From: an uncultured Bacilli bacterium | GTDB taxonomy: Bacteria > Bacillota_I > Bacilli_A > RF39 > UBA660 | DNA length: 53,688 nt | Direction: 5' to 3' | NCBI GenBank assembly: GCA_934177545.1 | Contig: CAKPPI010000002.1 | Span: forward strand, 1-53,688 | Shown: in pieces, positions 1 through 53,688 of the stretch | Numbering within the stretch: the stretch's first letter is position 1 | How the letters are laid out: every line of letters starts with the position of its first letter | Position numbers and translations under genes: made by a program | The notes under the pieces: model-generated | Databases searched by the model: none | Told to the model about the DNA's origin: nothing | What the model saw: only the letters and a program-made list of their open reading frames with translations

Positions 1-85
1 TTGGATATAAAAATAGGTTAAAAACAATACTAGAAAAAAAGAGACAGATTATTAATACTCCATATCGATATAGAATATTCTTCAT

Positions 86-949
86 CTATTCTCCTCCAAA
101 TACTTGATAAGCATCTGTTACTACAAAGAAAGCATCTGGATCTATTAGATGAATTCCTTCTTTGAATCTATAATACTCTTTAGTTGGTATAACACTCATT
201 AAGACATTTTGATCTTTGTCTTTATAACCACCTGTTGCTTCAAATTTAGTAACTCCATGTTTCATTTCTTTTAAGATATACTCTTTAACTTCCTTATCTT
301 TTTTAGTAATTATATAAAATGCTTTAGCATCACTTATTCCTAGTAGTACTCTATCCATTGCCCAAGTAACTAGATATAAAACTATCAAGGCATACATTAA
401 TTTATTAAAGCCAAAGGCAAAGAATCCTAGTAAAACTATTGTTCCATCAGTAAATATCATTGCTTGTCCCATACCTATTATTAGTTTTTTAGAGATAATC
501 ATATTTAAAATATCAGTTCCTCCAGTAGAAAATCCAGCTTTAAAAATAAGTCCTGCTCCAACTCCTTGAAGTAGTCCACCAAAGATTGCTACTAAAAGCA
601 TCTCACTTTGATTAAAACTAACATATTTAGTTAAGAAACTTGTTAAATTAACAAAAATGGGAAATAAGATTGAACCTAAAATACTTAATTTTGTTTTTTC
701 TTTGCCTAAGAATATGTAGGACAAAACTAATAAAAATATATTAGCTATCATTATTACATAAGATTGATTAAATTTAAAGAAATGATTTAAGACGATAGAT
801 AAACCACTTACGCCTCCTGCTACTATGTTATTAGGTGAATAAAATAAATTAAAAGCAAGAGCTACTAGTAGACAACCAAAAATAAACTGAAAATATCTTT
901 TTATTTTACTATGCTGATAAATATTATTAACAATTGCCTTGGGATTCAT
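86..949 (-). CDS. YitT-family integral membrane protein with C-terminal DUF2179-like domain
   Basis: 287-aa ORF. The N-terminal two thirds are hydrophobic helices with Gly-rich GGVSG and GFSTGGTD segments. The soluble tail HGVTKFEATGGYKDKDQNVLMSVI...IDPDAFFVVTDAYQVFGGE fits the YitT/DUF2179 pattern. The start overlaps the prfB stop by 23 nt. Confidence 0.8.
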   Translation of the reverse strand: MNPKAIVNNIYQHSKIKRYFQFIFGCLLVALAFNLFYSPNNIVAGGVSGLSIVLNHFFKFNQSYVIMIANIFLLVLSYIFLGKEKTKLSILGSILFPIFVNLTSFLTKYVSFNQSEMLLVAIFGGLLQGVGAGLIFKAGFSTGGTDILNMIISKKLIIGMGQAMIFTDGTIVLLGFFAFGFNKLMYALIVLYLVTWAMDRVLLGISDAKAFYIITKKDKEVKEYILKEMKHGVTKFEATGGYKDKDQNVLMSVIPTKEYYRFKEGIHLIDPDAFFVVTDAYQVFGGE

Positions 950-2046
950 TCTTTGCTCCTTTCAAATATGCTTCCATAAATGGAGTTAAGTCTCCATCTA
1001 AAACTTTAGTTACGTTACTTGTTTCATAGGATGTTCTATGATCTTTTACCATTGAATATGGGTGCATTACATAACTTCTTATTTGTGAACCAAACTCTAT
1101 ATTCATTTGTTCTCCTTTTTCTTTAGCTAATTCTTTTTCCTTTTTTTGTTGTTCTAATACATAAAGTTTAGACTTTAGAACCTGTAGAGCTGTTTCTTTA
1201 TTTTGAATTTGACTTCTTTCATTCTGACAAGTTACTACTATACCAGTAGGAAGATGAGTTACTCTTACGGCACTATCCGTGGTATTTACTCCTTGACCTC
1301 CTGCTCCAGTTGAACGATATACATCTATTCTTATGTCCTTTTCATCTATATTTATATCTATATTTTTATCTATTTCTGGAGTAACATCAACACTTGCAAA
1401 TGATGTATGGCGTCTATTGGAAGAATCAAATGGAGATAACCTAACTAGACGATGAACACCTTTTTCTTCTTTCAAATAGCCATAAGCATAATTACCATCT
1501 ACTTTGAAAGAAACACTTTTAATACCAGCTTCTTCTCCTGCTTGATAATTATATAATGTTACTTTATAACCTTGTCTTTCACAGTATCTTAGATACATTC
1601 TATATAACATTTCTGCCCAGTCACAAGCTTCTGTTCCACCAGCTCCTGAATGAATATCAATAGTACAAGAATTAGCATCATAGTCACTATCAAATAGTAA
1701 ATATATTTCAAATTGTTCTACTTCTTCTTTTAATTTATCATAATTTTTTACTAATGTTTCTTCTAATTCATTGTCTGGTTCTAGGGATAATAGTTCTATT
1801 AAATCTAGAGCATTCTTAGTATCTCCTTTATATGAAATTATATTCTCTAAAATTGCATTTATGTTGCTAAGCTTAGAGAAAACGCTTTCTCTTAATTCTT
1901 TATTATCCCAGAATCCTTCTTCTAACTGTTTTTTTTCTAATTCTTCTTTTTCTTTTAATTTCTTATCACAGTCAAAGTAACCTCCAAAGTTCTGCTAATT
2001 TTTTATCAATCTTTTCATAATTTCTTTTTAATTCTGATAGTTCCAT
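927..2046 (-). CDS. prfB: Peptide chain release factor 2, expressed through a programmed +1 frameshift
   Basis: ORF0 starts at ATG 2046..2044 and encodes 24 codons (MELSELKRNYEKIDKKLAELWRLL) up to an in-frame TGA at 1974..1972. The +1 frame from 1973 stays open to 927. It contains the RF2 hallmarks SPF (RLSPFDSSNRRHTSFASV) and GGQ (STGAGGQGVNTTDSAVR). The track ORF 927..1610 is only its C-terminal part. Confidence 0.95.
1971..1986 (-). promoter_or_regulatory. prfB: prfB autoregulatory +1 frameshift site (SD-like GGAGG, 3-nt spacer, CTT TGA C)
   Basis: The minus strand reads TGGAGG TTA CTT TGA C. GGAGG lies at 1985..1981, slippery CTT at 1977..1975, TGA at 1974..1972 and the following C at 1971. 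This is the same architecture as the classical E. coli AGGGGG UAU CUU UGA C site. Confidence 0.9.
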
Positions 2047-2220
2047 AATAATCCCTCTTTCTATTCACATTTTAACAAATTATTTTTTATTAATCAATTA
2101 TGTGTATAAATTAGTAATTACTGCATAATATATTAGTGGGAAGGGTTCACGAATTTAGTGAAGATTCCCATTATATATAGATGATACATTAGTATCAAAA
2201 AAACAATGTAATCAAAGTGA

Positions 2221-3150
2221 TTAGATTGTTTTTTCTTTTACTTTAGCTTTCTCAGTAGCTGATACTAATGATAAATCACTATCTAACGAAGATATAATAT
2301 CTTCTTTTTTTATTTTTGATAAATCACTTTGTAATTTTTCACATTCTTCACGACTATTAGTTTCCGTATACATTTTTAGTGATGGTAATAAAATAAAGGG
2401 TTCTTTACAAATCCCTACTGTTCTTTTAATGTAGTCAAGTTGAAAATCATATTTTACTCCATCTATTATTTTTAATGTTGGCATTAATAGTCCTGTATCT
2501 TTATAATATTCATCTTTAGTTAATTTTCCAATAAATTTTACTTGTCTTTCACTATTAGAACTATTAATAGAATCAGCGGCAGTTAGTAATTGTTCTTTAT
2601 TTAGTTCTTCTTGATCATATAATAACTCACTTATTCCTCTAGCTTGATACTCTTCCCTACTATTTAATACTTTACTAGCTAGTTCTAGTGATATATTTTG
2701 TCTTAAAGCCTCATTATTAAGCAATATATTTCTCTCTGCTATTCTTTGATAACTTTCTTTTGATTTTTTTAGTAGTATTAATGATTCTTCTACCTCATCT
2801 TTTTTATGAATACTAGAACTACACATAACATCTTTCATACAATTAAGTAGGACCCCATCATCTGTTCTTGACAAGATAAAGGAATAATCTAAGATTTCTT
2901 CTTTTGATAAAAATGAATAACATAATAGTTTTCTTAGTCCCTTAGAGTATCTATTTGTTATTAAATCTTTTAATTCTTCTTTAGTAAATTTTCCTTCTTG
3001 TATGGCACTTACTGACATTAGTTCTAATATTCTTTCTATTTGTTTTTTATCAGTAGTTTCACTAAGTAATGTTACTACTAATATATCCTCTTTAGATAAC
3101 TTAACATCATATCCCATATTCTTTAATTTTTCTTCTACTTCTTTTAGCAC
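2221..3150 (-). CDS. Hypothetical protein, Lys/Glu-rich and probably helical, no recognisable domain
   Basis: 309-aa uninterrupted ORF co-directional with its neighbours. No TM segment or signal peptide, and no motif I recognise. Confidence 0.6.
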   Translation of the reverse strand: MLKEVEEKLKNMGYDVKLSKEDILVVTLLSETTDKKQIERILELMSVSAIQEGKFTKEELKDLITNRYSKGLRKLLCYSFLSKEEILDYSFILSRTDDGVLLNCMKDVMCSSSIHKKDEVEESLILLKKSKESYQRIAERNILLNNEALRQNISLELASKVLNSREEYQARGISELLYDQEELNKEQLLTAADSINSSNSERQVKFIGKLTKDEYYKDTGLLMPTLKIIDGVKYDFQLDYIKRTVGICKEPFILLPSLKMYTETNSREECEKLQSDLSKIKKEDIISSLDSDLSLVSATEKAKVKEKTI

Positions 3151-3239
3151 TTTAAACCTCCAAAATATTACTAGAAATACTATAACACATATTTAGCTAA
3201 TTATTAATTATTTTATCAAAAAAATGACCAGTTGTTGAC

Positions 3240-3770
3240 CTAGCCATTAGTTTTTGTTAATACTTTTTGATATGCCGTAGTTTCTCCTTCTTTTACACAA
3301 TCAACAAAGAACTTATTTCTCATTTTATAATATCCCTGCCAATCATTTCTTTTATTAGTTTTTATAACAGTATGTTCACTTTCAAAATCTAATTGACTTG
3401 GTGGCATAATACAGTTATGCATTTTTTCATTTTCTAAATTGACATATAATAAGAAATTATCTTTTACACTAGGAGTAGTACCAAAAGTATCTAAGTATTC
3501 TTCTAAAGTATATTTACCAATTAAAAACCAAATATCATTAGTTTCTTGTATAACACCTTGAGTATATTTTCCAAGTTCATGAATTGCAATTTCTTTATCA
3601 CTATTTAAGTTCAAACCATTTTCTAATTCTTCTTTTAAATGTAATAAATGAATATATCTCTTAACTTTAGGATTCTTTTCTAATTCTTGCATTTCTTCAA
3701 AGTTTGATCTAATTATTTCTTTTACATCTTCTATATCTAATCTTAAATTTTCTAAAATTTCTTGTTCCAT
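3240..3770 (-). CDS. Hypothetical protein, no recognisable domain
   Basis: 176-aa ORF immediately upstream of 2221..3150 on the same strand. Acidic helical N-terminus. A terminator from the upstream GNAT gene precedes it. Confidence 0.6.
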   Translation of the reverse strand: MEQEILENLRLDIEDVKEIIRSNFEEMQELEKNPKVKRYIHLLHLKEELENGLNLNSDKEIAIHELGKYTQGVIQETNDIWFLIGKYTLEEYLDTFGTTPSVKDNFLLYVNLENEKMHNCIMPPSQLDFESEHTVIKTNKRNDWQGYYKMRNKFFVDCVKEGETTAYQKVLTKTNG

Positions 3771-3917
3771 TCTATTCCCCCAATCTATAAATCTATATAA
3801 AAATTTTTACACTCAATACACTAATATACTCTAAAAGAACCATTTATATGTATAAATGGCATATTAATTATATAATAATTTCTATTTTATCACAAGTAAT
3901 TTTTGTATTTTATCTTA

Positions 3918-3960
3918 GAAAAAAAGCAAAAGCGATACATATTTTATAAGCTATGTATCA
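3918..3960 (-). terminator. Rho-independent terminator after the GNAT gene
   Basis: Minus-strand RNA reads GAUACAUA-GCUUAUAAAA-UAUGUAUC followed by GCUUUUGCUUUUUUUC. Stem arms are at 3952..3959 and 3934..3941. Confidence 0.7.
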
Positions 3961-3969
3961 TTTTTATAA

Positions 3970-4488
3970 TTATATTTCTTCAAATAAATATACATTTTCA
4001 GGTAGTTTTAGTTTTTCAAATACTCTTTGTTTTATTAATTTTCCACCCATATGTTTATAAAAGTCATTTGTAGGATTAGCTGCTAAACACCCTACTATCA
4101 TTTTTGTAAATCCCATATTTTTTAATTCTTTAATTGCCATAGCAAATAGCTTTCTACCATAACCCTGTCCTTTATAATCATTTATCAAGTATAAAGCATA
4201 CAACTCTCCACAATCATTATATTCAGCATCATCAGATACATCTACATTAATAAACCCTACTATTTCATTATTTATTTCAAGAACATATTGATGATTAATA
4301 TTCTTATCAAATTCTTTATAGAAATTATTTGCTCTTTCTTGTTCGTTTAAATAAAGATTATCTAAAAATTCATCATTTACTATACCTCTATAAGTTTCAT
4401 TCCATGCAGTTGTTACTATTCTTGCTACAGAAAAGCAGTCACTCTTTTTCATTTTTCTTATAATATAATCCATATTTTTCTCCTTCAC
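3970..4488 (-). CDS. GNAT-family N-acetyltransferase
   Basis: 172 aa. It has the acetyl-CoA binding signature YKGQGYGRKLF (Q/R-x-x-G-x-G/A) in a typical GNAT beta-alpha layout (ELYALYLINDYKGQGYG...IKELKNMGF). Confidence 0.85.
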   Translation of the reverse strand: MKEKNMDYIIRKMKKSDCFSVARIVTTAWNETYRGIVNDEFLDNLYLNEQERANNFYKEFDKNINHQYVLEINNEIVGFINVDVSDDAEYNDCGELYALYLINDYKGQGYGRKLFAMAIKELKNMGFTKMIVGCLAANPTNDFYKHMGGKLIKQRVFEKLKLPENVYLFEEI

Positions 4489-4790
4489 TATATAATGATT
4501 ATTCTTTAATTTTAATTGATACTTTTGAGCATTTTAAATATATAGTACTTTTATCTTATAAATATTTATATCCCATTAAATAAACTTTTATATCTAATAT
4601 CAATAGCTATCCTAAATAATAATAAGATAACTCTATGAGATCAGTAAGAAATAGTATCAAATTAAAATTCTAGAACTAATTTTTTATATAAATTAATTAT
4701 TAACACAATTATATATAAGTTAATTACTCTTTTCAATATATTTTCTCCTTGTAATTTTTTTGTACTTTCAAGTATATAGATACTAACTAT

Positions 4791-4819
4791 AAAAGAAAAA
4801 GGCCTTTCTATAGCCTTTC
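4791..4819 (-). terminator. Candidate terminator closing the 8780-4821 operon
   Basis: Minus-strand RNA reads AAAGGC-UAUAGAAAG-GCCUUU followed by UUCUUUU, directly after the stop at 4821. The stem is short and partly uses the U tract. Confidence 0.55.
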
Positions 4820-4820
4820 A

Positions 4821-5366
4821 TTAATTATCTTGAAGTATTATTTGTCCATCCATAATTGGTATATTTGGATAGCTTTCATCCATTAATGTGAAATTTCTAA
4901 GTGGAGCTTGAGGATTTGTTATTTCTACAGTTTGGTTTTCTACAGTCATAGTAATTGATTTAACACCATCATCAAATGTATGTCCTCCATCTCCTGCTAT
5001 TTGTTTGTAATATATTGGATTACTTCCAGTTGCAGCGAAAGGAACATTATTAAATACGGCATTACCATCCTGATTAGTAACAGCTTCTGTTCCAACTACT
5101 GTCCCTGTACTATCAGTTCTTATAAATCTTGCACCAACAATATCAACACCAGTAACAGGATCACCTGTATCAGTAACATGAAGAGTTAAAGTCCCTGTAG
5201 CACTTATAGTAAAAGCATATGTATTGGTACCTTCTACCACATTTACACTATTTGGAGTAAGAGTTGAAGAATCATATCCTCCAACTACTGCTGTAGCATT
5301 ATAAGTTCCATTAACTAACTCAATACTTCCTTTACCATTTGTTATGTTTATTGTCTGTCTTGCCAT
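4821..5366 (-). CDS. Small leaderless beta-rich protein (prealbumin/CarboxypepD_reg-like segment) with a shared C-terminal YPNI tag
   Basis: 181 aa, rich in Thr/Gly/Val/Asn, with no signal peptide or TM segment. The segment TGDPVTGVDIVGARFIRTDSTGTVVGTEAVTNQDGNAVFNNVPF resembles Cna-B/carboxypeptidase-regulatory-like beta-sandwiches. The C-terminal FTLMDESYPNIPIMDGQIILQD is shared with the upstream ORF. Confidence 0.7.
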   Translation of the reverse strand: MARQTINITNGKGSIELVNGTYNATAVVGGYDSSTLTPNSVNVVEGTNTYAFTISATGTLTLHVTDTGDPVTGVDIVGARFIRTDSTGTVVGTEAVTNQDGNAVFNNVPFAATGSNPIYYKQIAGDGGHTFDDGVKSITMTVENQTVEITNPQAPLRNFTLMDESYPNIPIMDGQIILQDN

Positions 5367-5689
5367 AATGTCATTTTACCTCCTTCTATTTTTATATTAG
5401 GATAATTCTTATCCATTAGTAAAACTGTAATGAGTTTACCATTGCTTTTATTATTAATATTTATATGATAGACTCTATTCTTTTTAGCAATTAAAGATAC
5501 TTTGATAACTGTTAAATTAGAATATATTATTAGGTTATAAAGTTCATTGTTACATATTGGTATTTTAATTCTTCCTAAATTATCAGTTTTACCTTCAAAA
5601 ACTACCTTATTACATTTATCCTTTAATTTAACATTTAATTTTACTTCTTTATCATTATAAAGTTTAATATAAATATAATCATTTTTCAT
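5348..5689 (-). CDS. Small leaderless beta-rich protein with a shared C-terminal YPNI tag
   Basis: 113 aa with no signal peptide. FEGKTDNLGRIKIPI is a prealbumin-like strand-turn motif. The C-terminus LLMDKNYPNIKIEGGKMTLWQD parallels the C-terminus of 4821..5366. The two genes overlap by 19 nt. Confidence 0.65.
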   Translation of the reverse strand: MKNDYIYIKLYNDKEVKLNVKLKDKCNKVVFEGKTDNLGRIKIPICNNELYNLIIYSNLTVIKVSLIAKKNRVYHININNKSNGKLITVLLMDKNYPNIKIEGGKMTLWQDRQ

Positions 5690-5743
5690 ATTTCACCTCA
5701 TTACACAATATTTTATAAATCAATTTAATATTTGGAAAAAGCA

Positions 5744-7621
5744 TTACTCCTCTACACTCCAAATTATTAATGTAGAATAATCCTCATCTTCTAATAAATC
5801 TTTACTCGGTTTAAGTAATAATCCTTTATCCGTAGAAAAAGTAACATTACTTACACTTATATTTCCACCATTATCACTTGATTCATATATTAGTTTCTTA
5901 TTAGTCTTTAAAATAATTTCCTCATTATCAAATTTTTTAAAAACTAATGAATCTATTAATACTTTTCCCTCTTTTTCTATCATTGGATTTGTATAATTTA
6001 AATATAGTTTCCACTTACTACTATTTATTCTACTATCAACTACTGTTACTATTGTTTGATTCTTTTTAGGTAAAATAAGTGGTTTAATAGATGACGGATT
6101 CATACTAAAAGGAATATTCTCTGTTACTCTTAAAAGGGTTAATTCTCCACTAAATGGTACTGTCACTTTTCTTTCGGTATAACAACTATTTAAACAAGAT
6201 ATTATTTTAATTCTTGTATTATCAGGAATAGTAGTATCAAGATCAGCTTCAAATAAACCATTTTCATCAGCAGTTGCTAGTAAGTTTTTACTATCATATT
6301 CTATTTTTACATTAGCATATGGTGTGGTATGACCTGATATGGTATTGGTAGAATTGAGGACTGGATGTACATTAGTTTTTAATTGTCCTAAAGTTAATAT
6401 CTTTATACCTTGAAATTTAAAACTAGTTATATCTGATATTGAGCTTAATTCACTATCAGTAAAATTGTGAGATGTAACTGTAGTAGTATCTTTACTAAAA
6501 GAGCCAGTTATTTCAGCAGGAGTATTTTCTTTATACCAGAAAAATGCAGGTTGATCATCTAGTGTACAAGCACTTGTATAATCTAGAGCATAAATCCACA
6601 TATTAATCCTTGAAAATTTAAAGGAAAAATCAACAGAATTATTGGCATATACTACATTGGCATTTTTAGTATAGATATTCACATATTTAGGATTATCTAA
6701 TATAAATTTTTGGTTTGTACCTTTAAAATAGATATTATAATTATCAGTTGGAGTAGTCATATAAGTATTTAGTACTGATATACTAGCTCCTTCTAAAACT
6801 TTAAAATCACCAAATACATTCCACATTGGGACTCGTTGATGGCTCTTTTCTATAAAAGTAAAATTAGCCATTTGTTCAATTATGACATTCCTAGCTCCAT
6901 GTGTTGTTGTAATAGCAAAACCATTTCCAGTAGTTAAAAGGAATTCTGCTCCATGTCCTACTATTAAATCAAGTCGATTAGTACCATTCATTAATTCTTT
7001 ATTAGTTGTGATATTTACATTACTATTAGGTACTATTTTAATATAAGATGGTATTACATCATTAAAGAAGAATACTGTGTTGGTAGTGGAATTACTTGTA
7101 ATTGTTGTATTTCCACCTATTATTATTCTATTAGAATCACATACTTTTTGAGCAGTTACACCATTTGTATCACTGACAGTTATAATAGAATCAATAATCT
7201 TTGTTGAACCATAGTAATTATTAGATAGTTCTATACCATTAAAATTAATATTATTATACTCAACAGTTAAGTTAGAATAATTAGGATGAGATGGCACATA
7301 AACTACGCTATAGGTATGGGAACTAACTATATTCATATTTTTAAGTATAATTCTTTTATTCGTAGTACTAACCGTTATAACATCTGTGCTATCAGTTAAA
7401 TTATTTGTATAGGTTGCTTTTATATTATTATATGTACCATCAATAGTTACTTTTGTTTTATTAGCATTTATTTTAAATCCACTCGTTAAAGTTATATCAT
7501 TACCTAAATATATATAATTATAATCATTTGTATTACTTAGTACATCTTTTAATTCTTCACTATTAGTTACTACCACTGTATTGTTATTAATTATTTCCAT
7601 ATTATCACTTTCCTTTACCAT
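5744..7621 (-). CDS. Leaderless beta-helix (pectate-lyase-like adhesive domain) / Ig-like / WxL-like domain protein
   Basis: 625 aa.
- N-terminus VVVTNSEELKDVLSNTNDYNYIYLGNDITLTSGFKINANKTKVTIDG plus long Asn/Thr/Ile-rich repeats, typical of right-handed beta-helix adhesive domains.
- aa ~425-480, GHTTPYANVKIEYDSKNLLATADENGLFEADLDTTIPDNTRIKI, looks like a bacterial Ig domain.
- The C-terminal ~140 aa carry two W-x-(L/V) motifs (SSKWKLYLNY and TLIIWSVEE) in WxL-domain spacing.
- There is no signal peptide, and only 46 nt separate it from the upstream stop. Confidence 0.7.
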   Translation of the reverse strand: MVKESDNMEIINNNTVVVTNSEELKDVLSNTNDYNYIYLGNDITLTSGFKINANKTKVTIDGTYNNIKATYTNNLTDSTDVITVSTTNKRIILKNMNIVSSHTYSVVYVPSHPNYSNLTVEYNNINFNGIELSNNYYGSTKIIDSIITVSDTNGVTAQKVCDSNRIIIGGNTTITSNSTTNTVFFFNDVIPSYIKIVPNSNVNITTNKELMNGTNRLDLIVGHGAEFLLTTGNGFAITTTHGARNVIIEQMANFTFIEKSHQRVPMWNVFGDFKVLEGASISVLNTYMTTPTDNYNIYFKGTNQKFILDNPKYVNIYTKNANVVYANNSVDFSFKFSRINMWIYALDYTSACTLDDQPAFFWYKENTPAEITGSFSKDTTTVTSHNFTDSELSSISDITSFKFQGIKILTLGQLKTNVHPVLNSTNTISGHTTPYANVKIEYDSKNLLATADENGLFEADLDTTIPDNTRIKIISCLNSCYTERKVTVPFSGELTLLRVTENIPFSMNPSSIKPLILPKKNQTIVTVVDSRINSSKWKLYLNYTNPMIEKEGKVLIDSLVFKKFDNEEIILKTNKKLIYESSDNGGNISVSNVTFSTDKGLLLKPSKDLLEDEDYSTLIIWSVEE

Positions 7622-7667
7622 AAATTATGCTAGAAAAATATTTTGAAATAATCAATTTTCATTACTT

Positions 7668-8780
7668 TTAATGTATTTTTACAACACTTAATATCGCATT
7701 AGTACTTCCATTAAATGTTATGTTAACTGCCATAGATGGTTTTACATTTAATGTTATCAAATCATCTTTACTTAGTGCTACAATGGTAGATGAACTTATA
7801 GAATTAATTATTTGTGCTTGAAATTCACTAGTAATATTTGTTGCTGGTTGTAATATATCATTAGCTCTTACTGACATAGTTAAAGAACATTCTTCATTGG
7901 TAGCACCACATAATGAATAAGATATGAGATAAACTCCATTTTCTTTTATTTTAATTGAATTATCATCTGGATATTCGGTAAGAAAAGCTGCTCCTTTTTC
8001 AGGCAAAGGAATAATATTATCTGTTCCTTGAAGTAAAGCAAGTGGAGTAGTAGACATTGAATATCTAATCCCATAAGAAGATACAAATTCTGTTCCTGGT
8101 GGTCCGGCTGGTCCTTGTGGACCTCTTTCTCCAGTAGCACCTTTCTCTCCTTTTGGAATTAAAAATGCTAAATGATGTACCCAGTTTTCAAAGGTATCCA
8201 TAACTTGAGCTGGTTCACCTGGTTCTAAAGTTTCTGTCTCATCAATAGCTATATGTTCTGTTCTTCCTATTTCTCCTGGTAATCCCCTTGGTCCCATATC
8301 TCCTTGGTCGCCTTTCTCTCCTTTTGGTATTTTAAAATCTAAAACTACATCAACAGGTGTACCAGTATTTACAACTTCAGCATCTTCCGTTGAATCAACT
8401 GTTTCAACAGTTCCAATTTGAATAGTGGCTGGTCCTTGATCTCCTTTTTCACCTTTTATTCCTTGAGGTCCAATATCTCCTTTATCTCCTTTAGGTCCGG
8501 GAATTCCTTGGGGTCCTATTTTTCCCTCTATCCCTTGCTCCCCTTTTGGTATTCTAAATCTTAAAACTACATCTTCATTTGTACCGATATTTTCTACTTT
8601 AGCTTCTTGATGTGACTCTACTGTTTCTGTAATACCTACTTCTATAGTAGTAGGTCCTTGTACTCCTCTATCTCCAGTATCTCCCTTTTCTCCTTTAGGT
8701 CCTGTTGGTCCTTGAATATAACAATTTCTATATTTATCTATTCTTTTTTTTAACTTCTCAAAATTATCATTATTATACAT
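7668..8780 (-). CDS. Collagen-like triple-helix repeat protein with a possible C1q/BclA-like C-terminal globular domain
   Basis: 370 aa. Four Gly-X-Y tracts lie at aa 24-43, 80-117, 154-172 and 211-229. Three ~36-aa beta modules interrupt them (TIEVGITETVESHQEAKVENIGTNEDVVLRFRIPKG and variants). A ~140-aa beta-rich C-terminal head follows (aa 230-370). No signal peptide. Confidence 0.85.
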   Translation of the reverse strand: MYNNDNFEKLKKRIDKYRNCYIQGPTGPKGEKGDTGDRGVQGPTTIEVGITETVESHQEAKVENIGTNEDVVLRFRIPKGEQGIEGKIGPQGIPGPKGDKGDIGPQGIKGEKGDQGPATIQIGTVETVDSTEDAEVVNTGTPVDVVLDFKIPKGEKGDQGDMGPRGLPGEIGRTEHIAIDETETLEPGEPAQVMDTFENWVHHLAFLIPKGEKGATGERGPQGPAGPPGTEFVSSYGIRYSMSTTPLALLQGTDNIIPLPEKGAAFLTEYPDDNSIKIKENGVYLISYSLCGATNEECSLTMSVRANDILQPATNITSEFQAQIINSISSSTIVALSKDDLITLNVKPSMAVNITFNGSTNAILSVVKIH

Positions 8781-8830
8781 AACAACCTCCTATTAGTATA
8801 ATATACAAAAATAATAATAATTCTACTATT

Positions 8831-8858
8831 AAAGAAAAAAACTATTCCTTTGAATAGT
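8831..8858 (-). terminator. Rho-independent terminator after the 8871..9701 membrane protein gene
   Basis: Minus-strand RNA reads ACUAUUC-AAAG-GAAUAGU followed by UUUUUUCUUU. The 7-bp stem arms are at 8852..8858 and 8841..8847. Confidence 0.8.
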
Positions 8859-8870
8859 CTATTATAAATA

Positions 8871-9701
8871 TCATTTTGATAAAACTTCTGCTACAGATTT
8901 TGCCATTTTTCTTTTACCTTTTGTTGGAACAAAATTATTTATAAATAAATTATTTTCATTATGTTTCAAACCAAAATAAGCAAAGAAACTAAATACTAAA
9001 GCACCAACAAAGTTAACAAATAAATCTTTCATAGTATCGTTTATACCTATATCTAAATAACCGTTATCTATTGTTTGGATTATATTTCCCTTAGTATCAT
9101 AAACAACTGTTTTTCCAATATTATCAATTATGACTGGCTTATTTTTACCATCAGGATTTAATGCTACTGATGATATTTCTTGTACAATCGTATCTTTTTG
9201 CATATCGAGTTTTAATATTTTATCGCTTCCATATTCAAAAAATTCCCATAATACTCCTATTGTCATAGAAAAACAAAAAGCTACTAAGCACAAATAAAAT
9301 GGTGATAAATTAATATGTGTACTATTATTGTTTAATAAATTTACTAAGGAAAAACCAACAGCTGTTGCTAAAAATCCATTAATTGTATGTAGCATTGTAT
9401 CCCAATAAGGAATTATTCCATAGAAATTATTAATTTCACCTAATATTTCAGCAGAAAATATAAATAAGTATATAGCTATTTCTAATCCATCTGGCAAAGT
9501 TATTTCAAATTTATTTTGAATAAATAATGGTGCAAATAATAATATTAATGATAATAAACATAATAAAGCATTATTTAAATCTCCTCTTATAAGTTGAAGA
9601 ACCATACATAATATAACTAAAAATCTCAATATTAAATATATAGCTAGAGAACTTCTTTTATTTTCTTTATAAGACATTTTGATTAATTTTTGAACTTTCA
9701 T
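8871..9701 (-). CDS. Polytopic membrane protein of unknown function
   Basis: 276 aa with about six hydrophobic helices and one ~70-aa hydrophilic loop (QKDTIVQEISSVALNPDGKNKPVIIDNIGKTVVYDTKGN...). I cannot assign a family with confidence. Confidence 0.65.
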   Translation of the reverse strand: MKVQKLIKMSYKENKRSSLAIYLILRFLVILCMVLQLIRGDLNNALLCLLSLILLFAPLFIQNKFEITLPDGLEIAIYLFIFSAEILGEINNFYGIIPYWDTMLHTINGFLATAVGFSLVNLLNNNSTHINLSPFYLCLVAFCFSMTIGVLWEFFEYGSDKILKLDMQKDTIVQEISSVALNPDGKNKPVIIDNIGKTVVYDTKGNIIQTIDNGYLDIGINDTMKDLFVNFVGALVFSFFAYFGLKHNENNLFINNFVPTKGKRKMAKSVAEVLSK

Positions 9702-9716
9702 TTTTCTCTTTCTCCT

Positions 9717-10121
9717 TTAGTTTTGAAACTTAATTTGTTCTCCTGTATTTAATGCAAATGCAATATCCGGATGAGCATAAGTTCCAATACTATATCTCCC
9801 ACCTTTTGAAATTATTCCTATTGCTTTAGTCCTTTTTATCCATTGTGTTGGTGACATTGCAAACGAATTTTTACCATACTCAGTTTTAATTTGGTCGAAT
9901 TCGATCAAATTAAAATTCTGATTATGAATTTCTTCCCATAGGCCAATATAATCAATATTATTTATTTTTCTTAACCAATTTTTAACTGTAAAAGATGGCT
10001 CATTTGAGTTTTGATACTTCACTGAATCAATTAAAGAAATATAATTAACATTTCCAGCTCTTAGTATTCCCACTTTATTTTCTTTAACTATTATTTCTGC
10101 AGTTACTAAATCTTTTTTCAA
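9717..10121 (-). CDS. KilA-N domain protein, apparently C-terminally truncated (mobile-element remnant)
   Basis: 134 aa. NYISLIDSVKY...NWLRKINNIDYIGLWEEIHNQNFNLIEFDQIKTEYGKNSFAMSPTQWIKRTKAIGIISKGGRYSIGTYAHPDIAF follows the KilA-N DNA-binding domain pattern. It stops right after the AHxDIAF motif, whereas full-length relatives continue for more than 100 aa. Confidence 0.65.
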   Translation of the reverse strand: MKKDLVTAEIIVKENKVGILRAGNVNYISLIDSVKYQNSNEPSFTVKNWLRKINNIDYIGLWEEIHNQNFNLIEFDQIKTEYGKNSFAMSPTQWIKRTKAIGIISKGGRYSIGTYAHPDIAFALNTGEQIKFQN

Positions 10122-10429
10122 TCTTTTTTCTCATTCCTACTTAGATTTTAAAAGATATTAACAAATATAATTATTGTTCACACCTTTATTTTACTACATA
10201 ATTTTAATTTTTGTGAACAAGTTTTGAAATAAACACAAGTCAAAGCACAATGTTAATATCATTTTAAATAATTTTTTTAGTTGTAATAACTCCATTATTA
10301 TCTTCTATAAGTTGTAAAGTTTATTTTTCTTTATTCATAAGTATTATTTTCTTTAAATTTTATAATTCTATCTTCAAAAGAAAAATGTTATCATATTTTC
10401 TGTGATAGCATTCCTTATTTTATGCAGAC

Positions 10430-10479
10430 TTGCGAGCTTATTTACCACAACAATTTTTATATTTTTTTCCTGAGCCACA
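10430..10479 (-). repeat. Degenerate copy C of the secA 3' end (SEC-C codons, stop and the first 8 nt of the terminator)
   Basis: The minus strand encodes ..LCGSGKKYKNCCGK-stop with no start codon. By hand alignment, 42 of 50 positions are identical to 14318..14367. Weaker similarity extends to about 10413. Confidence 0.8.
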
Positions 10480-10603
10480 CAGATGCGATGTTTTGCAATT
10501 CTGAGATCTTAGATACTATTCTAATCACTTTAAAACACGTTATTTTATGTTAATTCACATTAAATCGTTTTTGGCAAAACTCTACTAAAATGTAGATAAA
10601 AAT

Positions 10604-12370
10604 TTATTTTAGTTTTCCATAATACATGTCACTAAAGATTCCTTCTTTTTCAATCAATTCATCATATTTTCCACTTTCTTCAATCTTACCTTTATTCAAT
10701 ACAATTATTCTGTCGCAATTCTTTAAAGTAGTTAATCTATGAGCAATTGCTATTATAGTAGTATTGTTTTCTTTTTGTAATTTTTCTATTTCACTTTGAA
10801 TATGTTTTTCTGATGTGTTATCAAGAGCACTTGTTGCTTCATCTAATATTAATATTTTAGGCTTTCTTAAGAATATTCTTGCAATTGCAATTCTTTGTCT
10901 TTGTCCTCCTGAAAGATTATTTCCACCTTCAGATATTAATGTATCGAATTTTTCTGGTAGTTCTTCTATATAATCAAGTATATAAGCTTTTTTAGCAGCT
11001 TCTTCTACTTCTTCTATTGATACTTCTCTATTAATTCCATAAGTAATATTTTCATAAATTGTTCCAGCAATTAAAAATGGATTTTGAGGAACTAAGGCAA
11101 TTATATTAGAAATATCTTTTCTATTTAAGTTATCAATATTTGTATCATCCAAAATGATAGTACCATCTGCTTTTTCTAATTTACAAATTGATTTAATTAA
11201 TGATGATTTACCGCATCCTGAAGGACCAGCTATTCCTAAATACATTCCTTTTTCTATATCAATATTGAAGTCTTTTAGAATTAACTTATCTTTATCTTCC
11301 GAATAGTGAAAACTTAAATTTTTTATATTTATAATTTCATCAGTTACTTCATTATTTAATTCTCTTTTCGTATCCAAATATGAAAAATCATTTGGTATTT
11401 CAACCATTTCAAAGAAATCACTTGCTAGTATTGTACATTCTGATACTTCATCAAATATTCTGTGTAATTCTTCTAATGGTTTTGTTAATTGATTAAAACA
11501 TAAATAAGCTGTTAATACAGCACCTACTGATATTATACCTTTAGTTGCTAAATAAGTAGATATTCCTATTATTAATACAGTGAACACCGCCTGATTTATA
11601 AATTTTAAACAATCATATAACGCCATCGCTTTATGATGCTTCATTTCTTTATTTCTTAAAAATTCAGATTTAGTATCAAATCTATTTGTTTCAAAGTCAA
11701 CACTATCACAAATTCTAATAACTTCTATTCCATTAATAAGTTCAACTATTGTTCCATCCATACTTGATTTTCTTTCTAACAATTCTACTCTTATACCTCT
11801 TTGACTATTTATTTGAGCTAAAACAATAGTAACACCTATAGGAATAACCATTAACATAGGTAAAGCAAGTGTAATTGGCAAAGTTAAGAAAATTGTTATA
11901 ATAGCAGCCACACTATTAAAAATAGCTGGAGCAAAATCCATAAATAATAATTTTTCTAATTTTATAGTACCATCTAAGCATCTATTCATTCTTCCATGAA
12001 TATTACCTATCATATTCTTTCTAAAATATGATAATGGGGCCATTAATAGTGATTTTATAACCATTCCACGAGCTTTTTTTTCTGTTCTTGTTGCAACATC
12101 TTCTACCATTACTCTTCTTATAATCTTGATTATTTCATTACCTACATTAACTACAAGAATCAAAATAAGAAAAGGAACAACTTTTTCAAACGTAACACCA
12201 TTTACATTTAAAACATCATCTGTTAACCATCCAATTGCTTTTGGAGTCATCTGAGTTAAAACAGCTGATACAATCATTATTAATATAATAATTAAAAATT
12301 TTATTTTTTGCTTAAAATCTAACAATCTATATATTTTTCCTAATACCTTCTTCAAATTATTTCTTTTCAT
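10604..12370 (-). CDS. ABC exporter, fused permease and ATP-binding half-transporter (MsbA/MdlB type)
   Basis: N-terminal six-helix TMD, then an NBD with Walker A GPSGCGKSS, signature LSGGQRQRIAIAR and Walker B ILILDEATSALD. I place the start at the ATG preceded by GAGGTG (MKRNNLKK...). The track ORF extends 15 codons further, to 12415. Confidence 0.9.
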   Translation of the reverse strand: MKRNNLKKVLGKIYRLLDFKQKIKFLIIILIMIVSAVLTQMTPKAIGWLTDDVLNVNGVTFEKVVPFLILILVVNVGNEIIKIIRRVMVEDVATRTEKKARGMVIKSLLMAPLSYFRKNMIGNIHGRMNRCLDGTIKLEKLLFMDFAPAIFNSVAAIITIFLTLPITLALPMLMVIPIGVTIVLAQINSQRGIRVELLERKSSMDGTIVELINGIEVIRICDSVDFETNRFDTKSEFLRNKEMKHHKAMALYDCLKFINQAVFTVLIIGISTYLATKGIISVGAVLTAYLCFNQLTKPLEELHRIFDEVSECTILASDFFEMVEIPNDFSYLDTKRELNNEVTDEIINIKNLSFHYSEDKDKLILKDFNIDIEKGMYLGIAGPSGCGKSSLIKSICKLEKADGTIILDDTNIDNLNRKDISNIIALVPQNPFLIAGTIYENITYGINREVSIEEVEEAAKKAYILDYIEELPEKFDTLISEGGNNLSGGQRQRIAIARIFLRKPKILILDEATSALDNTSEKHIQSEIEKLQKENNTTIIAIAHRLTTLKNCDRIIVLNKGKIEESGKYDELIEKEGIFSDMYYGKLK

Positions 12371-12542
12371 AAATACACCTCTATTACAACTATAACACAT
12401 TTTTACCAACACCACTTTCGAAGTGAACGATTCTTGTTTTTCCCTTTTGTTATAAGAATTTTAACGTATTCTTGAAAAGTTGTTAAATGTAGATAATGTG
12501 TAGATAGTGCTGTAGTCTTTACAATTTATACCATTTTTTCAA

Positions 12543-12588
12543 GCAAAGAAAAATCTCGCAAACTCTTTATTTATAAGGTTTTGCAAGC
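12543..12588 (-). terminator. Terminator copy belonging to secA-3' repeat B
   Basis: Minus-strand RNA after the remnant stop reads CUUGCAAAAC-loop-GUUUGCGAG followed by AUUUUUCUUUGCUU. It is homologous to the secA terminator at 14286..14325. Confidence 0.6.
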
Positions 12589-12633
12589 TTATTTGCCACA
12601 ACTTTGTTTGTATTTCTTACCACTTCCACATGG
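12554..12633 (-). repeat. Degenerate copy B of the secA 3' end (SEC-C codons, stop and terminator hairpin)
   Basis: The minus strand encodes ..LPCGSGKKYKQSCGK-stop with no start codon (an in-frame TAA lies 12 codons upstream of the first Cys codon). By ungapped hand alignment, 68 of 80 positions are identical to 14291..14370, including 35 nt of non-coding terminator sequence. Confidence 0.85.
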
Positions 12634-12764
12634 TAAAATATTAAAACAGCCAAGTAATTTTTCCTTTTAAACTGGTATTTTTTATTTTAATTTAATAATT
12701 TTTTATTGAAATATTGCAAGTTTTTATTCAACAACTTATCTAATAACTTATCTAAAAAATATAT

Positions 12765-13349
12765 TTATATCTTATGACTATGACTGTTTATTAATTTAAA
12801 GTATTCAACAACTTGATCAGCAACTTCTTCTGGTTCTAAATTAGTATTATTTATTTTCAAATGATTTGGACAAATTAATTCTCCATCATTAGAATTTAAT
12901 CTATACTTTTCCATTGTATCAAGTAAATCTCTTTGACTTCTTTCAACATCATTTTTTGTAAATTTTGATGCTAATCTGTGAGGAGTTACATTTCTTTCTA
13001 ATCTTGTTTTCACATCTGCTTCTAATTCAACAAAATAAAATTGCCCACCTGTTGCTTCAAACATATTTCTTAAATTATTTAAATACTCTATATCTTCTGG
13101 TGAATCAAAGGCTGTTACAAAAGTAAAAATCATATCTATATCATATTGTATTGTAGTATCAAATGCACCTTTTCTAATTATTTTGTTCAATTCTTTTTGT
13201 GCAGGTGTGCCCATACCAAATATTTTATCTGAAACTTCAATGCTATCGTGGTTAACCATTAGAGAATATCCTAATCGTTCTCTAATTTTTTCTGCTATTG
13301 TCATTTTACCAACAGCTTGTGGGCCAGACACCACTATTAAATTTGCCAT
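12765..13349 (-). CDS. P-loop NTPase / small-molecule-kinase-like protein
   Basis: 194 aa. The N-terminus LIVVSGPQAVGKMT is a Walker-A-like loop, atypical in having Met where Ser/Thr is usual. Size and layout resemble shikimate/adenylate-kinase-fold AAA proteins. Confidence 0.6.
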   Translation of the reverse strand: MANLIVVSGPQAVGKMTIAEKIRERLGYSLMVNHDSIEVSDKIFGMGTPAQKELNKIIRKGAFDTTIQYDIDMIFTFVTAFDSPEDIEYLNNLRNMFEATGGQFYFVELEADVKTRLERNVTPHRLASKFTKNDVERSQRDLLDTMEKYRLNSNDGELICPNHLKINNTNLEPEEVADQVVEYFKLINSHSHKI

Positions 13350-13353
13350 TTTA

Positions 13354-14169
13354 TCACTCCTTTATATACCCTAAATATTTTAATTTTTCTATATCTTCAT
13401 CATGATATTCTACTTTTGATTCTAAATTCCATATTGCATTAGGAGAATATTTTTCAGAATACTCTAATACTTTTGCAATATCAATTGTTCCATGGCATAT
13501 TCCTAAATGTTCGTCATCATTATGATCAGAAATATTTTGTTTTCCATGATTATTATGTAAATGATAATACGCTATTCTATCACCCAATTTCTCAATCCAT
13601 TTTTCAACTGGCATAACTGAATTAGCATGTGCATGTCCAATATCTAAACATACTTTTAGTCTGTCATCGGCTACACCATCAATTATTTGTATTAACATGT
13701 CACTATCTAATTCAAATTGATTTTCTATACAAATAGTTACTCTACTATCTTTGTCTTTTAAGAACTCTTTCCAAAAATTTATAGATCTCTCAATATACTT
13801 TGGATAATAATAAGTACCAACCTTATAACCATTATGAATAACTATTTCTGTGCAGCCAAGTTTTGAAGCAACTTGATATGCAGTATTTAAATACTTCATT
13901 ATTTTTTCATAATCATAGTAATCTTTTGTTCCTGTTTCAACACCAGCATGTGGGGCATGTAAACTCTTACCACAATTCATATTATCTAAAACTGATTTTT
14001 CTTTCAATAATTCTGTTTCTATTCTAGAATATACTTCTTCATCTGATTCCCCAATTTTTCTTGTTATTGAATCAGCAAAAGCTTGAACTTCAATTCCTAA
14101 TCCATTTTTATTACATCTTCCAACAGTTTCTTCAAATGAAGAATCGTCACATAATCTTATCTCTCTCAC
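13354..14169 (-). CDS. Xylose-isomerase-like TIM-barrel protein (sugar phosphate isomerase/epimerase family)
   Basis: It has metal-ligand-type motifs LHAPH, IVIHNG, ICIENQ, CLDIGHAH and HLHNNHG in the usual AP-endonuclease-2/xylose-isomerase-like order. The start is placed at the GTG preceded by AAGGAAGTGA. The track ORF extends to 14229. Confidence 0.75.
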   Translation of the reverse strand: MREIRLCDDSSFEETVGRCNKNGLGIEVQAFADSITRKIGESDEEVYSRIETELLKEKSVLDNMNCGKSLHAPHAGVETGTKDYYDYEKIMKYLNTAYQVASKLGCTEIVIHNGYKVGTYYYPKYIERSINFWKEFLKDKDSRVTICIENQFELDSDMLIQIIDGVADDRLKVCLDIGHAHANSVMPVEKWIEKLGDRIAYYHLHNNHGKQNISDHNDDEHLGICHGTIDIAKVLEYSEKYSPNAIWNLESKVEYHDEDIEKLKYLGYIKE

Positions 14170-14285
14170 AATAATCACTTCCTTTTTTATTATATAATAT
14201 ACACCTTGTTTTAAGGCTGATTTCACCAAAAAAACTTATCTAAACGCCTTTTTTGAAGTAAAATTACCTAAAAATTGTAAGTAGT

Positions 14286-14325
14286 AAAAAGCTTGCAAGC
14301 CCGTTATTTATAAGGCTTTGCGAGC
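14286..14325 (-). terminator. secA rho-independent terminator
   Basis: Minus-strand RNA directly after TAA reads GCUCGCAAAGCC-UUAUAAAUAAC-GGGCUUGCAAGC followed by UUUUUAC. The stem has one mismatch and one bulge. Confidence 0.7.
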
Positions 14326-14370
14326 TTATTTACCACAACATTGCTTATATTTTTTACCACTTCCACATGG
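14291..14370 (-). repeat. Master copy A of the repeat: the genuine secA 3' end plus its terminator
   Basis: It encodes the SecA C-terminus CPCGSGKKYKQCCGK-stop and the terminator hairpin. It is the template for the similarity to 12554..12633 and 10430..10479. Confidence 0.85.
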
Positions 14371-16812
14371 ACAAGGATCATTACGACCTACTTTTTTACT
14401 CTTCTTTGGTTTCTTTACTGAATCTGATTTATCATCATTAGTTTGAACATTTCTTGTAACTGGTTTTCTTTCAACAGTTTTTTGTATTTCTGCTTTTAGT
14501 AAGAATATAGTAACATCATGATCAATCTTTTGTAACATTTGATCAAATAAATCAAATCCTTCAGTACTATATGCTCTTAATGGATCTTCTTGACCATAAC
14601 TACGTAAATAAATACCTTCACGCAAGTGACTCATTACATTAATTTGTTCCATCCAGTAATTATCAATGACTTGTAAAGATAATGCTTTTTCAAATTCACT
14701 AGTTATTTCTACTGGAACATCACTAAGTTTTTCTTCATATTCTTCTTTTGCTTTATTATATAAGAAGTCTATCATATCATCATCTAATAATGAACTAATA
14801 TCATTTTCAGTAATATCTTTATCTAGTAAATTTTCATTAGCAAAAGATACTATTTCTTTCTTATCTTGTTCACTTAAAATACCATCTATAGTATGTGACT
14901 TAACTAAGTCAGTAACATAATTTCTCATACATTCAAGAACTTGTTCATGAACAGATTCACTATCTAGAATTTCATTTCTTCTACCATACATGATTTCACG
15001 TTGAGTATTCATTACATCATCATATTGTAATAATTGTTTTCTAGCATCAAAGTTATTTCCTTCAACTCTTTTTTGAGCAGTTGTAATAGCTTTAGAAAAG
15101 TATTTATTTTGAATAGCTTGATCACCAAATCCAAAACTAGTCATCATTTCTTTAATTTTTTCACTACCAAAGCGAACCATTAAATCATCTTCCATAGATA
15201 CAAAGAACTGTGTAAATCCAGGATCTCCTTGACGACCAGAACGTCCTCTTAACTGATTATCAATACGACGAGATTCATGACGTTCAGTACCAATAACACA
15301 TAATCCACCAAGTGCTCTTATCTCATCTGATAATTTAATATCAGTACCACGACCAGCCATATTAGTAGCGATAGTGACTGATTTATGTTGACCAATTTTA
15401 GAAATAATTTCAGCTTCTCTTGCATGATTCTTAGCATTTAATATTTCATGTGGAATCTTTTCTTTCTTTAATAAAGCACTTATTAATTCACTAGTTTCAA
15501 TAGCAATAGTACCAATTAATACTGGTTGACCCTTAGTATATCTTTCTTTTACTTCATTAATAATAGCTTTATACTTAGCATTTTTAGTAGCAAATACTAA
15601 GTCAGAAGCATCAATTCTTTCAACTGGTTTATTAGTTGGGATGCAAATAACATACATATTATAAATATCACGGAATTCTTCTTCTTCTGTTTTAGCAGTA
15701 CCAGTCATACCAGATAACTTTTTATACATTCTAAATAAGTTTTGGAAAGTAATAGTTGCTAAAGTTTTAGTTTCTTGATTAATACGAACTCCTTCTTTAG
15801 CTTCAATTGCTTGATGAAGTCCATCACTATAAGCACGTCCTTTCATCAAGCGTCCAGTAAATTGGTCTACTATAACAACTTCTCCATCTTGAACAACATA
15901 ATCTACATCTAATTTCATAGAATAGTTTGCTCTTAAAGCTTGATTAATATAATGTACTAAAGTTGCATTTTCTACTTCATAAAGATTCTTAACTCGAAAA
16001 GCTTTTTCTGCTTTTTCACTACCTTCATCAGTTAATGTTACACTCTTAGTAGTTTCATCGTATAGATAATCTACATCATCTTTTAATCCTTTAACAAAAC
16101 TATCAGCATCTTGATAAAGGTTTGCACTAACTAATTGTCCTCCAGAAATAATTAATGGAGTTCTTGCTTCATCTATTAATACTGAATCCACTTCATCAAC
16201 GATAGCAAAGTTTAATGGTCTTTGTACTCTATCTTCTTTTCTAATAACCATATTGTCTCTTAGATAATCAAATCCAATTTCATTATTTGTAGAATATAAA
16301 ATATCACAAGCATAAGCTTCTTGTTTTTCTTTAGGACTTAATTCTCTTGTATTAACTCCTACTGTTAAACCTAAAAATCTATGAATTCCACCCATCCATT
16401 CAGCATCACGAGTAGCTAGATATTCATTAACAGTAATGATATGTACTCCTTTTCCATCTAAAGCATTTAAGTAAGCTGGTAAAACGGATGTTAGTGTTTT
16501 TCCTTCACCAGTTTTCATTTCTGCTATATTACCATAGTGTATTGCTAAAGCACCTAGTATCTGAACATAGAAAGGTTTTTCTCCTATAACACGATAAGCT
16601 GCTTCTCTTGCAGTAGCAAAAGCTTCTACTAAAATATCTTCTAGTGTTTCTCCATTTTCTAAACGTTTCTTAAATTCCTCTGTTTTATTCTTTAACTCTT
16701 CATCCGATAACTTTTGATAGTCTTCATCTAAGGCTACTATTTTATCTGCTAAAGATTCAAATTTTTTTAATTCTTTATATTCATGATCAAATAATCTTGT
16801 AAATAATCCCAT
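14326..16812 (-). CDS. secA: Preprotein translocase ATPase SecA
   Basis: 828 aa. It has Walker A MKTGEGKT, the DEAD-like box DEVDSVLIDEARTPLIISG, the preprotein cross-linking and helical scaffold regions, and a C-terminal zinc-binding SEC-C motif CPCGSGKKYKQCCGK. Confidence 0.97.
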   Translation of the reverse strand: MGLFTRLFDHEYKELKKFESLADKIVALDEDYQKLSDEELKNKTEEFKKRLENGETLEDILVEAFATAREAAYRVIGEKPFYVQILGALAIHYGNIAEMKTGEGKTLTSVLPAYLNALDGKGVHIITVNEYLATRDAEWMGGIHRFLGLTVGVNTRELSPKEKQEAYACDILYSTNNEIGFDYLRDNMVIRKEDRVQRPLNFAIVDEVDSVLIDEARTPLIISGGQLVSANLYQDADSFVKGLKDDVDYLYDETTKSVTLTDEGSEKAEKAFRVKNLYEVENATLVHYINQALRANYSMKLDVDYVVQDGEVVIVDQFTGRLMKGRAYSDGLHQAIEAKEGVRINQETKTLATITFQNLFRMYKKLSGMTGTAKTEEEEFRDIYNMYVICIPTNKPVERIDASDLVFATKNAKYKAIINEVKERYTKGQPVLIGTIAIETSELISALLKKEKIPHEILNAKNHAREAEIISKIGQHKSVTIATNMAGRGTDIKLSDEIRALGGLCVIGTERHESRRIDNQLRGRSGRQGDPGFTQFFVSMEDDLMVRFGSEKIKEMMTSFGFGDQAIQNKYFSKAITTAQKRVEGNNFDARKQLLQYDDVMNTQREIMYGRRNEILDSESVHEQVLECMRNYVTDLVKSHTIDGILSEQDKKEIVSFANENLLDKDITENDISSLLDDDMIDFLYNKAKEEYEEKLSDVPVEITSEFEKALSLQVIDNYWMEQINVMSHLREGIYLRSYGQEDPLRAYSTEGFDLFDQMLQKIDHDVTIFLLKAEIQKTVERKPVTRNVQTNDDKSDSVKKPKKSKKVGRNDPCPCGSGKKYKQCCGK

Positions 16813-16889
16813 TGTATCATCTCCTACTGATTATTGTAACAAAAAAAAGAGACAATAGAAAGCATTTTCTCTTAATTTTCACTTATTTT

Positions 16890-19184
16890 CTAGATAGAAA
16901 CACAACTTTCACCATGATACCAAGCATCAACTATAACAGGTGTTACAATATCATCAATAACTTTATCCACTTGTCTTGCTCCAAACTTTTCATAGTTAGC
17001 TTTAGAAATTATTTTTTCCACAATATCTGTGGATATTTCTACTTCTATATTCTTTTTCTTAAAAGCATTTATTAACAGGTCTAATTTTAGATTTACTATT
17101 CTTTCAATATCTTCTTTAGTTAAATCTTTGAAATAGTATTTCTTATCTATACGGTTAACAAATTCTACACCTAAAAATTCTTCTATATCTGTATTCTTAC
17201 TATCTACTGTTTCCACAAATCCTATATCTTTTTTATTCGCTCCTAAATTAGTTGTCATAAAGAGAAAAATGTGTTCAAAAGACACTTTTCGTCCTTTAGA
17301 GTCCTTTAAATAACCTTCATCCATTACTTGAAGAAATAGTTTTAATACAGAAGGTGATGCTTTTTCTATCTCATCTAATAGTATTACACAATGAGGGTAT
17401 AGTCTTATTTGATCAAGTATAGTCTCATGATTATCAAAGCCCACATATCCTGGAGGAGCTCCAAGTATTTTACTTACTGAATGTTCTTCTTTATACTCAC
17501 TCATATCTAATCTAATAAAGTGATCTTTTCCATAAAGAAGAGAAGCATATTCTTTTACTAAATAGGTTTTACCTATTCCTGTACTACCAGCTAAAAGAAA
17601 GGTATGTATCTTAGGACTATCTTGAAAACCTAATTGTATTTTTTTAGTTAAATTACATAAATCATGGATTATCTCATCTTGACCTATAATTTTACTTAAT
17701 AATTCTTTTTCTAGGGAAAATAGTTTTGTCTTATTACCTTCTATTATTTCGTATACAGGAATTTTAGTTTTTAAATAAATAACTTCTGCTATCATTTCTT
17801 TAGTTATTTTCCTAGGTTTCTTTTTACCAAGAAGAGAAAACTCAAGTTCATTTTTCTTAGTAATTAAATTTTTTTCACTTTGTTTTAGTTTAGATGCTTT
17901 TTTAAAGTTTTGACTTGTAACTGCTTCTTTTTTTTCTATTACAATTTTTTGCAGTGAATTATTTAATTTCTTTAGTTCTTTATCTTTTTTATCTTCTATA
18001 AGACTAGCTTTAGCACATACTTCATCTAATATATCTATCGCTTTATCTGGTTGATAATATTCATATATATAAGTATTTGATAAATCTACTATCATATCAA
18101 TCATTTCATCTGATATTGATACAGAGTGATAAGCTTCATATAATGGTTTTAATTTCTTTAATATTTCTTTAGTCTTTTCTTTATTAGGCTCTTCTATTAA
18201 TAGTATTTGAAATCTTCTATTTAAGGCTTTATCTTTCTCAATAAATTCTCTATATTCAGATACAGTAGTTGCTCCTATCAAATGTATTTTTCCTCTAGCA
18301 AGGGCTGGTTTTAAGATATTAGATGCATCTATTGCACCTTCTGCTCCACCTGCACCTACTAAAGTATGAATCTCATCTATAAAGATTAGGTACTCATCAT
18401 GTTCTTCTATTTCTTTAAGTATTTTACCTACTCTTTCTTCAAATTCTCCTCGATACTTAGTACCTGCTACTAAAGATGCCATCGAAAGAGATAATATCTC
18501 TTTACCTCTTAAGGCTCTTGGAACATTATTTTCTACTATTTGTCTTGCTAATTCTTCAACTATAGCTGTTTTTCCAACTCCTGCTTCTCCTAATAGTAGT
18601 GGATTATTCTTAGTTCTTCTACAAAGTATTTCTATCATTCTTTTTAGCTCTGTTTCTCTACCTATAACAGGATCTATTTCATTGGACATAATTCTTTTAT
18701 TTAGATTAACGGAAAACTCTTCAATCAGTAATTTCTTATGTCCTGTTATTTTCTTTTCTGTAAAAGAAGTAGAAAACTCTTGATATAGTCTATCTATATC
18801 TATATTCATACCCATTAATAGTCTAATAGCTATACCTTCTCCTTCTTCTAATAGTGATAAGAATAACTCTGTAACTGACACTTCACTTTCTTTATTTTCT
18901 TTACTATTTAACATTGCTGTTTCTAATACTCTTTTTAAAAGGGGGGTATATAAAAACCAGTCATTGGTTGTCTTTCCTATTCCTACTACTCTTATTAATT
19001 CATCTTTAAATTTATCATATGTTAAACCTAATAGTTTTAAATGATTAGTTACTTTTAACTCTTTCATTGATAGTATAGCTAATAGTAAATGTTCACTTCC
19101 TACATATGGATGTTTTAAAGTCCTCATTTCTTTTCTAGCTAATACTAAGGCTTTCTGAGCATCTTCACTAAATTTCGAAAACAT
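16890..19184 (-). CDS. clpC: Clp/Hsp100 family AAA+ chaperone, ClpC-like
   Basis: 764 aa. It has a double Clp_N repeat N-terminus (FSEDAQKAL.. and [10 protein letters not shown]..). The two AAA+ modules carry Walker [10 protein letters not shown] and GSTGIGKTY and Walker B IFIDEIH and ILLDEIEKA. No ctsR, mcsA or mcsB lies upstream. Confidence 0.9.
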
Positions 19185-19262
19185 TTTATTTCCTCCTTGT
19201 ATACTTATATTTTAACGAGAAGGAATATGGTTAAGCAATTATTTTAAGACCAAAAAAAGTGA

Positions 19263-19292
19263 CAAAAAAACTAGTTCTTAATGTGAACTAGT
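19263..19292 (-). terminator. Rho-independent terminator after 19293..19835
   Basis: Minus-strand RNA reads ACUAGUUC-ACAUUAA-GAACUAGU followed by UUUUUUUGUC. The perfect 8-bp stem starts immediately after the stop codon. Confidence 0.85.
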
Positions 19293-19835
19293 TTAATCAA
19301 CTTGCTCAGTAGCTTCTACTCTTATTCTACTGTAGAATGATTTTGCCATAACATCGTTTGTAGCATCTAAGTTTAACCATAAACGAAATTCAAAGCTTTG
19401 AGTAGTATTACCTGCTATTGAATAAGAACCTAATTTATTGCTACTAGTTGATAGTTTCCCATTTGATACTGATGTCCCATCTTTCTTTAAATCATATGAT
19501 AAGAAACTATGAGTAAATGTTGCACAATCAGTACAATCACTATCATCATCTAGATAAACATCATATGTTATAGTTCTAGTACCAGTATTTTTTAAGGTAA
19601 AGGTATAAGGTGTATTCTTAAGTCCATCACTATCTTCTTGAGGAGCTACTTTAGTAAGGGCAATAGTTGAGGTTCCTTCAGTATAATTTAGTTGAAGGTT
19701 TTTTGCTATTAAAGTTATGTTTTTATCTCCTCTTAAAGTCATTTTAGCTAGAGCAAAACTTATTCCTACAAAAATAACTATTAATATTAAAAGACTAATA
19801 ATTATAAGTTTCTTGTTACTATCAATTTTTTTCAT
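19293..19835 (-). CDS. Orphan TasA/CalY-like protein with a SipW-type signal peptide
   Basis: 180 aa. The N-terminus KKLIIISLLILIVIFVGISFALAKMTL resembles the signal region of the 37382-39486 paralogues. Motifs YTFTLKNTGTRTITYDVYL, FEFRLWLNLDA and the C-terminal FYSRIRVEATEQ parallel TasA ..IKLQFSFEATQ. Confidence 0.7.
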   Translation of the reverse strand: MKKIDSNKKLIIISLLILIVIFVGISFALAKMTLRGDKNITLIAKNLQLNYTEGTSTIALTKVAPQEDSDGLKNTPYTFTLKNTGTRTITYDVYLDDDSDCTDCATFTHSFLSYDLKKDGTSVSNGKLSTSSNKLGSYSIAGNTTQSFEFRLWLNLDATNDVMAKSFYSRIRVEATEQVD

Positions 19836-19925
19836 TATTCATCCCTCACTTTATTATCTATAATATAGTTTATCTCTTATTAAAAAAAAGAAAGGCTTTT
19901 ATGCTATATAAGCATATCATAGAGT

Positions 19926-19950
19926 TAAAAAAAAGAGAAGAATCTCTTTT
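19926..19950 (-). terminator. Candidate terminator after 19951..21537
   Basis: Minus-strand RNA reads AAGAGA-UUCU-UCUCUU followed by UUUUUUAAC. The stem is short and AU-rich. Confidence 0.55.
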
Positions 19951-21537
19951 TTAAATTAGTACTAATATTGTAAATATTATAAATGCAACTACAACTAGTT
20001 CTAATAATATTTTCCAAATATATTTTAACCAATCTTTATAAGGTACTTTTAAGTAAGCAAGTGTTACCATTAATGGAATACTTGTAGGTGCTACTAATGT
20101 AACAATACCATATAATGCTTGGAAGATAACTGAGATTAATGGATATGTATCTGTAGCAGTTACTACACTTACAAAATAAGGTAAAACGCTATAGAAGGCA
20201 TATGTTGGATCTCCGTTAATTATACTTGAAATAATTACTACTAATCCTGTTGTAAATACATTGAATCCTTTTGTTAGTCCTAATAATGCTTTATATATTA
20301 CTAATTGATAAGGATTATAAGTTGTAAGTACTAATATTAAGTAAATTACAAATACAATAAATGCAGGTAATAATGCTTTTCTTAGTCCTTCACTAAATCC
20401 TACTATCATATCATCCCAAGTTATTTTATATACATATTTAATAACAACTAAGGCTAGTAATAATAAAACTATTACTTCTGTTAATGTCCAGCTACCAAAA
20501 GCAGGAATAGTACTTCCTAATAGTTTACCGAATACTGGGAAACTAGTATTTAATGCTTTAGTAATTCCTGTAAAGAATTTAGCCTTTACTCCAAAGCTAC
20601 CAATTAATACAATAACAGTAAGTAAAGCTACAATACCATCTAAGATGATATAAGCTTTTTTGTTAGACTTCTTAGCAAATAGAATAATATTTATTATTAC
20701 TAATAGTGCTAATAGAGCAACATAAGCTGGAACACTAAATCCTGTAACAGCTGTTTTAACATCTTCAAAAAGATTTACATTGAATGAATTAGTCCAAGTA
20801 ATAAATCCTAAAATAGTAACTAATAATACTAAATCAAGAATAACTACTAATGGCCAATTCTTCTTTTGCTTCTTGTCATGTTTAACCACTTCTGGAATAT
20901 AGCTCTTTTCATCACTTGATGATTTTGTACTCTCTTTCTTTCCAAATTTCAAAACATTAATTAGTAAGATTACTAATCCTAGAACAAGTAAGATTATTCT
21001 AGTCCAGATTTGAGTTGTTGGTTTTACTGATAAGTATTGTTGTAACATTTGAGTTGTATTATATGCAAATGTAGTTCCCATTAATCCAACAGCAACACTA
21101 CCAGCAGTTACAGCAGTAGCAGCTAATTTATTATATCCTAGCATTAATACTAAAGAAATAACAAATGGGAATAACATTAATAGTGCAAGTTGCATTCCAC
21201 AGAATGATGTTAAAACAGCAAATAAAGAAGCAATTATTATAATACAAATATGTTCTTTACCTTTAAACTTCTTAACAATAGCATCTAATACTTTTCTATA
21301 TGCTCCAACTTTTACTAATACTCCATAGAATCCACCAATTGCTAGAATAAATAATGAAGCATAACCAAAATATCCTAATACTGTATTTTGATAAGATACT
21401 AAATCAAATATTCCAACTTGTGATCTACCAATCTCAGAATAACTTGATTGATAAGTAGCAGCTGGTAAAATCCATGTCAAAAGCACAAATACAAATAGTG
21501 TAATTAAACTAACTTTCAATGCATTATGTTTTTTCAT
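19951..21537 (-). CDS. Large polytopic membrane transporter, YfcC/DcuC-superfamily-like
   Basis: 528 aa with at least 12 hydrophobic helices. The N-terminus ..LLTWILPAATYQSSY resembles the conserved TWIIPAGxY start of YfcC-family proteins. A central hydrophilic loop is Lys-rich. Confidence 0.6.
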   Translation of the reverse strand: MKKHNALKVSLITLFVFVLLTWILPAATYQSSYSEIGRSQVGIFDLVSYQNTVLGYFGYASLFILAIGGFYGVLVKVGAYRKVLDAIVKKFKGKEHICIIIIASLFAVLTSFCGMQLALLMLFPFVISLVLMLGYNKLAATAVTAGSVAVGLMGTTFAYNTTQMLQQYLSVKPTTQIWTRIILLVLGLVILLINVLKFGKKESTKSSSDEKSYIPEVVKHDKKQKKNWPLVVILDLVLLVTILGFITWTNSFNVNLFEDVKTAVTGFSVPAYVALLALLVIINIILFAKKSNKKAYIILDGIVALLTVIVLIGSFGVKAKFFTGITKALNTSFPVFGKLLGSTIPAFGSWTLTEVIVLLLLALVVIKYVYKITWDDMIVGFSEGLRKALLPAFIVFVIYLILVLTTYNPYQLVIYKALLGLTKGFNVFTTGLVVIISSIINGDPTYAFYSVLPYFVSVVTATDTYPLISVIFQALYGIVTLVAPTSIPLMVTLAYLKVPYKDWLKYIWKILLELVVVAFIIFTILVLI

Positions 21538-21595
21538 AATTTTCTTCTCCTTCCATATATTAATTATACGAATAATAACTTTGTTTTACAAGCAA

Positions 21596-22198
21596 TTAGC
21601 GATTTTTTTTGTGAATTTTTTGTGAAAAACATTTAGTAAAAAAGGTATTAAATATTCTTCTTGATGACTCATCAGTTTCATACAAACTCTCTGGATGCCA
21701 TTGTAATCCTAAGAAGAATGGATGATTTTTCAACTCTATTGCTTCAATACAATTATCTAAACTTCTAGCACTGATATATAAGGATGATAATTTAGGGATA
21801 TAGTCATTATGTCTAGAGTTAACAAATATTTCTTGTTTTTGTACTATATCATAAAGAAAACTATTTCTTTTAATAGATACTAAGTGTTCACTACCATTGT
21901 GATTCAATATCTTTTTAGTAATATCTTTCTCTTCACCTAGTAGAAAAGCTGACATCTCTTGCATTCCAAGACATACTCCTAGTATTGGTATATTATTTTC
22001 TTTAGCATATTTTATTAATTTAATATCTTCACTATACCAACCATCTCCTCCCGGTAAATAAAATCCATCATATTTAGAATAATCTGTTTCATTCTTAGGA
22101 CTAAATATTTCATAATTAATATTTTCTTTTTCAAAGGGAATAAGTTTAAACTCATCAGTTCGATAAACAATTCCAATTAATATATCTTTCATATACAC
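21596..22198 (-). CDS. Class-I glutamine amidotransferase-like / peptidase C26 (gamma-glutamyl hydrolase family)
   Basis: 200 aa. It has the nucleophile elbow ILGVCLGMQ and the catalytic-His motif LGLQWHPE. Confidence 0.8.
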   Translation of the reverse strand: MYMKDILIGIVYRTDEFKLIPFEKENINYEIFSPKNETDYSKYDGFYLPGGDGWYSEDIKLIKYAKENNIPILGVCLGMQEMSAFLLGEEKDITKKILNHNGSEHLVSIKRNSFLYDIVQKQEIFVNSRHNDYIPKLSSLYISARSLDNCIEAIELKNHPFFLGLQWHPESLYETDESSRRIFNTFFTKCFSQKIHKKNR

Positions 22199-22215
22199 CT
22201 CACTATTATATAGTA

Positions 22216-22242
22216 TAAAAAAAGAAGGAAATTAATTCCTCC
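22216..22242 (-). terminator. Candidate terminator after lysS
   Basis: Minus-strand RNA reads GGAGGAA-UUAAU-UUCCUUC (one G-U pair) followed by UUUUUUUAUAC. Confidence 0.6.
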
Positions 22243-24152
22243 TAATATAGTTTAGCACCAGCTGGTATATGCTCATCTATCATTAATAAATGTAGTTTTT
22301 CTTCCTCTTCTTCAGTATGAACAGCACTTAAAAGCATTCCGCAAGAATCTATTCCCATCATTTTACGAGGTGGTAAATTAGTAATTGCTACTAAAGTTTT
22401 ACCAATTAATTCTTCTGGTTCATAGTAAGCATGAATACCACTAAGAATTATTCTATCTGTTCCTGTTCCATCATCTAAAGTAAATTGTAATAGTTTTTTA
22501 CTTTTAGGTACTGCTACACAGTCTTTAACTTTTACTGCTCTAAAATCACATTTACTAAAGGTATCAAAATCAACATAATCGGTAAATAATGGTTCTATTT
22601 GAACTTTAGAAAAGTCTATTACTTCTTTCTTCTTTTCGGAAATTATCTCTTTCTTTACTGTTTCTGTTCCATTTAATGGTTTCATAGTTGGGAATAATAT
22701 TACATCTCTAATAGATTCTGATTCTGTAAATAACATTACTAATCTATCTATTCCATAACCAACTCCACCAGCAGGAGGCATTCCATATTCTAATGCTTCA
22801 ATAAAGTCCATATCAATATCATTAGCTTCATCATTACCTAAATCTTTTTCTTTTAATTGTTCTTCAAATCTTGCTAACTGATCAATTGGGTCATTCAATT
22901 CGGTATAAGCATTAGCAAATTCACGGCCAGCAATAAATAATTCAAATCTATCAACAAATCTAGGGTCTTCCGGATTTTTCTTAGTAAGTGGTGATATTTC
23001 TACTGGATGTCCATATAAGAATGTTGGTTGAATTAATGTTTCTTCTACATACTTTTCAAAGAATAAATTAATAATGTGACCAACACTTTTCTCGTGTTCT
23101 TCTACTACTATTTGATGGTCTCTTGCTAATTCTAAAGCTTCTTCAACAGTCATTTCTTTTTTGAAATCTATTCCTGTTTTTTCTTTAATAGCATCAACCA
23201 TACTTATTCTCTTCCAAGGCCCTTCTAGATTTATCTCATAACCATACCAATTATAAGTCATCTTACCAATTACATCTTTTGCAATAGTTTGATACATATT
23301 TTCTGTTAAGTCCATCATTCCATTTAAGTCACTATAAGCTAAATAAGCTTCCATTAAAGTAAACTCTGGATTATGTTTTAAATCCATTCCTTCGTTTCTA
23401 AATACACGTCCTATTTCATAAACAGCTTCCATACCACCTACTAATAGTCTTTTTAATGGTAACTCTAAGGCTATTCTTAAGTACATATCTAAATCTTGAG
23501 CATTATGATGAGTAACAAATGGTTTAGCACTAGCTCCTGTAAGTAATGTTGATAAAACTGGTGTTTCTACTTCGGTAAATCCTTGATTATCCATAAAGTT
23601 TTGGATACATCTAATAATTCTGGGACGTAGGAAAGCTACTCTTCTTGTATCATCATTCATTATTAAATCAACATAACGTCTTCTATATCTTTCTTCTTTA
23701 TCAGTAAGACCATGGAATTTCTCTGGTAGTGGTTTTAAAGCTTTTACTAAAGGAGTATACTCTAAACATTTAATAGTTACTTCTCCCGTTTTAGTTTTCA
23801 TTATTTTCCCACGAACACCAACTATATCCCCAATATCTGCTGTTTTAAACAAGCTATAATTGTCTTCACCTATATCATTAATTGATATATATATTTGAAT
23901 AGGGCCTGTCTTATCTTTAATAGTACAAAATGAGGCTTTACCCATTTTTCTAATGAACATAATTCTACCTGCTACAGTAGCTTCATCTGTCATACTTTCA
24001 AAAGCATCATGTTCTACATCTTTATATTTATCTTTTATATCGTTAGCAAAAGCTGTTCTTTTAAAACTATGTCCAAATGGGTCTAGTCCTAATTCTTTTA
24101 TTTTTTCAGCTTTTTCACGTCTTACAATTTCTTGTTCTGTTAATTCTCGCAT
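22242..24152 (-). CDS. lysS: Lysyl-tRNA synthetase (class II) fused to a C-terminal MetRS-type tRNA-binding (Trbp111/EMAP-II-like OB) domain
   Basis: 636 aa. The core has an OB anticodon-binding domain (VAGRIMFIRKMGKASFCTI), class II motifs (YEIGRVFRNEG, GGVGYGIDRLVM) and the usual end ..DVILFPTMKP. About 140 extra residues follow (FSKCDFRAVKVKDCVAVPKSKKLLQFTLDDGTG.DRIILSGIHAYYEPEELIGKTLVAITNLPPRKMMGIDSCGMLLSA). Confidence 0.93.
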   Translation of the reverse strand: MRELTEQEIVRREKAEKIKELGLDPFGHSFKRTAFANDIKDKYKDVEHDAFESMTDEATVAGRIMFIRKMGKASFCTIKDKTGPIQIYISINDIGEDNYSLFKTADIGDIVGVRGKIMKTKTGEVTIKCLEYTPLVKALKPLPEKFHGLTDKEERYRRRYVDLIMNDDTRRVAFLRPRIIRCIQNFMDNQGFTEVETPVLSTLLTGASAKPFVTHHNAQDLDMYLRIALELPLKRLLVGGMEAVYEIGRVFRNEGMDLKHNPEFTLMEAYLAYSDLNGMMDLTENMYQTIAKDVIGKMTYNWYGYEINLEGPWKRISMVDAIKEKTGIDFKKEMTVEEALELARDHQIVVEEHEKSVGHIINLFFEKYVEETLIQPTFLYGHPVEISPLTKKNPEDPRFVDRFELFIAGREFANAYTELNDPIDQLARFEEQLKEKDLGNDEANDIDMDFIEALEYGMPPAGGVGYGIDRLVMLFTESESIRDVILFPTMKPLNGTETVKKEIISEKKKEVIDFSKVQIEPLFTDYVDFDTFSKCDFRAVKVKDCVAVPKSKKLLQFTLDDGTGTDRIILSGIHAYYEPEELIGKTLVAITNLPPRKMMGIDSCGMLLSAVHTEEEEEKLHLLMIDEHIPAGAKLY

Positions 24153-24790
24153 AATTTTTCCTCCTCTTTATTTAAAACGGTATTAGTACAAACTACTTCT
24201 GTTTTTGCTACCATATCATGAAGACCTTGTCTTTCTTTAGTAAAAGCTACTAAAAAGAAACTAATTATTAATATACTATATTGTATAAGGTTTAGCAAAC
24301 TATTAGTAGCTAGATAAGTATCTTTATCAAGGAATAAAATGGTACAAAAACCAATAATACTTACTAAAGTACCTTGTAATATCATTGTTCTAAATAATAA
24401 ATCATTCATTGTTAGTTCTTTATCTTTATCTTTTTTCTGAATTTTTATTTTCATCATTTTTTTACCAATAGATTGTCCATCATTTTTATATACATATAAA
24501 ACGTAATATAAAAGGGAAATTGCTATACTTACAAGAGTTAATATTCCTGTTTGTTTAGCTATATCATAATTAATATCTACTAACTGATTAACATACTCTT
24601 GCATAGTTACCTTCCCTGCTGTATAGTTCTCTACTATTTTTACCTGTTGATCATATAGTTTATCTATACTACTATTTGTAGGGATTATAGCAGTTACTAA
24701 ACTTGTAATAAATGATACTAATATTAAGTCTATCATAAAAGCTACAAATCTTTGAGAAAATAGTGCTTTTAAATGTTGTTCTTTCTTCAT
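24140..24790 (-). CDS. RDD-family membrane protein
   Basis: 216 aa. It has RFVAFMIDLILVSF near the N-terminus, three or four TM helices, and the C-terminal RQGLHDMVAKTEVV typical of RDD domains. It overlaps both dus and lysS. Confidence 0.75.
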   Translation of the reverse strand: MKKEQHLKALFSQRFVAFMIDLILVSFITSLVTAIIPTNSSIDKLYDQQVKIVENYTAGKVTMQEYVNQLVDINYDIAKQTGILTLVSIAISLLYYVLYVYKNDGQSIGKKMMKIKIQKKDKDKELTMNDLLFRTMILQGTLVSIIGFCTILFLDKDTYLATNSLLNLIQYSILIISFFLVAFTKERQGLHDMVAKTEVVCTNTVLNKEEEKLCEN

Positions 24791-25764
24791 ATAAAACTCC
24801 TCCTAAATTCTTCTAATACATGTAGTATATCACAAAGATTAGTCATTTGATAAACTTTATTTTTTAATTGGTTACTACCCTCTACTCCTTTTAAGTACCA
24901 AGCAATATGATTTCTTATTTCTAAGACCGCTACTTTCTCATTTTTTAACTCACTAAGTAGTTTTAAATGTTTTATACACATATCAATTTTTTCTAGTGGT
25001 GTTACTTCTTTTGGTATTTCTTTTCCATCAAGCAAAGCTACTGTATCTCTTATTAACCATGGATTACCTAATACTCCTCTACCTATCATTACTGCATCAC
25101 AGCCAGTCTCTTCTAACATTTGTTTAGCAAGATAAGGACTAGTTATATCTCCATTTCCTATTACAGGGATAGAAACACTTTCTTTAACTTGTTTTATTAT
25201 GTTCCAATCAGCTTTTCCACTATATCCTTGTTTTCTAGTTCTTGGATGAACACAAATAGCACTAGCTCCTGCTTCTTCACAAATCTTAGCTATAGCAACA
25301 GCATTGATAGAATCACTATCCCAACCACTTCTTATCTTAACTGTTACAGGACACTTAACATTATTAACTACTTCTTTAACTATTTCTTTTACTTTTAAAG
25401 GATCTTTTAATAAGGCACTACCTGCTTGAGCTCTAACTGCTACCTTTGGAACAGGACATCCCATATTTATATCAATTATATCAGGATGCATATTTTCTTC
25501 TATATATTTAGCAGCTATTACAAAACTATCTACATCACTACCAAATATCTGTTGAGTAATAGGTCGTTCTTCTTCACTCATATATAACATATCAATAGTT
25601 TTTTGATTATCATAGCAAATAGCTTTATCACTAACCATTTCAGCATATATTAGACCACAACCCATCTCTTTTATAATTCTTCGATAAGCACTATTACAAA
25701 TACCAGCCATAGGTGCTAATACTACTTGGTTAGCTATTTCAACATCTCTTATTTTCCACTTCAT
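24787..25764 (-). CDS. dusB: tRNA-dihydrouridine synthase
   Basis: 325 aa. LAPMAGICNSAYRRI, IDINMGCPVPKV, VTVKIRSGWD and HPRTRKQGYSGKADW form the conserved Dus FMN TIM-barrel motif series. Confidence 0.93.
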   Translation of the reverse strand: MKWKIRDVEIANQVVLAPMAGICNSAYRRIIKEMGCGLIYAEMVSDKAICYDNQKTIDMLYMSEEERPITQQIFGSDVDSFVIAAKYIEENMHPDIIDINMGCPVPKVAVRAQAGSALLKDPLKVKEIVKEVVNNVKCPVTVKIRSGWDSDSINAVAIAKICEEAGASAICVHPRTRKQGYSGKADWNIIKQVKESVSIPVIGNGDITSPYLAKQMLEETGCDAVMIGRGVLGNPWLIRDTVALLDGKEIPKEVTPLEKIDMCIKHLKLLSELKNEKVAVLEIRNHIAWYLKGVEGSNQLKNKVYQMTNLCDILHVLEEFRRSFI

Positions 25765-25775
25765 AATTTTCCCCT

Positions 25776-26789
25776 TTATATTAGTTTTTTAATCTTACTT
25801 TTCTTACTCCTATTTTCACTCTTAGTTTCTAATAATAATTTAGTCATATATAAGTTTTCTAACAATGTGTTTTCTAGTCTTATATTATTTTCTTTTCTAA
25901 CTTTATTTATAGCACTGTTTGTCAAAAAGGTTAAACAGTCATAAAATGAGTAATCATCAATATCTTTTTCTGACAACTCTAAAGTTTCTATGTCATCTAT
26001 AGCAGTATCTATTGGTATAATATGTCCCTTATTATATCTATTATTATACTCATTTACATCTTTTTCTAAATCCATAATACTACTTTTATTTAGAAATCTT
26101 CCAGTACCTTCTTCTTTATCATAGAACGGGTTAAGTTTAAGTATTTTATCATTATTACAATAATCAACTAATGCTAGTCCATAAATCGTTTCAAATACTA
26201 GATGGTCTCCACTTTTAACTTTGTCAGCAGTATCTTCTACTTTCTTTATTACTTTATCTACTATAGATTTGTCTTCTTTGGTAGTTTCTACTAATTCTTT
26301 AGCCATATAAGCATTAGATATTAATAGACTACTAATTGAATCACCTATATCTTTTAAAGTCAGTGAATACATCAAAATAGTAGAAATAGTAGTTATTCCA
26401 TCTTCTCTTAATAGTTTATAAACTTTTTCTGGTGTTCTTTCTTGTTTCAATTCATCAAAGTTGTTAAGTGACTGCAATAAGAAACTTTTAGAATTTTTAT
26501 AAACTGTCATTAAATCTTTTGAATCAACTTTATAAAAGAAACCAAACACTATTTTTCTTAACTCATCCAAATTATCATTTGAATCAATATTTTTATAACA
26601 GTAATTATATAAATATCTATAATATTTATTTTTTAAGTACTTACTATTTCTACCATATAGTTTATCTGATGATGATATTATCTCTTTTAAATAATCTATT
26701 GTTTCTTTATCATAATTTTCTTCATGAAACTCGCTTGGATTAGTCTTAAGAATTATTAATATTTCTTCAATAGTTTTATAATTCATCAA
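25776..26789 (-). CDS. Uncharacterised helical protein, tandem paralogue 2
   Basis: 337 aa with no TM segment or signal peptide. It aligns over its full length with 26808..27830 (LKTNPSEFHEENYDKETIDYLKEIISSSDKLYG, KIVFGFFYK, STILMYSL, SNAYM). Confidence 0.7.
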   Translation of the reverse strand: MMNYKTIEEILIILKTNPSEFHEENYDKETIDYLKEIISSSDKLYGRNSKYLKNKYYRYLYNYCYKNIDSNDNLDELRKIVFGFFYKVDSKDLMTVYKNSKSFLLQSLNNFDELKQERTPEKVYKLLREDGITTISTILMYSLTLKDIGDSISSLLISNAYMAKELVETTKEDKSIVDKVIKKVEDTADKVKSGDHLVFETIYGLALVDYCNNDKILKLNPFYDKEEGTGRFLNKSSIMDLEKDVNEYNNRYNKGHIIPIDTAIDDIETLELSEKDIDDYSFYDCLTFLTNSAINKVRKENNIRLENTLLENLYMTKLLLETKSENRSKKSKIKKLI

Positions 26790-26807
26790 ATCTCCCCTTT
26801 TAAAGTT

Positions 26808-27830
26808 TTATTTTTTATATAATTTTTTAACTTTTGCTATAAATTCGCTTTTTCTACTTTTTGGCTCTAATATTTTTTTAGATGTTGCTAAAGACTTTAA
26901 TAAATAATTTTCTACAGTAATCTTATTTTCTCCACTAATTTTATCTAGAGCAGTAGCAGTTAAGGCTGTTACACTTTCATACAATGAGTAATCTTCTTCT
27001 TTCTTTGGTGATGCTTTTAGGATTTCTATATCGTCTATTACTTCATTTATAGGTTGAGCAACAGCTCTATATCTCATAATATATTGTTTAGCATTTTCTT
27101 CTAATTCTTCAGTAGTTATCTTTCCCTTAATGATTCTTCTATCATCACTTTCTTTATCATAGATAGTTTTAAACACCATTTCACCAGTACAAAAATCTGC
27201 TAATCTTTTACCATATAAGGCAGTTGTAAAAGGTTCATCTTCCATTTTTACACTACTTACTAATTCATTAAATCTGTTTACTGTTTTTTCTAAATTGAAT
27301 TTGTTTGAATCTTTGGACTTTAACTGAGTTACCATATAAGCATTTATGCCCAATAATCCACTTAATATACCTACTTCTTTTACGTCTGCTAAAGCATACA
27401 TTAAAATTGTAGAAAATGTGGCTACGCCATTATCTCTTAAAAGAGTTTCCATAGATTCAATATTTCCACCTGCTGTTTCCTTATATTCATCTATCTGATT
27501 AAAAGAATCTTTTATAAATTTTGTAGCATTATTAAAAATAGCGTTTATATCTTCTGGATTTGCTTTATAAAAGAATCCAAAGACTATTTTTTTTAAATAA
27601 TTAATATTTTTTAATTCATCTTTTTCTGCATTACTATAAAAATATTCTTCCAAGTACCAAGCATATTTGTTTCTTAAATAGTCACTATCTTTACTTCCAT
27701 ATAACTTATCAGATGATTTAATTATCTTTTTTAGATATCCTAAAGTTTCTTTATTATAATTATCTTCATTAAATTCTAAAGGATTAGTTTTTAAATTTTT
27801 TAATATTTTAAATATTGTTTCATCTTTCAT
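26808..27830 (-). CDS. Uncharacterised helical protein, tandem paralogue 1
   Basis: 340 aa. It shares LKTNPLEFNEDNYNKETLGYLKKIIKSSDKLYG, KIVFGFFYK, STILMYAL, INAYM and a Lys-rich C-terminus with 25776..26789. Confidence 0.7.
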   Translation of the reverse strand: MKDETIFKILKNLKTNPLEFNEDNYNKETLGYLKKIIKSSDKLYGSKDSDYLRNKYAWYLEEYFYSNAEKDELKNINYLKKIVFGFFYKANPEDINAIFNNATKFIKDSFNQIDEYKETAGGNIESMETLLRDNGVATFSTILMYALADVKEVGILSGLLGINAYMVTQLKSKDSNKFNLEKTVNRFNELVSSVKMEDEPFTTALYGKRLADFCTGEMVFKTIYDKESDDRRIIKGKITTEELEENAKQYIMRYRAVAQPINEVIDDIEILKASPKKEEDYSLYESVTALTATALDKISGENKITVENYLLKSLATSKKILEPKSRKSEFIAKVKKLYKK

Positions 27831-27841
27831 TTTATCACCTT

Positions 27842-28276
27842 TTATTTAGATTGCTTTTTTAATAAGTCTCTTATTTCTTCTAAAAGTACTATTTGTTCAT
27901 CTTTTTTAGGCTTTTCTTCTTCTTTTTTATGGCCTAGTTTTTTATCAGCTTTATCTTTTAGACCATTAAGAATTTGTAACATAGTAAATATACAAAGAGC
28001 GATTATTAGAAAATCAACTACACTTTGAATAAAAGAACCATATTTAATAGAAGCATCTCCTACTTTAATACTTAATGAACTAAAGTCTAATCCTCCTAAG
28101 ACTACTCCTACTAATGGCATAATAATATCATTTACTAAACTACTTACTATTTTTCCAAAAGCTCCACCAATGATAACACCAATTGCCATATCAACTACTG
28201 AACCTCTACTTATAAATTTTTTAAATTCATCTGCTTCTTTTTTGATATTTTTGTTTACCTTTACTTTCTTATTCAT
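27842..28276 (-). CDS. mscL: Large-conductance mechanosensitive channel
   Basis: 144 aa. [34 protein letters not shown] is the canonical MscL TM1 region. A second TM helix and a charged C-terminal helix follow. Confidence 0.93.
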
Positions 28277-28326
28277 AAATTTTCCCCTCCTTGTTAAAAT
28301 TCGTATATATTTTACTAAAAAAAGAA

Positions 28327-30291
28327 CTATTTTTCAAGTTCTTTTATTATTTCTTCTTTATCCATCTTAGAATAGCCTTTAATTCCTTTTTCTTTTGCTA
28401 TTTCTTTTAACTTAGTTAGACTCATTTTTTCATAAGTTGTTTCTTTTTCTTCACTAGGCATTTTTCCATTTTCAACTAAGTAATCAATTTGTTCTTTAGT
28501 TAATGTTTCATACTCTAGTAAAGTTGTTGCTAATAGTTCTAATAAATCTCTATTATCTTTAATAATCTTAGTAGCTTTCTTATAACATTCATCTATTATT
28601 TTTCTCATTTCTGTATCAATTTCATGAGCTACTTCATTAGAGAAGTTTCTTGATTTATTATAATCTCTTCCTAAGAAGACACTACCTTCTTGTTGTTCTA
28701 ATTGCATAGGTCCTAAATCACTCATTCCGTATTCAGTAACCATAGCTCTTGCTATTTTTGTAGCTTTTGAGAAGTCATTTTCTGCTCCAGTTGTAACTTC
28801 ACCAAATACTACTTCTTCAGCAACACGTCCAGCAAGTAGACCAGTAATTTGTTCTAACAAATCAGTTTTAGTAGAACAAATCTTTTCTTCACTAGGAATC
28901 ATCATATTATAACCACCTGCAGAACCACGAGGAATAATTGTTACTTTTTGAACATCGTTAGCTCCTTTTAGTTTAATTCCTACTACAGCATGACCTGATT
29001 CATGGTAGGCAACTAGCTTACGATCATTTTCACTACGTGTTTTACTAGACTTAGCAGGTCCCATTAGGACTCTATCACTAGCTTCATCTATTTCACTCAT
29101 AGTAATTGCTTCTTTATTTCTTCTAACAGCAAGAAGAGCAGCTTCATTTAATAAGTTTTCTAAGTCGGCACCAGAATATCCTGGAGTTCTCTTAGCAAGT
29201 GCTTCTATATTAACACCATCAGCCAATACTTTATTTCTAGCATGAACTTTAAGTATTTCTTCTCTTCCTTTAACATCTGGTAGATTAACTGTAACTTGTC
29301 TATCAAATCTTCCTGGTCTAAGTAAAGCAGGATCTAGGACATCTGGTCTATTAGTAGCTGCTATAATGATAATACCTTCATTTTCACCAAAACCATCCAT
29401 TTCAGTTAGTAATTGGTTTAATGTTTGTTCTCTTTCATCATGGCCTCCACCAATACCACTACCACGTTGACGTCCTACAGCATCTATTTCATCAATAAAT
29501 ATTAGACAAGGGGCAGTTCTTTTAGCTTGTTGAAACATATCTCTAACACGACTAGCACCAACACCAACAAATAATTCAACAAAGTCAGAACCACTTATAT
29601 AGTAAAATGGTACATTTGCTTCTCCTGCTACTGCTCTTGCAAGTAATGTTTTACCAGTTCCTGGAGGACCATATAATAAGACACCTTTAGGTATTCTTGC
29701 TCCTAATTTTTGGAATTTCTTAGGATTCTTTAAGAAATCAATTAATTCTTTAACTTCTTCTTTTTCTTCTTTTAAACCAGCTACATCTTTAAATGTTACT
29801 TTATTCTTATCACTTGATAGTTTAGCTTTACTTTTACCAAAATCAAATGAGCCATTCTTTCCACCCATCTGCTTATTAATAAACCAGAAACCAACTACAA
29901 GTATTAATATCATAGGTAAATAATTAGCAATAAAAATTACTATAGAATTAGATTCTGGATCTGCTACTGCAGTAAACTCAAAATTATACTTATCACTAGC
30001 AGTTACTAGTTTTTTCATTACTTGTTCTGATAGTGGAAGTCTTACATAGAATGTTTCATTTTTTCCATAATTCTTTAGTTTTCCACTTACTTCATAAATA
30101 CTAGCTCTTTCTCTTGGTTTTACTTCAAGTTCAGTTACTTCACTAGAGTCTAAGGCTTTCATAAACTCACTATAGGTTAAATTATTAATTTTTTGATTAG
30201 CAATAGTAACAAAATAGAAAACACCAAGCATTATTAATAGTAAAAATACATAAGGAAGTAATCCCTGTTTTACTTTTTTATTTTGTATCAT
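28327..30291 (-). CDS. ftsH: ATP-dependent zinc metalloprotease FtsH with a C-terminal Rho_N/SAP-like tail
   Basis: 654 aa. It has two N-terminal TM helices, Walker [12 protein letters not shown], Walker [12 protein letters not shown] and the zinc site HESGHA. The last ~33 aa are [30 protein letters not shown]. Confidence 0.96.
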
Positions 30292-30312
30292 AATACACTA
30301 TCTCTCCTTTAA

Positions 30313-31629
30313 CTATTCATATTTCAGTATTATATCATAGAATTCATCTTTTTTCTTATCATATTTGGTTTTTTTAATACCTGGCAAAAAGACTATTTGA
30401 TTCTTACTATCAACTACGACAGGCCATAAATCTCTATCTTTTAAAGGTATCTTTTCATCTATAAATATTTTCTTTAATTTTTTATGTCCACCATTTTTTA
30501 TTACTAAGGTATCACCATATTCTCTAGTTCTAACTCTTAGAGGTAGTGTTAATTCTTTACTAGATAATCTAGTCATATAATTACTATTACCACTATCTTC
30601 TTCTACTATTTTTAGAACATGACCATTAGGTAACTTAGCATAATTAGATAATTCTATTTCATAAGAATCTATTATTTCTGTATTTCTTTCAAATTCTATA
30701 GTATTATAGCTCTTTCTAATAACTACATCATTAGGAAAGTTTAATTTAACATTAGCTCTTCTAGAAGATATTATTTTAAAGATAGCGTCTAAATGTTTAT
30801 CTGATATTAAGACTAAGTCATCTTGATAAAATCTTTTTAGTATCTCTTCTAGTACTAACTTTTGAATAATTGTATCTAAATCATTAAATGGTTCGATTAA
30901 TAATTTATCATGACTTACTACTTTGGTCAAGGCTTTTTCTACCTCTTTATGAAGATAAGAAGAAACCTCATCTAGTGTTTGATGAAACTTAATAAATTTC
31001 TGTTCTACTTTACTATCTTCTTTCTTCAAAAATGGTAATACTTCTTTACGATAACGGTTTCTTGTATAAACAGAACTGTTATTAGAAGCATCTATAGCAT
31101 AAGGTATTTTATATTTATGATCATAGTCTAAAAGTTTAGATTTAGTAATAGCAAAGAATGGTCTATAGATAGTATAAGTGTTCATATTTACTACCTTTTT
31201 AAAGCCTGAATAACCATATATATTAGAACCTCTTACTATTCGCATAAGAATTGTTTCCATTAAGTCATCAGCATGATGGGCCGTCATCAAATATTTAGCT
31301 TGATATTTATTAACTATCTCTTCAAAGAAGTTATATCTTATATTCCTAGCTTCATTATGAAAGTTGTCATCTCCATAGTTTTTAATTTTCATATACTCAA
31401 AAGTAACATTATGTTTCTTACAGTATTCTTCTAATAATACTTTTTCTTCTTCACTTTCTTTTCTTTTACCATGATTTACATGAGCACAGATAAGTTTTAT
31501 ATCTATCTTCTTTTTAAGAGTCAATAAGGTATGAAATAAAGCCATAGAGTCTGGTCCATAACTACATCCAAATACTATTACATCTCCATCTTTAATTTTT
31601 ACATCTTTATAAAGTAATTCTACATCCAT
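30313..31629 (-). CDS. tilS: tRNA(Ile)-lysidine synthetase
   Basis: 438 aa. It has a PP-loop variant (VFGCSYGPDSMAL), HVNHGKR, and a C-terminal TilS substrate-binding region (GHKKLKKIFIDEKIP). Confidence 0.9.
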   Translation of the reverse strand: MDVELLYKDVKIKDGDVIVFGCSYGPDSMALFHTLLTLKKKIDIKLICAHVNHGKRKESEEEKVLLEEYCKKHNVTFEYMKIKNYGDDNFHNEARNIRYNFFEEIVNKYQAKYLMTAHHADDLMETILMRIVRGSNIYGYSGFKKVVNMNTYTIYRPFFAITKSKLLDYDHKYKIPYAIDASNNSSVYTRNRYRKEVLPFLKKEDSKVEQKFIKFHQTLDEVSSYLHKEVEKALTKVVSHDKLLIEPFNDLDTIIQKLVLEEILKRFYQDDLVLISDKHLDAIFKIISSRRANVKLNFPNDVVIRKSYNTIEFERNTEIIDSYEIELSNYAKLPNGHVLKIVEEDSGNSNYMTRLSSKELTLPLRVRTREYGDTLVIKNGGHKKLKKIFIDEKIPLKDRDLWPVVVDSKNQIVFLPGIKKTKYDKKKDEFYDIILKYE

Positions 31630-31653
31630 ATTTTCACCTCAACAAAAGAATAC

Positions 31654-31962
31654 CTATTTATCTTCAGGTATTCTAAGAATATATTCTCCATCTTTTGAAT
31701 AATAATACTTTTCTCTTGCATACCTTGCTACATAGTCTTTATCTTGTAATTTTTCTACATCAGCTTTTAATTCACTTTCTTTATCTTTTAGGCTAGCAAG
31801 TTCTTTAGTTAATTCTTTCTTTTCTTTATATTTACTATAGATAGTAACCCAGTACTTTCCAACAGTATAGGTTGTGAATATTATCATAGCAAGAGAAAAA
31901 ACACATAGAAAAAATGGTCCCATCTTCTTTTTCTTCTTTTTTTTAGCCATAATATCACCCAC
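31654..31962 (-). CDS. divIC: Septum formation initiator family protein (DivIC/FtsB)
   Basis: 102 aa. A poly-Lys N-terminus is followed by a single TM helix, a coiled coil (LASLKDKESELKADVEKLQ) and the conserved DYVARYAREKYYYSKDGEYI tail. The true start may be the internal MAKKK. Confidence 0.8.
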   Translation of the reverse strand: MGDIMAKKKKKKKMGPFFLCVFSLAMIIFTTYTVGKYWVTIYSKYKEKKELTKELASLKDKESELKADVEKLQDKDYVARYAREKYYYSKDGEYILRIPEDK

Positions 31963-32009
31963 TTTTCCTGATAATATTATAGACTTTTTTTAAGTTTTTT
32001 GCAAATTAA

Positions 32010-32300
32010 CTATGGTCTTTTTAGTCTTCTTGACATAAATATTTGTATTTTTCTATATGAAAATATATATCCTAAAAAAATAAGAACATAAAATAAGGGG
32101 TGAATCTCGCCATAATTAATTTTTTTCATAAGAAGAAAGTAGATAAGTGCCATATCTAGTGAAAATATAAAGTTACCAATTACTCTAATGATTTTTTTAC
32201 TTTCAAATAAAAACTTATACTGGAGAGAAATTAGAAATGATAGAAAGATACCATAAAAAAAGGAAAAAGAAATTGATATTATTTGTAGTTTTAAATTCAT
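32010..32300 (-). CDS. yabQ: Spore cortex biosynthesis protein YabQ
   Basis: 96 aa with three TM helices. It is coupled to yabP by an ATG/stop overlap, in the conserved yabP-yabQ-divIC order. Confidence 0.7.
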   Translation of the reverse strand: MNLKLQIISISFSFFYGIFLSFLISLQYKFLFESKKIIRVIGNFIFSLDMALIYFLLMKKINYGEIHPLFYVLIFLGYIFSYRKIQIFMSRRLKRP

Positions 32301-32596
32301 TATTTAAACAGTCTTTGAAAGATACTACTTCCATCCTTTTCTTTTTTAGAATTATCATCAATATACGTAAAGCCATTTACAATTCCTTTGATAGAAACAT
32401 TACCTGATATAGTATCTAGTTTTATTAATTCCAAGCCATCACCTTTCACCACTAGAAACCCCATAGTAGTTTCTATTAAAAATTCTTCTTTATCAAAGTT
32501 TTCTATCTTTTTAACTCCAGTTATTAAGAGATTCTTTCTCTCCGTTAAAGTGATACTATGATTGTAGTTGCTTATAATTGATTCTTTAGTTTCCAT
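32300..32596 (-). CDS. yabP: Sporulation protein YabP
   Basis: 98 aa. HSITLTERKNLLITGVKKIENFDKEEFLIETTMGFLVVKGDGLELIKLD matches the YabP/YqfC beta-barrel family pattern. Confidence 0.88.
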   Translation of the reverse strand: METKESIISNYNHSITLTERKNLLITGVKKIENFDKEEFLIETTMGFLVVKGDGLELIKLDTISGNVSIKGIVNGFTYIDDNSKKEKDGSSIFQRLFK

Positions 32597-32673
32597 TTAT
32601 TCACCTTCTTAGTTAAAGGTATGAATAATTAGTTAAAAAAAGAACAAAAAAAGAAGACTAAGTCTTCTCAAAT

Positions 32674-32943
32674 CTATTCTTCAGAATCCAAAGTATTTTG
32701 GTAAGCTTCTAGAATTTTATCTTGAAACATTGCTCTTACTTCAGGATTGATTGGATGAGCGATATCACGATATCCACCAGTTGGTGTTTTTCTACTTGGC
32801 ATTGCTATAAACAAACCATTTTCTCCTTCAATAATTCGAATATCATGAACTGCAAAACTATCATCCAATAAGACAGATGCAATTCCTCTCATACGAGAGC
32901 CTTCTTTGTCAACTTTTCGTACAGTGACTGATGTAATTTCCAT
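32674..32943 (-). CDS. spoVG: Septation/sporulation regulator SpoVG
   Basis: 89 aa. MEITSVTVRKV....MRGIASVLLDDSFAVHDIRIIEGENGLFIAMPSRKTPTGGYRDIAHPIN is near-canonical SpoVG. Confidence 0.96.
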   Translation of the reverse strand: MEITSVTVRKVDKEGSRMRGIASVLLDDSFAVHDIRIIEGENGLFIAMPSRKTPTGGYRDIAHPINPEVRAMFQDKILEAYQNTLDSEE

Positions 32944-33042
32944 AATCTTTCCTCCTTTTAAAGCACTGACACTTTATACTTTAATTCTATCTTATCTCTT
33001 TTCTAATTGCAAGAAGTTTATAAGTATTTTACAGGTTATACG

Positions 33043-33261
33043 TCAACTAATAATTTCTACACTTTCTGTTATTAAATCACTATAACTAAAGGACTTAATT
33101 GTGTCATTATCTCCTACTAAACTAACAATAAAAATAGATGGATAAAGTTTAACTATCTTTCCATTAAATTCTTCTATTTGATTACGACTACCGTTAACTT
33201 TAAAGTGAAGTGTCTCTCCTTCTTTTTCTCTTACTTTAGCTTTTATTGTATCTATATTCAT
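33043..33261 (-). CDS. veg: Veg family biofilm/sporulation-associated small protein
   Basis: 72 aa. The pattern ..LHFKVNGSRNQIEEFNGKIVKLYPSIFIVSL......KSFSYSDLITESVEI parallels B. subtilis Veg (..[31 protein letters not shown]...VSYSYADILTETVEL). Confidence 0.9.
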   Translation of the reverse strand: MNIDTIKAKVREKEGETLHFKVNGSRNQIEEFNGKIVKLYPSIFIVSLVGDNDTIKSFSYSDLITESVEIIS

Positions 33262-34037
33262 CTTGGATACCCCACATACATCGTTCCATTAGTGATTATT
33301 CCACCCATTCCAGCACTACCATAATGTGTTTTATCTATTAATGATATTAAATCTATTTCTTTGTTTACAGGAGATAAGGCAACACAGGAAGCTATAATAG
33401 CAGGATCTAGAGCATGTATATTTATTCTTTTTGGACTAGAAGCAAAATTACTACCAGCTTTTATTAACTCTTCATAGTTTGATTGACATGCTCCAGAGAT
33501 AATTATTAATTTATCCTGATTTTTCTCATAAATTCTAGCTTTCTTAATAGCATTTACAAAATTTTCAGAGTTTTGATAGTTCTCTATCTTAGTTTTATCT
33601 TTGGCATGTTTCTTTAAAAAGTCATGTCCTGTTATTACTACTATATCTGGTTTATATTTCTCTAATGTTTCTGTTATTACTTCTTCTATTTCATTTTCTT
33701 TTACTTTTATACCATATGCTTCTAGATGCATATCCTTATAAAACTTAATGCATCTATCTAAATAAAATTTATCAGAATCAAATTGAACTATTTTACCAGG
33801 AAGATAAAAGTATTCATTTCTATCTAATGAGATTAAGTTTTCTACTTTTTCTATGTCTGTTCTATCAGTTTCTTTTTTAATGGTTACTTTATTTAAATCA
33901 TCTAGTTCACTATCAGCATAAAGCCTAACATCTACTCCACGTAAATATGCTATGTCATCTTCTATATCTATTATTTGAAAGACTAAGTCATTATTATATG
34001 ATTCTCTAGTAACATATTCACCTAGTTTAAAATTCAT
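33258..34037 (-). CDS. yabG: Sporulation-specific peptidase YabG (U57 family)
   Basis: 259 aa. It sits in the conserved position between rsmA and veg. PDIVVITGHD, SGACQSNYEEL and the C-terminal HALDPA...GGIITNGTM.VGYP fit YabG. Confidence 0.85.
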   Translation of the reverse strand: MNFKLGEYVTRESYNNDLVFQIIDIEDDIAYLRGVDVRLYADSELDDLNKVTIKKETDRTDIEKVENLISLDRNEYFYLPGKIVQFDSDKFYLDRCIKFYKDMHLEAYGIKVKENEIEEVITETLEKYKPDIVVITGHDFLKKHAKDKTKIENYQNSENFVNAIKKARIYEKNQDKLIIISGACQSNYEELIKAGSNFASSPKRINIHALDPAIIASCVALSPVNKEIDLISLIDKTHYGSAGMGGIITNGTMYVGYPR

Positions 34038-34075
34038 GTAATCACCCAGTTAAGTTTATGCAATGAAGTTTAATT

Positions 34076-34870
34076 TTATTTATAAAGATTATTAGCTAAG
34101 GCAACAAAGATATTATATTCTAACTGTTCAGCTCTAACATTTAAGTCTAGATTATATTTTTCTAATACTTTGCTAACAATATTTAAGTCATATTTTTTTA
34201 AGTTATTTCTTAATGTTTTTCTTTTAAACTGGAAACTATCATGCACTAATTGTTGAAAAAATTCTTCATTTACTAAGTTTTCTTTATCTTTCCTTGGTTT
34301 AAATGATACTACTACACTATCTACATTTGGTTTAGGAATAAATTCTTCTCTACTAACTAAAAATTCTTTTTTTGTCTCAAAGTAATATCTTAATAGTACT
34401 GTTAGGGCTCCATACTCTTTCTTTCCTACAGGTGAAGTAAATCTCTCTCCTACCTCTTTTTGTACCATCATAACAATTTTATTAAAATAAAGGTCTGCGT
34501 TAATTAATTTAAATAAGATTGGGGTTGTTATATAATAAGGTACATTACTTATAAAATATAAGTGTTTATAGGTAAAGTCTTCTAAATCTTCTTTAATATT
34601 TTGTTTTAAAAAGTCTCCAAAATATATAGATACATTACTATCTTCTCCAAACTTTCTCATTAAAATATCTTCTAAGGTTTTATCTATTTCATAACACAAT
34701 ACTTGTCCTTTTTCTTTTAAATACTTTGTTAAAGCACCTGAACCAGGTCCTACTTCTATAGTTAAAGATTTATCTTTAATATCTGCTACATCTACTATTC
34801 TAGTTAAGACTCTTTCATTTTTTAAAAAGTTTTGACCAAACTTTTTCTTGAACTGAAATTTTTCATCCAT
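34076..34870 (-). CDS. rsmA: 16S rRNA (adenine1518/1519-N6)-dimethyltransferase
   Basis: 264 aa. It has KKKFGQNFL, the SAM-binding motif IEVGPGSGALT, and NVPYYITTPI. Confidence 0.95.
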   Translation of the reverse strand: MDEKFQFKKKFGQNFLKNERVLTRIVDVADIKDKSLTIEVGPGSGALTKYLKEKGQVLCYEIDKTLEDILMRKFGEDSNVSIYFGDFLKQNIKEDLEDFTYKHLYFISNVPYYITTPILFKLINADLYFNKIVMMVQKEVGERFTSPVGKKEYGALTVLLRYYFETKKEFLVSREEFIPKPNVDSVVVSFKPRKDKENLVNEEFFQQLVHDSFQFKRKTLRNNLKKYDLNIVSKVLEKYNLDLNVRAEQLEYNIFVALANNLYK

Positions 34871-34935
34871 ATATAATCGCTCCTTAATAATCTGTTACTC
34901 CCTTATATGATAACATAAAAAAAAGAAAAAGTTTA

Positions 34936-35364
34936 TTATTTTGACTTTTCCTTTGATTGAAACATAAATAATATGTTAGAAGCAGCTAATCCATATAACA
35001 TTATTTTCATATAGGCTATGAAGGTATTAAAATAGTTAAAATCTACTCCATAACCATACTTTTCATTAAGTACCATATTCTTATCAGCAAAGGCTCTATA
35101 GCCAACTAATATTATGGTAGCAAAAACTATGCATGATGTTAAATTGTAAAATATATTGCCATTTACTCCATCTTGTTTAAAGATAAGGTTGATAACAAAT
35201 AATAAGAAAAGTACTAGGAAGGGAATAAATTCAGGAATTACTGTACTAAAACTTTTACTAAGTCTTGCATTCATTCTTACAATAATGAATAGTGTTATAG
35301 CAAAAGCTCCTAATAATAATATATATTTTAAAATAGCAAACATTATATTTAATATTTTTTTCAT
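34936..35364 (-). CDS. Four-helix membrane protein, last gene of the SipW operon
   Basis: 142 aa with four hydrophobic helices. AGGAGG lies 5 nt upstream of the ATG, and the start is 1 nt after the upstream stop (TAAGATG). Confidence 0.65.
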   Translation of the reverse strand: MKKILNIMFAILKYILLLGAFAITLFIIVRMNARLSKSFSTVIPEFIPFLVLFLLFVINLIFKQDGVNGNIFYNLTSCIVFATIILVGYRAFADKNMVLNEKYGYGVDFNYFNTFIAYMKIMLYGLAASNILFMFQSKEKSK

Positions 35365-35365
35365 C

Positions 35366-36055
35366 TTAGCCTCCTACTACTTCACTTTTATACCATTCTG
35401 ATAACTCTACTAGAAAATCCAAAGTATTTTGATAATTTTTATTAATAGCATTATAGCTATCCTTTGCTAAGAAAAAGATACTCTCTCTGCTTATATCATT
35501 AGTAAAATAATAATTATCAGCATTTTCTAAGTTTGAGGTGATATAACCATTACTTGTTAACAATTGATTAATATTAGTTTTAAGAAAGGGTCTTATTTTT
35601 GATAGACTAGCTATTGAATATGATGAGCTTTCTTCTGAAAGACTATTTATCTGCATGACAATGCAATCATTTAATATACCATTTTGATAAAATTTTCCCA
35701 ATTTATATACATCTTTTAATTCTATATTCTCTTTTTTGGCTAAATTATTGTACTCTTCACTTTCAAATATTTTTACGCAACTATTTAACTTAAATTGTAT
35801 GTTGTTCATATCATAAATATTATTTGTTCCATTATAAGTATTCTGTTGATATAATGATATATTATTTTTAATTTTATTTAGCTTTTCTGTTGTTTTTGCT
35901 TGATTTACAGAAACATCAGAGCTTACATTTACCTTTATACTTAACTCTTTAGCATGATAGAAATTTAAAAATAATAGAAAAAAAGAAAATCCAAAAACAA
36001 TTCCAACTATAACATAGGCAAAGATATTTATATATTCTAATAGTAGTCTTTTCAT
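35366..36055 (-). CDS. N-terminally membrane-anchored protein of unknown function (SipW operon)
   Basis: 229 aa. One N-terminal TM helix (YVIVGIVFGFSFFLLFLNFY) precedes a mixed, Asn-rich extracytoplasmic domain. The start overlaps the upstream stop (TAATG). Confidence 0.65.
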   Translation of the reverse strand: MKRLLLEYINIFAYVIVGIVFGFSFFLLFLNFYHAKELSIKVNVSSDVSVNQAKTTEKLNKIKNNISLYQQNTYNGTNNIYDMNNIQFKLNSCVKIFESEEYNNLAKKENIELKDVYKLGKFYQNGILNDCIVMQINSLSEESSSYSIASLSKIRPFLKTNINQLLTSNGYITSNLENADNYYFTNDISRESIFFLAKDSYNAINKNYQNTLDFLVELSEWYKSEVVGG

Positions 36056-36573
36056 TAGTTAACCTCCTTTGCATTTATTTCAACTTTATAAGAATAAGAT
36101 TTATTTTGCCATTCAGTTGTCTTTGCAGACTCTGGAATATATACTTTTAACTCATATTGATTGGTATTGTTTGGCATTATATATCTATCATCTAATAGTT
36201 TATTTTTTATATCAGAGACACTACCTTTTTTTATAATTTTACCATTTAAAAATAATTGATAATTTAATTGATTATTAGATAATTTGCTATTTTTTTGGTT
36301 CTTTTTTTCTTTAAACAAAACTTCATATCTACTTTTAAAATCGTTAACATTTTTTACACTAAATTTGTAATTTTTAATAGATGAAGCTTCATCTTCTGAC
36401 ATTGGAAATAAATTTTCATTTATGGTTACTTCTTCACTTTCTTTTCTTATTTGTAAAGAACTAACAGAACCAAGGTTATTATAATAAAATGTTTTATACC
36501 ACAAAAAACTAGTTATAACTATAAAGACAAATAACAAAATTCCTCCAAATATTAAAAATATTTTCTTAGTCAT
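36055..36573 (-). CDS. Short TasA/CalY-like protein (possible minor or anchoring subunit)
   Basis: 172 aa. An N-terminal hydrophobic helix is followed by YKFSVKNVNDFKSRYEVLF, LNYQLFLNGKIIKKGSV, YELKVYIPES and the C-terminal SYSYKVEINAKEV. These are collinear with motifs of 19293..19835 and of the three larger paralogues. There is a TAATG overlap with sipW. Confidence 0.65.
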   Translation of the reverse strand: MTKKIFLIFGGILLFVFIVITSFLWYKTFYYNNLGSVSSLQIRKESEEVTINENLFPMSEDEASSIKNYKFSVKNVNDFKSRYEVLFKEKKNQKNSKLSNNQLNYQLFLNGKIIKKGSVSDIKNKLLDDRYIMPNNTNQYELKVYIPESAKTTEWQNKSYSYKVEINAKEVN

Positions 36574-37322
36574 TATTTATACCTTCTCCTTTCAATGTTT
36601 ACATCATTCTTCTTAGAAAAATTTGATTTTTTATTCTTTTTATTGCCTTTTTCTTTATTTTCAGTATTATTTTTAACTTTCTTTTTATCTTTCTTATTTG
36701 GATCATTTTTTATAGTTTTAACTATTTTTATTATATCTGCGCCTATTATTAACACTGTTGGTACTATTATTAGTAATAGCCAACCTAATACGGTACTTAA
36801 TATATATTGTATGTATCCTAATTTTGGTAAACGAATTAAAACCTTACCATATATACTATCAAACGGTTGTCTTGTAGCGTCTTCAGTATTATTTGCATCA
36901 CCTTTAGTCGTAAATAAGTACTTACCATTGCCTGTTTTTTCTATTTTTTTAACTCTATGAGTAACTGTTACACCTGAACTTCGATAATCTGTTGAGTTGA
37001 AAGTTATTACATCACCAACTTTTATTTTTGATGGATCACTTACTCTGGTAGTTATAATTACATCAAGCACATTAATATTTGGTACCATACTTGGACTAAC
37101 TATTGTATAAGCGGATACCAAAGCTGGTTTTTGAATTCCTTTTTGCAAGTTATTCTTTTGATCAATAAAGTTAATAATTATTACTAAGAAAACTATAATC
37201 ATTATTAGAAAAATAGAATACATAATAACTGTTAAAATATAGTGTATTATTCTCTTAAGTTTTTCAAAAAAAGAGAGATTGGAAAAATGTATTGTTGTCT
37301 CATTACCTTTCAAACATATCAC
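36573..37322 (-). CDS. sipW: Signal peptidase I, ER/archaeal (SipW) type, with a Lys/Asn-rich C-terminal tail
   Basis: 249 aa. It has the catalytic Ser box VSPSMVPNINVLDVII, then GDVITFNS, VTHRVKKIEK and TKGDANNTED. This is the S26B order, without the bacterial-type Ser-Lys box spacing. TM helices flank the domain on both sides. The last ~50 aa are KKDKKKVKNNTENKEKGNKKNKK... The track start is a GTG; the true start is uncertain. Confidence 0.8.
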   Translation of the reverse strand: MICLKGNETTIHFSNLSFFEKLKRIIHYILTVIMYSIFLIMIIVFLVIIINFIDQKNNLQKGIQKPALVSAYTIVSPSMVPNINVLDVIITTRVSDPSKIKVGDVITFNSTDYRSSGVTVTHRVKKIEKTGNGKYLFTTKGDANNTEDATRQPFDSIYGKVLIRLPKLGYIQYILSTVLGWLLLIIVPTVLIIGADIIKIVKTIKNDPNKKDKKKVKNNTENKEKGNKKNKKSNFSKKNDVNIERRRYK

Positions 37323-37381
37323 CCACTTATCATTCCTTCTATTATAAATATATCACATTTTAGAAGGATTTAAAAGGAAAG

Positions 37382-38017
37382 TTATTTATTTAATTTAGCT
37401 GTAGCATGTATTGCCACTTGAACTGCAAATGTTCTTGAAACATTATCAATTTTGGCATTTTCATCTACCCACATTCTTAGACGATAATATTCAGTTTGAC
37501 TATTAGTAATAGATTTTTTGTATAAAATCATACTTCCTTTTTCACTTCCTAGTTCTGATTTACTAGATATTGGAGAAAATTTTGTTGGTTTCATTACTTC
37601 TTTATATATATCTGATTCTTTTTTTTCTAAATACAATTTTACGTCTTTATTATTTAAGGTTGATTTTTCTAATTTTAAAGCAGATAATTCATAAGTAATT
37701 TTAGCTGAACCACTTATTGTAGAAATCACGCTAAAATCGAAATATTGATCTGCAGCTGATAATTTTTTACCAGATGCATCTGTTAGTGGCATAGCATTAA
37801 TAATTGTTATACCATTTGTGTCTTCTGTATAGTCAAGTGAAATATTACCAGTAGTTATTGTATTAATCTTATCTCCTTTTTTAGTTATTGTAACTGCAAC
37901 TACTGATATTCCTATAGTAAGTAACACTATCAATAATAGAGCTAACAACATAAAATAGAGTTTTCCCTTTTTTTCTTCTCTTAAATCATTATCAGCTACT
38001 CTTTCTTTTCTCATCAT
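37382..38017 (-). CDS. TasA/CalY-like secreted protein, paralogue 3
   Basis: 211 aa. It has the signal-like region LALLLIVLLTIGISVVAVTI, then GNISLDYTEDTNGITIINAMPLTDASGKKL, YFDFSV, YYRLRMWVDENA and the C-terminal FAVQVAIHATAK. Confidence 0.75.
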   Translation of the reverse strand: MMRKERVADNDLREEKKGKLYFMLLALLLIVLLTIGISVVAVTITKKGDKINTITTGNISLDYTEDTNGITIINAMPLTDASGKKLSAADQYFDFSVISTISGSAKITYELSALKLEKSTLNNKDVKLYLEKKESDIYKEVMKPTKFSPISSKSELGSEKGSMILYKKSITNSQTEYYRLRMWVDENAKIDNVSRTFAVQVAIHATAKLNK

Positions 38018-38063
38018 ATACCTCTCCTATTCTATCCAAATTGTAGCATATTTTTATTTTATG

Positions 38064-38098
38064 GTAAAGAAAAAAGTGTCATAGATTAGACACTTTTA
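38064..38098 (-). terminator. Rho-independent terminator after paralogue 2
   Basis: Minus-strand RNA reads AAAGUGUC-UAAUCUAU-GACACUUU followed by UUUCUUU. It differs from the 38808..38842 terminator at a single loop base. Confidence 0.85.
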
Positions 38099-38113
38099 TA
38101 GAGTAAATAAATA

Positions 38114-38740
38114 CTATTGAGCTGATGCTGCACCATAGACATTTACTTTTATTGAATAAACTTGTTTTGTTGAAGGTGCTGTATAATTTTGATCTACCCA
38201 CATTCTTAAACGGTATGTAGTTGTTTGATCAACAGTTTCATCAGTTGTATTAATAGTACCTGATTTCAAAATACGTTCTCCAACTGTAGCTCCAGCACTA
38301 TTACCAGATTGAGCTTGAGGTAATTCAGAAACTAAAGTTGGGGCTAATTCTACAGTGCTATCAGAATTACTTGTTAAATATACTTTAACGCCTGTATTAG
38401 GTAAGCTATTAGTAACTTCAGTAGCTGTAATTGCATAATTTAGTTGGGTTGTTCCTTTACCTACAATTCTGGCATTAACTGTAAAATCAAAATATTGACC
38501 CTCTGCACTTAGTGCTTTACCTGACTCATCTGTAATAGGTAATGCATCAGTTAGTGTAATACCGTTAGTATTTTCAGTATAACTCATTGTAATAGTACCA
38601 GTTGTAATTGTATTTGTTGTTTGTCCTGTACCAACATAAGTAAATGCTGCAAAGGAAATACCCACTACTGCTACTATTAAAATAGCAACACCTAATATAG
38701 AAATAAGTATTTGTTTTGATGAATTTGTATTTTCGTTCAT
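38114..38740 (-). CDS. TasA/CalY-like secreted protein, paralogue 2
   Basis: 208 aa. SSKQILISILGVAILIVAVVGISFAAFTY resembles SipW-dependent signal peptides (TasA ..TWAAFND, CalY ..TFAYFSD). It continues with TGTITMSY, ALPITDESGKAL, YFDFTV, YRLRMWVDQNY and YSIKVNVYGAASAQ. Confidence 0.8.
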   Translation of the reverse strand: MNENTNSSKQILISILGVAILIVAVVGISFAAFTYVGTGQTTNTITTGTITMSYTENTNGITLTDALPITDESGKALSAEGQYFDFTVNARIVGKGTTQLNYAITATEVTNSLPNTGVKVYLTSNSDSTVELAPTLVSELPQAQSGNSAGATVGERILKSGTINTTDETVDQTTTYRLRMWVDQNYTAPSTKQVYSIKVNVYGAASAQ

Positions 38741-38807
38741 CTTTGTCTAACCTCCTTACAATATAAAGATAACACAGATAAGTATAAAATAACAAGTATT
38801 TTTTGAT

Positions 38808-38842
38808 TAAAAGAAAAAAGTGTCAGAGATTAGACACTTTAC
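38808..38842 (-). terminator. Rho-independent terminator after paralogue 1
   Basis: Minus-strand RNA reads AAAGUGUC-UAAUCUCU-GACACUUU followed by UUUCUUUU. The 8-bp perfect stem arms are at 38833..38840 and 38817..38824. Confidence 0.85.
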
Positions 38843-38850
38843 TTGGTAAA

Positions 38851-39486
38851 CTACTTAGCTTGAGCAGTACCATAAACGTTAACACGTAAAATATATTTGT
38901 GTTGAGTAGCAAATTCTGTAGTATTATCACCATTAGTATGACTACCATAATTTTGATCTACCCACATTCTTAAACGATAACTATCTGTTCCAGTAGCATT
39001 ATAAGTATCTTCTTTAAGAATATACTGTCCATCAGGGGCACCAGAAGCATTGCTAGATGTAGTCTTTAATGTAGATACTAAAGCTGGTTCAAAAACAGCT
39101 GTCTCAGTATCACCACTAACAGATGTTAAGTAAATCTTAATTCCACTATCAGGAATATCAGATACAGTATCTTTTGTAGCAGTAATTGCATAACTAATGC
39201 TAGTATCACCAGCAATAGTTGCTCCTACTGTAAAATCAAAAGTATTATTATCTCCTTTTAATGCTTTTCCAGCTGTATCTGTTATAGGAAGTGCATCTGT
39301 TAAATTAATACCATTTTGCGGTTCACTATAACTCATCGTAATAGTACCAGTTGTAATTGTATTTTCTTTTTGACCTGCTTGACTAAAACTAAATGCAGCA
39401 AATGAAATACCTACTACTGCTACTACTAAAATGGCAACCCCTAGTACAGATAATAGAATTTGCTTTGATGAATTATTATTGTTCAT
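38851..39486 (-). CDS. TasA/CalY-like secreted protein, paralogue 1
   Basis: 211 aa. It has SSKQILLSVLGVAILVVAVVGISFAAFSF, then TGTITMSY, ALPITDTAGKAL, FDFTV, YRLRMWVDQNY and YILRVNVYGTAQAK. Confidence 0.8.
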   Translation of the reverse strand: MNNNNSSKQILLSVLGVAILVVAVVGISFAAFSFSQAGQKENTITTGTITMSYSEPQNGINLTDALPITDTAGKALKGDNNTFDFTVGATIAGDTSISYAITATKDTVSDIPDSGIKIYLTSVSGDTETAVFEPALVSTLKTTSSNASGAPDGQYILKEDTYNATGTDSYRLRMWVDQNYGSHTNGDNTTEFATQHKYILRVNVYGTAQAK

Positions 39487-39557
39487 CCTCGTCTAACCTC
39501 CTTTACAATATAAATATAACATAGGTAAAAATGGAAAGCAAGATGTTTTTCAACTTT

Positions 39558-40313
39558 TTATTTTAGTCTTGTAAACAAAGACATTGAATTACCTGTGGTA
39601 CTATTTTCTATAGTAGTTATATCTTGTTCTAACTCTTTAGCTAAAAACTCTGCTATTATGGGAATATTCTTAGACGAATTAATTTTTCCTCTATATGGAA
39701 CTGGTGCTAAATAAGGACTGTCTGTTTCTAAAACAATATTTTTTAAAGACAACTTCTTTACCGTCTCTATTAAATGACAATTCTTAAATGTTATTACCCC
39801 TCCTATTCCTAATAAAAATCCCATATTAATATACTGCCGGGCAGTTTCATAACTTCCACTAAAACAATGGATGATTCCTTTAATCTTATATTTTTTTAAG
39901 ATATTAATAGTATCATTGGTAGCATCTCTTGTATGAATTACGACGGGAAGATTGTACTTTTCTGCTAAAGAAAGCTGGTATTCAAATAGTTGTTGCTGTT
40001 TTTCTTTATTTTCTGATGAATAATGATAATCTAGTCCTATTTCTCCTATACCAATTATTTTTTCTAATAATAACAGTTGTTCTAATTTAACTAAATCTTG
40101 TTCGTTAATATTATCTGCTTCTTCCGGATGATAACCAATAGTTGCATATACATCTGAATAATTACTAATTATCTCTATAGTTTCATCAAGGTCTTCCCTA
40201 GTACAACCTGATATTATTATTCTTAAAACATTAGCATTTTTATCATCTTCTATAACTTTAGAAATATCTTCATAATCTTTCTTACTTAAATGACAATGTG
40301 TATCTATAAACAT
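39558..40313 (-). CDS. tatD: TatD-family metal-dependent DNase/hydrolase (YabD)
   Basis: 251 aa. It has the FIDTHCHL metal site, GEIGLDYH, PVVIHTRDA, GIIHCFSG and LETDSPYL. Confidence 0.93.
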   Translation of the reverse strand: MFIDTHCHLSKKDYEDISKVIEDDKNANVLRIIISGCTREDLDETIEIISNYSDVYATIGYHPEEADNINEQDLVKLEQLLLLEKIIGIGEIGLDYHYSSENKEKQQQLFEYQLSLAEKYNLPVVIHTRDATNDTINILKKYKIKGIIHCFSGSYETARQYINMGFLLGIGGVITFKNCHLIETVKKLSLKNIVLETDSPYLAPVPYRGKINSSKNIPIIAEFLAKELEQDITTIENSTTGNSMSLFTRLK

Positions 40314-40339
40314 TTTTATTCCTCCTAAAAGAAAATAGT

Positions 40340-40525
40340 CTACTTATTTAGCAAACTATTTTTATTTTTTCTCTTATAAATGTAGATTCTTACAAAATAA
40401 ACTGATAGAAATATTGCATAGAATATATCAAGTATATTACGTCCTGTTACAGCTGTAAAAACAACGCCAAGATAAAGTAATATAAACGCTAGATGACATA
40501 TTCCTACTCCCGTAGCCTCATCCAT
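40340..40525 (-). CDS. Possible small two-helix membrane protein
   Basis: 61-aa ORF with two hydrophobic stretches and a basic tail, sitting in the metG-tatD gap on the coding strand. There is no family signal, so it may not be expressed. Confidence 0.35.
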   Translation of the reverse strand: MDEATGVGICHLAFILLYLGVVFTAVTGRNILDIFYAIFLSVYFVRIYIYKRKNKNSLLNK

Positions 40526-40636
40526 AAAAGCAACCTCTTTCTATACTTCTTACTACTACCACACAATACGAATATATCATATTTTGTTGAAAAATAAATA
40601 TAGTTTTTTAATTTATTTTCTAACTTGACAATATTT

Positions 40637-42157
40637 TTACAAATTATTTATATCTAATCTTTCAAATAAGATTGATGGTTTATTAACTTTATAAGTATTA
40701 TTTTCTTTATATACTAAATCTTTATCAGTAGTATTTAATTGTTCTAATATAGAATTACTAGTATCTGGTAGATATGGATGTAGTAAAGAACCACAGATTC
40801 TAATTGATTCTAATAAGTTATATATTACTGTTTCCAATCTATTTTTCTTAGTGTCATCTTTTGCTAAAACCCAAGGAGTTGTATCGTCTATATATTTATT
40901 ACTGCTTCTTAACACTTCAAATATTTCACTAATAGCGTTTGCTACTTGTAGCTCATCCATTGATTTTTCTACTTTTTTATCTAGGTCATTTATTTTAGTA
41001 ACAAATTCATCATCTAATGATTCCCTAACATTTTTATTAGTAACTACTCCATCAAAGTATTTAATTGCCATAGTTAATGTTCTATTTACTAGATTACCTA
41101 AAATATTAGCTAAATCAGAGTTATGCTTACTTACTAATAATTCACTCGTGATATTGCCATCTTGAGCAAAAGGTATTTCATGAAGTAGATAATAACGAAC
41201 TGTGTCTACACCAAATTTTTCCACTAAATCATCAGCATATAAAACATTACCTTTACTCTTACTCATTTTATCATTTCCCATTAGTAACCAAGGATGTCCA
41301 AATACTTTATCTGGTAATGGTAAATCTAGAGCCATTAAGATAATAGGCCAATAGATAGTATGGAATCTTAAAATATCTTTACCAATTAAATGAAGATTAG
41401 CTGGCCAGTACTTCTTAAAGTTTTCACTTTGGTCTTTAGTATCATAACCTAAAAAAGTTATATAGTTTGTTAAGGCATCAATCCAAACATAAATAACATG
41501 CTTTGTATCAAAAGGAACAGGTATTCCCCATTTAAATGTTGTTCTTGAAACACATAAATCTTGTAATCCTGGTTTTAAGAAATTATTAATCATTTCATTT
41601 TTTCTAGATTCAGGTTCTATAAAATGAGAGTGTGTTTCTATGTATTCTTCTAATCTCTTTTGATATTTACTCATTTTAAAGAAATAAGCTTCTTCTTTAG
41701 ACTTTTTAACTTCTCTACCACAATCTGGACAATGACCATCTACTAATTGACTATCAGTAAAAAATGATTCGCAAGGAAGACAATACCAACCTTCATATTC
41801 ATCTAAATAAATATCACCTTGATCATATAATTTTTGAAAGATATTTTGAACTATCTTTTCATGTTCCTTATCAGTAGTTCTAACAAATTTATCATAGCTA
41901 GTATTCATTAAATCCCAGATTCTTTTTATTTCACTAGCTACTTCATCGGTAAATTCTTGAGGTGTTTTGCCTTCTTTCTTTGCTTTTTCTTCTACTTTTT
42001 GACCATGCTCATCTGTACCAGTTTGAAAATAAACATCATATCCTTTAAGTCTTTTGTATCTTGCAATTGCATCTGCTAAGACTATTTCATAAGTATTTCC
42101 TATATGTGGTTTACCTGAAGTATACGTAATTGCTGTACTAATGTAATATTTTTCCAT
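40637..42157 (-). CDS. metG: Methionyl-tRNA synthetase, short form without the C-terminal tRNA-binding domain
   Basis: 506 aa. It has HIGH-type GKPHIGNTY, KMSKS (DKMSKSKGN) and the zinc knuckles CLPCESF..CPDCG. It ends after the anticodon-binding helical domain. Confidence 0.95.
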   Translation of the reverse strand: MEKYYISTAITYTSGKPHIGNTYEIVLADAIARYKRLKGYDVYFQTGTDEHGQKVEEKAKKEGKTPQEFTDEVASEIKRIWDLMNTSYDKFVRTTDKEHEKIVQNIFQKLYDQGDIYLDEYEGWYCLPCESFFTDSQLVDGHCPDCGREVKKSKEEAYFFKMSKYQKRLEEYIETHSHFIEPESRKNEMINNFLKPGLQDLCVSRTTFKWGIPVPFDTKHVIYVWIDALTNYITFLGYDTKDQSENFKKYWPANLHLIGKDILRFHTIYWPIILMALDLPLPDKVFGHPWLLMGNDKMSKSKGNVLYADDLVEKFGVDTVRYYLLHEIPFAQDGNITSELLVSKHNSDLANILGNLVNRTLTMAIKYFDGVVTNKNVRESLDDEFVTKINDLDKKVEKSMDELQVANAISEIFEVLRSSNKYIDDTTPWVLAKDDTKKNRLETVIYNLLESIRICGSLLHPYLPDTSNSILEQLNTTDKDLVYKENNTYKVNKPSILFERLDINNL

Positions 42158-42159
42158 AA

Positions 42160-42400
42160 TTTTTCCTCCTTAGAAAATAAAAAGCTATTGTTCAAAGGAC
42201 GAAATATCTCCGCGGTACCACCTTTGTTCACAATAACTTGCACATCTTATTTGAAATAACGCTTCAATAACGATTATACCTACATATCGATATAACAACT
42301 CAAGAGCCATAGCAACATAGTCTTTTTTGCTTCTTTTCCACCAACCGAAGTCTCTATTACTAAAGATTCTATTTGCCTCTCCATCAATGTTTTTAACAGA
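42160..42400 (-). promoter_or_regulatory. T-box leader (probable Met specifier) controlling metG
   Basis: The minus strand contains the conserved T-box core GGUGGUACCGCGG (42222..42210). Upstream lie AGAGA and GGUUGGUGGAAA stem-I-like elements, with AUG triplets at 42318..42316 and 42310..42308. Downstream is a long helix UAUUGU..CAAAGG / CCUUUG.ACAAUA followed by GCUUUUUAUUUU, just before the metG RBS AAGGAGG. Confidence 0.8.
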
Positions 42401-42421
42401 TTTACTTTACCATAATTTTAT

Positions 42422-42967
42422 TCACTCTTCAAGATATTTTTCTAAAAATTGTGAAATTATCTGAACCATATGCTCTTGTTCTTCACTAAACATTTTTCCT
42501 GTATGTACATCTATTATTAGGATTAAACCAATAACTTCTCCCTCTGACAGAATAGGATTTACTAAATAATCAAACACTTTATTAGACTTACTATCTGATT
42601 CTATTATTTTTTTATATTCAACACTATACTTACTAGTTTTTTCATTATTGAGCAATATATTTTCTAATTCGCTTGAAATATGTTTACTAATAAATTCCTT
42701 TTTTAATGGACCACTTCCAGCAATAATATTATCACGATCTGCTACAAGGATACTATTCTTAATAGTATTAGTTATAGTATCAATTAAATTCTGTGATATT
42801 TCTTTTAAATCTGATGATGATGTGAATTTTTTTAGAACTATTTCTTCGCCATTAGTATATATTTCTAAGGATTCACCTTCTCTAATGCGTAATGTTTTTC
42901 TTATTTCTTTTGGTAATACAATTCTCCCTAAATCATCTATTCTTCTTACTACGCCTGTTGATTTCAT
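42422..42967 (-). CDS. spoVT: Stage V sporulation protein T (AbrB-family regulator with GAF-like C-domain)
   Basis: 181 aa. The N-terminus MKSTGVVRRIDDLGRIVLPKEIRKTLRIREGESLEIY is the swapped-hairpin AbrB/SpoVT domain. A ~120-aa sensor domain follows. Confidence 0.9.
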   Translation of the reverse strand: MKSTGVVRRIDDLGRIVLPKEIRKTLRIREGESLEIYTNGEEIVLKKFTSSSDLKEISQNLIDTITNTIKNSILVADRDNIIAGSGPLKKEFISKHISSELENILLNNEKTSKYSVEYKKIIESDSKSNKVFDYLVNPILSEGEVIGLILIIDVHTGKMFSEEQEHMVQIISQFLEKYLEE

Positions 42968-43100
42968 AAAATGCTCCCTTCTTTTCTAGTAGTATTCTCT
43001 CAAGTTTTGCCCATTTTATACTATTAAAAGTTATATATTATTATTATATACAGTAGAAGATAGTTTTTTATGTGGTAATTATTTCCAAATGAAAACATCT

Positions 43101-43733
43101 CTAATCAAAGAGATGTGAGTTTTCCTTAGCAAAGATAAAGTGGTCAGTTTGTTCATTAACTCCATTTATTAATGTTGTATTTTTTACAATGACTTTCATA
43201 TCTATAGTTTCCATTAAATTTCTTGGATAAGTTGTTTTAAAATACTTTGTAGCATCATTTTGAAGTTTATCTGCTATCTCATTAGTTTGGAAGAAGTTTG
43301 GTATATTATCTATTAGTTTCTGCATGTCACTTTCTATTTCAACTTTAATTTCCTTTTTTAGATTTCTATCCAGTGAAGCTAAGTCTTTCTTTAATATTTT
43401 AAAGGTTCCATATTTAGTATCTTTTGCTTTTTGTCTTATGGCTTTAATCAAATAATCTTCTCGATATTTTTTTAATGATTTTATTTTTTTTTGCATGGAG
43501 TTTCTATATATCTCCAATGATTTATCTAATTGCTCAGTATTAATTATTACTTGATAGTGTTTTCCTAATGATAACATTCTTTGTTTAATAGTATCCATCG
43601 TTTCTAATGGTGGTTTCTTAAACAGTGGTAATAAATCATCTTCCACTAGGGAATAACTGTTATTTTTAATTAATTCTTCTATTGAGTTTAAATAGATTGA
43701 TAAATGCTGCTCTAATAATTCTTCTTGTTTCAT
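43101..43733 (-). CDS. Hypothetical helical protein between mfd and spoVT
   Basis: 210-aa ORF, Lys/Glu/Leu-rich, with no TM segment and no motif I recognise. Confidence 0.6.
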   Translation of the reverse strand: MKQEELLEQHLSIYLNSIEELIKNNSYSLVEDDLLPLFKKPPLETMDTIKQRMLSLGKHYQVIINTEQLDKSLEIYRNSMQKKIKSLKKYREDYLIKAIRQKAKDTKYGTFKILKKDLASLDRNLKKEIKVEIESDMQKLIDNIPNFFQTNEIADKLQNDATKYFKTTYPRNLMETIDMKVIVKNTTLINGVNEQTDHFIFAKENSHLFD

Positions 43734-43795
43734 ATTTATATACCTTACCTTTTTCTATTTAAGAATAACAATAGTTTCTTAATAAGTCAAGTTGA

Positions 43796-46700
43796 TTAGG
43801 CTAATTGATTTAACTGTGATAATAACTCTGTAAGATAATATATTGGATGTTTATCTAATTTAATGGTATCTAATATTATAGTTACTTCAGTACTTGTAGA
43901 CTTAAATCTAAACATTGGACTTATCTTAAAAGCAGTGATAAATAAGTTTTCTCCATCTTTTATCTGACTAGCAGAAATAGTAACTTCAATTGTATTTTTA
44001 GTTTGATGAACTCTCTTAATATTTAATTTTTTAACTAACTTTTCAAACCATTCTTCGTACATATATATAATCATGTCTTCATTAAGTTTTCCAAATCTAT
44101 CTTCTAGCTCTTGTCTAGTTTTCTCTAAAGATTCTTTGCTATCTATTTGATTTATTATTCTATGTATTTCTATCTTTAAATCTTGTTCTTTTACATAGGA
44201 ATCAGAAATATGGGTTGATACAGAAATTAGTGGTTGTGTATTTTCATCTTCAGTTATTTCTTCACCTTTTAATTTTTGGGTTTCTTCTTCTAGCATTTTT
44301 AAATATAAGTCTATTCCTACACTATCAATAAAACCTGCTTGTTCACTACCTAAAATATCTCCAGCACCTCTTATTGATAAATCTCTAGTTGCAATTGCAA
44401 AGCCACTTCCTAATGAGGTAAAATCTTTTATTACCTTTAGTCTTTTTGTAGCTGTTTCTGTTAAGATTTTACCTTCTTCATACATTAAATAACAATATGC
44501 TATTTTATTACTACGACCAACTCTACCTCTTATTTGATAAAGTTGACTAAGTCCAAAATGGTCTGCATCTAAAATAATTAATGTATTTACATTTGGAATA
44601 TCTATACCTGTTTCTATTATAGTAGTACAGACTAAAACATCGGCTTCATGATTTATAAATTGCATCATTTTATCTTCTATTTCGTTTTTATCCATTTGAC
44701 CATGAGCTGATATTACTCTAGCATTTTCTACTAAGTTACTTATTTCATTAACTTTATCATCAATATCACTAACATGATTATATAGTACAAAGACTTGTCC
44801 ATCACGAGCTAATTCTTTGTTAATGGCTTCTTTAATTAATGTTTTATTAACAGGCAATACATAAGTTTGAACTGGATATCTATTAACAGGTGGAGTTTCT
44901 ATTAATGACATACTTCTTAAACCTGTAATAGACATTTGTAAGGTTCTTGGTATTGGAGTGGCAGTTAGTGTTAATACATCTATATTACTCTTATACATTT
45001 TTATTTTTTCTTTTTGTCTAACTCCAAAACGTTGTTCCTCATCTATTACTAGTAATCCTAAATCTTTTGGTTTAATATCATTACTTAATAATCTATGAGT
45101 ACCAATAACTAAGTCTATTGTTCCGTCTTTTAAACCAGCTATTATTCTATCAGTATCTTTTTTAGAAGTAAATCTGTTAAGTAGTCCTATTTCTATAGGA
45201 AAAGACTCAAATCTTTGCATAGCTGTTTCATAGTGTTGATTAGACAAAATAGTAGTTGGACATAGAAACAAGACTTGTTTTTGGTCAAGTATTGCTTTAA
45301 ATATGGCTCTAAAAGCTACCTCTGTTTTACCAAAACCTACATCACCCACTAATAATCTATCCATTGGATGTGGTTGTTCCATATCTTCTTTTATTTGAGA
45401 AGTTACTAATAATTGGTCTTTTGTTGGTTGATAAGCAAAGTTATCTTCAAACTCTTTTTGCATACTATCATCCTTAGAAAAAGCAAATCCTTTTCTATTT
45501 TCTCTTTCTGACTGAATCCTTAATAAGTCAAGAGCCATATCATGTACTTTAGACTTAACTCTACTTCTAACTTTTTGCCATTGATTTCCACCTAACTTAT
45601 ATATTTTAGGGGCAACTCCTTCTTTTGAAGAATACTTTAATAATAGATCTATTTTTTCTACAGGAATATAAAGTTTATCATTATCTTGATATAATACTTC
45701 AACATAATCTTTTAATTGTTCTCCTTGTTTTAAAGTCTTTAAACCATTATATATACCTATTCCACAGCTTTGGTGAACGACATAATCACCTATTTCAAGT
45801 TTATTTACATCAGTGATTTTACTACCATATTTAAAGTTGGTTTTATACTTTTTATTAATAGTTTTCTTTTGAAACAATTCATTTGCAGTTAGGAATATAT
45901 AATCTTTATAAATAAATCCCTCTTCCATTTCTAGTGATATATAGTTTATTTTTCCTAATTCTATATTAATTAAATTAGTATCAATAGAAGGAAGATTCAA
46001 TTTATTCATTAAACTTTTCTTCTGATAATCTTTTAAGGAAATTATTATAGTCTTAGAATGCATCAAGGATTCTGATAAGTACTTTTCAATAGACTCTGTA
46101 TCCTCATAAAACTGAGGTGGGTTTTTAGTATTAAAGGAAATGATTTCTTTTTTAGATTCTATAGCACTATCAATGGAAAAATAAAGAATAGCATCTTCCT
46201 GATACTTTTCCCCATAAGGAAAGAAGAATCTAGTAGTTTTTATATTTTTTTCTTCTGTGTAATCTTTTACGTCCTTTACTATATTTTCATAAACTATTTT
46301 TATTGAATTTGGATCCTTATATATAGTTACTGAATCTGTTAAATAGTCTTGTATTGAATCAACTTTTATGTAATTATCTAGTGGCTTTGGCGTTTCATCT
46401 TCATCTAATGGTGTATCAACTAAAAATTCAGTACAAGGATAGATAGTTATTTTATCTAGATGCTCCAATGACCTTTGAGTATTTTCATCAAATGTTCTAA
46501 TGGATTCAATAGTATCTCCAAAAAATTCTAATCTGATAGGATGATTTTCTCCTAGCGGAAATAAATCTATTATAAAACCACGAACTCCTAACTCTCCAGT
46601 CTTTGTTACAATAGTTTCTCTTTTATAACCTAATAATTGCAATTTTTCTATTAAGTCTTTATGTGAGACTTCCATGTCAGTTGATAGAGTTAGTATATTA

Positions 46701-47068
46701 TCTTTGTATATTTTTTTATTTGGTAAAAAATGTAAATATCCCATTAAATGAGTAATTACAATCAGTGGCTTATCATTTTGAATAGCTTTTAAAGTTTCCA
46801 GTCTAGTGATAAGTAAATCAGGTGATATAGCAATGGCTTCACTTGTTAAAAAGTCATCCATTGGAAATAAATAAACATCGTTTGTATAAAGACTTATTTT
46901 TTGAAATAATTTATTTGCTTCAATTAAAGTAGAGGTTACTAATAAAATATTCTTATTCTTTTTATTCAATATTTGCCATACATACATCGCAAAAAGTTCC
47001 TCAGACATATTGTCTAAAGAAACTGATTTAATATATAGATTTGAAAATAAATTATCAATAAGATTCAT
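43796..47068 (-). CDS. mfd: Transcription-repair coupling factor
   Basis: 1090 aa. It has a UvrB-homology N-region, a CarD/RNAP-interaction domain (GDYVVHQSCGIGIY), SF2 helicase motifs GDVGFGKTEV and LVIDEEQRFGV, a TRG motif and a C-terminal D7 domain. Confidence 0.96.
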   Translation of the reverse strand: MNLIDNLFSNLYIKSVSLDNMSEELFAMYVWQILNKKNKNILLVTSTLIEANKLFQKISLYTNDVYLFPMDDFLTSEAIAISPDLLITRLETLKAIQNDKPLIVITHLMGYLHFLPNKKIYKDNILTLSTDMEVSHKDLIEKLQLLGYKRETIVTKTGELGVRGFIIDLFPLGENHPIRLEFFGDTIESIRTFDENTQRSLEHLDKITIYPCTEFLVDTPLDEDETPKPLDNYIKVDSIQDYLTDSVTIYKDPNSIKIVYENIVKDVKDYTEEKNIKTTRFFFPYGEKYQEDAILYFSIDSAIESKKEIISFNTKNPPQFYEDTESIEKYLSESLMHSKTIIISLKDYQKKSLMNKLNLPSIDTNLINIELGKINYISLEMEEGFIYKDYIFLTANELFQKKTINKKYKTNFKYGSKITDVNKLEIGDYVVHQSCGIGIYNGLKTLKQGEQLKDYVEVLYQDNDKLYIPVEKIDLLLKYSSKEGVAPKIYKLGGNQWQKVRSRVKSKVHDMALDLLRIQSERENRKGFAFSKDDSMQKEFEDNFAYQPTKDQLLVTSQIKEDMEQPHPMDRLLVGDVGFGKTEVAFRAIFKAILDQKQVLFLCPTTILSNQHYETAMQRFESFPIEIGLLNRFTSKKDTDRIIAGLKDGTIDLVIGTHRLLSNDIKPKDLGLLVIDEEQRFGVRQKEKIKMYKSNIDVLTLTATPIPRTLQMSITGLRSMSLIETPPVNRYPVQTYVLPVNKTLIKEAINKELARDGQVFVLYNHVSDIDDKVNEISNLVENARVISAHGQMDKNEIEDKMMQFINHEADVLVCTTIIETGIDIPNVNTLIILDADHFGLSQLYQIRGRVGRSNKIAYCYLMYEEGKILTETATKRLKVIKDFTSLGSGFAIATRDLSIRGAGDILGSEQAGFIDSVGIDLYLKMLEEETQKLKGEEITEDENTQPLISVSTHISDSYVKEQDLKIEIHRIINQIDSKESLEKTRQELEDRFGKLNEDMIIYMYEEWFEKLVKKLNIKRVHQTKNTIEVTISASQIKDGENLFITAFKISPMFRFKSTSTEVTIILDTIKLDKHPIYYLTELLSQLNQLA

Positions 47069-47074
47069 AACTTC

Positions 47075-47641
47075 CTACTTTCTGTGATTATACTTATTCA
47101 TTATTAAATCAAATTTTTTATCTGCATAATCATTAATTATATTATTAACTATTGGTTCTAATTCTATTAATTTTTTTTCTTCTTCATTAGTAAACTTAGA
47201 AAGAACAAAGGAAACTTGATCCATTAAATTTCTTGTTTCTGAATTAATCCCAATTCTTAATCTATTATACTTATTACTTTTTAAACATTCTTCTATATTC
47301 TTTAATCCATTGTGACCACCAGCACTTCCTTGAGAACGTAAGCGATAGGTACCAATTGGAAGAGCTAAATCATCACTTATTACTAAAATATCTTCTATCT
47401 TTATTTTAAAATAATTTACAAAAAGAAGAACTGATTCACCAGAAAGATTCATATAAGTCTGAGGTTTTAAGAAAATTACTTTTTCATTATTTATAGTTTT
47501 TTCACAATATAACCCTTTAAATTTACTTTTCCAAATAACATTAGTTCCTGATAAATAAGCATCTAGGAAACGAAATCCTATATTATGTCTAGTGTTATCA
47601 TATTCTTTTCCAAAATTTCCTAATCCTACTACTAATTTCAT
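47075..47641 (-). CDS. pth: Peptidyl-tRNA hydrolase
   Basis: 188 aa. It has MKLVVGLGNFGKEYDNTRHNIGF, and SQGSAGGHNGLKNI containing the catalytic region. Confidence 0.95.
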   Translation of the reverse strand: MKLVVGLGNFGKEYDNTRHNIGFRFLDAYLSGTNVIWKSKFKGLYCEKTINNEKVIFLKPQTYMNLSGESVLLFVNYFKIKIEDILVISDDLALPIGTYRLRSQGSAGGHNGLKNIEECLKSNKYNRLRIGINSETRNLMDQVSFVLSKFTNEEEKKLIELEPIVNNIINDYADKKFDLIMNKYNHRK

Positions 47642-47677
47642 AGTTACTCCTCCTAAAATTATTTCCCGGGAAATAAT

Positions 47678-48493
47678 TTACTTATTTTGATGATATTCTT
47701 TATATATAATTGACTTTGGTATTCCTCGCTCTTTTGCTACTTTTTTCATAGCTTCATTTAAACTTAAATTATCTTGCATATATAAGTCAACATGCTGATT
47801 TATAGATAAATCTTGATAGTCTTGTTTTACACCTTCTACTACTAAAACAATCTCTCCTTTTAGTTCTTTATAATTACATAATATTTCTTTTATATTACCT
47901 CTTATAGTTTCTTCATACTTTTTACTCAATTCTCTAACAATAGCAATTTTTCTATTTCCTAATATTTCCAGCATATTTTTTATTGTTTCTTCAAGCCTCT
48001 TAGGTGACTCATAAAAAATAATTGTGAAAGGATAATTTTTTAAGTTATCCAATTCCTTTTTTTGTTTAATTTCTTTTGAATTTAAAAATCCGTAAAAAAG
48101 AAAGGGTTGAGGTGCCAAGGCAGACAATGTTAAAGCAGGCACAAATGCAGTAGGTCCAGGTAAACTTATAACATTATAACCATTTTTTGTCACATATTCA
48201 ACTACTTTGTAACCTGGATCACTAATAATTGGTGTTCCTTGATCTGTTACTAATCCTAGATTAGTACCATTTTTTAAAAATTCTAAAACTTTATCACACA
48301 TTTTATCTTCATTATGATCATGACAACTTATTAGTCTTTTTTTTATATTGTAGTGAGTTAATAATTTTCCAGTTTCTCTTGTGTCTTCACATAGAATTAT
48401 ATCAACTGTTTCTAAAGTTTTTAAAGCTCTTATTGTTATATCATCATAATTTCCAATTGGTGTTGGAATTAAATAAAGATTATTATTTTTCAT
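47678..48493 (-). CDS. rsmI: 16S rRNA (cytidine1402-2'-O)-methyltransferase
   Basis: 271 aa. LYLIPTPIGNYDDITIRAL, ILCEDTR, DQGTPIISDPG and FYESPKRL are the RsmI tetrapyrrole-methylase-fold motifs. Confidence 0.93.
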   Translation of the reverse strand: MKNNNLYLIPTPIGNYDDITIRALKTLETVDIILCEDTRETGKLLTHYNIKKRLISCHDHNEDKMCDKVLEFLKNGTNLGLVTDQGTPIISDPGYKVVEYVTKNGYNVISLPGPTAFVPALTLSALAPQPFLFYGFLNSKEIKQKKELDNLKNYPFTIIFYESPKRLEETIKNMLEILGNRKIAIVRELSKKYEETIRGNIKEILCNYKELKGEIVLVVEGVKQDYQDLSINQHVDLYMQDNLSLNEAMKKVAKERGIPKSIIYKEYHQNK

Positions 48494-48499
48494 ATTTTT

Positions 48500-49183
48500 C
48501 TACTCTCTTTCTAAAAAAACTGGTGATTCTACTTTTAATCCTTCTTTTCCATAATATACAGAATCTAAAAGAAATAATGAGGAATTATTGTTATTATTTG
48601 AATATATAAATTTTATTCTTTTTGGCTCTAGTTTATATTTTTTTAGTGTTTCTATTATTTCTATCAACCTATCTGTTCTATGAATAAAATAGAAGTGTCC
48701 ATTTTGTTTCAATAATTGACTACTACAATATGCTAACTCTTCAAATGTTAATTTTAGCTCGTGACGAGATATAGTCTTTGTTAATAAATCATTAGTTCTC
48801 GATTTAGTTTCAATTTTAAAATATGGAGGATTAGAGATTACAATATCTATGTTATGGGATATAAAATATTTTCTATAATTTTGTACTTTGTCATTAATTA
48901 TTTCAATTTGATTTGACAAATTATTTTCATTTACATTATCTATAGCAATTGATGATAATTCATTTTGGATTTCTATTCCATATATTTTTATATTTGTTCT
49001 AGTACTTAGTAGTAGAGGAATCAGTCCTTGTCCTGTTCCTATGTCAATAATCATTTTATCTTTTTGTTTTATATCAATAAAATTTGATAGCAAAACACTA
49101 TCGCTTGTTATTAAAAAAGAATTAGTAAGTTGACTATAACTAATTTTCTTTCCATTATGTTCTATATATTCTTTGTTAATCAT
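48500..49183 (-). CDS. SAM-dependent tRNA (adenine-N6) methyltransferase, YabB/TrmN6-like
   Basis: 227 aa. It has the SAM motif IIDIGTGQG and the N6-adenine catalytic NPPYF. It occupies the same position as B. subtilis yabB, between yaaT and yabC. Confidence 0.85.
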   Translation of the reverse strand: MINKEYIEHNGKKISYSQLTNSFLITSDSVLLSNFIDIKQKDKMIIDIGTGQGLIPLLLSTRTNIKIYGIEIQNELSSIAIDNVNENNLSNQIEIINDKVQNYRKYFISHNIDIVISNPPYFKIETKSRTNDLLTKTISRHELKLTFEELAYCSSQLLKQNGHFYFIHRTDRLIEIIETLKKYKLEPKRIKFIYSNNNNNSSLFLLDSVYYGKEGLKVESPVFLERE

Positions 49184-49967
49184 TTTTTAGTTCCACTATT
49201 TCTCTACTTTTTGTTTCTACTTTATAAGTTCCAGATAAAAGATTAATTTCTACTACTTTCCCCTCAATCTTCCCATTTTTAATTAAATTGCCAACTTCTG
49301 GAAAATTTTCCTTGAGGTTAGTGTACGTTTCATCTTCATATTTTAAGCAACATAAAAGTCTACCACAAACGCCATTTATCTTAGCAGGGTTTAGAGCTAA
49401 AAACTGATTTTTTGCCATTCCTATTGATACACTGGTAAAATCTGTTAAAAATGTATTACAACATAAAAATAATCCACAAGGCCCTATCCCACCTATTTTT
49501 TGAGCTTTGTCACGAACACCTATTTGACGTAATTCTATTCTTGTTCTATATTGTTGAGCTAAAATTTTAGCTAGTTCTCTAAAATCAACTCTAGTATCCG
49601 CTACATAACTAATAAATAGTTGCTTTCTATCAAAAGTATAAAATGAATCTACAAAGTGCATATCTAAATTTAACTCATTAGCTTTTTTTTGAGCATAACT
49701 ATAAACTTCTTCACTATCTTTTTCATTTTTTTCTTGTTGATATAAATCTCTTTTTGTTGCTATTCTAGTGAAACTGCACACATTTTTGGGAATGTCAGAT
49801 GTGTTAGTAATTTCATTAGTTGAATAAATTTCAGCTAATTTCAAATCTCCATTTTTTTCAACTATTATTTTTGTACCTATTTTTAATGATTCTTTTGTCT
49901 TTAATTTTACAATATCTAATTCTCTTTTTAAATAAGAATTAATAAATCTAATAGTTAAAAATTTCAT
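49176..49967 (-). CDS. ricT: PSP1-domain regulatory iron-sulfur protein RicT (YaaT, stage 0 sporulation)
   Basis: 263 aa. It has the conserved Cys cluster GGIGPCGLFLCCNTFL ... GVCGRLLCCLKYE. Confidence 0.92.
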   Translation of the reverse strand: MKFLTIRFINSYLKRELDIVKLKTKESLKIGTKIIVEKNGDLKLAEIYSTNEITNTSDIPKNVCSFTRIATKRDLYQQEKNEKDSEEVYSYAQKKANELNLDMHFVDSFYTFDRKQLFISYVADTRVDFRELAKILAQQYRTRIELRQIGVRDKAQKIGGIGPCGLFLCCNTFLTDFTSVSIGMAKNQFLALNPAKINGVCGRLLCCLKYEDETYTNLKENFPEVGNLIKNGKIEGKVVEINLLSGTYKVETKSREIVELKND

Positions 49968-50841
49968 TTTTTACCTCCGTTAGTTTGATTAAGAGTGAAT
50001 CTAACCACAATTTAATATTAACATTATACTGAAGTTTTACAGAAAATTCATCAATTATACTTACCATTTCTAATAGTTGGAACTTATTTAAATTGATATC
50101 ATCTGACTTTATATTCAGACTGCTTAAGTCATTAGTTTGTATATAATATTGTAAAATTTTGGAAATTTTTTTTAAAGCATCCAAAGATAATTCTTTTGTT
50201 TGAAATAACTTTTCATAATAATCATTAAATCCTATTATTAATGGATCTTTATCAATTAATAAATTGTTCAATAACTTAATAAGAGTTTGATTATCATTAA
50301 CATCTATCATACGGCTTTTCTCTTGTTTAAGAGTCATTACTGAACATCTAGATAAAATGGTAGGCAATACTTTATATCTATGAGTGGATAAAAGTATTGC
50401 AATTATATTACTTTCTGGTTCTTCTAGAAATTTTAAAATAGTATTGGCAGCACTAAGATTTAACATTTCTGCATGGTGAATAACATATATTTGATATGTA
50501 CCATAAACAGATTTATTGGAAAATTTTTCCATTAATTCCAATAATTGCTCTTTTTTAATAACATTATTTTCTGGTTTTATTTCTAATAAATCCGGATAAC
50601 TTTTATTTTCCAGAAGATTAATTAGCTTTTCTTTTGAAATACCAACTTCATTTGATTCATTAAGACCAGAAATAAGTAACTGCTTATAAAATTCATTTAA
50701 ATATGTATCTACTAAATCATCTTCATTATCATTTGTTTCTATTAAATAAGCGTGATTAATTTTTCCAGAGTTAAGAGGAACAATAGCTTGTTCATAAAAT
50801 AATTGTTGATTTTTTTTCAATTGTTCCAACATTAATAACAC
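49948..50841 (-). CDS. holB: DNA polymerase III delta-prime subunit
   Basis: 297 aa. It has an AAA+-like fold without an intact Walker A (HAYLIETN), plus FLEEPESN and the sensor motif ILSRC. Confidence 0.85.
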   Translation of the reverse strand: MLLMLEQLKKNQQLFYEQAIVPLNSGKINHAYLIETNDNEDDLVDTYLNEFYKQLLISGLNESNEVGISKEKLINLLENKSYPDLLEIKPENNVIKKEQLLELMEKFSNKSVYGTYQIYVIHHAEMLNLSAANTILKFLEEPESNIIAILLSTHRYKVLPTILSRCSVMTLKQEKSRMIDVNDNQTLIKLLNNLLIDKDPLIIGFNDYYEKLFQTKELSLDALKKISKILQYYIQTNDLSSLNIKSDDINLNKFQLLEMVSIIDEFSVKLQYNVNIKLWLDSLLIKLTEVKNEIFNY

Positions 50842-50845
50842 TCCC

Positions 50846-51031
50846 TTAAAATAATATTACTTTTAGTAAAACAAAAACAAAAAGAATTGGGAATCCTAAT
50901 ACACTAATTGAACCAACTGTCATAATATTTATTGGTATTATTAAATTAAATCTAGATGCTATTAAATTATAACCATATAATATAATGACACTCAATATAA
51001 TTCTTTTAATTATCTTAATTATTATTTTCAT
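50846..51031 (-). CDS. bofA: Pro-sigma-K processing inhibitor BofA
   Basis: 61 aa with two TM helices. YGYNLIASRFNLIIPINIMTVGSISVLGFPILFVFVLLKVI parallels the BofA pattern (..GFHIPLNLVTALIVGFLGIPGV..). It sits in the conserved position downstream of recR. Confidence 0.75.
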   Translation of the reverse strand: MKIIIKIIKRIILSVIILYGYNLIASRFNLIIPINIMTVGSISVLGFPILFVFVLLKVILF

Positions 51032-51068
51032 ATTTTCACCTAATAATAATTATGATATTCTTTTTGTT

Positions 51069-51665
51069 TTATGCAATTTCTTTTCTATCTTCTAAAGCTT
51101 TAGATAATGTTAAACTATCTATATATTCCATATCTGCGCCAATAGGTACTCCACTTGCTAATCTTGTGATTTTAATTCCAGTATTTTCCAATATTTTTTT
51201 TATATATAAAGATGTTATTTCTCCCTCAACACTTGGTTTAAAGGCTAAAATTATCTCTTTATAATTATTTTTATTTAAATGATCTAGTAATTTATCAAGT
51301 CCTATGTCTTCAGGATTCACATCGTCAAGTGGAGAAATAAGTCCATTTAAAGCATGATACTTCCCCTTATACATTCCCATCTTCTCAAACAAGAAAACTA
51401 TTTTTGAATCTTCAACAATACATAGAACATCATTATCTCTTGTATCATCAGAACATATTGGACATAATTCCATATCAGTAAGTGTTTGACAAATTGGACA
51501 TTTATGTATACTTACTTTAGCATTTTTTATACTTTCCTGAATTAAATTTATTCTTTCTTCATCAAAATCAAGCAAATTGAAAGCCATTCTTTCTGCTGTT
51601 TTTTCACCAATTCCTGGAAAACTTTTAAAACTATCTACTAAATTTTTTATGCTTTCTGGATACAT
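51069..51665 (-). CDS. recR: Recombination protein RecR
   Basis: 198 aa. It has the HhH motif FPGIGEKTAERMAF, the Cys4 finger CPICQ..CPIC and a Toprim domain (LCIVEDSKIV). Confidence 0.96.
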   Translation of the reverse strand: MYPESIKNLVDSFKSFPGIGEKTAERMAFNLLDFDEERINLIQESIKNAKVSIHKCPICQTLTDMELCPICSDDTRDNDVLCIVEDSKIVFLFEKMGMYKGKYHALNGLISPLDDVNPEDIGLDKLLDHLNKNNYKEIILAFKPSVEGEITSLYIKKILENTGIKITRLASGVPIGADMEYIDSLTLSKALEDRKEIA

Positions 51666-51673
51666 TTTGTCCT

Positions 51674-51973
51674 CTACATAAATCCTGGTATGCCATTAGC
51701 AAGAGGTCCCATTTTATCTTGAGTTGTTTTATCTATTTTTTTGCAAGTATTATTTATTGCTATCATTATCATATCCTCTAAGACTTCAATATCTTCCAAG
51801 TCAAAGTCTGCATCTAAGTTGATTTTGACATCTGTTACTTCCTTTTTACCATTCATTTTAATAGTAACAAATCCTTGATTACTTTCAAATTCCATTTTTT
51901 CTATCTCGGATTGCTTACTTAATAATTCTTTTTGCATTTTTTGAGCTTGTTTCATCATAGCTTGTATATTCAT
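51674..51973 (-). CDS. ybaB: Nucleoid-associated protein YbaB/EbfC
   Basis: 99 aa. MNIQAMMKQAQKMQKEL... and the ending GMPGFM-like tail (GIPGFM) are typical of the YbaB family. Confidence 0.93.
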   Translation of the reverse strand: MNIQAMMKQAQKMQKELLSKQSEIEKMEFESNQGFVTIKMNGKKEVTDVKINLDADFDLEDIEVLEDMIMIAINNTCKKIDKTTQDKMGPLANGIPGFM

Positions 51974-51992
51974 ATATTACCATCCTCTTTCT

Positions 51993-53633
51993 TTATCTAA
52001 TTTCTACTAAGTCTCCAAAAAGTTCTTTGGCTCTAAGAAAACTTTCATTGCTACTTTCTGGTTTACCCTGTTTCGGTTCTTCTGAAGGTTCATCAACTAT
52101 TTCCATTTTTTTACCAGATTTTAACAATATTATGTATTCCTTTTTTAAATTTTCCCAATCCGAATCTTCTATAAATGATATTTTTTTATTAGAATTTGAT
52201 ATCTCACTATAAAATGACATTAACTTTTGAAAATGATCTGATATTCGTTTCAAAGTTGAACTGTGCTCATAACTAACAATTAGTGATTTGTTACTTGATG
52301 CCCTCGGTGTCCCATCTAATAATTCACATGCTAAATATCCATTATTAATATCAAACGTATAATCGTTTATCTTTTTCCATGTATTTAACTCAATATTCAA
52401 ATTATTTTTTGTTGCCTCGGCTAGCGTGTTTTTTGCTCTAATTAACATTGTTTCCTTTAGGTGTATATAGTTTTCATTATTATCACCATTATTAGTAGGG
52501 ATTATTTCTTTTGTTGGTGTACTATCACTATCAGATTCAGTATCAATAATTCTAGAATTTTTATCTGAAATTATTTCCCGGGAAATATTTTTTTCCAACG
52601 TTTTGTTTTGATTGATAAAATGTAATAAAAGTATTTCCACATAAACTTTTATATCATCAGATTTCTTTATGTCAGACAGTTTTTCATTTAAAAGACTGAC
52701 CAGCTCGACAATTTCTTTTTCACTATATTCAAGATTTTCACTTTTTATATAATAATTGATTAGTATATCTTTTAAATGATATATAAGTTGTTTTAATATT
52801 TGGACTAAATCTTTACCGTCGTTATAATAATTTTCTATTTTTTCTAACATAACATCATTTTTGTGAGTTAGAATGGAGTTTTCAAACGCTAATAACTCAT
52901 CCTCTATGATTTGACCATTCATAGTTAAAAAATCATTATAGGTAATTTTTCCCAATTTGTAACTGCTTAATTTATCAAGTAAACCTATAGCATCCCTTAA
53001 CCCACCATCAGAGGCAGATGCAATAGCAGTTAATACTTCATCTTCTATTTCTATTTTTTCATTTGAAGCAATTTTTTCTAACAGTTGTTTAATATCATTT
53101 GGACTTATTTTTTTAAATTGAAACGTTTGACAACGAGAAATAATCGTATTTGGGATTTTCTGTGGATCAGTAGTTGCTAAAATAAAGATAACATGCTCTG
53201 GTGGTTCTTCTAAAGTTTTTAACAAAGCATTAAAGGCTCCAATTGAAAGCATGTGTACTTCGTCTATTATATAAACTTTATATTTCAGCTCGGAAGGTAA
53301 AATTTTCACCTTGTTTCTTAATTCTCTTATTTCATCCACACCATTATTGGAAGCCGCATCAATTTCAATAATATCCATACATTCCTTTTGACCTGAATAT
53401 ACGCAATTTTTGCACTCATTACAAAGACCATTTTTATAATTAAGACAGTTAACAGCTCGAGCAAATATTTTGGCGGCAGTCGTTTTTCCAGTTCCCCTTG
53501 GTCCTGAAAATAAATAAGCATGTCCAATATGAGATGTTTTAATGCTATTTTCAAGAGTTTGGATTATAGTAGTTTGACTTACAACATCTTCAAATTTTTT
53601 AGGTCTATATTTTCTATATAAAGCTTGATACAT
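51993..53633 (-). CDS. dnaX: DNA polymerase III gamma/tau subunit
   Basis: 546 aa. It has YRPKKFEDVVSQ, Walker A GPRGTGKTT, a zinc module CLNYKNGLCNECKNC, Walker B IIDEVHM and the sensor ISRCQ. Confidence 0.96.
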   Translation of the reverse strand: MYQALYRKYRPKKFEDVVSQTTIIQTLENSIKTSHIGHAYLFSGPRGTGKTTAAKIFARAVNCLNYKNGLCNECKNCVYSGQKECMDIIEIDAASNNGVDEIRELRNKVKILPSELKYKVYIIDEVHMLSIGAFNALLKTLEEPPEHVIFILATTDPQKIPNTIISRCQTFQFKKISPNDIKQLLEKIASNEKIEIEDEVLTAIASASDGGLRDAIGLLDKLSSYKLGKITYNDFLTMNGQIIEDELLAFENSILTHKNDVMLEKIENYYNDGKDLVQILKQLIYHLKDILINYYIKSENLEYSEKEIVELVSLLNEKLSDIKKSDDIKVYVEILLLHFINQNKTLEKNISREIISDKNSRIIDTESDSDSTPTKEIIPTNNGDNNENYIHLKETMLIRAKNTLAEATKNNLNIELNTWKKINDYTFDINNGYLACELLDGTPRASSNKSLIVSYEHSSTLKRISDHFQKLMSFYSEISNSNKKISFIEDSDWENLKKEYIILLKSGKKMEIVDEPSEEPKQGKPESSNESFLRAKELFGDLVEIR

Positions 53634-53688
53634 ACTTTCACTTCCAATCAGATATATTGTACCAAATTTTCAGTAAAAAGTCTTTAAC

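Follow-up and report, generated by a model that had tools for sequence, protein, structure and literature searches.

Described precedents are the BclA nap and the F-ENA/F-BclA fibres (PMC12357932), together with the A-ENA 'ruffles' (PMC13111695), in all of which collagen/C1q proteins are combined with small structural subunits and no signal peptide is needed. The four-gene locus analyzed here resembles BclA and endospore-appendage systems in that its protein A is a collagen-like protein with a BclA_C head and in that its products carry no export signals. Unlike the Bacillus exosporium, however, A does not possess the TIGR03720 exosporium leader, and the module contains no homologues of ExsF, CotY or CsxA. 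A comparison of all four proteins with the known appendage subunit families DUF3992, DUF4183 and A_ENA likewise gave no matches. The host belongs to an uncultured lineage of small-genome gut Bacilli, represented by CAG-433-like MAGs, and is not a Clostridium. The uncultured gut Bacilli orders RF39, RFN20 and ML615J-28 have been predicted to include sporulators without almost all known coat proteins (PMC10868615). Of the sporulation genes on which the original prediction had relied, YabG (292 bits), SpoVG (120), SpoVT_C (88) and YabP (62) are detected in this host, with YabQ (24 bits) below the cut-off.

In the window, which denotes the whole stretch of 53,688 nt that was analyzed, the four ORFs are intact and follow each other as A-B-C-D on the minus strand. 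The leaderless collagen-like protein A (7668..8780) has 370 aa, the leaderless beta-helix adhesin B (5744..7600, with an open frame that reaches 7621) has 618 aa, the leaderless small protein C (5348..5689) has 113 aa, and the leaderless protein D with its CnaB-type core (4821..5366) has 181 aa. The spacing is as originally described, with gaps of 46 and 54 nt and a single overlap of 19 nt between C and D. It also holds that signal peptides, TM helices, LPXTG motifs and lipoboxes are absent from all four products: none has a hydrophobic N-terminus, and their highest Kyte-Doolittle scores over 19 residues are at most 1.45, compared to 2.57 in the neighboring membrane protein. Terminators had been proposed on both sides, and hairpins are indeed found there, but each of them is weak (-8.5 kcal/mol). 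The terminator-like hairpin with a T-run directly 3' of D (4797..4819, minus strand) has an 8-bp stem with 3 GC pairs in the consensus scan and a z of -1.5 in RNAfold, and the hairpin with T-run at 8831-8858 belongs to the preceding membrane-protein gene.

The expected combination of collagen and a beta-rich globular head in A was borne out by Pfam matches to Collagen (PF01391, 52.7 bits) and BclA_C (PF18573, 39.4 bits). The latter score is marginal for the window's protein, with a cut-off of 38. The protein starts with a charged segment of 23 aa, which contains one Cys in the window and is flanked by two Cys in relatives. This is followed by four short GXY runs of 102 residues in total, with three globular inserts of ~36 aa between them, and by the C-terminal BclA_C/TNF-like head of 139 aa. 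The architecture is kept in 47 loci, and BclA_C is recorded in relatives, too.

For B, a frame of 625 aa does exist, as had been stated, but Met8 at 7600 is almost certainly the true start, because a proper Shine-Dalgarno sequence precedes Met8 and because the ATG of the 625-aa form overlaps a conserved -10 box. The domain order consists of a Pectate_lyase_5-like beta-solenoid, a Big_6-like Ig domain and a WxL-like C-terminal domain that ends in IIWSVEE in place of W.L.DAP. The only direct domain match of B is a sub-threshold one to Big_6. Along its whole length, however, B shows homology to proteins with Pectate_lyase_5, Big_6 and WxL domains; among these, P0273 and P0276 match Pectate_lyase_5 with 37-39 bits and WxL with 31-35 bits and have signal peptides. 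In the AF2 model, residues 10-210 form a beta-solenoid adhesin fold with pLDDT 80-93, while the C-terminal two thirds are modeled with low confidence. The best Foldseek matches are the binding region of the L. reuteri SRRP (5ny0/5nxk, E 1e-4, probability 1.0). The initial description as a beta-helix/Ig/WxL-like protein is therefore right, and by homology B is a signal-peptide-less derivative of a secreted Pectate_lyase_5/Big_6/WxL adhesin family.

The small proteins C and D are paralogues of the beta-sandwich type, with a CnaB-like fold in D. Both share a C-terminal motif, which reads LMD..YPNIKIEGGK..LWQD in C and L(T/M)D.S(F/Y)PNIPI.DGQIIL.DN in D, and the D profile matches C proteins at E 1e-6 to 1e-3. 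Residues 55-155 of D are modeled by AF2 with pLDDT ~90 as a CnaB-type, prealbumin-like beta-sandwich core, with Foldseek matches to the B. anthracis TIE 6fwv (E 8e-6), to CnaB2 8bdw (TM 0.80), and further to BcpA, GBS52, EbpB and SpaD. Pfam matches of D to SpaA and CarboxypepD_reg are weak, and its family comprises 1140 unnamed members in the host lineage. C has conserved Cys residues and gave neither a family match nor a PDB match. The predicted pair of beta-sandwich proteins is thus supported for D by its model, and for C as a shorter D paralogue by the common motif.

Order and strand of the four genes are kept in ~45 of 50 species-level loci, and the module always lies within the chromosomal secA-prfB interval. 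Purifying selection acts on each of the four genes across ~45 species (dN/dS 0.04-0.44 overall; A 0.14-0.23, B 0.04-0.14, C 0.15-0.44).

The view of a single four-gene operon does not hold for most relatives, which have three transcription units, A, B and C-D. Of the distinct sequences upstream of A, 35 of 43 have the box CATAnnnTA ~66 nt before the gene, and 27 of them also have AC-N16/17. Ahead of B, the box has a fixed position of -28 to -30 in 40 of 46 distinct sequences, and ahead of C it stands at -28 in 29 of 39, of which 24 have AC-N17. It occurs in 0 of 40 upstream sequences of D, which served as internal control. The chance of at least one CATAnnnTA per 120 nt is 8%, and the full pattern is seen at a rate of 0.11 per kb. 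The family motif is identical to the sigma-K consensus [a/c]AC[a/c]-N16-CATA-N3-TA that has been published and was applied to C. taeniosporum appendage genes (PMC5749712). All these sigma-K-type promoters were called by sequence match, in DNA that is AT-rich. For B and C, the position of the -10 box leaves room for a leader of only ~12 nt.

Within the window's module, the mother-cell-type -10 box P_B (CATAATTTA, 7621..7629, minus strand), 29 nt 5' of the true B start, is the sole intact box of this kind. Its -35 'AC' is not conserved, neither in the window nor across the family. At the site of P_C (5709..5717, minus strand), relatives carry the sigma-K-type box CATAAAATA, preceded by AC at N17, whereas the window has the remnant TATAAAATA, in which the first C is changed to T, and CC in place of the -35 AC. 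The intact box CATAAAATA is retained in four further strains of this species (L001-L003, L055). P_A reads ATACA-N15-CATAAATTA in relatives. The original prediction had pointed to 8781..8830 as the place to search for sigma-E or sigma-K promoters, but the window has none there: in the region upstream of A (8781..8858, minus strand), the weak hairpin is followed by 50 nt without such a box, and the site of the relatives' P_A is occupied otherwise. The sequence upstream of A in the window aligns to that of relatives only downstream of their -10 box, and P_A has been replaced by an insertion in this species. As P_A is replaced and P_C carries the C-to-T change in this strain, regulation may rest on P_B and read-through.

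The wider B family falls into secreted and leaderless members. Of the full-length representatives, 97 in number, 38 start with a signal-peptide-like N-terminus, and W.L.DAP is the ending of 30 of these; the remaining 59 score as leaderless, and in 54 of them this ending is missing. The secreted relatives sit in classical WxL-WxLIP clusters, and a CATA box precedes neither the first cluster gene nor the homologue. One chance CATA match was seen for them, inside an upstream coding sequence. Leaderless homologues occur in eight other Firmicutes lineages (GC 25-51%), with CATA boxes 22-80 nt upstream, of which the L065/L066 box fits only the relaxed form CATAnnnT. A leaderless neighbor protein of 126-131 aa is found in seven of the eight lineages (three with recorded DUF11/CLIPPER matches), and twice a collagen-like gene adjoins the B homologue. 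One Oscillospiraceae MAG has an A_ENA (PF26595) endospore-appendage cluster, next to which lie the B homologue, a collagen-like gene and a small leaderless protein, and a near-identical promoter block is common to the B homologue and an A_ENA gene.

The spore-surface nap or appendage that was originally favored is thereby supported by the promoter boxes, the split between secreted and leaderless proteins, the A_ENA neighbor and the sporulation genes of the host. From this genomic evidence, we think, with a probability of roughly 0.6, that a late-sporulation module expressed in the mother cell builds part of the outermost spore surface, in the form of a nap or short appendages that carry an adhesin. 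The three units would be transcribed in the mother cell by sigma-K (or sigma-E) RNA polymerase, and export would not be needed because the products would assemble directly on the outer layer of the forespore. A would trimerize through its collagen runs and TNF-like head to a fibre of ~30 nm, with its Cys-flanked N-terminal helix as the point of attachment. C and D could be Ig-like connectors or base units that dock via their common C-terminal peptide; these two roles are guesses. B would be held by its WxL-like domain, so that the beta-solenoid adhesin domain faces outward. In vegetative cells, the WxL domain is a known binder of peptidoglycan and the cell wall, and its role on a spore is speculative.

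Alternatively, the products could make up a loose extrasporal matrix, or parasporal fibres, set free together with the spore as in the A-ENA 'sporesilk', instead of an anchored nap with adhesin. This possibility differs from the anchored surface only in the mode of attachment, and the same mother-cell promoters and missing export signals fit it. Also the missing exosporium-anchoring leader in A, the lack of a basal-layer protein in the module, and the leaderless B homologue beside A_ENA matrix-fibre genes (PMC13111695) are in line with it. We nevertheless consider it unlikely, given that A-D do not resemble the self-polymerizing subunits of known matrix fibres, as the searches with A_ENA, DUF4183 and DUF3992 indicate, and that, where BclA_C-headed collagen proteins have been characterized, they are nap or tip fibrils that are anchored (PMC12357932).

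Another proposal would place the module on vegetative cells, as a surface or extracellular structure whose leaderless parts exit non-classically, through lysis, via a holin or by an unknown secretion system, with the WxL-like domain of B binding the wall as in Lactobacillales and with CATA motifs that arose by chance or serve another sigma factor. The B family is mostly familiar from WxL cell-surface clusters of vegetative cells, CnaB and DUF11 are folds typical of the pilins and fibrillar adhesins of such cells (PMC12617251), the P_A and P_C copies of the window are not intact, and sporulation of the host lineage has never been observed. However, the leaderless B clade has lost signal peptide, W.L.DAP ending and WxL/WxLIP partners together, whereas the secreted members examined keep them. 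CATA boxes also speak against it, since they have a fixed place upstream of three genes in ~40 species and precede leaderless homologues in the eight other lineages, including 50% GC genomes in which the motif is rare, as do the association of one B homologue with an A_ENA cluster and the fact that no secretion genes are conserved beside the module. We therefore regard a vegetative structure as improbable, too.

A domesticated prophage tail fibre, with A and B derived from a receptor-binding fibre or tailspike and C and D from assembly or connector proteins that now form a tailocin-like or surface structure or have no function, had been the original alternative. Many PHROG tail-fibre matches do come from the collagen-like regions of A, inserts 1 and 2 match phrog_21765 (E 2e-6) and the minor tail family phrog_4120 (E 7e-3) even without collagen flanks, beta-helix folds are typical of tailspikes, with weak tailspike matches, and a KilA-N fragment lies ~1 kb upstream. 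Yet this origin is essentially excluded, since B, C, D and the head of A have no PHROG matches, tblastn against 50,697 phage genomes gave nothing for C, D and the head of A, and B only matches four unannotated Listeria 'phage' contigs (24% identity); since no relative was found in 2.9 million IMG/VR contigs and BFVD structural matches are weak (TM <0.25), in contrast to the SRRP adhesin match; since a cluster beside tail genes was not found in the three phage collections or in >50 genomic contexts, whose flanks are housekeeping or accessory genes and never capsid, tail or lysis genes; since the KilA-N fragment, taken as a prophage hint, is part of a variable island found only in the window's species and not linked to the module; and since the fixed secA-prfB site and the purifying selection described above likewise argue against it.

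If the module does build part of the spore surface, B would mediate spore-host, spore-mucus or spore-spore adhesion and thus aid transmission. Beyond this host, the module points to a widespread and so far undescribed class of candidate spore-surface adhesins.

The genes A, B, C and D probably encode a spore-surface fibre and adhesin module, a reading to which we assign a probability of about 0.6 from sequence, and which the original prediction had favoured over a prophage tail-fibre remnant. As had been claimed, all four open reading frames lie on the minus strand: A, collagen-like, at 7668-8780 (370 aa); B, a beta-helix adhesin, at 5744-7621 as an open frame of 625 aa, with the start more likely at 7600; and the two small beta-sandwich-type paralogues C (5348-5689, 113 aa) and D (4821-5366, 181 aa). 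A and B are separated by 46 nt and B and C by 54 nt, and there is a 19-nt overlap between C and D. The reported lack of export signals was confirmed, as none of the four proteins has a hydrophobic N-terminus, a transmembrane segment, an LPXTG motif or a lipobox, and the highest 19-residue Kyte-Doolittle score among them is 1.45, compared with 2.57 in a neighbouring membrane protein. By its predicted domains, the module consists of a BclA_C collagen fibre, a WxL-family adhesin and two small paralogues, of which D has a CnaB-like core. The hairpins proposed as flanking terminators both exist, one 3' of D with a T-run (4797-4819) and one 3' of the upstream membrane-protein gene (8831-8858), but they are weak, with -8.5 kcal/mol each.

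The four leaderless proteins are encoded as a block that is conserved on the chromosome and evolves under purifying selection. In a scan with one genome per GTDB species, a B homologue was found at 50 loci, 47 of which belong to uncultured gut "Bacilli", "Tenericutes" or "Mollicutes" MAGs, to "bacterium" isolates, or to genomes with names in the style of Clostridium sp. CAG:433 or Acholeplasma sp. CAG:878, while three are found under other bin labels, including Muribaculaceae and Acidaminococcus. Three MAGs share 99-100% identity with the window. About 45 of the 50 loci preserve the same-strand order A-B-C-D, with identities to the window proteins of 65-80% for A, 69-80% for B, 48-69% for C and 68-78% for D. 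The dN/dS values against relatives (A 0.14-0.23, B 0.04-0.14, C 0.15-0.44, D 0.23-0.51) indicate that all four are functional genes. Within the window's species (window versus L001-L003, loci with B homologues), D is 94-95% identical with a dN/dS of 0.51 and B is 100% identical with a dN/dS of 0.04; local diversification or recombination in D could underlie this pattern.

The module always sits between hpf-secA and prfB, and the flanking genes vary by species, with RhuM, a copper operon, KilA-N or GNAT genes as variable cargo. The secA-prfB interval (927-16812 in the window) is a variable island across the family, which in the window holds KilA-N, a 276-aa membrane protein, GNAT and two unknown ORFs, and in relatives RhuM or a copper-resistance operon instead; the KilA-N fragment is confined to the window's species. 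The GC content is ~26%, yet the host does not belong to Clostridium. The remainder of the window is a usual origin-proximal Firmicutes region (dnaX ... mfd, spoVT ... ftsH, lysS ... secA, prfB). It also contains two tandem paralogous genes of ~340 aa at 25776-27830 with no NCBIfam match, and a SipW/archaeal-type signal peptidase I at 36573-37322 (TIGR02228, 91.6 bits against a cut-off of 51.85), which adjoins three paralogous ~210-aa proteins (37382-39486). These paralogues and further small proteins there (region 34936-39486 on the minus strand, also 19293-19835) have a basic-plus-hydrophobic N-terminus and no family match. The region resembles tapA-sipW-tasA and may be another fibre or matrix system.

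Uncultured gut Bacilli orders such as RF39, RFN20 and their relatives are common in human and animal guts, have never been grown, and are predicted to form spores although hardly any of the known coat and exosporium proteins occur in them. The sporulation genes that had been named for the host were supported by Pfam for yabG (292 bits), yabP (62), spoVT (SpoVT_C, 88) and spoVG (120); yabQ is matched as well, but with 24 bits it remains under its Pfam cut-off. RF39, RFN20 and ML615J-28 have been predicted to be a mix of sporulators and non-sporulators from which nearly all known coat proteins are missing, and the presence of yabG and spoVG in the host fits this picture of RF39 (PMC10868615).

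In protein A, Collagen (PF01391) scores 52.7 bits against a cut-off of 27.2, and the head is matched by BclA_C (PF18573) at residues 248-369 with a marginal 39.4 bits against a cut-off of 38; in relatives, BclA_C is recorded without a "weak" flag. Four GXY runs, amounting to 102 residues in the window and 81-120 across loci, are split by three globular inserts of ~36 aa each and followed by a head of constant 139 aa, and this architecture is near-invariant in 47 loci. The N-terminus in most relatives is a charged helix of ~27 aa bracketed by cysteines (MNNC..YERIRKKIEEERKKYKFCYIQ). This helix was considered as an A_ENA domain, which was ruled out by the lack of a Pfam match and by the shortness of the segment. 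The Bacillus exosporium leader TIGR03720 is absent from A (NCBIfam, E up to 0.1). Searches of the PDB were unproductive with A, B and D as single sequences and with C and the head of A as profiles; the sole match of the head profile was a TNF-superfamily ligand at a non-significant E of 1.5.

The beta-helix, Ig-like and WxL-like parts that had been ascribed to protein B are supported by its homologues and, for the beta-helix, by a model of the SRRP type. B shows full-length homology to Pectate_lyase_5 + Big_6 + WxL proteins at E about 1e-60, and both the WxL and Pectate_lyase_5 domains are above Pfam cut-offs in the secreted, that is signal-peptide-bearing, representatives P0273 (35 and 37 bits) and P0276 (31 and 39 bits). 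In leaderless homologues, WxL remains below threshold (E 2e-4 to 1e-2) or Pectate_lyase_5 reaches 34 bits; neither WxL (PF13731) nor Pectate_lyase_5 (PF20585) is matched directly by the window's B in Pfam, and extending the Pfam search to 17 members of the family at E values of up to 10 yielded no further beta-helix or WxL match. The AF2 model, built on a shallow alignment of 17 sequences that are 75-100% identical, is confident at residues 10-210 only, and the Ig and WxL part, the C-terminal two thirds, has no reliable model. Residues 10-210 match the beta-solenoid of the L. reuteri SRRP binding region (5ny0/5nxk, E 1e-4, probability 1.0), and tailspikes and pectate lyases appear only at E above 0.2.

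The relatives of B collected by an exhaustive HMMER search form 423 representative clusters, which fall into two classes. Among 97 full-length representatives, 38 have signal-peptide-like N-termini and 59 are leaderless by score, a score that is imperfect, as a signal peptide is visible in a few of the 59, for example P0312 and P0321. In the 38, the signal-peptide-like segment is often followed by a linker, and 30 of them have the canonical WxL terminus W.L.DAP. The DAP ending is missing in 54 of the 59; the window's B ends in IIWSVEE, and like most leaderless relatives it begins right at the beta-helix (M.I.D..TVVV). Taken together, the domains of the homologues and the leaderless start point to B as a leaderless Pectate_lyase_5 / Big_6 / WxL-type adhesin, a predicted member of the WxL family of beta-helix adhesins that is devoid of the family's export and wall-anchoring signatures.

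For the two small proteins, the assignment to beta-sandwiches stands for the modelled core of D, but C shows no family match. In the model of D, which was built from database proteins, residues 55-155 reach a pLDDT of about 90 and form a CnaB-type beta-sandwich, with Foldseek matches (E 8e-6 to 1e-3, TM up to 0.80 on the target) to B. anthracis TIE, BcpA, CnaB2 (TM 0.80), GBS52, EbpB and SpaD. C is shorter than D and has conserved cysteine residues. Both proteins share the C-terminal motif L(M/T)D..(Y/F)PNI.I..G...L..D, and a D profile finds C proteins at E 1e-6 to 1e-3. An interpretation of (Y/F)PNI as isopeptide bond or pilin motif was dropped, because required residues are missing.

A regulatory pattern was found upstream of A, B and C, where candidate mother-cell-type promoter boxes (P_A, P_B, P_C) are conserved even though the surrounding intergenic sequence diverges. 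In most relatives, P_A is a conserved block TTCATTATACATTTTAAAAATATTTTCATAAATTAAAATAGAAG ~66 nt upstream of A that can be read as AC-N16-CATAAATTA. P_B is CATAAATTA or CATAATTTA 28 to 30 nt upstream of the real start of B, and P_C is ACA-N16-CATAAAATA at -28 from C. The motif is that of the sigma-K consensus [a/c]AC[a/c]-N16-CATA-N3-TA, which has been applied to the appendage genes of C. taeniosporum (PMC5749712). Counted over distinct upstream sequences of related loci, so that the counts are not independent events, CATAnnnTA, the sigma-K-type -10 box referred to here as CATA box, occurs in 35 of 43 cases upstream of A, 40 of 46 upstream of B and 29 of 39 upstream of C, the full AC-N16/17 pattern being present in 27, 0 and 24 of these sets, while upstream of D, the internal control, neither is found (0 of 40 for the box and 0 for the full pattern). 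A predicted sigma-K-type promoter precedes A in 27-35 of 43 relatives' sequences and not in the window. By chance, at least one CATAnnnTA per 120 nt is expected in 8% of cases in these loci, and the full AC-N16/17-CATAnnnTA pattern has a frequency of 0.11 per kb. Inside B, ~1230-1270 nt into the gene (around codon 417), the full pattern recurs in many species (loci L013-L048), and this may reflect either an internal promoter or a coincidence of the coding sequence.

As positive control, yabG, yabP and spoVT were inspected in the window, and no clean full sigma-K or sigma-E match precedes any of them, so that the sigma-K motif of this lineage is not calibratable from the window; by eye, partial boxes are seen upstream of yabG (CATAAACTT) and yabP (CATACCTT). 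For P_A and P_B, sigma-E may be an alternative. In relatives, a hairpin with a T-run lies 3' of A, which divides the cluster into three units, A, B and C-D. The scan of 8781-8830 for sigma-K or sigma-E promoters that the original prediction had proposed revealed no box in the window, where the end of an inserted membrane-protein gene has taken the place of P_A as far as its -10 box. P_B is the only intact box in the window itself: CATAATTTA at 7629-7621 overlaps the ATG of the 625-aa frame, which places the true start of B at Met8 (7600), with AAAGGAAAGTGA just upstream. At P_C, the window has TATAAAATA at 5717-5709, with a C-to-T change at the first base of the -10 box, and the C is retained in four other strains of the species. 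The change in P_C and the lost P_A suggest an altered or decaying regulation in the window's species.

Corresponding features were seen for leaderless B homologues of eight other lineages (L056, L057, L060, L064, L065/66, L067, L068/70 and L069), whose GC content ranges from 25% to 51%. A CATA-type box lies 22-80 nt upstream of the gene in all eight, in L065/L066 only as the relaxed CATAnnnT. In seven, the B homologue adjoins a leaderless protein of 126-131 aa, for which DUF11/CLIPPER is recorded in three lineages, weak in two and without match in two, and several of these partner genes have a CATA box of their own. A homology of these DUF11-like partners to C or D was not supported, the best E in a six-sequence search being 0.003, and they are treated as analogous. 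Two lineages, L065 and L068, have an adjacent collagen-like gene. Secreted homologues sit in canonical WxL-WxLIP clusters (L061, L062), where no CATA box lies upstream of the first gene of the cluster or of the homologue itself; one chance match occurs there, in coding sequence upstream of an internal gene. The cluster of L061 (80-6424, MAG GCA_031554055.1) encodes a collagen-like protein of 506 aa, WxL, WxLIP and Pectate_lyase_5+WxL proteins, and adjoins a gene for a Cys-rich 291-aa protein with a faint match to CsxA, a Clostridium exosporium protein; this gene is preceded, at a distance of 97 nt, by a CATACTATA box.

In an Oscillospiraceae MAG (L068/L070, JAVBTT010000006.1), a collagen gene, a B homologue and a small leaderless protein adjoin several A_ENA (PF26595) genes, and a near-identical promoter block around CATAA(A/G)TTA is found at the B homologue and at one A_ENA gene. 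A-ENA are alpha-helical endospore appendages (PMC13111695). At ~4920-5000 and ~1293-1360 of L068, a 12-bp inverted repeat, TATTACGGCGGC ... GCCGCCGTAATA, brackets this box of the B homologue and the A_ENA gene; it might serve as an operator or a small switch, or form a hairpin.

The alternative that the cluster derives from a prophage tail fibre was not borne out by searches of phage collections for the same genes. The likeness to phage fibres in the module is limited to the collagen runs of A and two of its ~36-aa inserts, which after removal of the collagen flanks match phrog_21765 (E 2e-6) and a minor-tail PHROG (phrog_4120, E 7e-3). Such a resemblance is expected of bacterial collagen-like proteins generally. 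PHROG gave no match for B, C, D or the head of A, a tblastn search of C, D and the head of A against 50,697 phage genomes found nothing, and B matched only four unannotated Listeria "phage" contigs there, at 24% identity. Profiles of B and D had no relative among 2.9 million IMG/VR contigs, the model of B gave only weak generic beta-helix matches in BFVD (TM below 0.25), and the flanks of the loci contain no phage structural gene or phage context. A to D are thus unlikely to be a phage tail fibre or tailspike, as these searches revealed no homologues beside tail or baseplate genes in phage genomes.

For the spore-surface reading, the closest described systems are the BclA nap, the ENA loci with collagen/C1q "ruffles" and the appendage locus of C. 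taeniosporum. The BclA proteins (B. anthracis/cereus BclA and C. difficile BclA1-3) share with A the order of N-terminal segment, GXY region and BclA_C head, the absence of a signal peptide and, in relatives, a predicted sigma-K-type promoter; the BclA proteins form hair-like filaments on the outermost spore layer, which is also the predicted role of A. Unlike Bacillus BclA, A has no TIGR03720 leader and no ExsF partner, and to our knowledge the C. difficile BclA proteins also lack a leader of this type. Further differences are the short collagen of A (~100 residues), which is near-constant in length across species instead of hypervariable, the three ~36-aa inserts that are like phage collagen-like tail modules, and the N-terminal charged helix between cysteines.

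The ENA loci with collagen partners (F-ENA/F-Anchor/F-BclA, S/L-ENA ruffles, A-ENA "ruffle" fusions) likewise combine compact leaderless small proteins with collagen/C1q proteins and use DUF11, CarboxypepD_reg and SdrD_B-type Ig domains as accessory domains; their products come from the mother cell and assemble on the spore or in its surroundings (PMC12357932, PMC13111695). A to D, however, lack DUF3992 (S/L-ENA), DUF4183 (F-ENA) and A_ENA (PF26595), no ENA-family Pfam match was obtained at E up to 0.1-1, and their N-termini do not contain the F-ENA hook motif (M-P-psi-psi-x-P-psi). We know of no described ENA locus with a WxL-type beta-helix adhesin. The ribbon-appendage locus of C. taeniosporum (P29a/P29b, GP85, CL2, CRD1/2) is similar in make-up, being a chromosomal cluster with a collagen-like glycoprotein and Ig-like (DUF11) repeat proteins, and several internal sigma-K consensus promoters divide it into separate units as here; its products lack export signals and form spore appendages (PMC5749712). 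That locus has no beta-helix or WxL protein, and the host here is an uncultured reduced-genome member of the Bacilli.

The WxL/Csc clusters of Lactobacillales and Listeria and the Pectate_lyase_5 / SRRP-BR adhesins relate to B, which is a full-length homologue with an N-terminal model like the SRRP binding region. In contrast to these, B and ~55 related clusters (at 50% identity) lack a signal peptide and no longer carry W.L.DAP, and the leaderless class lacks WxL/WxLIP partners (PF06030/PF11797; DUF916/DUF3324), has mother-cell-type boxes and is paired with small Ig-like and collagen-like genes; in the flanks of the module, no WxL or WxLIP genes were found. Sortase pilins and CnaB stalk domains (BcpA, SpaD, GBS52, EbpB, CnaB2) match the core of D in fold, but D is a single domain plus the C-terminal motif common to C, it lacks a signal peptide, LPXTG and the YPKN pilin motif, an isopeptide triad is not apparent in the strands where it usually lies, and there is no sortase gene in the module flanks. 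As the module differs from ENA subunits, from proteins with the Bacillus-type BclA leader, from classical WxL clusters and from sortase pilins, it appears to be its own variant of the spore-surface fibre/appendage kind. In the literature searched, no paper names both WxL proteins and exosporium.

If the spore-surface reading is correct, A to D would be synthesised by the mother cell at a late stage and would assemble on the outer spore layer. A would form a short nap fibre and B an outward-facing adhesin held by its WxL-like domain, while C and D might be connectors that dock via their common C-terminal peptide, roles that are a guess; this detailed assembly model is considerably less secure than the spore-surface assignment as such. 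The loss of the signal peptide together with the mother-cell boxes in this WxL/pectate-lyase-like clade suggests that a vegetative wall adhesin architecture has been re-used on the spore surface, which if true would add a new component class to spore nap and appendage biology. More tentatively, and with doubt outweighing confidence, the leaderless WxL-type beta-helix proteins (~55 clusters at 50% identity, from Oscillospiraceae to reduced-genome gut Bacilli) could be a widespread, unrecognised class of endospore-surface adhesins, made under mother-cell sigma-K and mounted with CnaB/DUF11 connectors and collagen fibres, and the CAG-433-like module could be the main outer ornament, driving spore adhesion and host-to-host transmission. 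If true, part of the "missing coat protein" gap in the uncultured gut Bacilli orders would be filled. The module provides concrete candidates for the spore-surface make-up of these bacteria, and it hints at how such spores might adhere to hosts or to each other.

Follow-up and report, generated by a model that had tools for sequence, protein, structure and literature searches.

Three copies of the secA end and the cassettes between them

The DNA analysed here, referred to as the window, is a stretch of 53,688 nucleotides from an uncultured Bacilli bacterium, in which an intact secA gene matching the Pfam families SecA_DEAD, SecA_PP_bind, SecA_SW and SEC-C is followed on the same strand by two gene cassettes, E1 and E2 (Table 1). 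A preliminary description of this locus had reported that the 3' end of secA occurs three times, and both searches agreed with it: a degenerate 42-nt secA-end pattern (TGYGG...TAR) matched the window at exactly three sites, all on the minus (secA) strand, with 0, 1 and 0 mismatches for copies A, B and C, respectively, and a 21-mer across the stop codon found the same three sites against 0 expected. In the shuffle control, the mean number of matches to the 42-nt pattern was 0.0 with as many as 8 mismatches allowed and 0.05 with 9. The elements are bounded by these direct core repeats, and the target gene is intact.

In a scored local alignment, copies A and B were identical at 73 of 85 positions without gaps, close to the 68 of 80 counted by hand earlier. 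The identity extended about 38 nt beyond the stop codon, through a hairpin and T-run, as expected from the earlier argument against unrelated SEC-C genes. This similarity reflects the related left ends of E1 and E2 and not the original sequence downstream of secA. Copies A and C shared about 48 of 57 positions with three 1-nt gaps, and their ungapped match beyond the stop was limited to about 12 nt (GCTCGCAAG..). According to folding of all three copies, the hairpin 3' of copy A reaches -14.4 kcal/mol (z -3.1), that of copy B is weaker (-9.6, z -1.5) and none is present at copy C. Copy B lacks an upstream gene and, in the window ORF call, no ORF of at least 50 aa runs across copy B or C. It had also been proposed that a progressive decay from A to B to C recorded the order of insertion, which is not supported. 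Indeed, the coding sequence of copy C is intact and, among relatives, genuine secA genes end most often in its KYKN variant, so that the differences between the copies look allelic, or due to different origins, rather than resulting from erosion in place.

Table 1. Features of the secA locus in the window (positions counted from its first nucleotide).
Feature	Position	Strand	Basis
secA, 828 aa, intact, ending in SEC-C zinc-finger motif	14326..16812	-	ORF call; Pfam
Core copy A, final 13 secA codons and stop (TGTGGAAGTGGTAAAAAATATAAGCAATGTTGTGGTAAATAA); attL-type core of E1	14326..14367	-	pattern, alignment
E1 left end: hairpin with T-run (~14284-14327), family-specific spacer (CTACTTACAATTTTTAGGTAATT), one arm-type repeat	14235..14325	-	fold; offsets
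E1 left arm-type repeat TTAGATAAG	14235-14243	-	offset conserved across loci
E1 cargo overall	12765..14169	-	Pfam; gene calls in L200
E1 gene: xylose-isomerase-like TIM-barrel protein (AP_endonuc_2), GTG start	13354-14169	-	Pfam
E1 gene: P-loop protein, 194 aa	12765-13349	-	Pfam
E1 right end: two direct TTAGATAAG repeats, then conserved ~100-nt arm ending ..TTTTAATATTTTACCATG	12631..12764	-	alignment with L071 and L079 right ends
E1 right repeats TTAGATAAG, 12-bp spacing, -128 and -116 from next core	12747-12755; 12735-12743	-	offsets
Core copy B, junction core (attR of E1 and attL of E2), encoding ..CGSGKKYKQSCGK*	12589..12630	-	pattern, alignment
E2 left end: weaker hairpin and T-run followed by two direct TATCTACA repeats	12488..12588	-	fold; sequence
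E2 left repeats TATCTACA, 11-bp spacing	12499-12506; 12488-12495	-	repeat count
E2 cargo: fused ABC exporter, 588 aa (transmembrane domain and ATPase)	10604..12370	-	Pfam
E2 right end: one TATCTACA repeat (10591-10598) and conserved arm common to L017	10480..10603	-	alignment of copy C flank with L017 second core
Core copy C, attR-type core of E2, encoding ..CGSGKKYKNCCGK*	10438..10479	-	pattern, alignment
Third-element remnant	9717..10437	-	Pfam; comparison with sister strain and L010
Part absent from sister strain, 244 nt	10194-10437
Truncated KilA-N gene	9717-10121

The genes previously assigned to the intervals were recovered, namely the TIM-barrel and P-loop genes between A and B and the ABC exporter between B and C, all transcribed in the secA direction. 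They are the only cargo of E1 and E2, which carry no structural, replication or lysogeny genes of phages, and conjugation genes were not seen. Against NCBIfam, the E1 cargo gave sub-threshold matches only, and every match of the E2 exporter fell below the curated cut-offs. Beyond copy C, the only phage-like gene is the KilA-N remnant; in the relative L010, a full KilA-N gene and an integrase fragment lie between two cores.

E1 has one copy of the repeat TTAGATAAG at its left end and two at its right end, and E2 has two copies of TATCTACA on the left and one on the right. Within the window alone, neither count is above chance (3 observed vs 2.3 expected and 6 vs 4.7, respectively); what gives the repeats meaning is their fixed offsets across loci. 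Counted from the GGN of the Gly codon, 3 nt into the 42-nt core, the left repeat of E1 is at +121, a distance shared by 8 other loci, and in a ninth (L074) it is found at +120. More generally, TTAGATA[AC]G repeats at +121/+132 after the core and -128/-116 before the next core recur across many loci, and alignments of left and right ends revealed conserved non-coding ends flanking the cores.

The secA end in related bacteria and phages

Among 80 related secA loci, 17 have 2-4 cores, and further arrays appeared in other searches. In approximately 360 related loci, extra cores were invariably on the secA strand and downstream of the gene. The comparison of the secA-prfB interval suggested in the preliminary description revealed a cassette replacement but no empty site among the relatives, the shortest gap being 4.2 kb. 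The sister strain L001 matches the window at about 98% nucleotide identity as far as 14259 and once more from 10193 onwards, and between these shared flanks it has a different cassette, encoding a DUF4379 protein and ending in a decayed core. A copy of E1 was also found at the secA end of a Clostridium sp., 97.8-99.4% identical to that of the window, although this host belongs to a different class and the two SecA proteins share only 40% identity. Four independent assemblies contain this copy, which in one case follows secA directly and in one case comes after another cassette. Such near identity in hosts with so divergent SecA proteins directly shows that genes have recently passed between distant gut lineages via one conserved docking site.

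The earlier suggestion to search for the repeat beside recombinase genes proved productive, as tyrosine integrases adjoin the secA core in Bacilli, Clostridia and phages. Pfam-confirmed tyrosine integrases lie immediately downstream of it in some 10 loci of Bacilli and some 25 of Clostridia; in many relatives, the integrase right after the core is flanked by paired arm-type repeats with 11-12 bp spacing. The layout of the TTAGATA[AC]G repeats recurs in L265, an intact integrase-bearing element with its own repeat (TTGTTTGCA, two copies, 11-bp spacing) at both ends. Several phage contigs of IMG/VR have the order core, two TTAGATAC repeats, integrase, cI/LexA-like repressor and early genes, and two IMG/VR prophages of 35 and 40 kb carry both att sites, their attR matching the right-end family of the cassettes. 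Free temperate phages of IMG/VR have an attP in the order arms, SEC-C core, arms and integrase, and on contigs L520 and L481 such arms lie on both sides of the core, with secA absent upstream. In E1 and E2, arm-type repeats likewise lie on both sides of the core, at offsets that are conserved across loci and match phage attL, attR and attP; the paired repeats are putative integrase arm sites.

E1 shares its arm motif (TTAGATAAG) and end architecture, including that of a left end also found in phage attL, with one temperate-phage family of IMG/VR. By this resemblance in sequence, the enzyme type matching E1 would be the integrase of temperate phages with TTAGATA[AC]G arms beside the secA core. 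For the TATCTACA arms of E2, a phage partner was searched for and none was found. No integrase was detected in the 53.7-kb window by tblastn, nor in E1 or E2 by Pfam, whereas related elements do encode a tyrosine integrase. Moreover, 46 closed E1-type cassettes, which form 39 cargo clusters, have the same ends in common and none of them contains an integrase; likewise, none lies inside TAGATA-armed cassettes (0 for 58 left ends and 0 for 31 elements that are closed). The earlier remark that no integrase is visible in the window thus stands, but the mechanism, which had been left open, is largely resolved by the tyrosine integrases of relatives and the phage-type arms of E1.

Probable integration at the secA end and its alternatives

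From these data, we consider it very probable that the final 13 secA codons (TGY GGN ... AAR TAR) are the attB of diverse tyrosine integrases encoded by temperate phages and by small integrative elements of uncultured Bacilli and Clostridia from the gut, and that the window holds a tandem array at this site. The incoming attP would have its own core copy, flanked by paired arm-type repeats. Recombination within the core would keep secA intact and place another core where the inserted element ends, and repeated insertion into any core would build a head-to-tail array. In the window, the order is secA, E1 (TTAGATAAG arms), E2 (TATCTACA arms) and the decayed KilA-N element. Serial site-specific insertion with surrogate secA ends and att-like repeats, as initially put forward, is hence supported by the extra cores of relatives, the swap in L001, E1 in Clostridium and the phage attP. 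Because integrases occur in relatives and E1 has phage arm repeats, the window cassettes are regarded as non-autonomous. E1 and E2 retain both att-like ends, lack a recombinase and could be moved only by an integrase acting in trans or from a neighbouring element, and they probably are, or once were, mobilised by such integrases. Since the window and the TAGATA-armed cassettes contain no integrase, a helper enzyme in the window genome is hypothetical. At the junctions of L201 and L202, homologous recombination between similar left ends also seems to reshuffle arrays.

As far as the searchable literature shows, in which no paper naming secA as attB was found, the zinc-finger codons of secA are an integration hotspot not previously described. 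This hotspot lies in an essential, universally conserved gene and serves phages and small elements in poorly known bacteria of two classes from the human and animal gut. The 42-nt core and the paired arm repeats provide a simple signature for locating accessory-gene cargo, which also helps to delimit prophages and to link phages to hosts in metagenome-assembled genomes.

Tentatively, and with a chance somewhat below even, the TTAGATA-armed cassettes including E1 could be self-propagating att-only minimal elements rather than decay products, made of a left end of about 250 nt, a right end of about 130 nt and 0.5-3 kb of arbitrary cargo. Such elements would parasitise secA-targeting phage integrases, stack at the SEC-C codons as integron cassettes do at attI, and move between gut Bacilli and Clostridia. 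If cassettes are truly mobilised in trans, they would represent a phage-dependent counterpart of integron cassettes.

Alternatively, E1 and E2 may be inert fossils of prophages or integrative elements, reduced to their ends and a few accessory genes, having lost site-specific movement and spreading only vertically or by homologous recombination at the conserved ends. The cassettes indeed lack an integrase, the left end of E1 has one arm repeat in the window vs three in the L202 copy, L201 has an internal deletion and a truncated right end, and decayed cores are present in L001 and L017. In addition, the junction of L201 resembles recombination between similar left ends. However, we regard the fossil origin as rather unlikely: the nearly identical E1 copies occupy the same site in hosts with 40% SecA identity, where the chromosomal flanks give no homology, and the 39 cargo clusters share the same ends. 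No phage-integrase fragment was found in any cassette, the only one detected being in L285; the cassettes have a common spacer motif that is missing from phage attL sequences, and identical cargo recurs in different species-representative genomes.

The arrays, whose small cassettes all point one way, differ greatly in cargo and have conserved ends, also recall an integron-like platform, in which promoterless cassettes would be captured at secA via folded attC-like sites by a chromosomal recombinase dedicated to this task. As in integrons, the units are mostly of 1-2 genes, in one orientation, at a fixed site, and do not encode their integrase. Unlike integrons, the secA array of the window has no recombinase beside secA, with neither an adjacent IntI and attI nor an attC-type folded site, and it docks inside a coding sequence. 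Its ends are phage-type attL/attR arms of about 130-250 nt, with the paired direct repeats typical of lambda-type arms, and the associated integrases score 44-53 bits against the NCBIfam integron-integrase model, far below its cut-off of 265. Such a platform is therefore very improbable.

Mis-assembly, or local tandem duplication from the joining of strains at a shared repeat, is conceivable for a metagenome-assembled genome, where repeats can yield chimeric joins, but is extremely improbable here: no long exact stretch is common to A, B and C (A and B differ by 12 mismatches in 85 nt), the DNA between copies is unrelated cargo and not duplicated sequence, and the array recurs with 99.2-99.6% identity in independent assemblies, namely an ENA contig of 139 kb, further ENA contigs and contigs from Logan. 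Finally, SEC-C motifs (Pfam PF02810) occur at the C-termini of many unrelated proteins and copy C departs from A soon after the stop, but convergent zinc-finger coding by remnants of unrelated small SEC-C genes can be practically dismissed given the A/B identity beyond the stop, the lack of ORFs over B and C, the position of the cores, which in hundreds of loci always follow secA on the secA strand, the conserved non-coding ends beside them and the same core in phage attP.

Relation to known tandem arrays

With the secA site, a new target and a new element family join a known kind of system, in which tyrosine integrases insert DNA at the 3' end of a gene and non-autonomous, CIME-like elements then accumulate in tandem. 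CIMEs are defined by the retention of attL and attR in the absence of integration and transfer genes, and are regarded as decayed ICEs or IMEs that a neighbouring ICE mobilises in cis; tandem accretion at a gene 3' end is exemplified by ICESt1/CIME at fda in Streptococcus thermophilus (reviewed in PMC5704250). E1 and E2 likewise keep attL and attR without integration or transfer genes, in tandem at the 3' end of a housekeeping gene, with junctions that repeat the gene end and a tyrosine integrase as the probable enzyme. They differ from the fda CIMEs in their target, secA, and from ICE-related CIMEs in that the att arms match temperate phages, the ends resembling phage att sites rather than ICE sites. 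Besides, the integrase-less form is here a large family and not an occasional decay product. As in lambda-type phages, the phage attP has a surrogate gene end that leaves the gene intact, paired arm repeats on both sides of the core and an integrase beside attL; unlike lambda-type prophages, the window elements are devoid of phage genes.

Composite arrays of staphylococcal SCC and pseudo-SCC elements form at the 3' end of rlmH (orfX), where end-containing repeats bound cassettes, many of them without their own recombinase, and SCC relies on large serine recombinases (Ccr). The secA arrays share with them the position at the 3' end of a housekeeping gene, the bounding end repeats and the frequent lack of a recombinase, whereas the enzymes of the secA site are tyrosine integrases with arm sites. 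A similar arrangement is reported for the tandem ssrA islands of Dehalococcoides, several of which are stacked head to tail after an essential gene present in single copy and are bounded by direct repeats of its 3' end, as the secA cassettes are, but whose target is the tmRNA gene (PMC3146451).

Three secA 3' ends and two gene cassettes

A degenerate 42-nt pattern covering the last 13 codons of secA (SEC-C zinc-finger codons) and the stop matched three sites in the 53.7 kb, all on the secA strand; in shuffled sequences, the mean number of matches was 0.0 with 8 or fewer mismatches allowed and 0.05 with 9 or fewer. The identical three sites were recovered with a 21-mer spanning the stop codon. 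Copies A and B were identical at 73 of 85 positions in an ungapped alignment that included about 38 nt past the stop, and copies A and C at about 48 of 57 positions with small gaps. Two genes lie between A and B (cassette E1), one for a xylose-isomerase-like TIM-barrel protein and one for a P-loop protein, and an ABC exporter gene lies between B and C (cassette E2); every gene in this part of the window is carried by the minus strand. Pattern, 21-mer, alignments and gene content thus confirmed the preliminary description of three secA 3' ends bracketing two cassettes. Its proposal of a progressive decay from A to B to C did not hold, as copy C encodes a complete CGSGKKYKNCCGK followed by a stop, and genuine secA genes of relatives end most often in the KYKN form.

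Features of the secA–prfB region (window coordinates)
Feature	Position	Strand	Remark
secA	14326-16812	minus	ends in CPCGSGKKYKQCCGK and stop
Core A	14326-14367	secA strand	degenerate 42-nt pattern
Core B	12589-12630	secA strand	degenerate 42-nt pattern
Core C	10438-10479	secA strand	degenerate 42-nt pattern
KilA-N ORF	9717-10121		truncated
Block before prfB	4788-9746		between cassette array and prfB
prfB	927-1610		with upstream part to about 2000

A consensus terminator scan, which accepts loops of up to 8 nt, did not call the hairpins following the cores, probably on account of their loops of about 10 nt, and folding was used instead. By folding, the RNA downstream of A forms a strong hairpin (-14.4 kcal/mol, z -3.1) and that downstream of B a weaker one, with none found after C. 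No Rfam family matched within 9500-14600, and, with up to 9 mismatches allowed, the stretch from copy C to prfB contained no further decayed core.

The truncated KilA-N gene on the far side of copy C looks like what is left of a third element, one that would have combined KilA-N with an integrase as in the comparison locus L010. The N-terminus of this ORF matches the 294-aa KilA-N protein of L010, and its C-terminal 11 residues correspond to the end of an ORF of 324 aa that the sister strain L001 has (15276-16250) and the window lacks, and that presumably resembles a choloylglycine hydrolase. The truncated ORF itself looks like a deletion fusion. The block that follows, 97.9% identical in L001, encodes a DUF2238 membrane protein, a BclA-like collagen-repeat protein, an Ig-domain protein of 625 aa and small ORFs, and may derive from old mobile DNA or from a surface-layer cluster. 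Besides, prfB is apparently split over two frames: in its listed ORF, the RF-1 and PCRF domains begin midway through the protein, as the programmed +1 frameshift of release factor 2 would lead one to expect.

The secA–prfB interval in relatives and distant hosts

The window comes from an uncultured gut Bacilli genome obtained from Hadza samples. Two to four SEC-C cores were found downstream of secA in 17 of 80 related secA loci, extra cores also occurred in another 80 loci collected around a clostridial SecA of 915 aa, and dozens of further arrays were retrieved by a DNA scan seeded on a repeat motif. Every extra core was on the secA strand and downstream of secA. In relatives, prfB lay 4.2-12.7 kb downstream of secA wherever it was visible, and an empty site, with secA directly followed by prfB, was found in none of the 80. 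In Bacillus subtilis, prfB is adjacent to secA. The secA–prfB interval is a general hotspot for accessory DNA. L001 belongs to the same species (about 98% nucleotide identity). Its match with the window runs through secA, breaks off at 14259 and resumes at 10193. Between these positions, it carries 2.3 kb of different DNA with a gene for a DUF4379 zinc-ribbon protein, a small ORF, a left end of the same type at the start and a decayed core at the finish. Presence/absence variation, whose lack had been held to speak against serial insertion at the secA 3' end, is thus seen in the form of a different cassette.

The P-loop protein of E1 (194 aa) occurs with exactly the same sequence in 22 recorded contigs, some of which repeat the window array at 99.2-99.6% identity, ruling out a one-off mis-assembly. 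In other contigs, E1 sits where secA ends in an uncultured Clostridium sp. (UMGS1689), a host with a 915-aa SecA that is 40% identical to that of the window and with the sporulation gene SpoIIP nearby. There, E1 either directly follows secA with 99.4% identity, lacking 234 nt internally and part of its right end (L201, L205 and L207), or stands with 97.8% identity behind another TTAGATA-armed cassette carrying a nucleotidyltransferase (L202). In the representative genome of that Clostridium species, an integrase element occupies the place of E1. A near-identical cassette next to an essential gene product of only 40% identity means a recent transfer between distant hosts, and since the same site was reached without flanking homology, the comparison argues for arrival by site-specific insertion.

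Conserved ends, integrases and phages

The non-coding DNA flanking each core sorts into families. At the left end of E1, the core is followed by the hairpin, a CTAYGATTACAATATTTAGGTAATT-like spacer and TTAGATA[AC]G repeats; counted from the GGN of the Gly codon, which lies 3 nt into the 42-nt core, the repeats begin at 121 and 132 nt in ends of this type. The right end of E1 holds two copies of TTAGATA[AC]G with a spacing of 12 bp. Relative to the next core they lie at -128 and -116, and these offsets recur in many loci. E2 has a repeat unlike that of E1, TATCTACA, present twice at the left end and once at the right end. In the window alone, the repeat words of both cassettes did not exceed chance frequency; what makes them significant is where they lie.

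The tyrosine integrases of related elements combine an Arm-DNA-binding, a SAM-like and a catalytic domain. Their genes start about 230 nt past the secA stop in about 10 Bacilli and about 25 Clostridia loci and are preceded by paired repeats of their own, e.g., TTTGTCCAC, ATGTGCACA or TTGTTTGCA. One closed element of 4.5 kb (L265) encodes an intact 426-aa integrase and bears TTGTTTGCA twice, spaced 11 bp, at each end. Because this layout is that of E1, the paired repeats are best read as putative arm-type sites of the integrase. IMG/VR was scanned for paired TTAGATA[AC]G. Temperate-phage contigs were found in which the secA core, the hairpin and two copies of TTAGATAC are followed by a tyrosine integrase (373-405 aa, opposite strand), a cI/LexA-like repressor and early genes. 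Both att sites are present in two prophage contigs of 35 and 40 kb. In their attR, two copies of TTAGATAC at -132 are followed by TTCTGCTA and CCAAGT-type repeats and these by the core; one class of cassette right ends belongs to this same family. An attP is seen in two more contigs (L520 and L481), with arm repeats on both sides of a SEC-C core, an integrase alongside and stop codons upstream in place of secA. The phages themselves thus carry a surrogate secA ending, as had been proposed for the incoming element. SecA fragments flanking the phages indicate Bacilli-type and Clostridia-type hosts, the clostridial flank being short. Paired TATCTACA repeats, the expected mark of a phage partner of E2, occur in viral contigs, none with a secA core among the at least 120 loci listed, and exact-sequence look-up returned no record of the E2 ABC exporter.

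Neither element-type nor phage-type queries detected an integrase in the window or in cassettes with TAGATA-type ends. An integrase followed 0 of 58 cores with TAGATA-type arms and 29 of 76 cores with other arm motifs. A stricter catalogue of TAGATA-type ends comprised 84 left ends and 46 closed cassettes, the latter of about 0.8-3.6 kb and falling into 39 cargo clusters, with a few cargos common to different species representatives. No phage-type integrase fragment was present in any cassette, the sole fragment found being that of locus L285, and the cassettes have in common a spacer motif not seen in phage attL sequences. Such findings are in keeping with, but do not prove, non-autonomous elements that are maintained and propagated in that form. 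One possibility is a phage-dependent, integron-like cassette system. An integron proper was rejected, with no adjacent IntI, phage-type arm ends and sub-threshold integron-integrase scores.

Proposed mechanism and variant cores

Most likely, a tyrosine integrase would recombine attP with the secA core, and later events into any core would generate the array; E1 and E2 would rely on an integrase acting in trans, or travel with a neighbour. Cores of the same element were compared across contexts (window, L001, L201 and L202). In one pair, differences begin directly after TGTGG; in another, the switch occurs only past the hairpin, so that the comparisons conflict on the crossover position. Judging from these sequences, homologous exchange between similar left ends seems to occur as well.

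Staphylococcal SCC arrays are one analogue of the secA arrays. The Dehalococcoides ssrA islands, as outlined in PMC3146451, are another, and the logic of lambda-type integration at the 3' end of a gene, followed by tandem accretion and CIME formation, is shared (PMC5704250). No paper naming secA as an attachment site was found in a literature search of incomplete coverage, so that novelty is not proven.

Several variants were observed. ATAAA(T/A)AAGGG(T/A)TTGCGAGG recurs 10-30 nt after the secA stop (L004, L021, L035, L045, L157 and others) across element families with different arm repeats, and may be part of the functional core rather than merely a terminator half. In L017 (14165-14190), a core is truncated after GGTAAAAAATAT and may mark a crossover or deletion point; behind it come a small gene for a zinc-ribbon membrane protein and a right end of the TATCTACA type. 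L192 and L103 have TTAGATAAG-type left ends with no recognisable SEC-C core upstream, that of L192 coming after a different gene's 3' end; either decayed arrays or a second target site may account for them. A closed element at a clostridial secA end (L244, 12112-14058) carries a 408-aa P-loop ATPase and a 229-aa protein, resembling a two-gene anti-phage defence pair. In L021 (18480-19634), the surrogate far exceeds the usual 42-nt core, a C-terminal SecA fragment of 384 aa being duplicated 8.7 kb downstream of the genuine gene, and core 3 of L071 (14307) retains about 15 additional secA-like codons.

Follow-up and report, generated by a model that had tools for sequence, protein, structure and literature searches.

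[quoted passage not shown] In TasA, residues 28-38 form the donor strand (PMC9674648). The sipW-bsaA-bsaB-bsaC operon of Clostridium perfringens combines a SipW gene with at least two TasA-like paralogues, one of which polymerises while the other does not, and its oligomers are membrane-anchored (10.1101/2024.11.04.621531). Its authors propose, as a model, donor-strand exchange at the membrane gated by SipW cleavage, and point out that other Firmicutes also have operons combining signal peptidases with multiple paralogues (10.1101/2024.11.04.621531). The tafA-G cluster for the 'Tat-fimbriae' (tafi) of Haloarcula hispanica comprises about seven genes, among them that of a dedicated signal peptidase I, TafD, on which the fimbriae depend (PMC11821415). 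Besides the major subunit, it encodes minor subunits with suggested roles as tip, adapter and anchor and an accessory membrane protein for which a partnership with the peptidase is proposed, and the fibre assembles without chaperones by donor-strand exchange (PMC11821415). The archaeal bundling pili AbpA/AbpB also possess a TasA-like jelly-roll, signal peptidase I cleavage and an N-terminal donor strand (PMC9245690).

The window analyzed here is the whole stretch of 53,688 nucleotides from an uncultured gut Bacilli bacterium (contig CAKPPI010000002.1, positions 1 to 53,688). At positions 34936-39486 it contains a seven-gene locus that was without annotation in all sources examined, as had been presumed. 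The locus probably, though far from certainly, specifies a SipW/TasA-type system for surface fibres (pilus or matrix) that would depend on a dedicated signal peptidase.

Organization and conservation of the locus

The seven ORFs are all located on the minus strand between tatD (Pfam match, 2e-76) and rsmA (TIGR00755 match, 3e-72), and both the gene positions and the flanks agree with the initial annotation. A1 (38851..39486, 211 aa) and A2 (38114..38740, 208 aa) encode major-type subunits that are 61% identical. A strong ribosome-binding site, AGGAGG, precedes A1, and A2 carries its own, near-identical 5' region. Terminator-like hairpins are found on the same strand 3' of each major-type gene: the one after A1 (38817..38840) has the core AAGTGTCTAATCTCTGACACTTTTT, which is invariant across species, and the one after A2 (38072..38097) has the same invariant core with the loop TAATCTAT. 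No such hairpin is present between A3 (37382..38017, 211 aa), a minor-type subunit 34% identical to A1, and the gene of the SipW-like signal peptidase I (36573..37322, 249 aa), whose start codon is uncertain (GTG, or TTG three codons downstream). The remaining genes are B (36055..36573, 172 aa), C (35366..36055, 229 aa) and D (34936..35364, 142 aa). The start of B overlaps the stop of the peptidase gene and the start of C overlaps the stop of B, both as TAATG, and D is joined to C through a TAAGATG junction. Through these junctions, which were located as first described, the peptidase gene is translationally coupled to B, C and D.

About 50 species share the order tatD, one to six major-type genes, a single minor-type gene, peptidase, B, C, D and rsmA, with the copy number of the major type varying between species. 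The complete arrangement occupies the same place on the chromosome in these species, the most divergent member sampled among them, and is therefore beyond chance. The A3 orthologues form a distinct group and always lie directly upstream of the peptidase gene, and the peptidase always adjoins genes of one protein family. The proposal that the locus couples a SipW-like signal peptidase of the archaeal/ER type to several exported paralogues is supported. The locus had been regarded as interrupting a yabD...ksgA block; instead, its position between tatD and rsmA is constant across the whole clade. A recent insertion was rejected, since the gene order is kept across these species.

Exported proteins, their signal peptidase and the relation to TasA

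The helix ends GISFAAF(S/T) and GISVVAVTI and the motifs TGTITMSY, ALPITD, YRLRMWVDQNY and ILRVNVYGTAQ, all listed in the initial annotation, were found in the sequence. The N-terminal hydrophobic helix of A1 ends in VVGISFA↓AFSF, with a signal-peptidase I site predicted after Ala30 (arrow), and A3 has a longer charged N-region and the variant site GISVVA↓VT. The pattern G-x-[ST]-[FY]-A-x-F is matched by 313 of 403 family members; among the 403, Ser occupies position -3 in 89% and the segment from +1 to +8 is conserved. These patterns define a canonical signal-peptidase I site, G-[VI]-S-[FY]-A↓A-F, at the end of the family leader. The hydrophobic segment of the A family is long (about 19-21 residues by hydropathy) and could be a stable membrane anchor.

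A search with A1 gave 1,488 matches, every one unnamed. A1-A3 and B belong to one unnamed family of about 4,000 clusters at 50% identity, with no sequence match in Pfam, NCBIfam or the PDB; the paralogues at the locus are real, but the family extends far beyond it. Many of the clusters are giant multidomain proteins bearing Big_2 or Listeria-Bacteroides repeats. Sixty of the best 150 representatives (40%) are at least 300 aa long, and these carry adhesin-type repeats and neither LPXTG nor a C-terminal anchor. Family members are scattered over genomes without an adjoining peptidase. The nearly invariant residues are N, T, G, Y, I, A, P, F, L, R and W. We also found an orphan short member of 180 aa in the window, overlooked before, about 15 kb from the locus (19293..19835, minus strand); its leader ends in VGISFALAK, it matches the A-family (4e-20) and B-family (6e-19) profiles in hmmsearch, and it has no Pfam match.

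B, previously described as a short family member, is a true divergent member, as comparison with the A family by hhalign indicated (97.5% probability, E 5e-12; reversed control, 0.1). After its transmembrane helix, TS.LWY.FFY replaces the S-[FY]-A↓A-F site, and the NTITTG strand motif is absent. C had been counted in the same family, and profile comparison found no family membership for it. Its N-terminal anchor was borne out by hydropathy as one hydrophobic segment, a predicted transmembrane helix, and the external domain of about 195 aa contains two invariant Cys. C constitutes an orphan family restricted to the lineage. D, also an orphan family, is a polytopic membrane protein as claimed, and the four helices assigned to it correspond to three to four hydrophobic segments by hydropathy.

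The peptidase matches the archaeal-type signal peptidase I model TIGR02228 with 91.6 bits (cut-off, 51.85), and the SPSM, VTHRV and TKGDAN boxes recognized earlier line up with the catalytic boxes of SEC11A. The catalytic residues are present on proper alignment, and the Ser78/His122/Asp142 boxes are invariant in 54 orthologues. The enzyme is thus a genuine signal peptidase I of the archaeal/ER type, and its Ser-His-Asp boxes are intact. Hydropathy and composition indicate N- and C-terminal transmembrane helices and a cytoplasmic Lys/Asn-rich tail of about 50 aa, which conforms to the original description, with 20 K/R and 10 N among the last 50 residues.

When the A family was compared by hhalign with a 33-sequence TasA alignment, the leader, cleavage site and first strands were aligned with a score of 34.9 (P 4e-4). 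The controls scored lower: 20 column-permuted alignments gave no more than 20, the reversed control gave 17.4, and none of B, C, D and the peptidase exceeded 22 when compared with TasA. The TasA/CalY motif order proposed for the subunits holds only N-terminally, as far as the alignment of NA.P with NLKP. YRLRMWV and VNVYG cannot be equated with TasA motifs: once the leaders were trimmed, the mature A domains were not significantly similar to TasA in profile comparison (P 0.13, as for the reversed controls). Neither did they show significant profile similarity to any solved fibre subunit. Contrary to what had been suspected, profile searches did not assign the subunits to the TasA/CalY family (Peptidase_M73, PF12389) or their leaders to the SipW-cognate class (TIGR04088).

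The mature domain of the family is confidently predicted by AlphaFold as a beta jelly-roll (mature A1, pLDDT 85.5, pTM 0.83), with residues 1-10 of mature A1 at pLDDT 33 though conserved. The TasA fibre 8aur_A was the top match of both models in Foldseek against the PDB (probability 0.99-1.00), in agreement with the suggested TasA fold, yet the structural match is weak (TM 0.39-0.43, E about 1e-3; best, 0.43). Generic jelly-rolls such as CBM32, viral VP2 and Pgp3 reach scores almost as good, and the archaeal bundling pilin 7ueg_A is also among the matches. The evidence for a link to TasA is real but limited.

Proposed fibre assembly and alternative explanations

The best reading of the locus is a putative fibre assembled by donor-strand exchange and gated by the peptidase. 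A1 and A2 would be the major subunits because of their own promoter region, strong ribosome-binding site, own terminator and copy number of 1 to 6. Sec would export them, and the leader would retain them in the membrane until cleavage releases the conserved N-terminal segment AF(S/T)(Y/F)(S/T)K.G, which is disordered in the monomer model. This segment would enter the next subunit as donor strand, as in TasA, AbpA and BsaA. A3, presumably co-transcribed with the peptidase, may serve as minor subunit, initiator or tip. B, which is without cleavage and donor motifs, would take the last strand and remain in the membrane, possibly as an uncleaved anchor or terminator. C and D may assist the peptidase or the assembly site as accessory factors in the membrane. 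The roles of A3, B, C and D are assigned from sequence features and gene order only. The giant repeat-bearing members might be displayed through the same N-terminal module.

Surface display without fibres, by an uncleaved signal-anchor or by a cleaved protein that stays associated as a monomer, is unlikely but deserves serious consideration. The jelly-roll would then be a membrane-proximal stalk for a monomeric surface protein or adhesin coat, in a lineage with few other anchoring systems; sortases are reported absent from related uncultured Bacilli orders (PMC10868615). The long hydrophobic segment fits such an anchor, but the family-wide G-[VI]-S-[FY]-A↓A-F fits the -1/-3 rule and the residues directly after it are conserved. 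In this case the peptidase would serve the cell as its general type I signal peptidase, and if it is the organism's only one, it is not dedicated to the A family. This is consistent with its location in a housekeeping region and with the family members scattered around genomes with no peptidase adjoining, whereas its strict linkage to family genes and its coupling to the family member B argue against it. For the large multidomain proteins, 40% of the best representatives, the N-terminal module is the sole possible attachment device. However, the leader and first strands resemble those of TasA, the top fold match is the TasA fibre, and majors on their own terminators with minors in an operon are the typical expression architecture of pilus operons.

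Fibres formed by the same mechanism might be associated with spores, as a coat or appendage component, instead of a vegetative matrix or pilus. TasA was first described as spore-associated (PMC9674648), and spoVT, yabG, spoVG, yabP and yabQ are sporulation-linked neighbours, though this adjacency carries little weight because the neighbourhood is a conserved origin-proximal block of Bacilli. Profile searches gave no match to the known appendage family DUF4183, and the regions upstream of A1 and A2 look housekeeping-type, with an extended -10 element, which is weak evidence read from sequence. A spore location appears improbable.

Archaeal-style type IV pilins, which keep the N-terminal helix in the filament core, are a very improbable explanation: prepilin peptidase, assembly ATPase and platform protein are absent at the locus, neither a conserved G/A at -1 ahead of the helix nor a class III signal motif was found, and the conserved cleavage-type motif comes after the helix, not before it. 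The hydrophobic helix probably drives the sub-threshold match to Pilin_N (E 0.14) and the weak matches to the archaeal pilins 6nav and 8tib (E 0.11-0.56). Secreted camelysin-like (Peptidase_M73) metalloproteases are hardly conceivable, for the sole support is the historical placing of CalY/TasA in MEROPS M73, and both a PF12389 match and a conserved His, Glu or Asp metal-binding set are absent from the family.

Comparison with known systems

The candidate fibre locus shares with the TasA operons an archaeal/ER-type peptidase beside exported jelly-roll subunits and a leader that ends in small residues followed by A-F. The conserved N-terminal segment of the mature A protein corresponds in position to the donor strand of TasA, the A subunits have the TasA fibre as their top fold match, and an accessory relative accompanies the major subunit (TapA in B. 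subtilis, A3 or B here). Unlike TasA, the A subunits match neither PF12389 nor TIGR04088, their mature domains lack significant sequence similarity to it, and the family is expanded to thousands of members, giant multidomain proteins included. The peptidase differs from Bacillus SipW in falling below the SipW equivalog model (79 bits vs 190). No TapA-like gene is present at the locus; it possesses several major paralogues, each with its own terminator, and two added orphan membrane proteins, C and D.

Like bsa, the locus joins a SipW-type gene to several paralogues. However, BsaA is recognisably TasA-related and its subunits are locked by an N-E-K isopeptide triad, of which no conserved Lys was found across the A family; the bsa operon encodes a von Willebrand A (VWA) protein, has a neighbouring sortase, and lacks counterparts of C or D. 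The tafA-G cluster is similar in its number of genes and its dedicated peptidase, but it is archaeal, uses Tat export, has unrelated subunit families and includes a regulator gene, and TafD, with its four transmembrane helices, has a DUF5305 protein as partner. The predicted jelly-roll and the proposed cleavage and donor strand recall AbpA/AbpB, and 7ueg_A is among the fold matches; the abp operon is without a dedicated peptidase, and profile comparison revealed no sequence similarity to the A family. Larger size had been thought to distinguish the locus, but a peptidase with several TasA-like paralogues was already reported for bsa (10.1101/2024.11.04.621531) and tafA-G (PMC11821415). Multi-paralogue SipW/TasA-like operons are thus already known from BsaA and tafi, and the locus described here is most likely a divergent form of them.

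The locus, its neighbourhood and its conservation

The seven genes placed by the initial annotation at 34936-39486 were all found as ORFs on the minus strand. They comprise A1 (38851-39486, 211 aa) and A2 (38114-38740, 208 aa), two major-type subunit paralogues; the minor-type paralogue A3 (37382-38017, 211 aa); an archaeal/ER-type signal peptidase I (36573-37322, 249 aa, with a GTG start, although a TTG three codons on is also possible); the short divergent family member B (36055-36573, 172 aa); and two orphan membrane proteins, the single-helix C (35366-36055, 229 aa) and the polytopic D (34936-35364, 142 aa). The TAATG, TAATG and TAAGATG junctions reported for the downstream genes were likewise seen in the sequence. 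A1 and A2 possess near-identical 5' regions, each with an AGGAGG ribosome-binding site, and each gene has one hairpin with a T-run on its 3' side. As no such hairpin lies between A3 and the peptidase gene, the likely transcription units are A1, A2 and A3-peptidase-B-C-D. A promoter scan was uninformative in this AT-rich DNA (38 sites against 34 expected).

The locus is flanked by tatD (PF01026, 2e-76) and rsmA (TIGR00755, 3e-72) and lies in a block of origin-proximal housekeeping and sporulation genes with the order mfd, spoVT, metG, tatD, locus, rsmA, yabG, veg, spoVG, yabP, yabQ, tilS and ftsH. The AbrB-like gene upstream of metG (42422-42967, minus strand) is SpoVT, composed of a MazE/AbrB N-terminal domain and SpoVT_C.

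A total of 182 stretches encoding a relative were obtained by scanning GTDB species representatives, and 73 loci, all retrieved via the A gene itself, were kept. Their sources are uncultured gut Bacilli or 'Tenericutes' MAGs, Clostridium sp. CAG:451, Mycoplasma sp. CAG:611, Candidatus Onthousia spp. (Bacilli incertae sedis at NCBI) and a 1.52-Mb chromosome-level MAG assembly, OZ006970.1, with sampling from Hadza, Brazilian, chicken and rabbit gut. Among these loci, L014 (CAG:451), L017, L027, L037 and L004 are closest to the window. Searches with tblastn and profiles revealed the same arrangement in about 50 species, namely spoVT-metG-tatD, one to six A-type genes, one A3-type gene, peptidase, B, C, D and rsmA-yabG-veg. 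The order is unchanged in the most divergent locus, L070, and the housekeeping proteins of these species go down to about 50% identity with those of the window, which argues that the locus dates back to the ancestor of the clade and is not a recent insertion between tatD and rsmA. The G+C content is 0.31-0.33 over A1 and A2 (window 38000-39500) against about 0.25 around them; given the apparent ancestry of the locus, foreign DNA is a less likely reason than high expression or a composition rich in Ala, Gly and Thr.

Depending on the species, one to six major-type paralogues separate tatD from the A3-type gene, as seen on comparing L013 (8001-12180) with L012 and L019. Each major-type copy has its own hairpin, which suggests that whole expression units were repeatedly duplicated in tandem and lost. 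The hairpins are located at 38819-38838 and 38075-38094 in the window (minus strand), at 8622-8641 in L013 and at 6148-6167 in L016. The 25-nt core, AAGTGTCTAATCT(C/A)TGACACTTTTT, is invariant and present in 34 of 77 related loci, with an equally invariant 8-nt loop, TAATCTNT. Stem and loop are identical between species whose subunit proteins are merely about 55-60% identical, and the intergenic DNA flanking them is unconserved. An Rfam scan of the window gave no match, the hairpin included. Such conservation exceeds the needs of a plain intrinsic terminator, so that a sequence-specific RNA or DNA partner may exist.

The signal peptidase and the family leader

The ER/archaeal type claimed for the peptidase was borne out by a score of 91.6 bits (cut-off 51.85) against TIGR02228, the archaeal/ER-type signal peptidase I model of the S26B-like group including SipW and SEC11. 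The Bacillus SipW equivalog NF046067 gave 79.2 bits, below its cut-off of 190; the enzyme is thus assigned by these models to a subfamily shared with Bacillus SipW but not as an orthologue. Of the proteins with solved structures, human SEC11A and SEC11C (2e-6) are nearest to it in sequence. S78 (SPSM), H122 (THRV) and D142 (KGDAN) align with the matching boxes of SEC11A, and these catalytic boxes are unchanged in 54 orthologues. The peptidase is therefore predicted to be catalytically intact, in agreement with the residue check suggested by the initial annotation. The His of the HRV box stands where bacterial signal peptidase I has Lys. Hydrophobic segments are present at both termini, and the Lys/Asn-rich tail noted earlier contains 20 Lys or Arg and 10 Asn within the final 50 residues.

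The family leader consists of a hydrophobic helix of 19-21 residues followed by G(-5)-[VI]-S(-3)-[FY]-A(-1) and, directly after the predicted cleavage site, A-F-[TS]-Y-[ST]-K-x-G-x3-N-T-I-T-T-G-T-I-T-M-x-Y-T-E. The core motif was found in 313 of 403 family members. It fits the established -1/-3 rule for signal peptidase I cleavage, with a helix-breaking Gly at -5. Mature A1 is accordingly predicted to begin at residue 31, with AFSFSQAGQK. The A3 leader reads GISVVA/VT in the genus of the window and G[IV]S[MV]A/TFTYTKE in most other species (slash, predicted site). B orthologues display TS.LWY.FFY after the helix and are devoid of the NTITTG motif. A likeness to SipW-dependent signal peptides had been proposed, but A1 scored 10.4 bits against the corresponding model TIGR04088 (cut-off 19; TasA control, 41.4 bits), and A2, A3 and an orphan 180-aa family member gave no match. 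The orphan (19293-19835, minus strand), with a leader ending VGISFALAK, sits about 15 kb away from the locus, is flanked by genes for a ClpC-like ATPase and a DcuC-type transporter, and scores about equally with A-type and B-type profiles.

The subunit family and its relation to TasA

A2 and A3 share 61% and 34% identity with A1, respectively. No match to A1, A2, A3 or B was found in Pfam, NCBIfam or PDB sequences, and among all seven proteins the peptidase alone exceeded any Pfam or NCBIfam model cut-off. PDB sequence searches with single sequences and with A, C and D family profiles returned nothing significant. A word-indexed search collected 1,488 relatives, none with a Pfam domain and all named 'hypothetical protein' where a source name existed. 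An exhaustive HMM search over 1.84 billion representatives yielded 4,031 clusters at E <=1e-3 and 1,740 at E <=1e-10, the family size of about 4,000 referring to clusters at 50% identity; no cluster names were found for ten diverse representatives. The endospore appendage family DUF4183 is not related to the A family.

Among the 150 best representatives, 60 have lengths of 300-1,743 aa and carry the module at the N-terminus. Scanning revealed C-terminal extensions with Big_2, Listeria-Bacteroides (Flg_new) repeats or DUF6273 in several long members. All 60 lack an LPXTG motif and a C-terminal hydrophobic anchor. Both features are also absent from A1-A3 and no sortase gene is present in the locus, and sortase-assembled Gram-positive pili were rejected on these grounds. 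Giant members of 1,561-1,811 aa, with the module of about 200 aa at the N-terminus, occur in L074 (8001-15080) and L077 (10001-20379), one with Listeria-Bacteroides repeats and one with a weak Big_2 match; they lie away from the locus, arranged in tandem or with two B-like short members behind them, and have no adjacent peptidase gene.

B is a true, divergent member of the family, as had been claimed for this 172-aa protein, since hhalign aligned it to the A family over 165 columns (probability 97.5%, E 5e-12; reversed control, 0.1). The earlier count of five members did not hold, as C is unrelated to the A family by hhalign; C and D were both rejected as relatives of the A family or TasA. Neither protein has a match in Pfam or PDB sequences. 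Within 5.8 billion proteins, C forms a tiny orphan family of 73 clusters, of which nearly all are of about 229 aa and none has a family assignment or name in that set. C was also rejected as a relative of SPCS3, its profile having no significant match among PDB chains.

Membership of A1, A2, A3 and B in the TasA/CalY family, as first suggested, found no support from PF12389 (Peptidase_M73), which gave nothing at E up to 1 and is present in all TasA relatives collected. We compared the A family by hhalign with a 33-sequence TasA alignment (query TasA 99% identical to its database entry; PF12389 in all hits). The score was 34.9 (probability 33%, P 4.4e-4), against controls of at most 20.0 for 20 column-permuted alignments, 17.4 for the reversed alignment and at most 22 for B, C, D and the peptidase against TasA. 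The alignment is limited to the leader, cleavage site and first strands (VVGISfAaFtysk..NtItTGtItM...NAlP versus LVGGGTWAAFNDvet..nsfAAGtLdL...NLKP), and leader-trimmed mature domains gave P 0.13, the same as reversed controls. Support thus extends to the first two equivalences in the proposed TasA/CalY motif order but not to the last two, YRLRMWV and VNVYG.

Structures were predicted for A1 alone. The top PDB match was the TasA fibre (8aur_A) both for the full-length model (20-sequence alignment, pLDDT 67.5, pTM 0.65; E 7.4e-4, probability 1.00, TM 0.39) and for the mature model (74-sequence alignment, pLDDT 85.5, pTM 0.83; E 1.9e-3, probability 0.99, TM 0.43). Ten strands make up the all-beta domain of the mature model, and the fold is predicted to be a jelly-roll. 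The archaeal bundling pilin 7ueg_A ranked 6th for the full-length and 42nd for the mature model. Close behind TasA come carbohydrate-binding modules, viral capsid jelly-rolls and chaperone-usher pilins, and the specific link between A1 and TasA by modelled fold is suggestive, not proven. Mature residues 1-10 have a pLDDT of 33 in the monomer model, yet are among the most conserved of the family. The donor strand of TasA, residues 28-38, is formed by the first 11 mature residues (PMC9674648), and mature A1 likewise has its conserved, low-pLDDT segment at the N-terminus. From this conserved segment, disordered in the monomer model, we infer that donor-strand exchange may operate in the A family.

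Proposed assembly and comparison with known systems

A donor-strand fibre gated by leader cleavage is slightly favoured as the explanation of the locus, modelled on BsaA assembly at the membrane (10.1101/2024.11.04.621531) and on tafi subunit roles (PMC11821415). Cleavage would free the conserved N-terminal strand, and subunits would then polymerise by donor-strand exchange. In the roles that we infer beyond the peptidase assignment, A1 and A2 would be major subunits, A3 a minor subunit serving as initiator or tip, B an uncleaved acceptor anchoring or terminating the fibre, and C and D membrane accessory factors. Giant family members may be displayed on the surface via the common N-terminal module.

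Alternatively, the module may be a stalk of monomeric surface proteins, held by an uncleaved anchor or released after cleavage, with the peptidase being the general one of the cell. Further family members do exist elsewhere in related genomes, where B-like short members sometimes follow giant ones, and those examined had no neighbouring peptidase gene, either called or detected; one genome with such members encodes murG, murB and ftsQAZ, which makes a cell wall probable. In the locus, genes of one exported family strictly accompany that of the peptidase, which is also translationally coupled to the gene of member B. We regard the stalk as unlikely. A broader proposal, quite unlikely, is a general surface-assembly core in which the peptidase, single-pass C (SPCS3-like in topology only) and polytopic D would form a membrane complex coupling leader cleavage with donor-strand polymerisation. 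On this view the fibres would be anchored by uncleavable B and would receive hundreds of giant adhesin-like proteins via the shared N-terminal module, with subunit stoichiometry set by the invariant 3' hairpin. If true, sortase-poor, small-genome gut Bacilli would possess a functional substitute for sortase-based display and, at the same time, a bacterial equivalent of the eukaryotic signal peptidase complex.

SpoVT, with yabG, yabP and yabQ close by, indicates that the organism retains at least part of the sporulation gene set; a spore-associated role of the locus is nevertheless decidedly improbable. Type IV pilins are highly improbable, since Pilin_N (E 0.14) was under cut-off, no prepilin peptidase, ATPase or platform genes occur in the locus, and no conserved site precedes the helix. 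The archaeal type IV pilin matches are weak and probably driven by the hydrophobic helix. A camelysin-like protease, with no Peptidase_M73 match for A1, A2, A3 or B, is barely credible.

If the donor-strand fibre reading is right, TasA-type fibres would reach a large and abundant uncultured group of human and animal gut Bacilli, through a subunit family of about 4,000 clusters at 50% identity that is invisible to current annotation. Some members are giant proteins that carry adhesin-type repeats but lack any other recognisable anchor, and the system may thus explain surface attachment of proteins and gut adherence in lineages reported to be sortase-less. The orders reported to lack sortases (PMC10868615) are relatives of the host clade, and the window's organism may belong to them. 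Experimental handles are offered by the predicted cleavage site and candidate catalytic residues, by the possibly uncleaved paralogue for comparison with cleaved ones, and by the two orphan membrane partners tied to an ER-type signal peptidase.

No paper on this locus or subunit family was found in the literature searched. The kind of system is already known from TasA/TapA/SipW, BsaA/BsaB/SipW, TafA-G with TafD, and ABP, and operons with several TasA-like paralogues and signal peptidases are explicitly reported in the BsaA preprint (10.1101/2024.11.04.621531). What is new compared with these systems is a subunit family outside every current model, the leader variant, a conserved accessory set of a possibly uncleavable paralogue and two orphan membrane proteins, and a massive family expansion that includes proteins with adhesin-type repeats.
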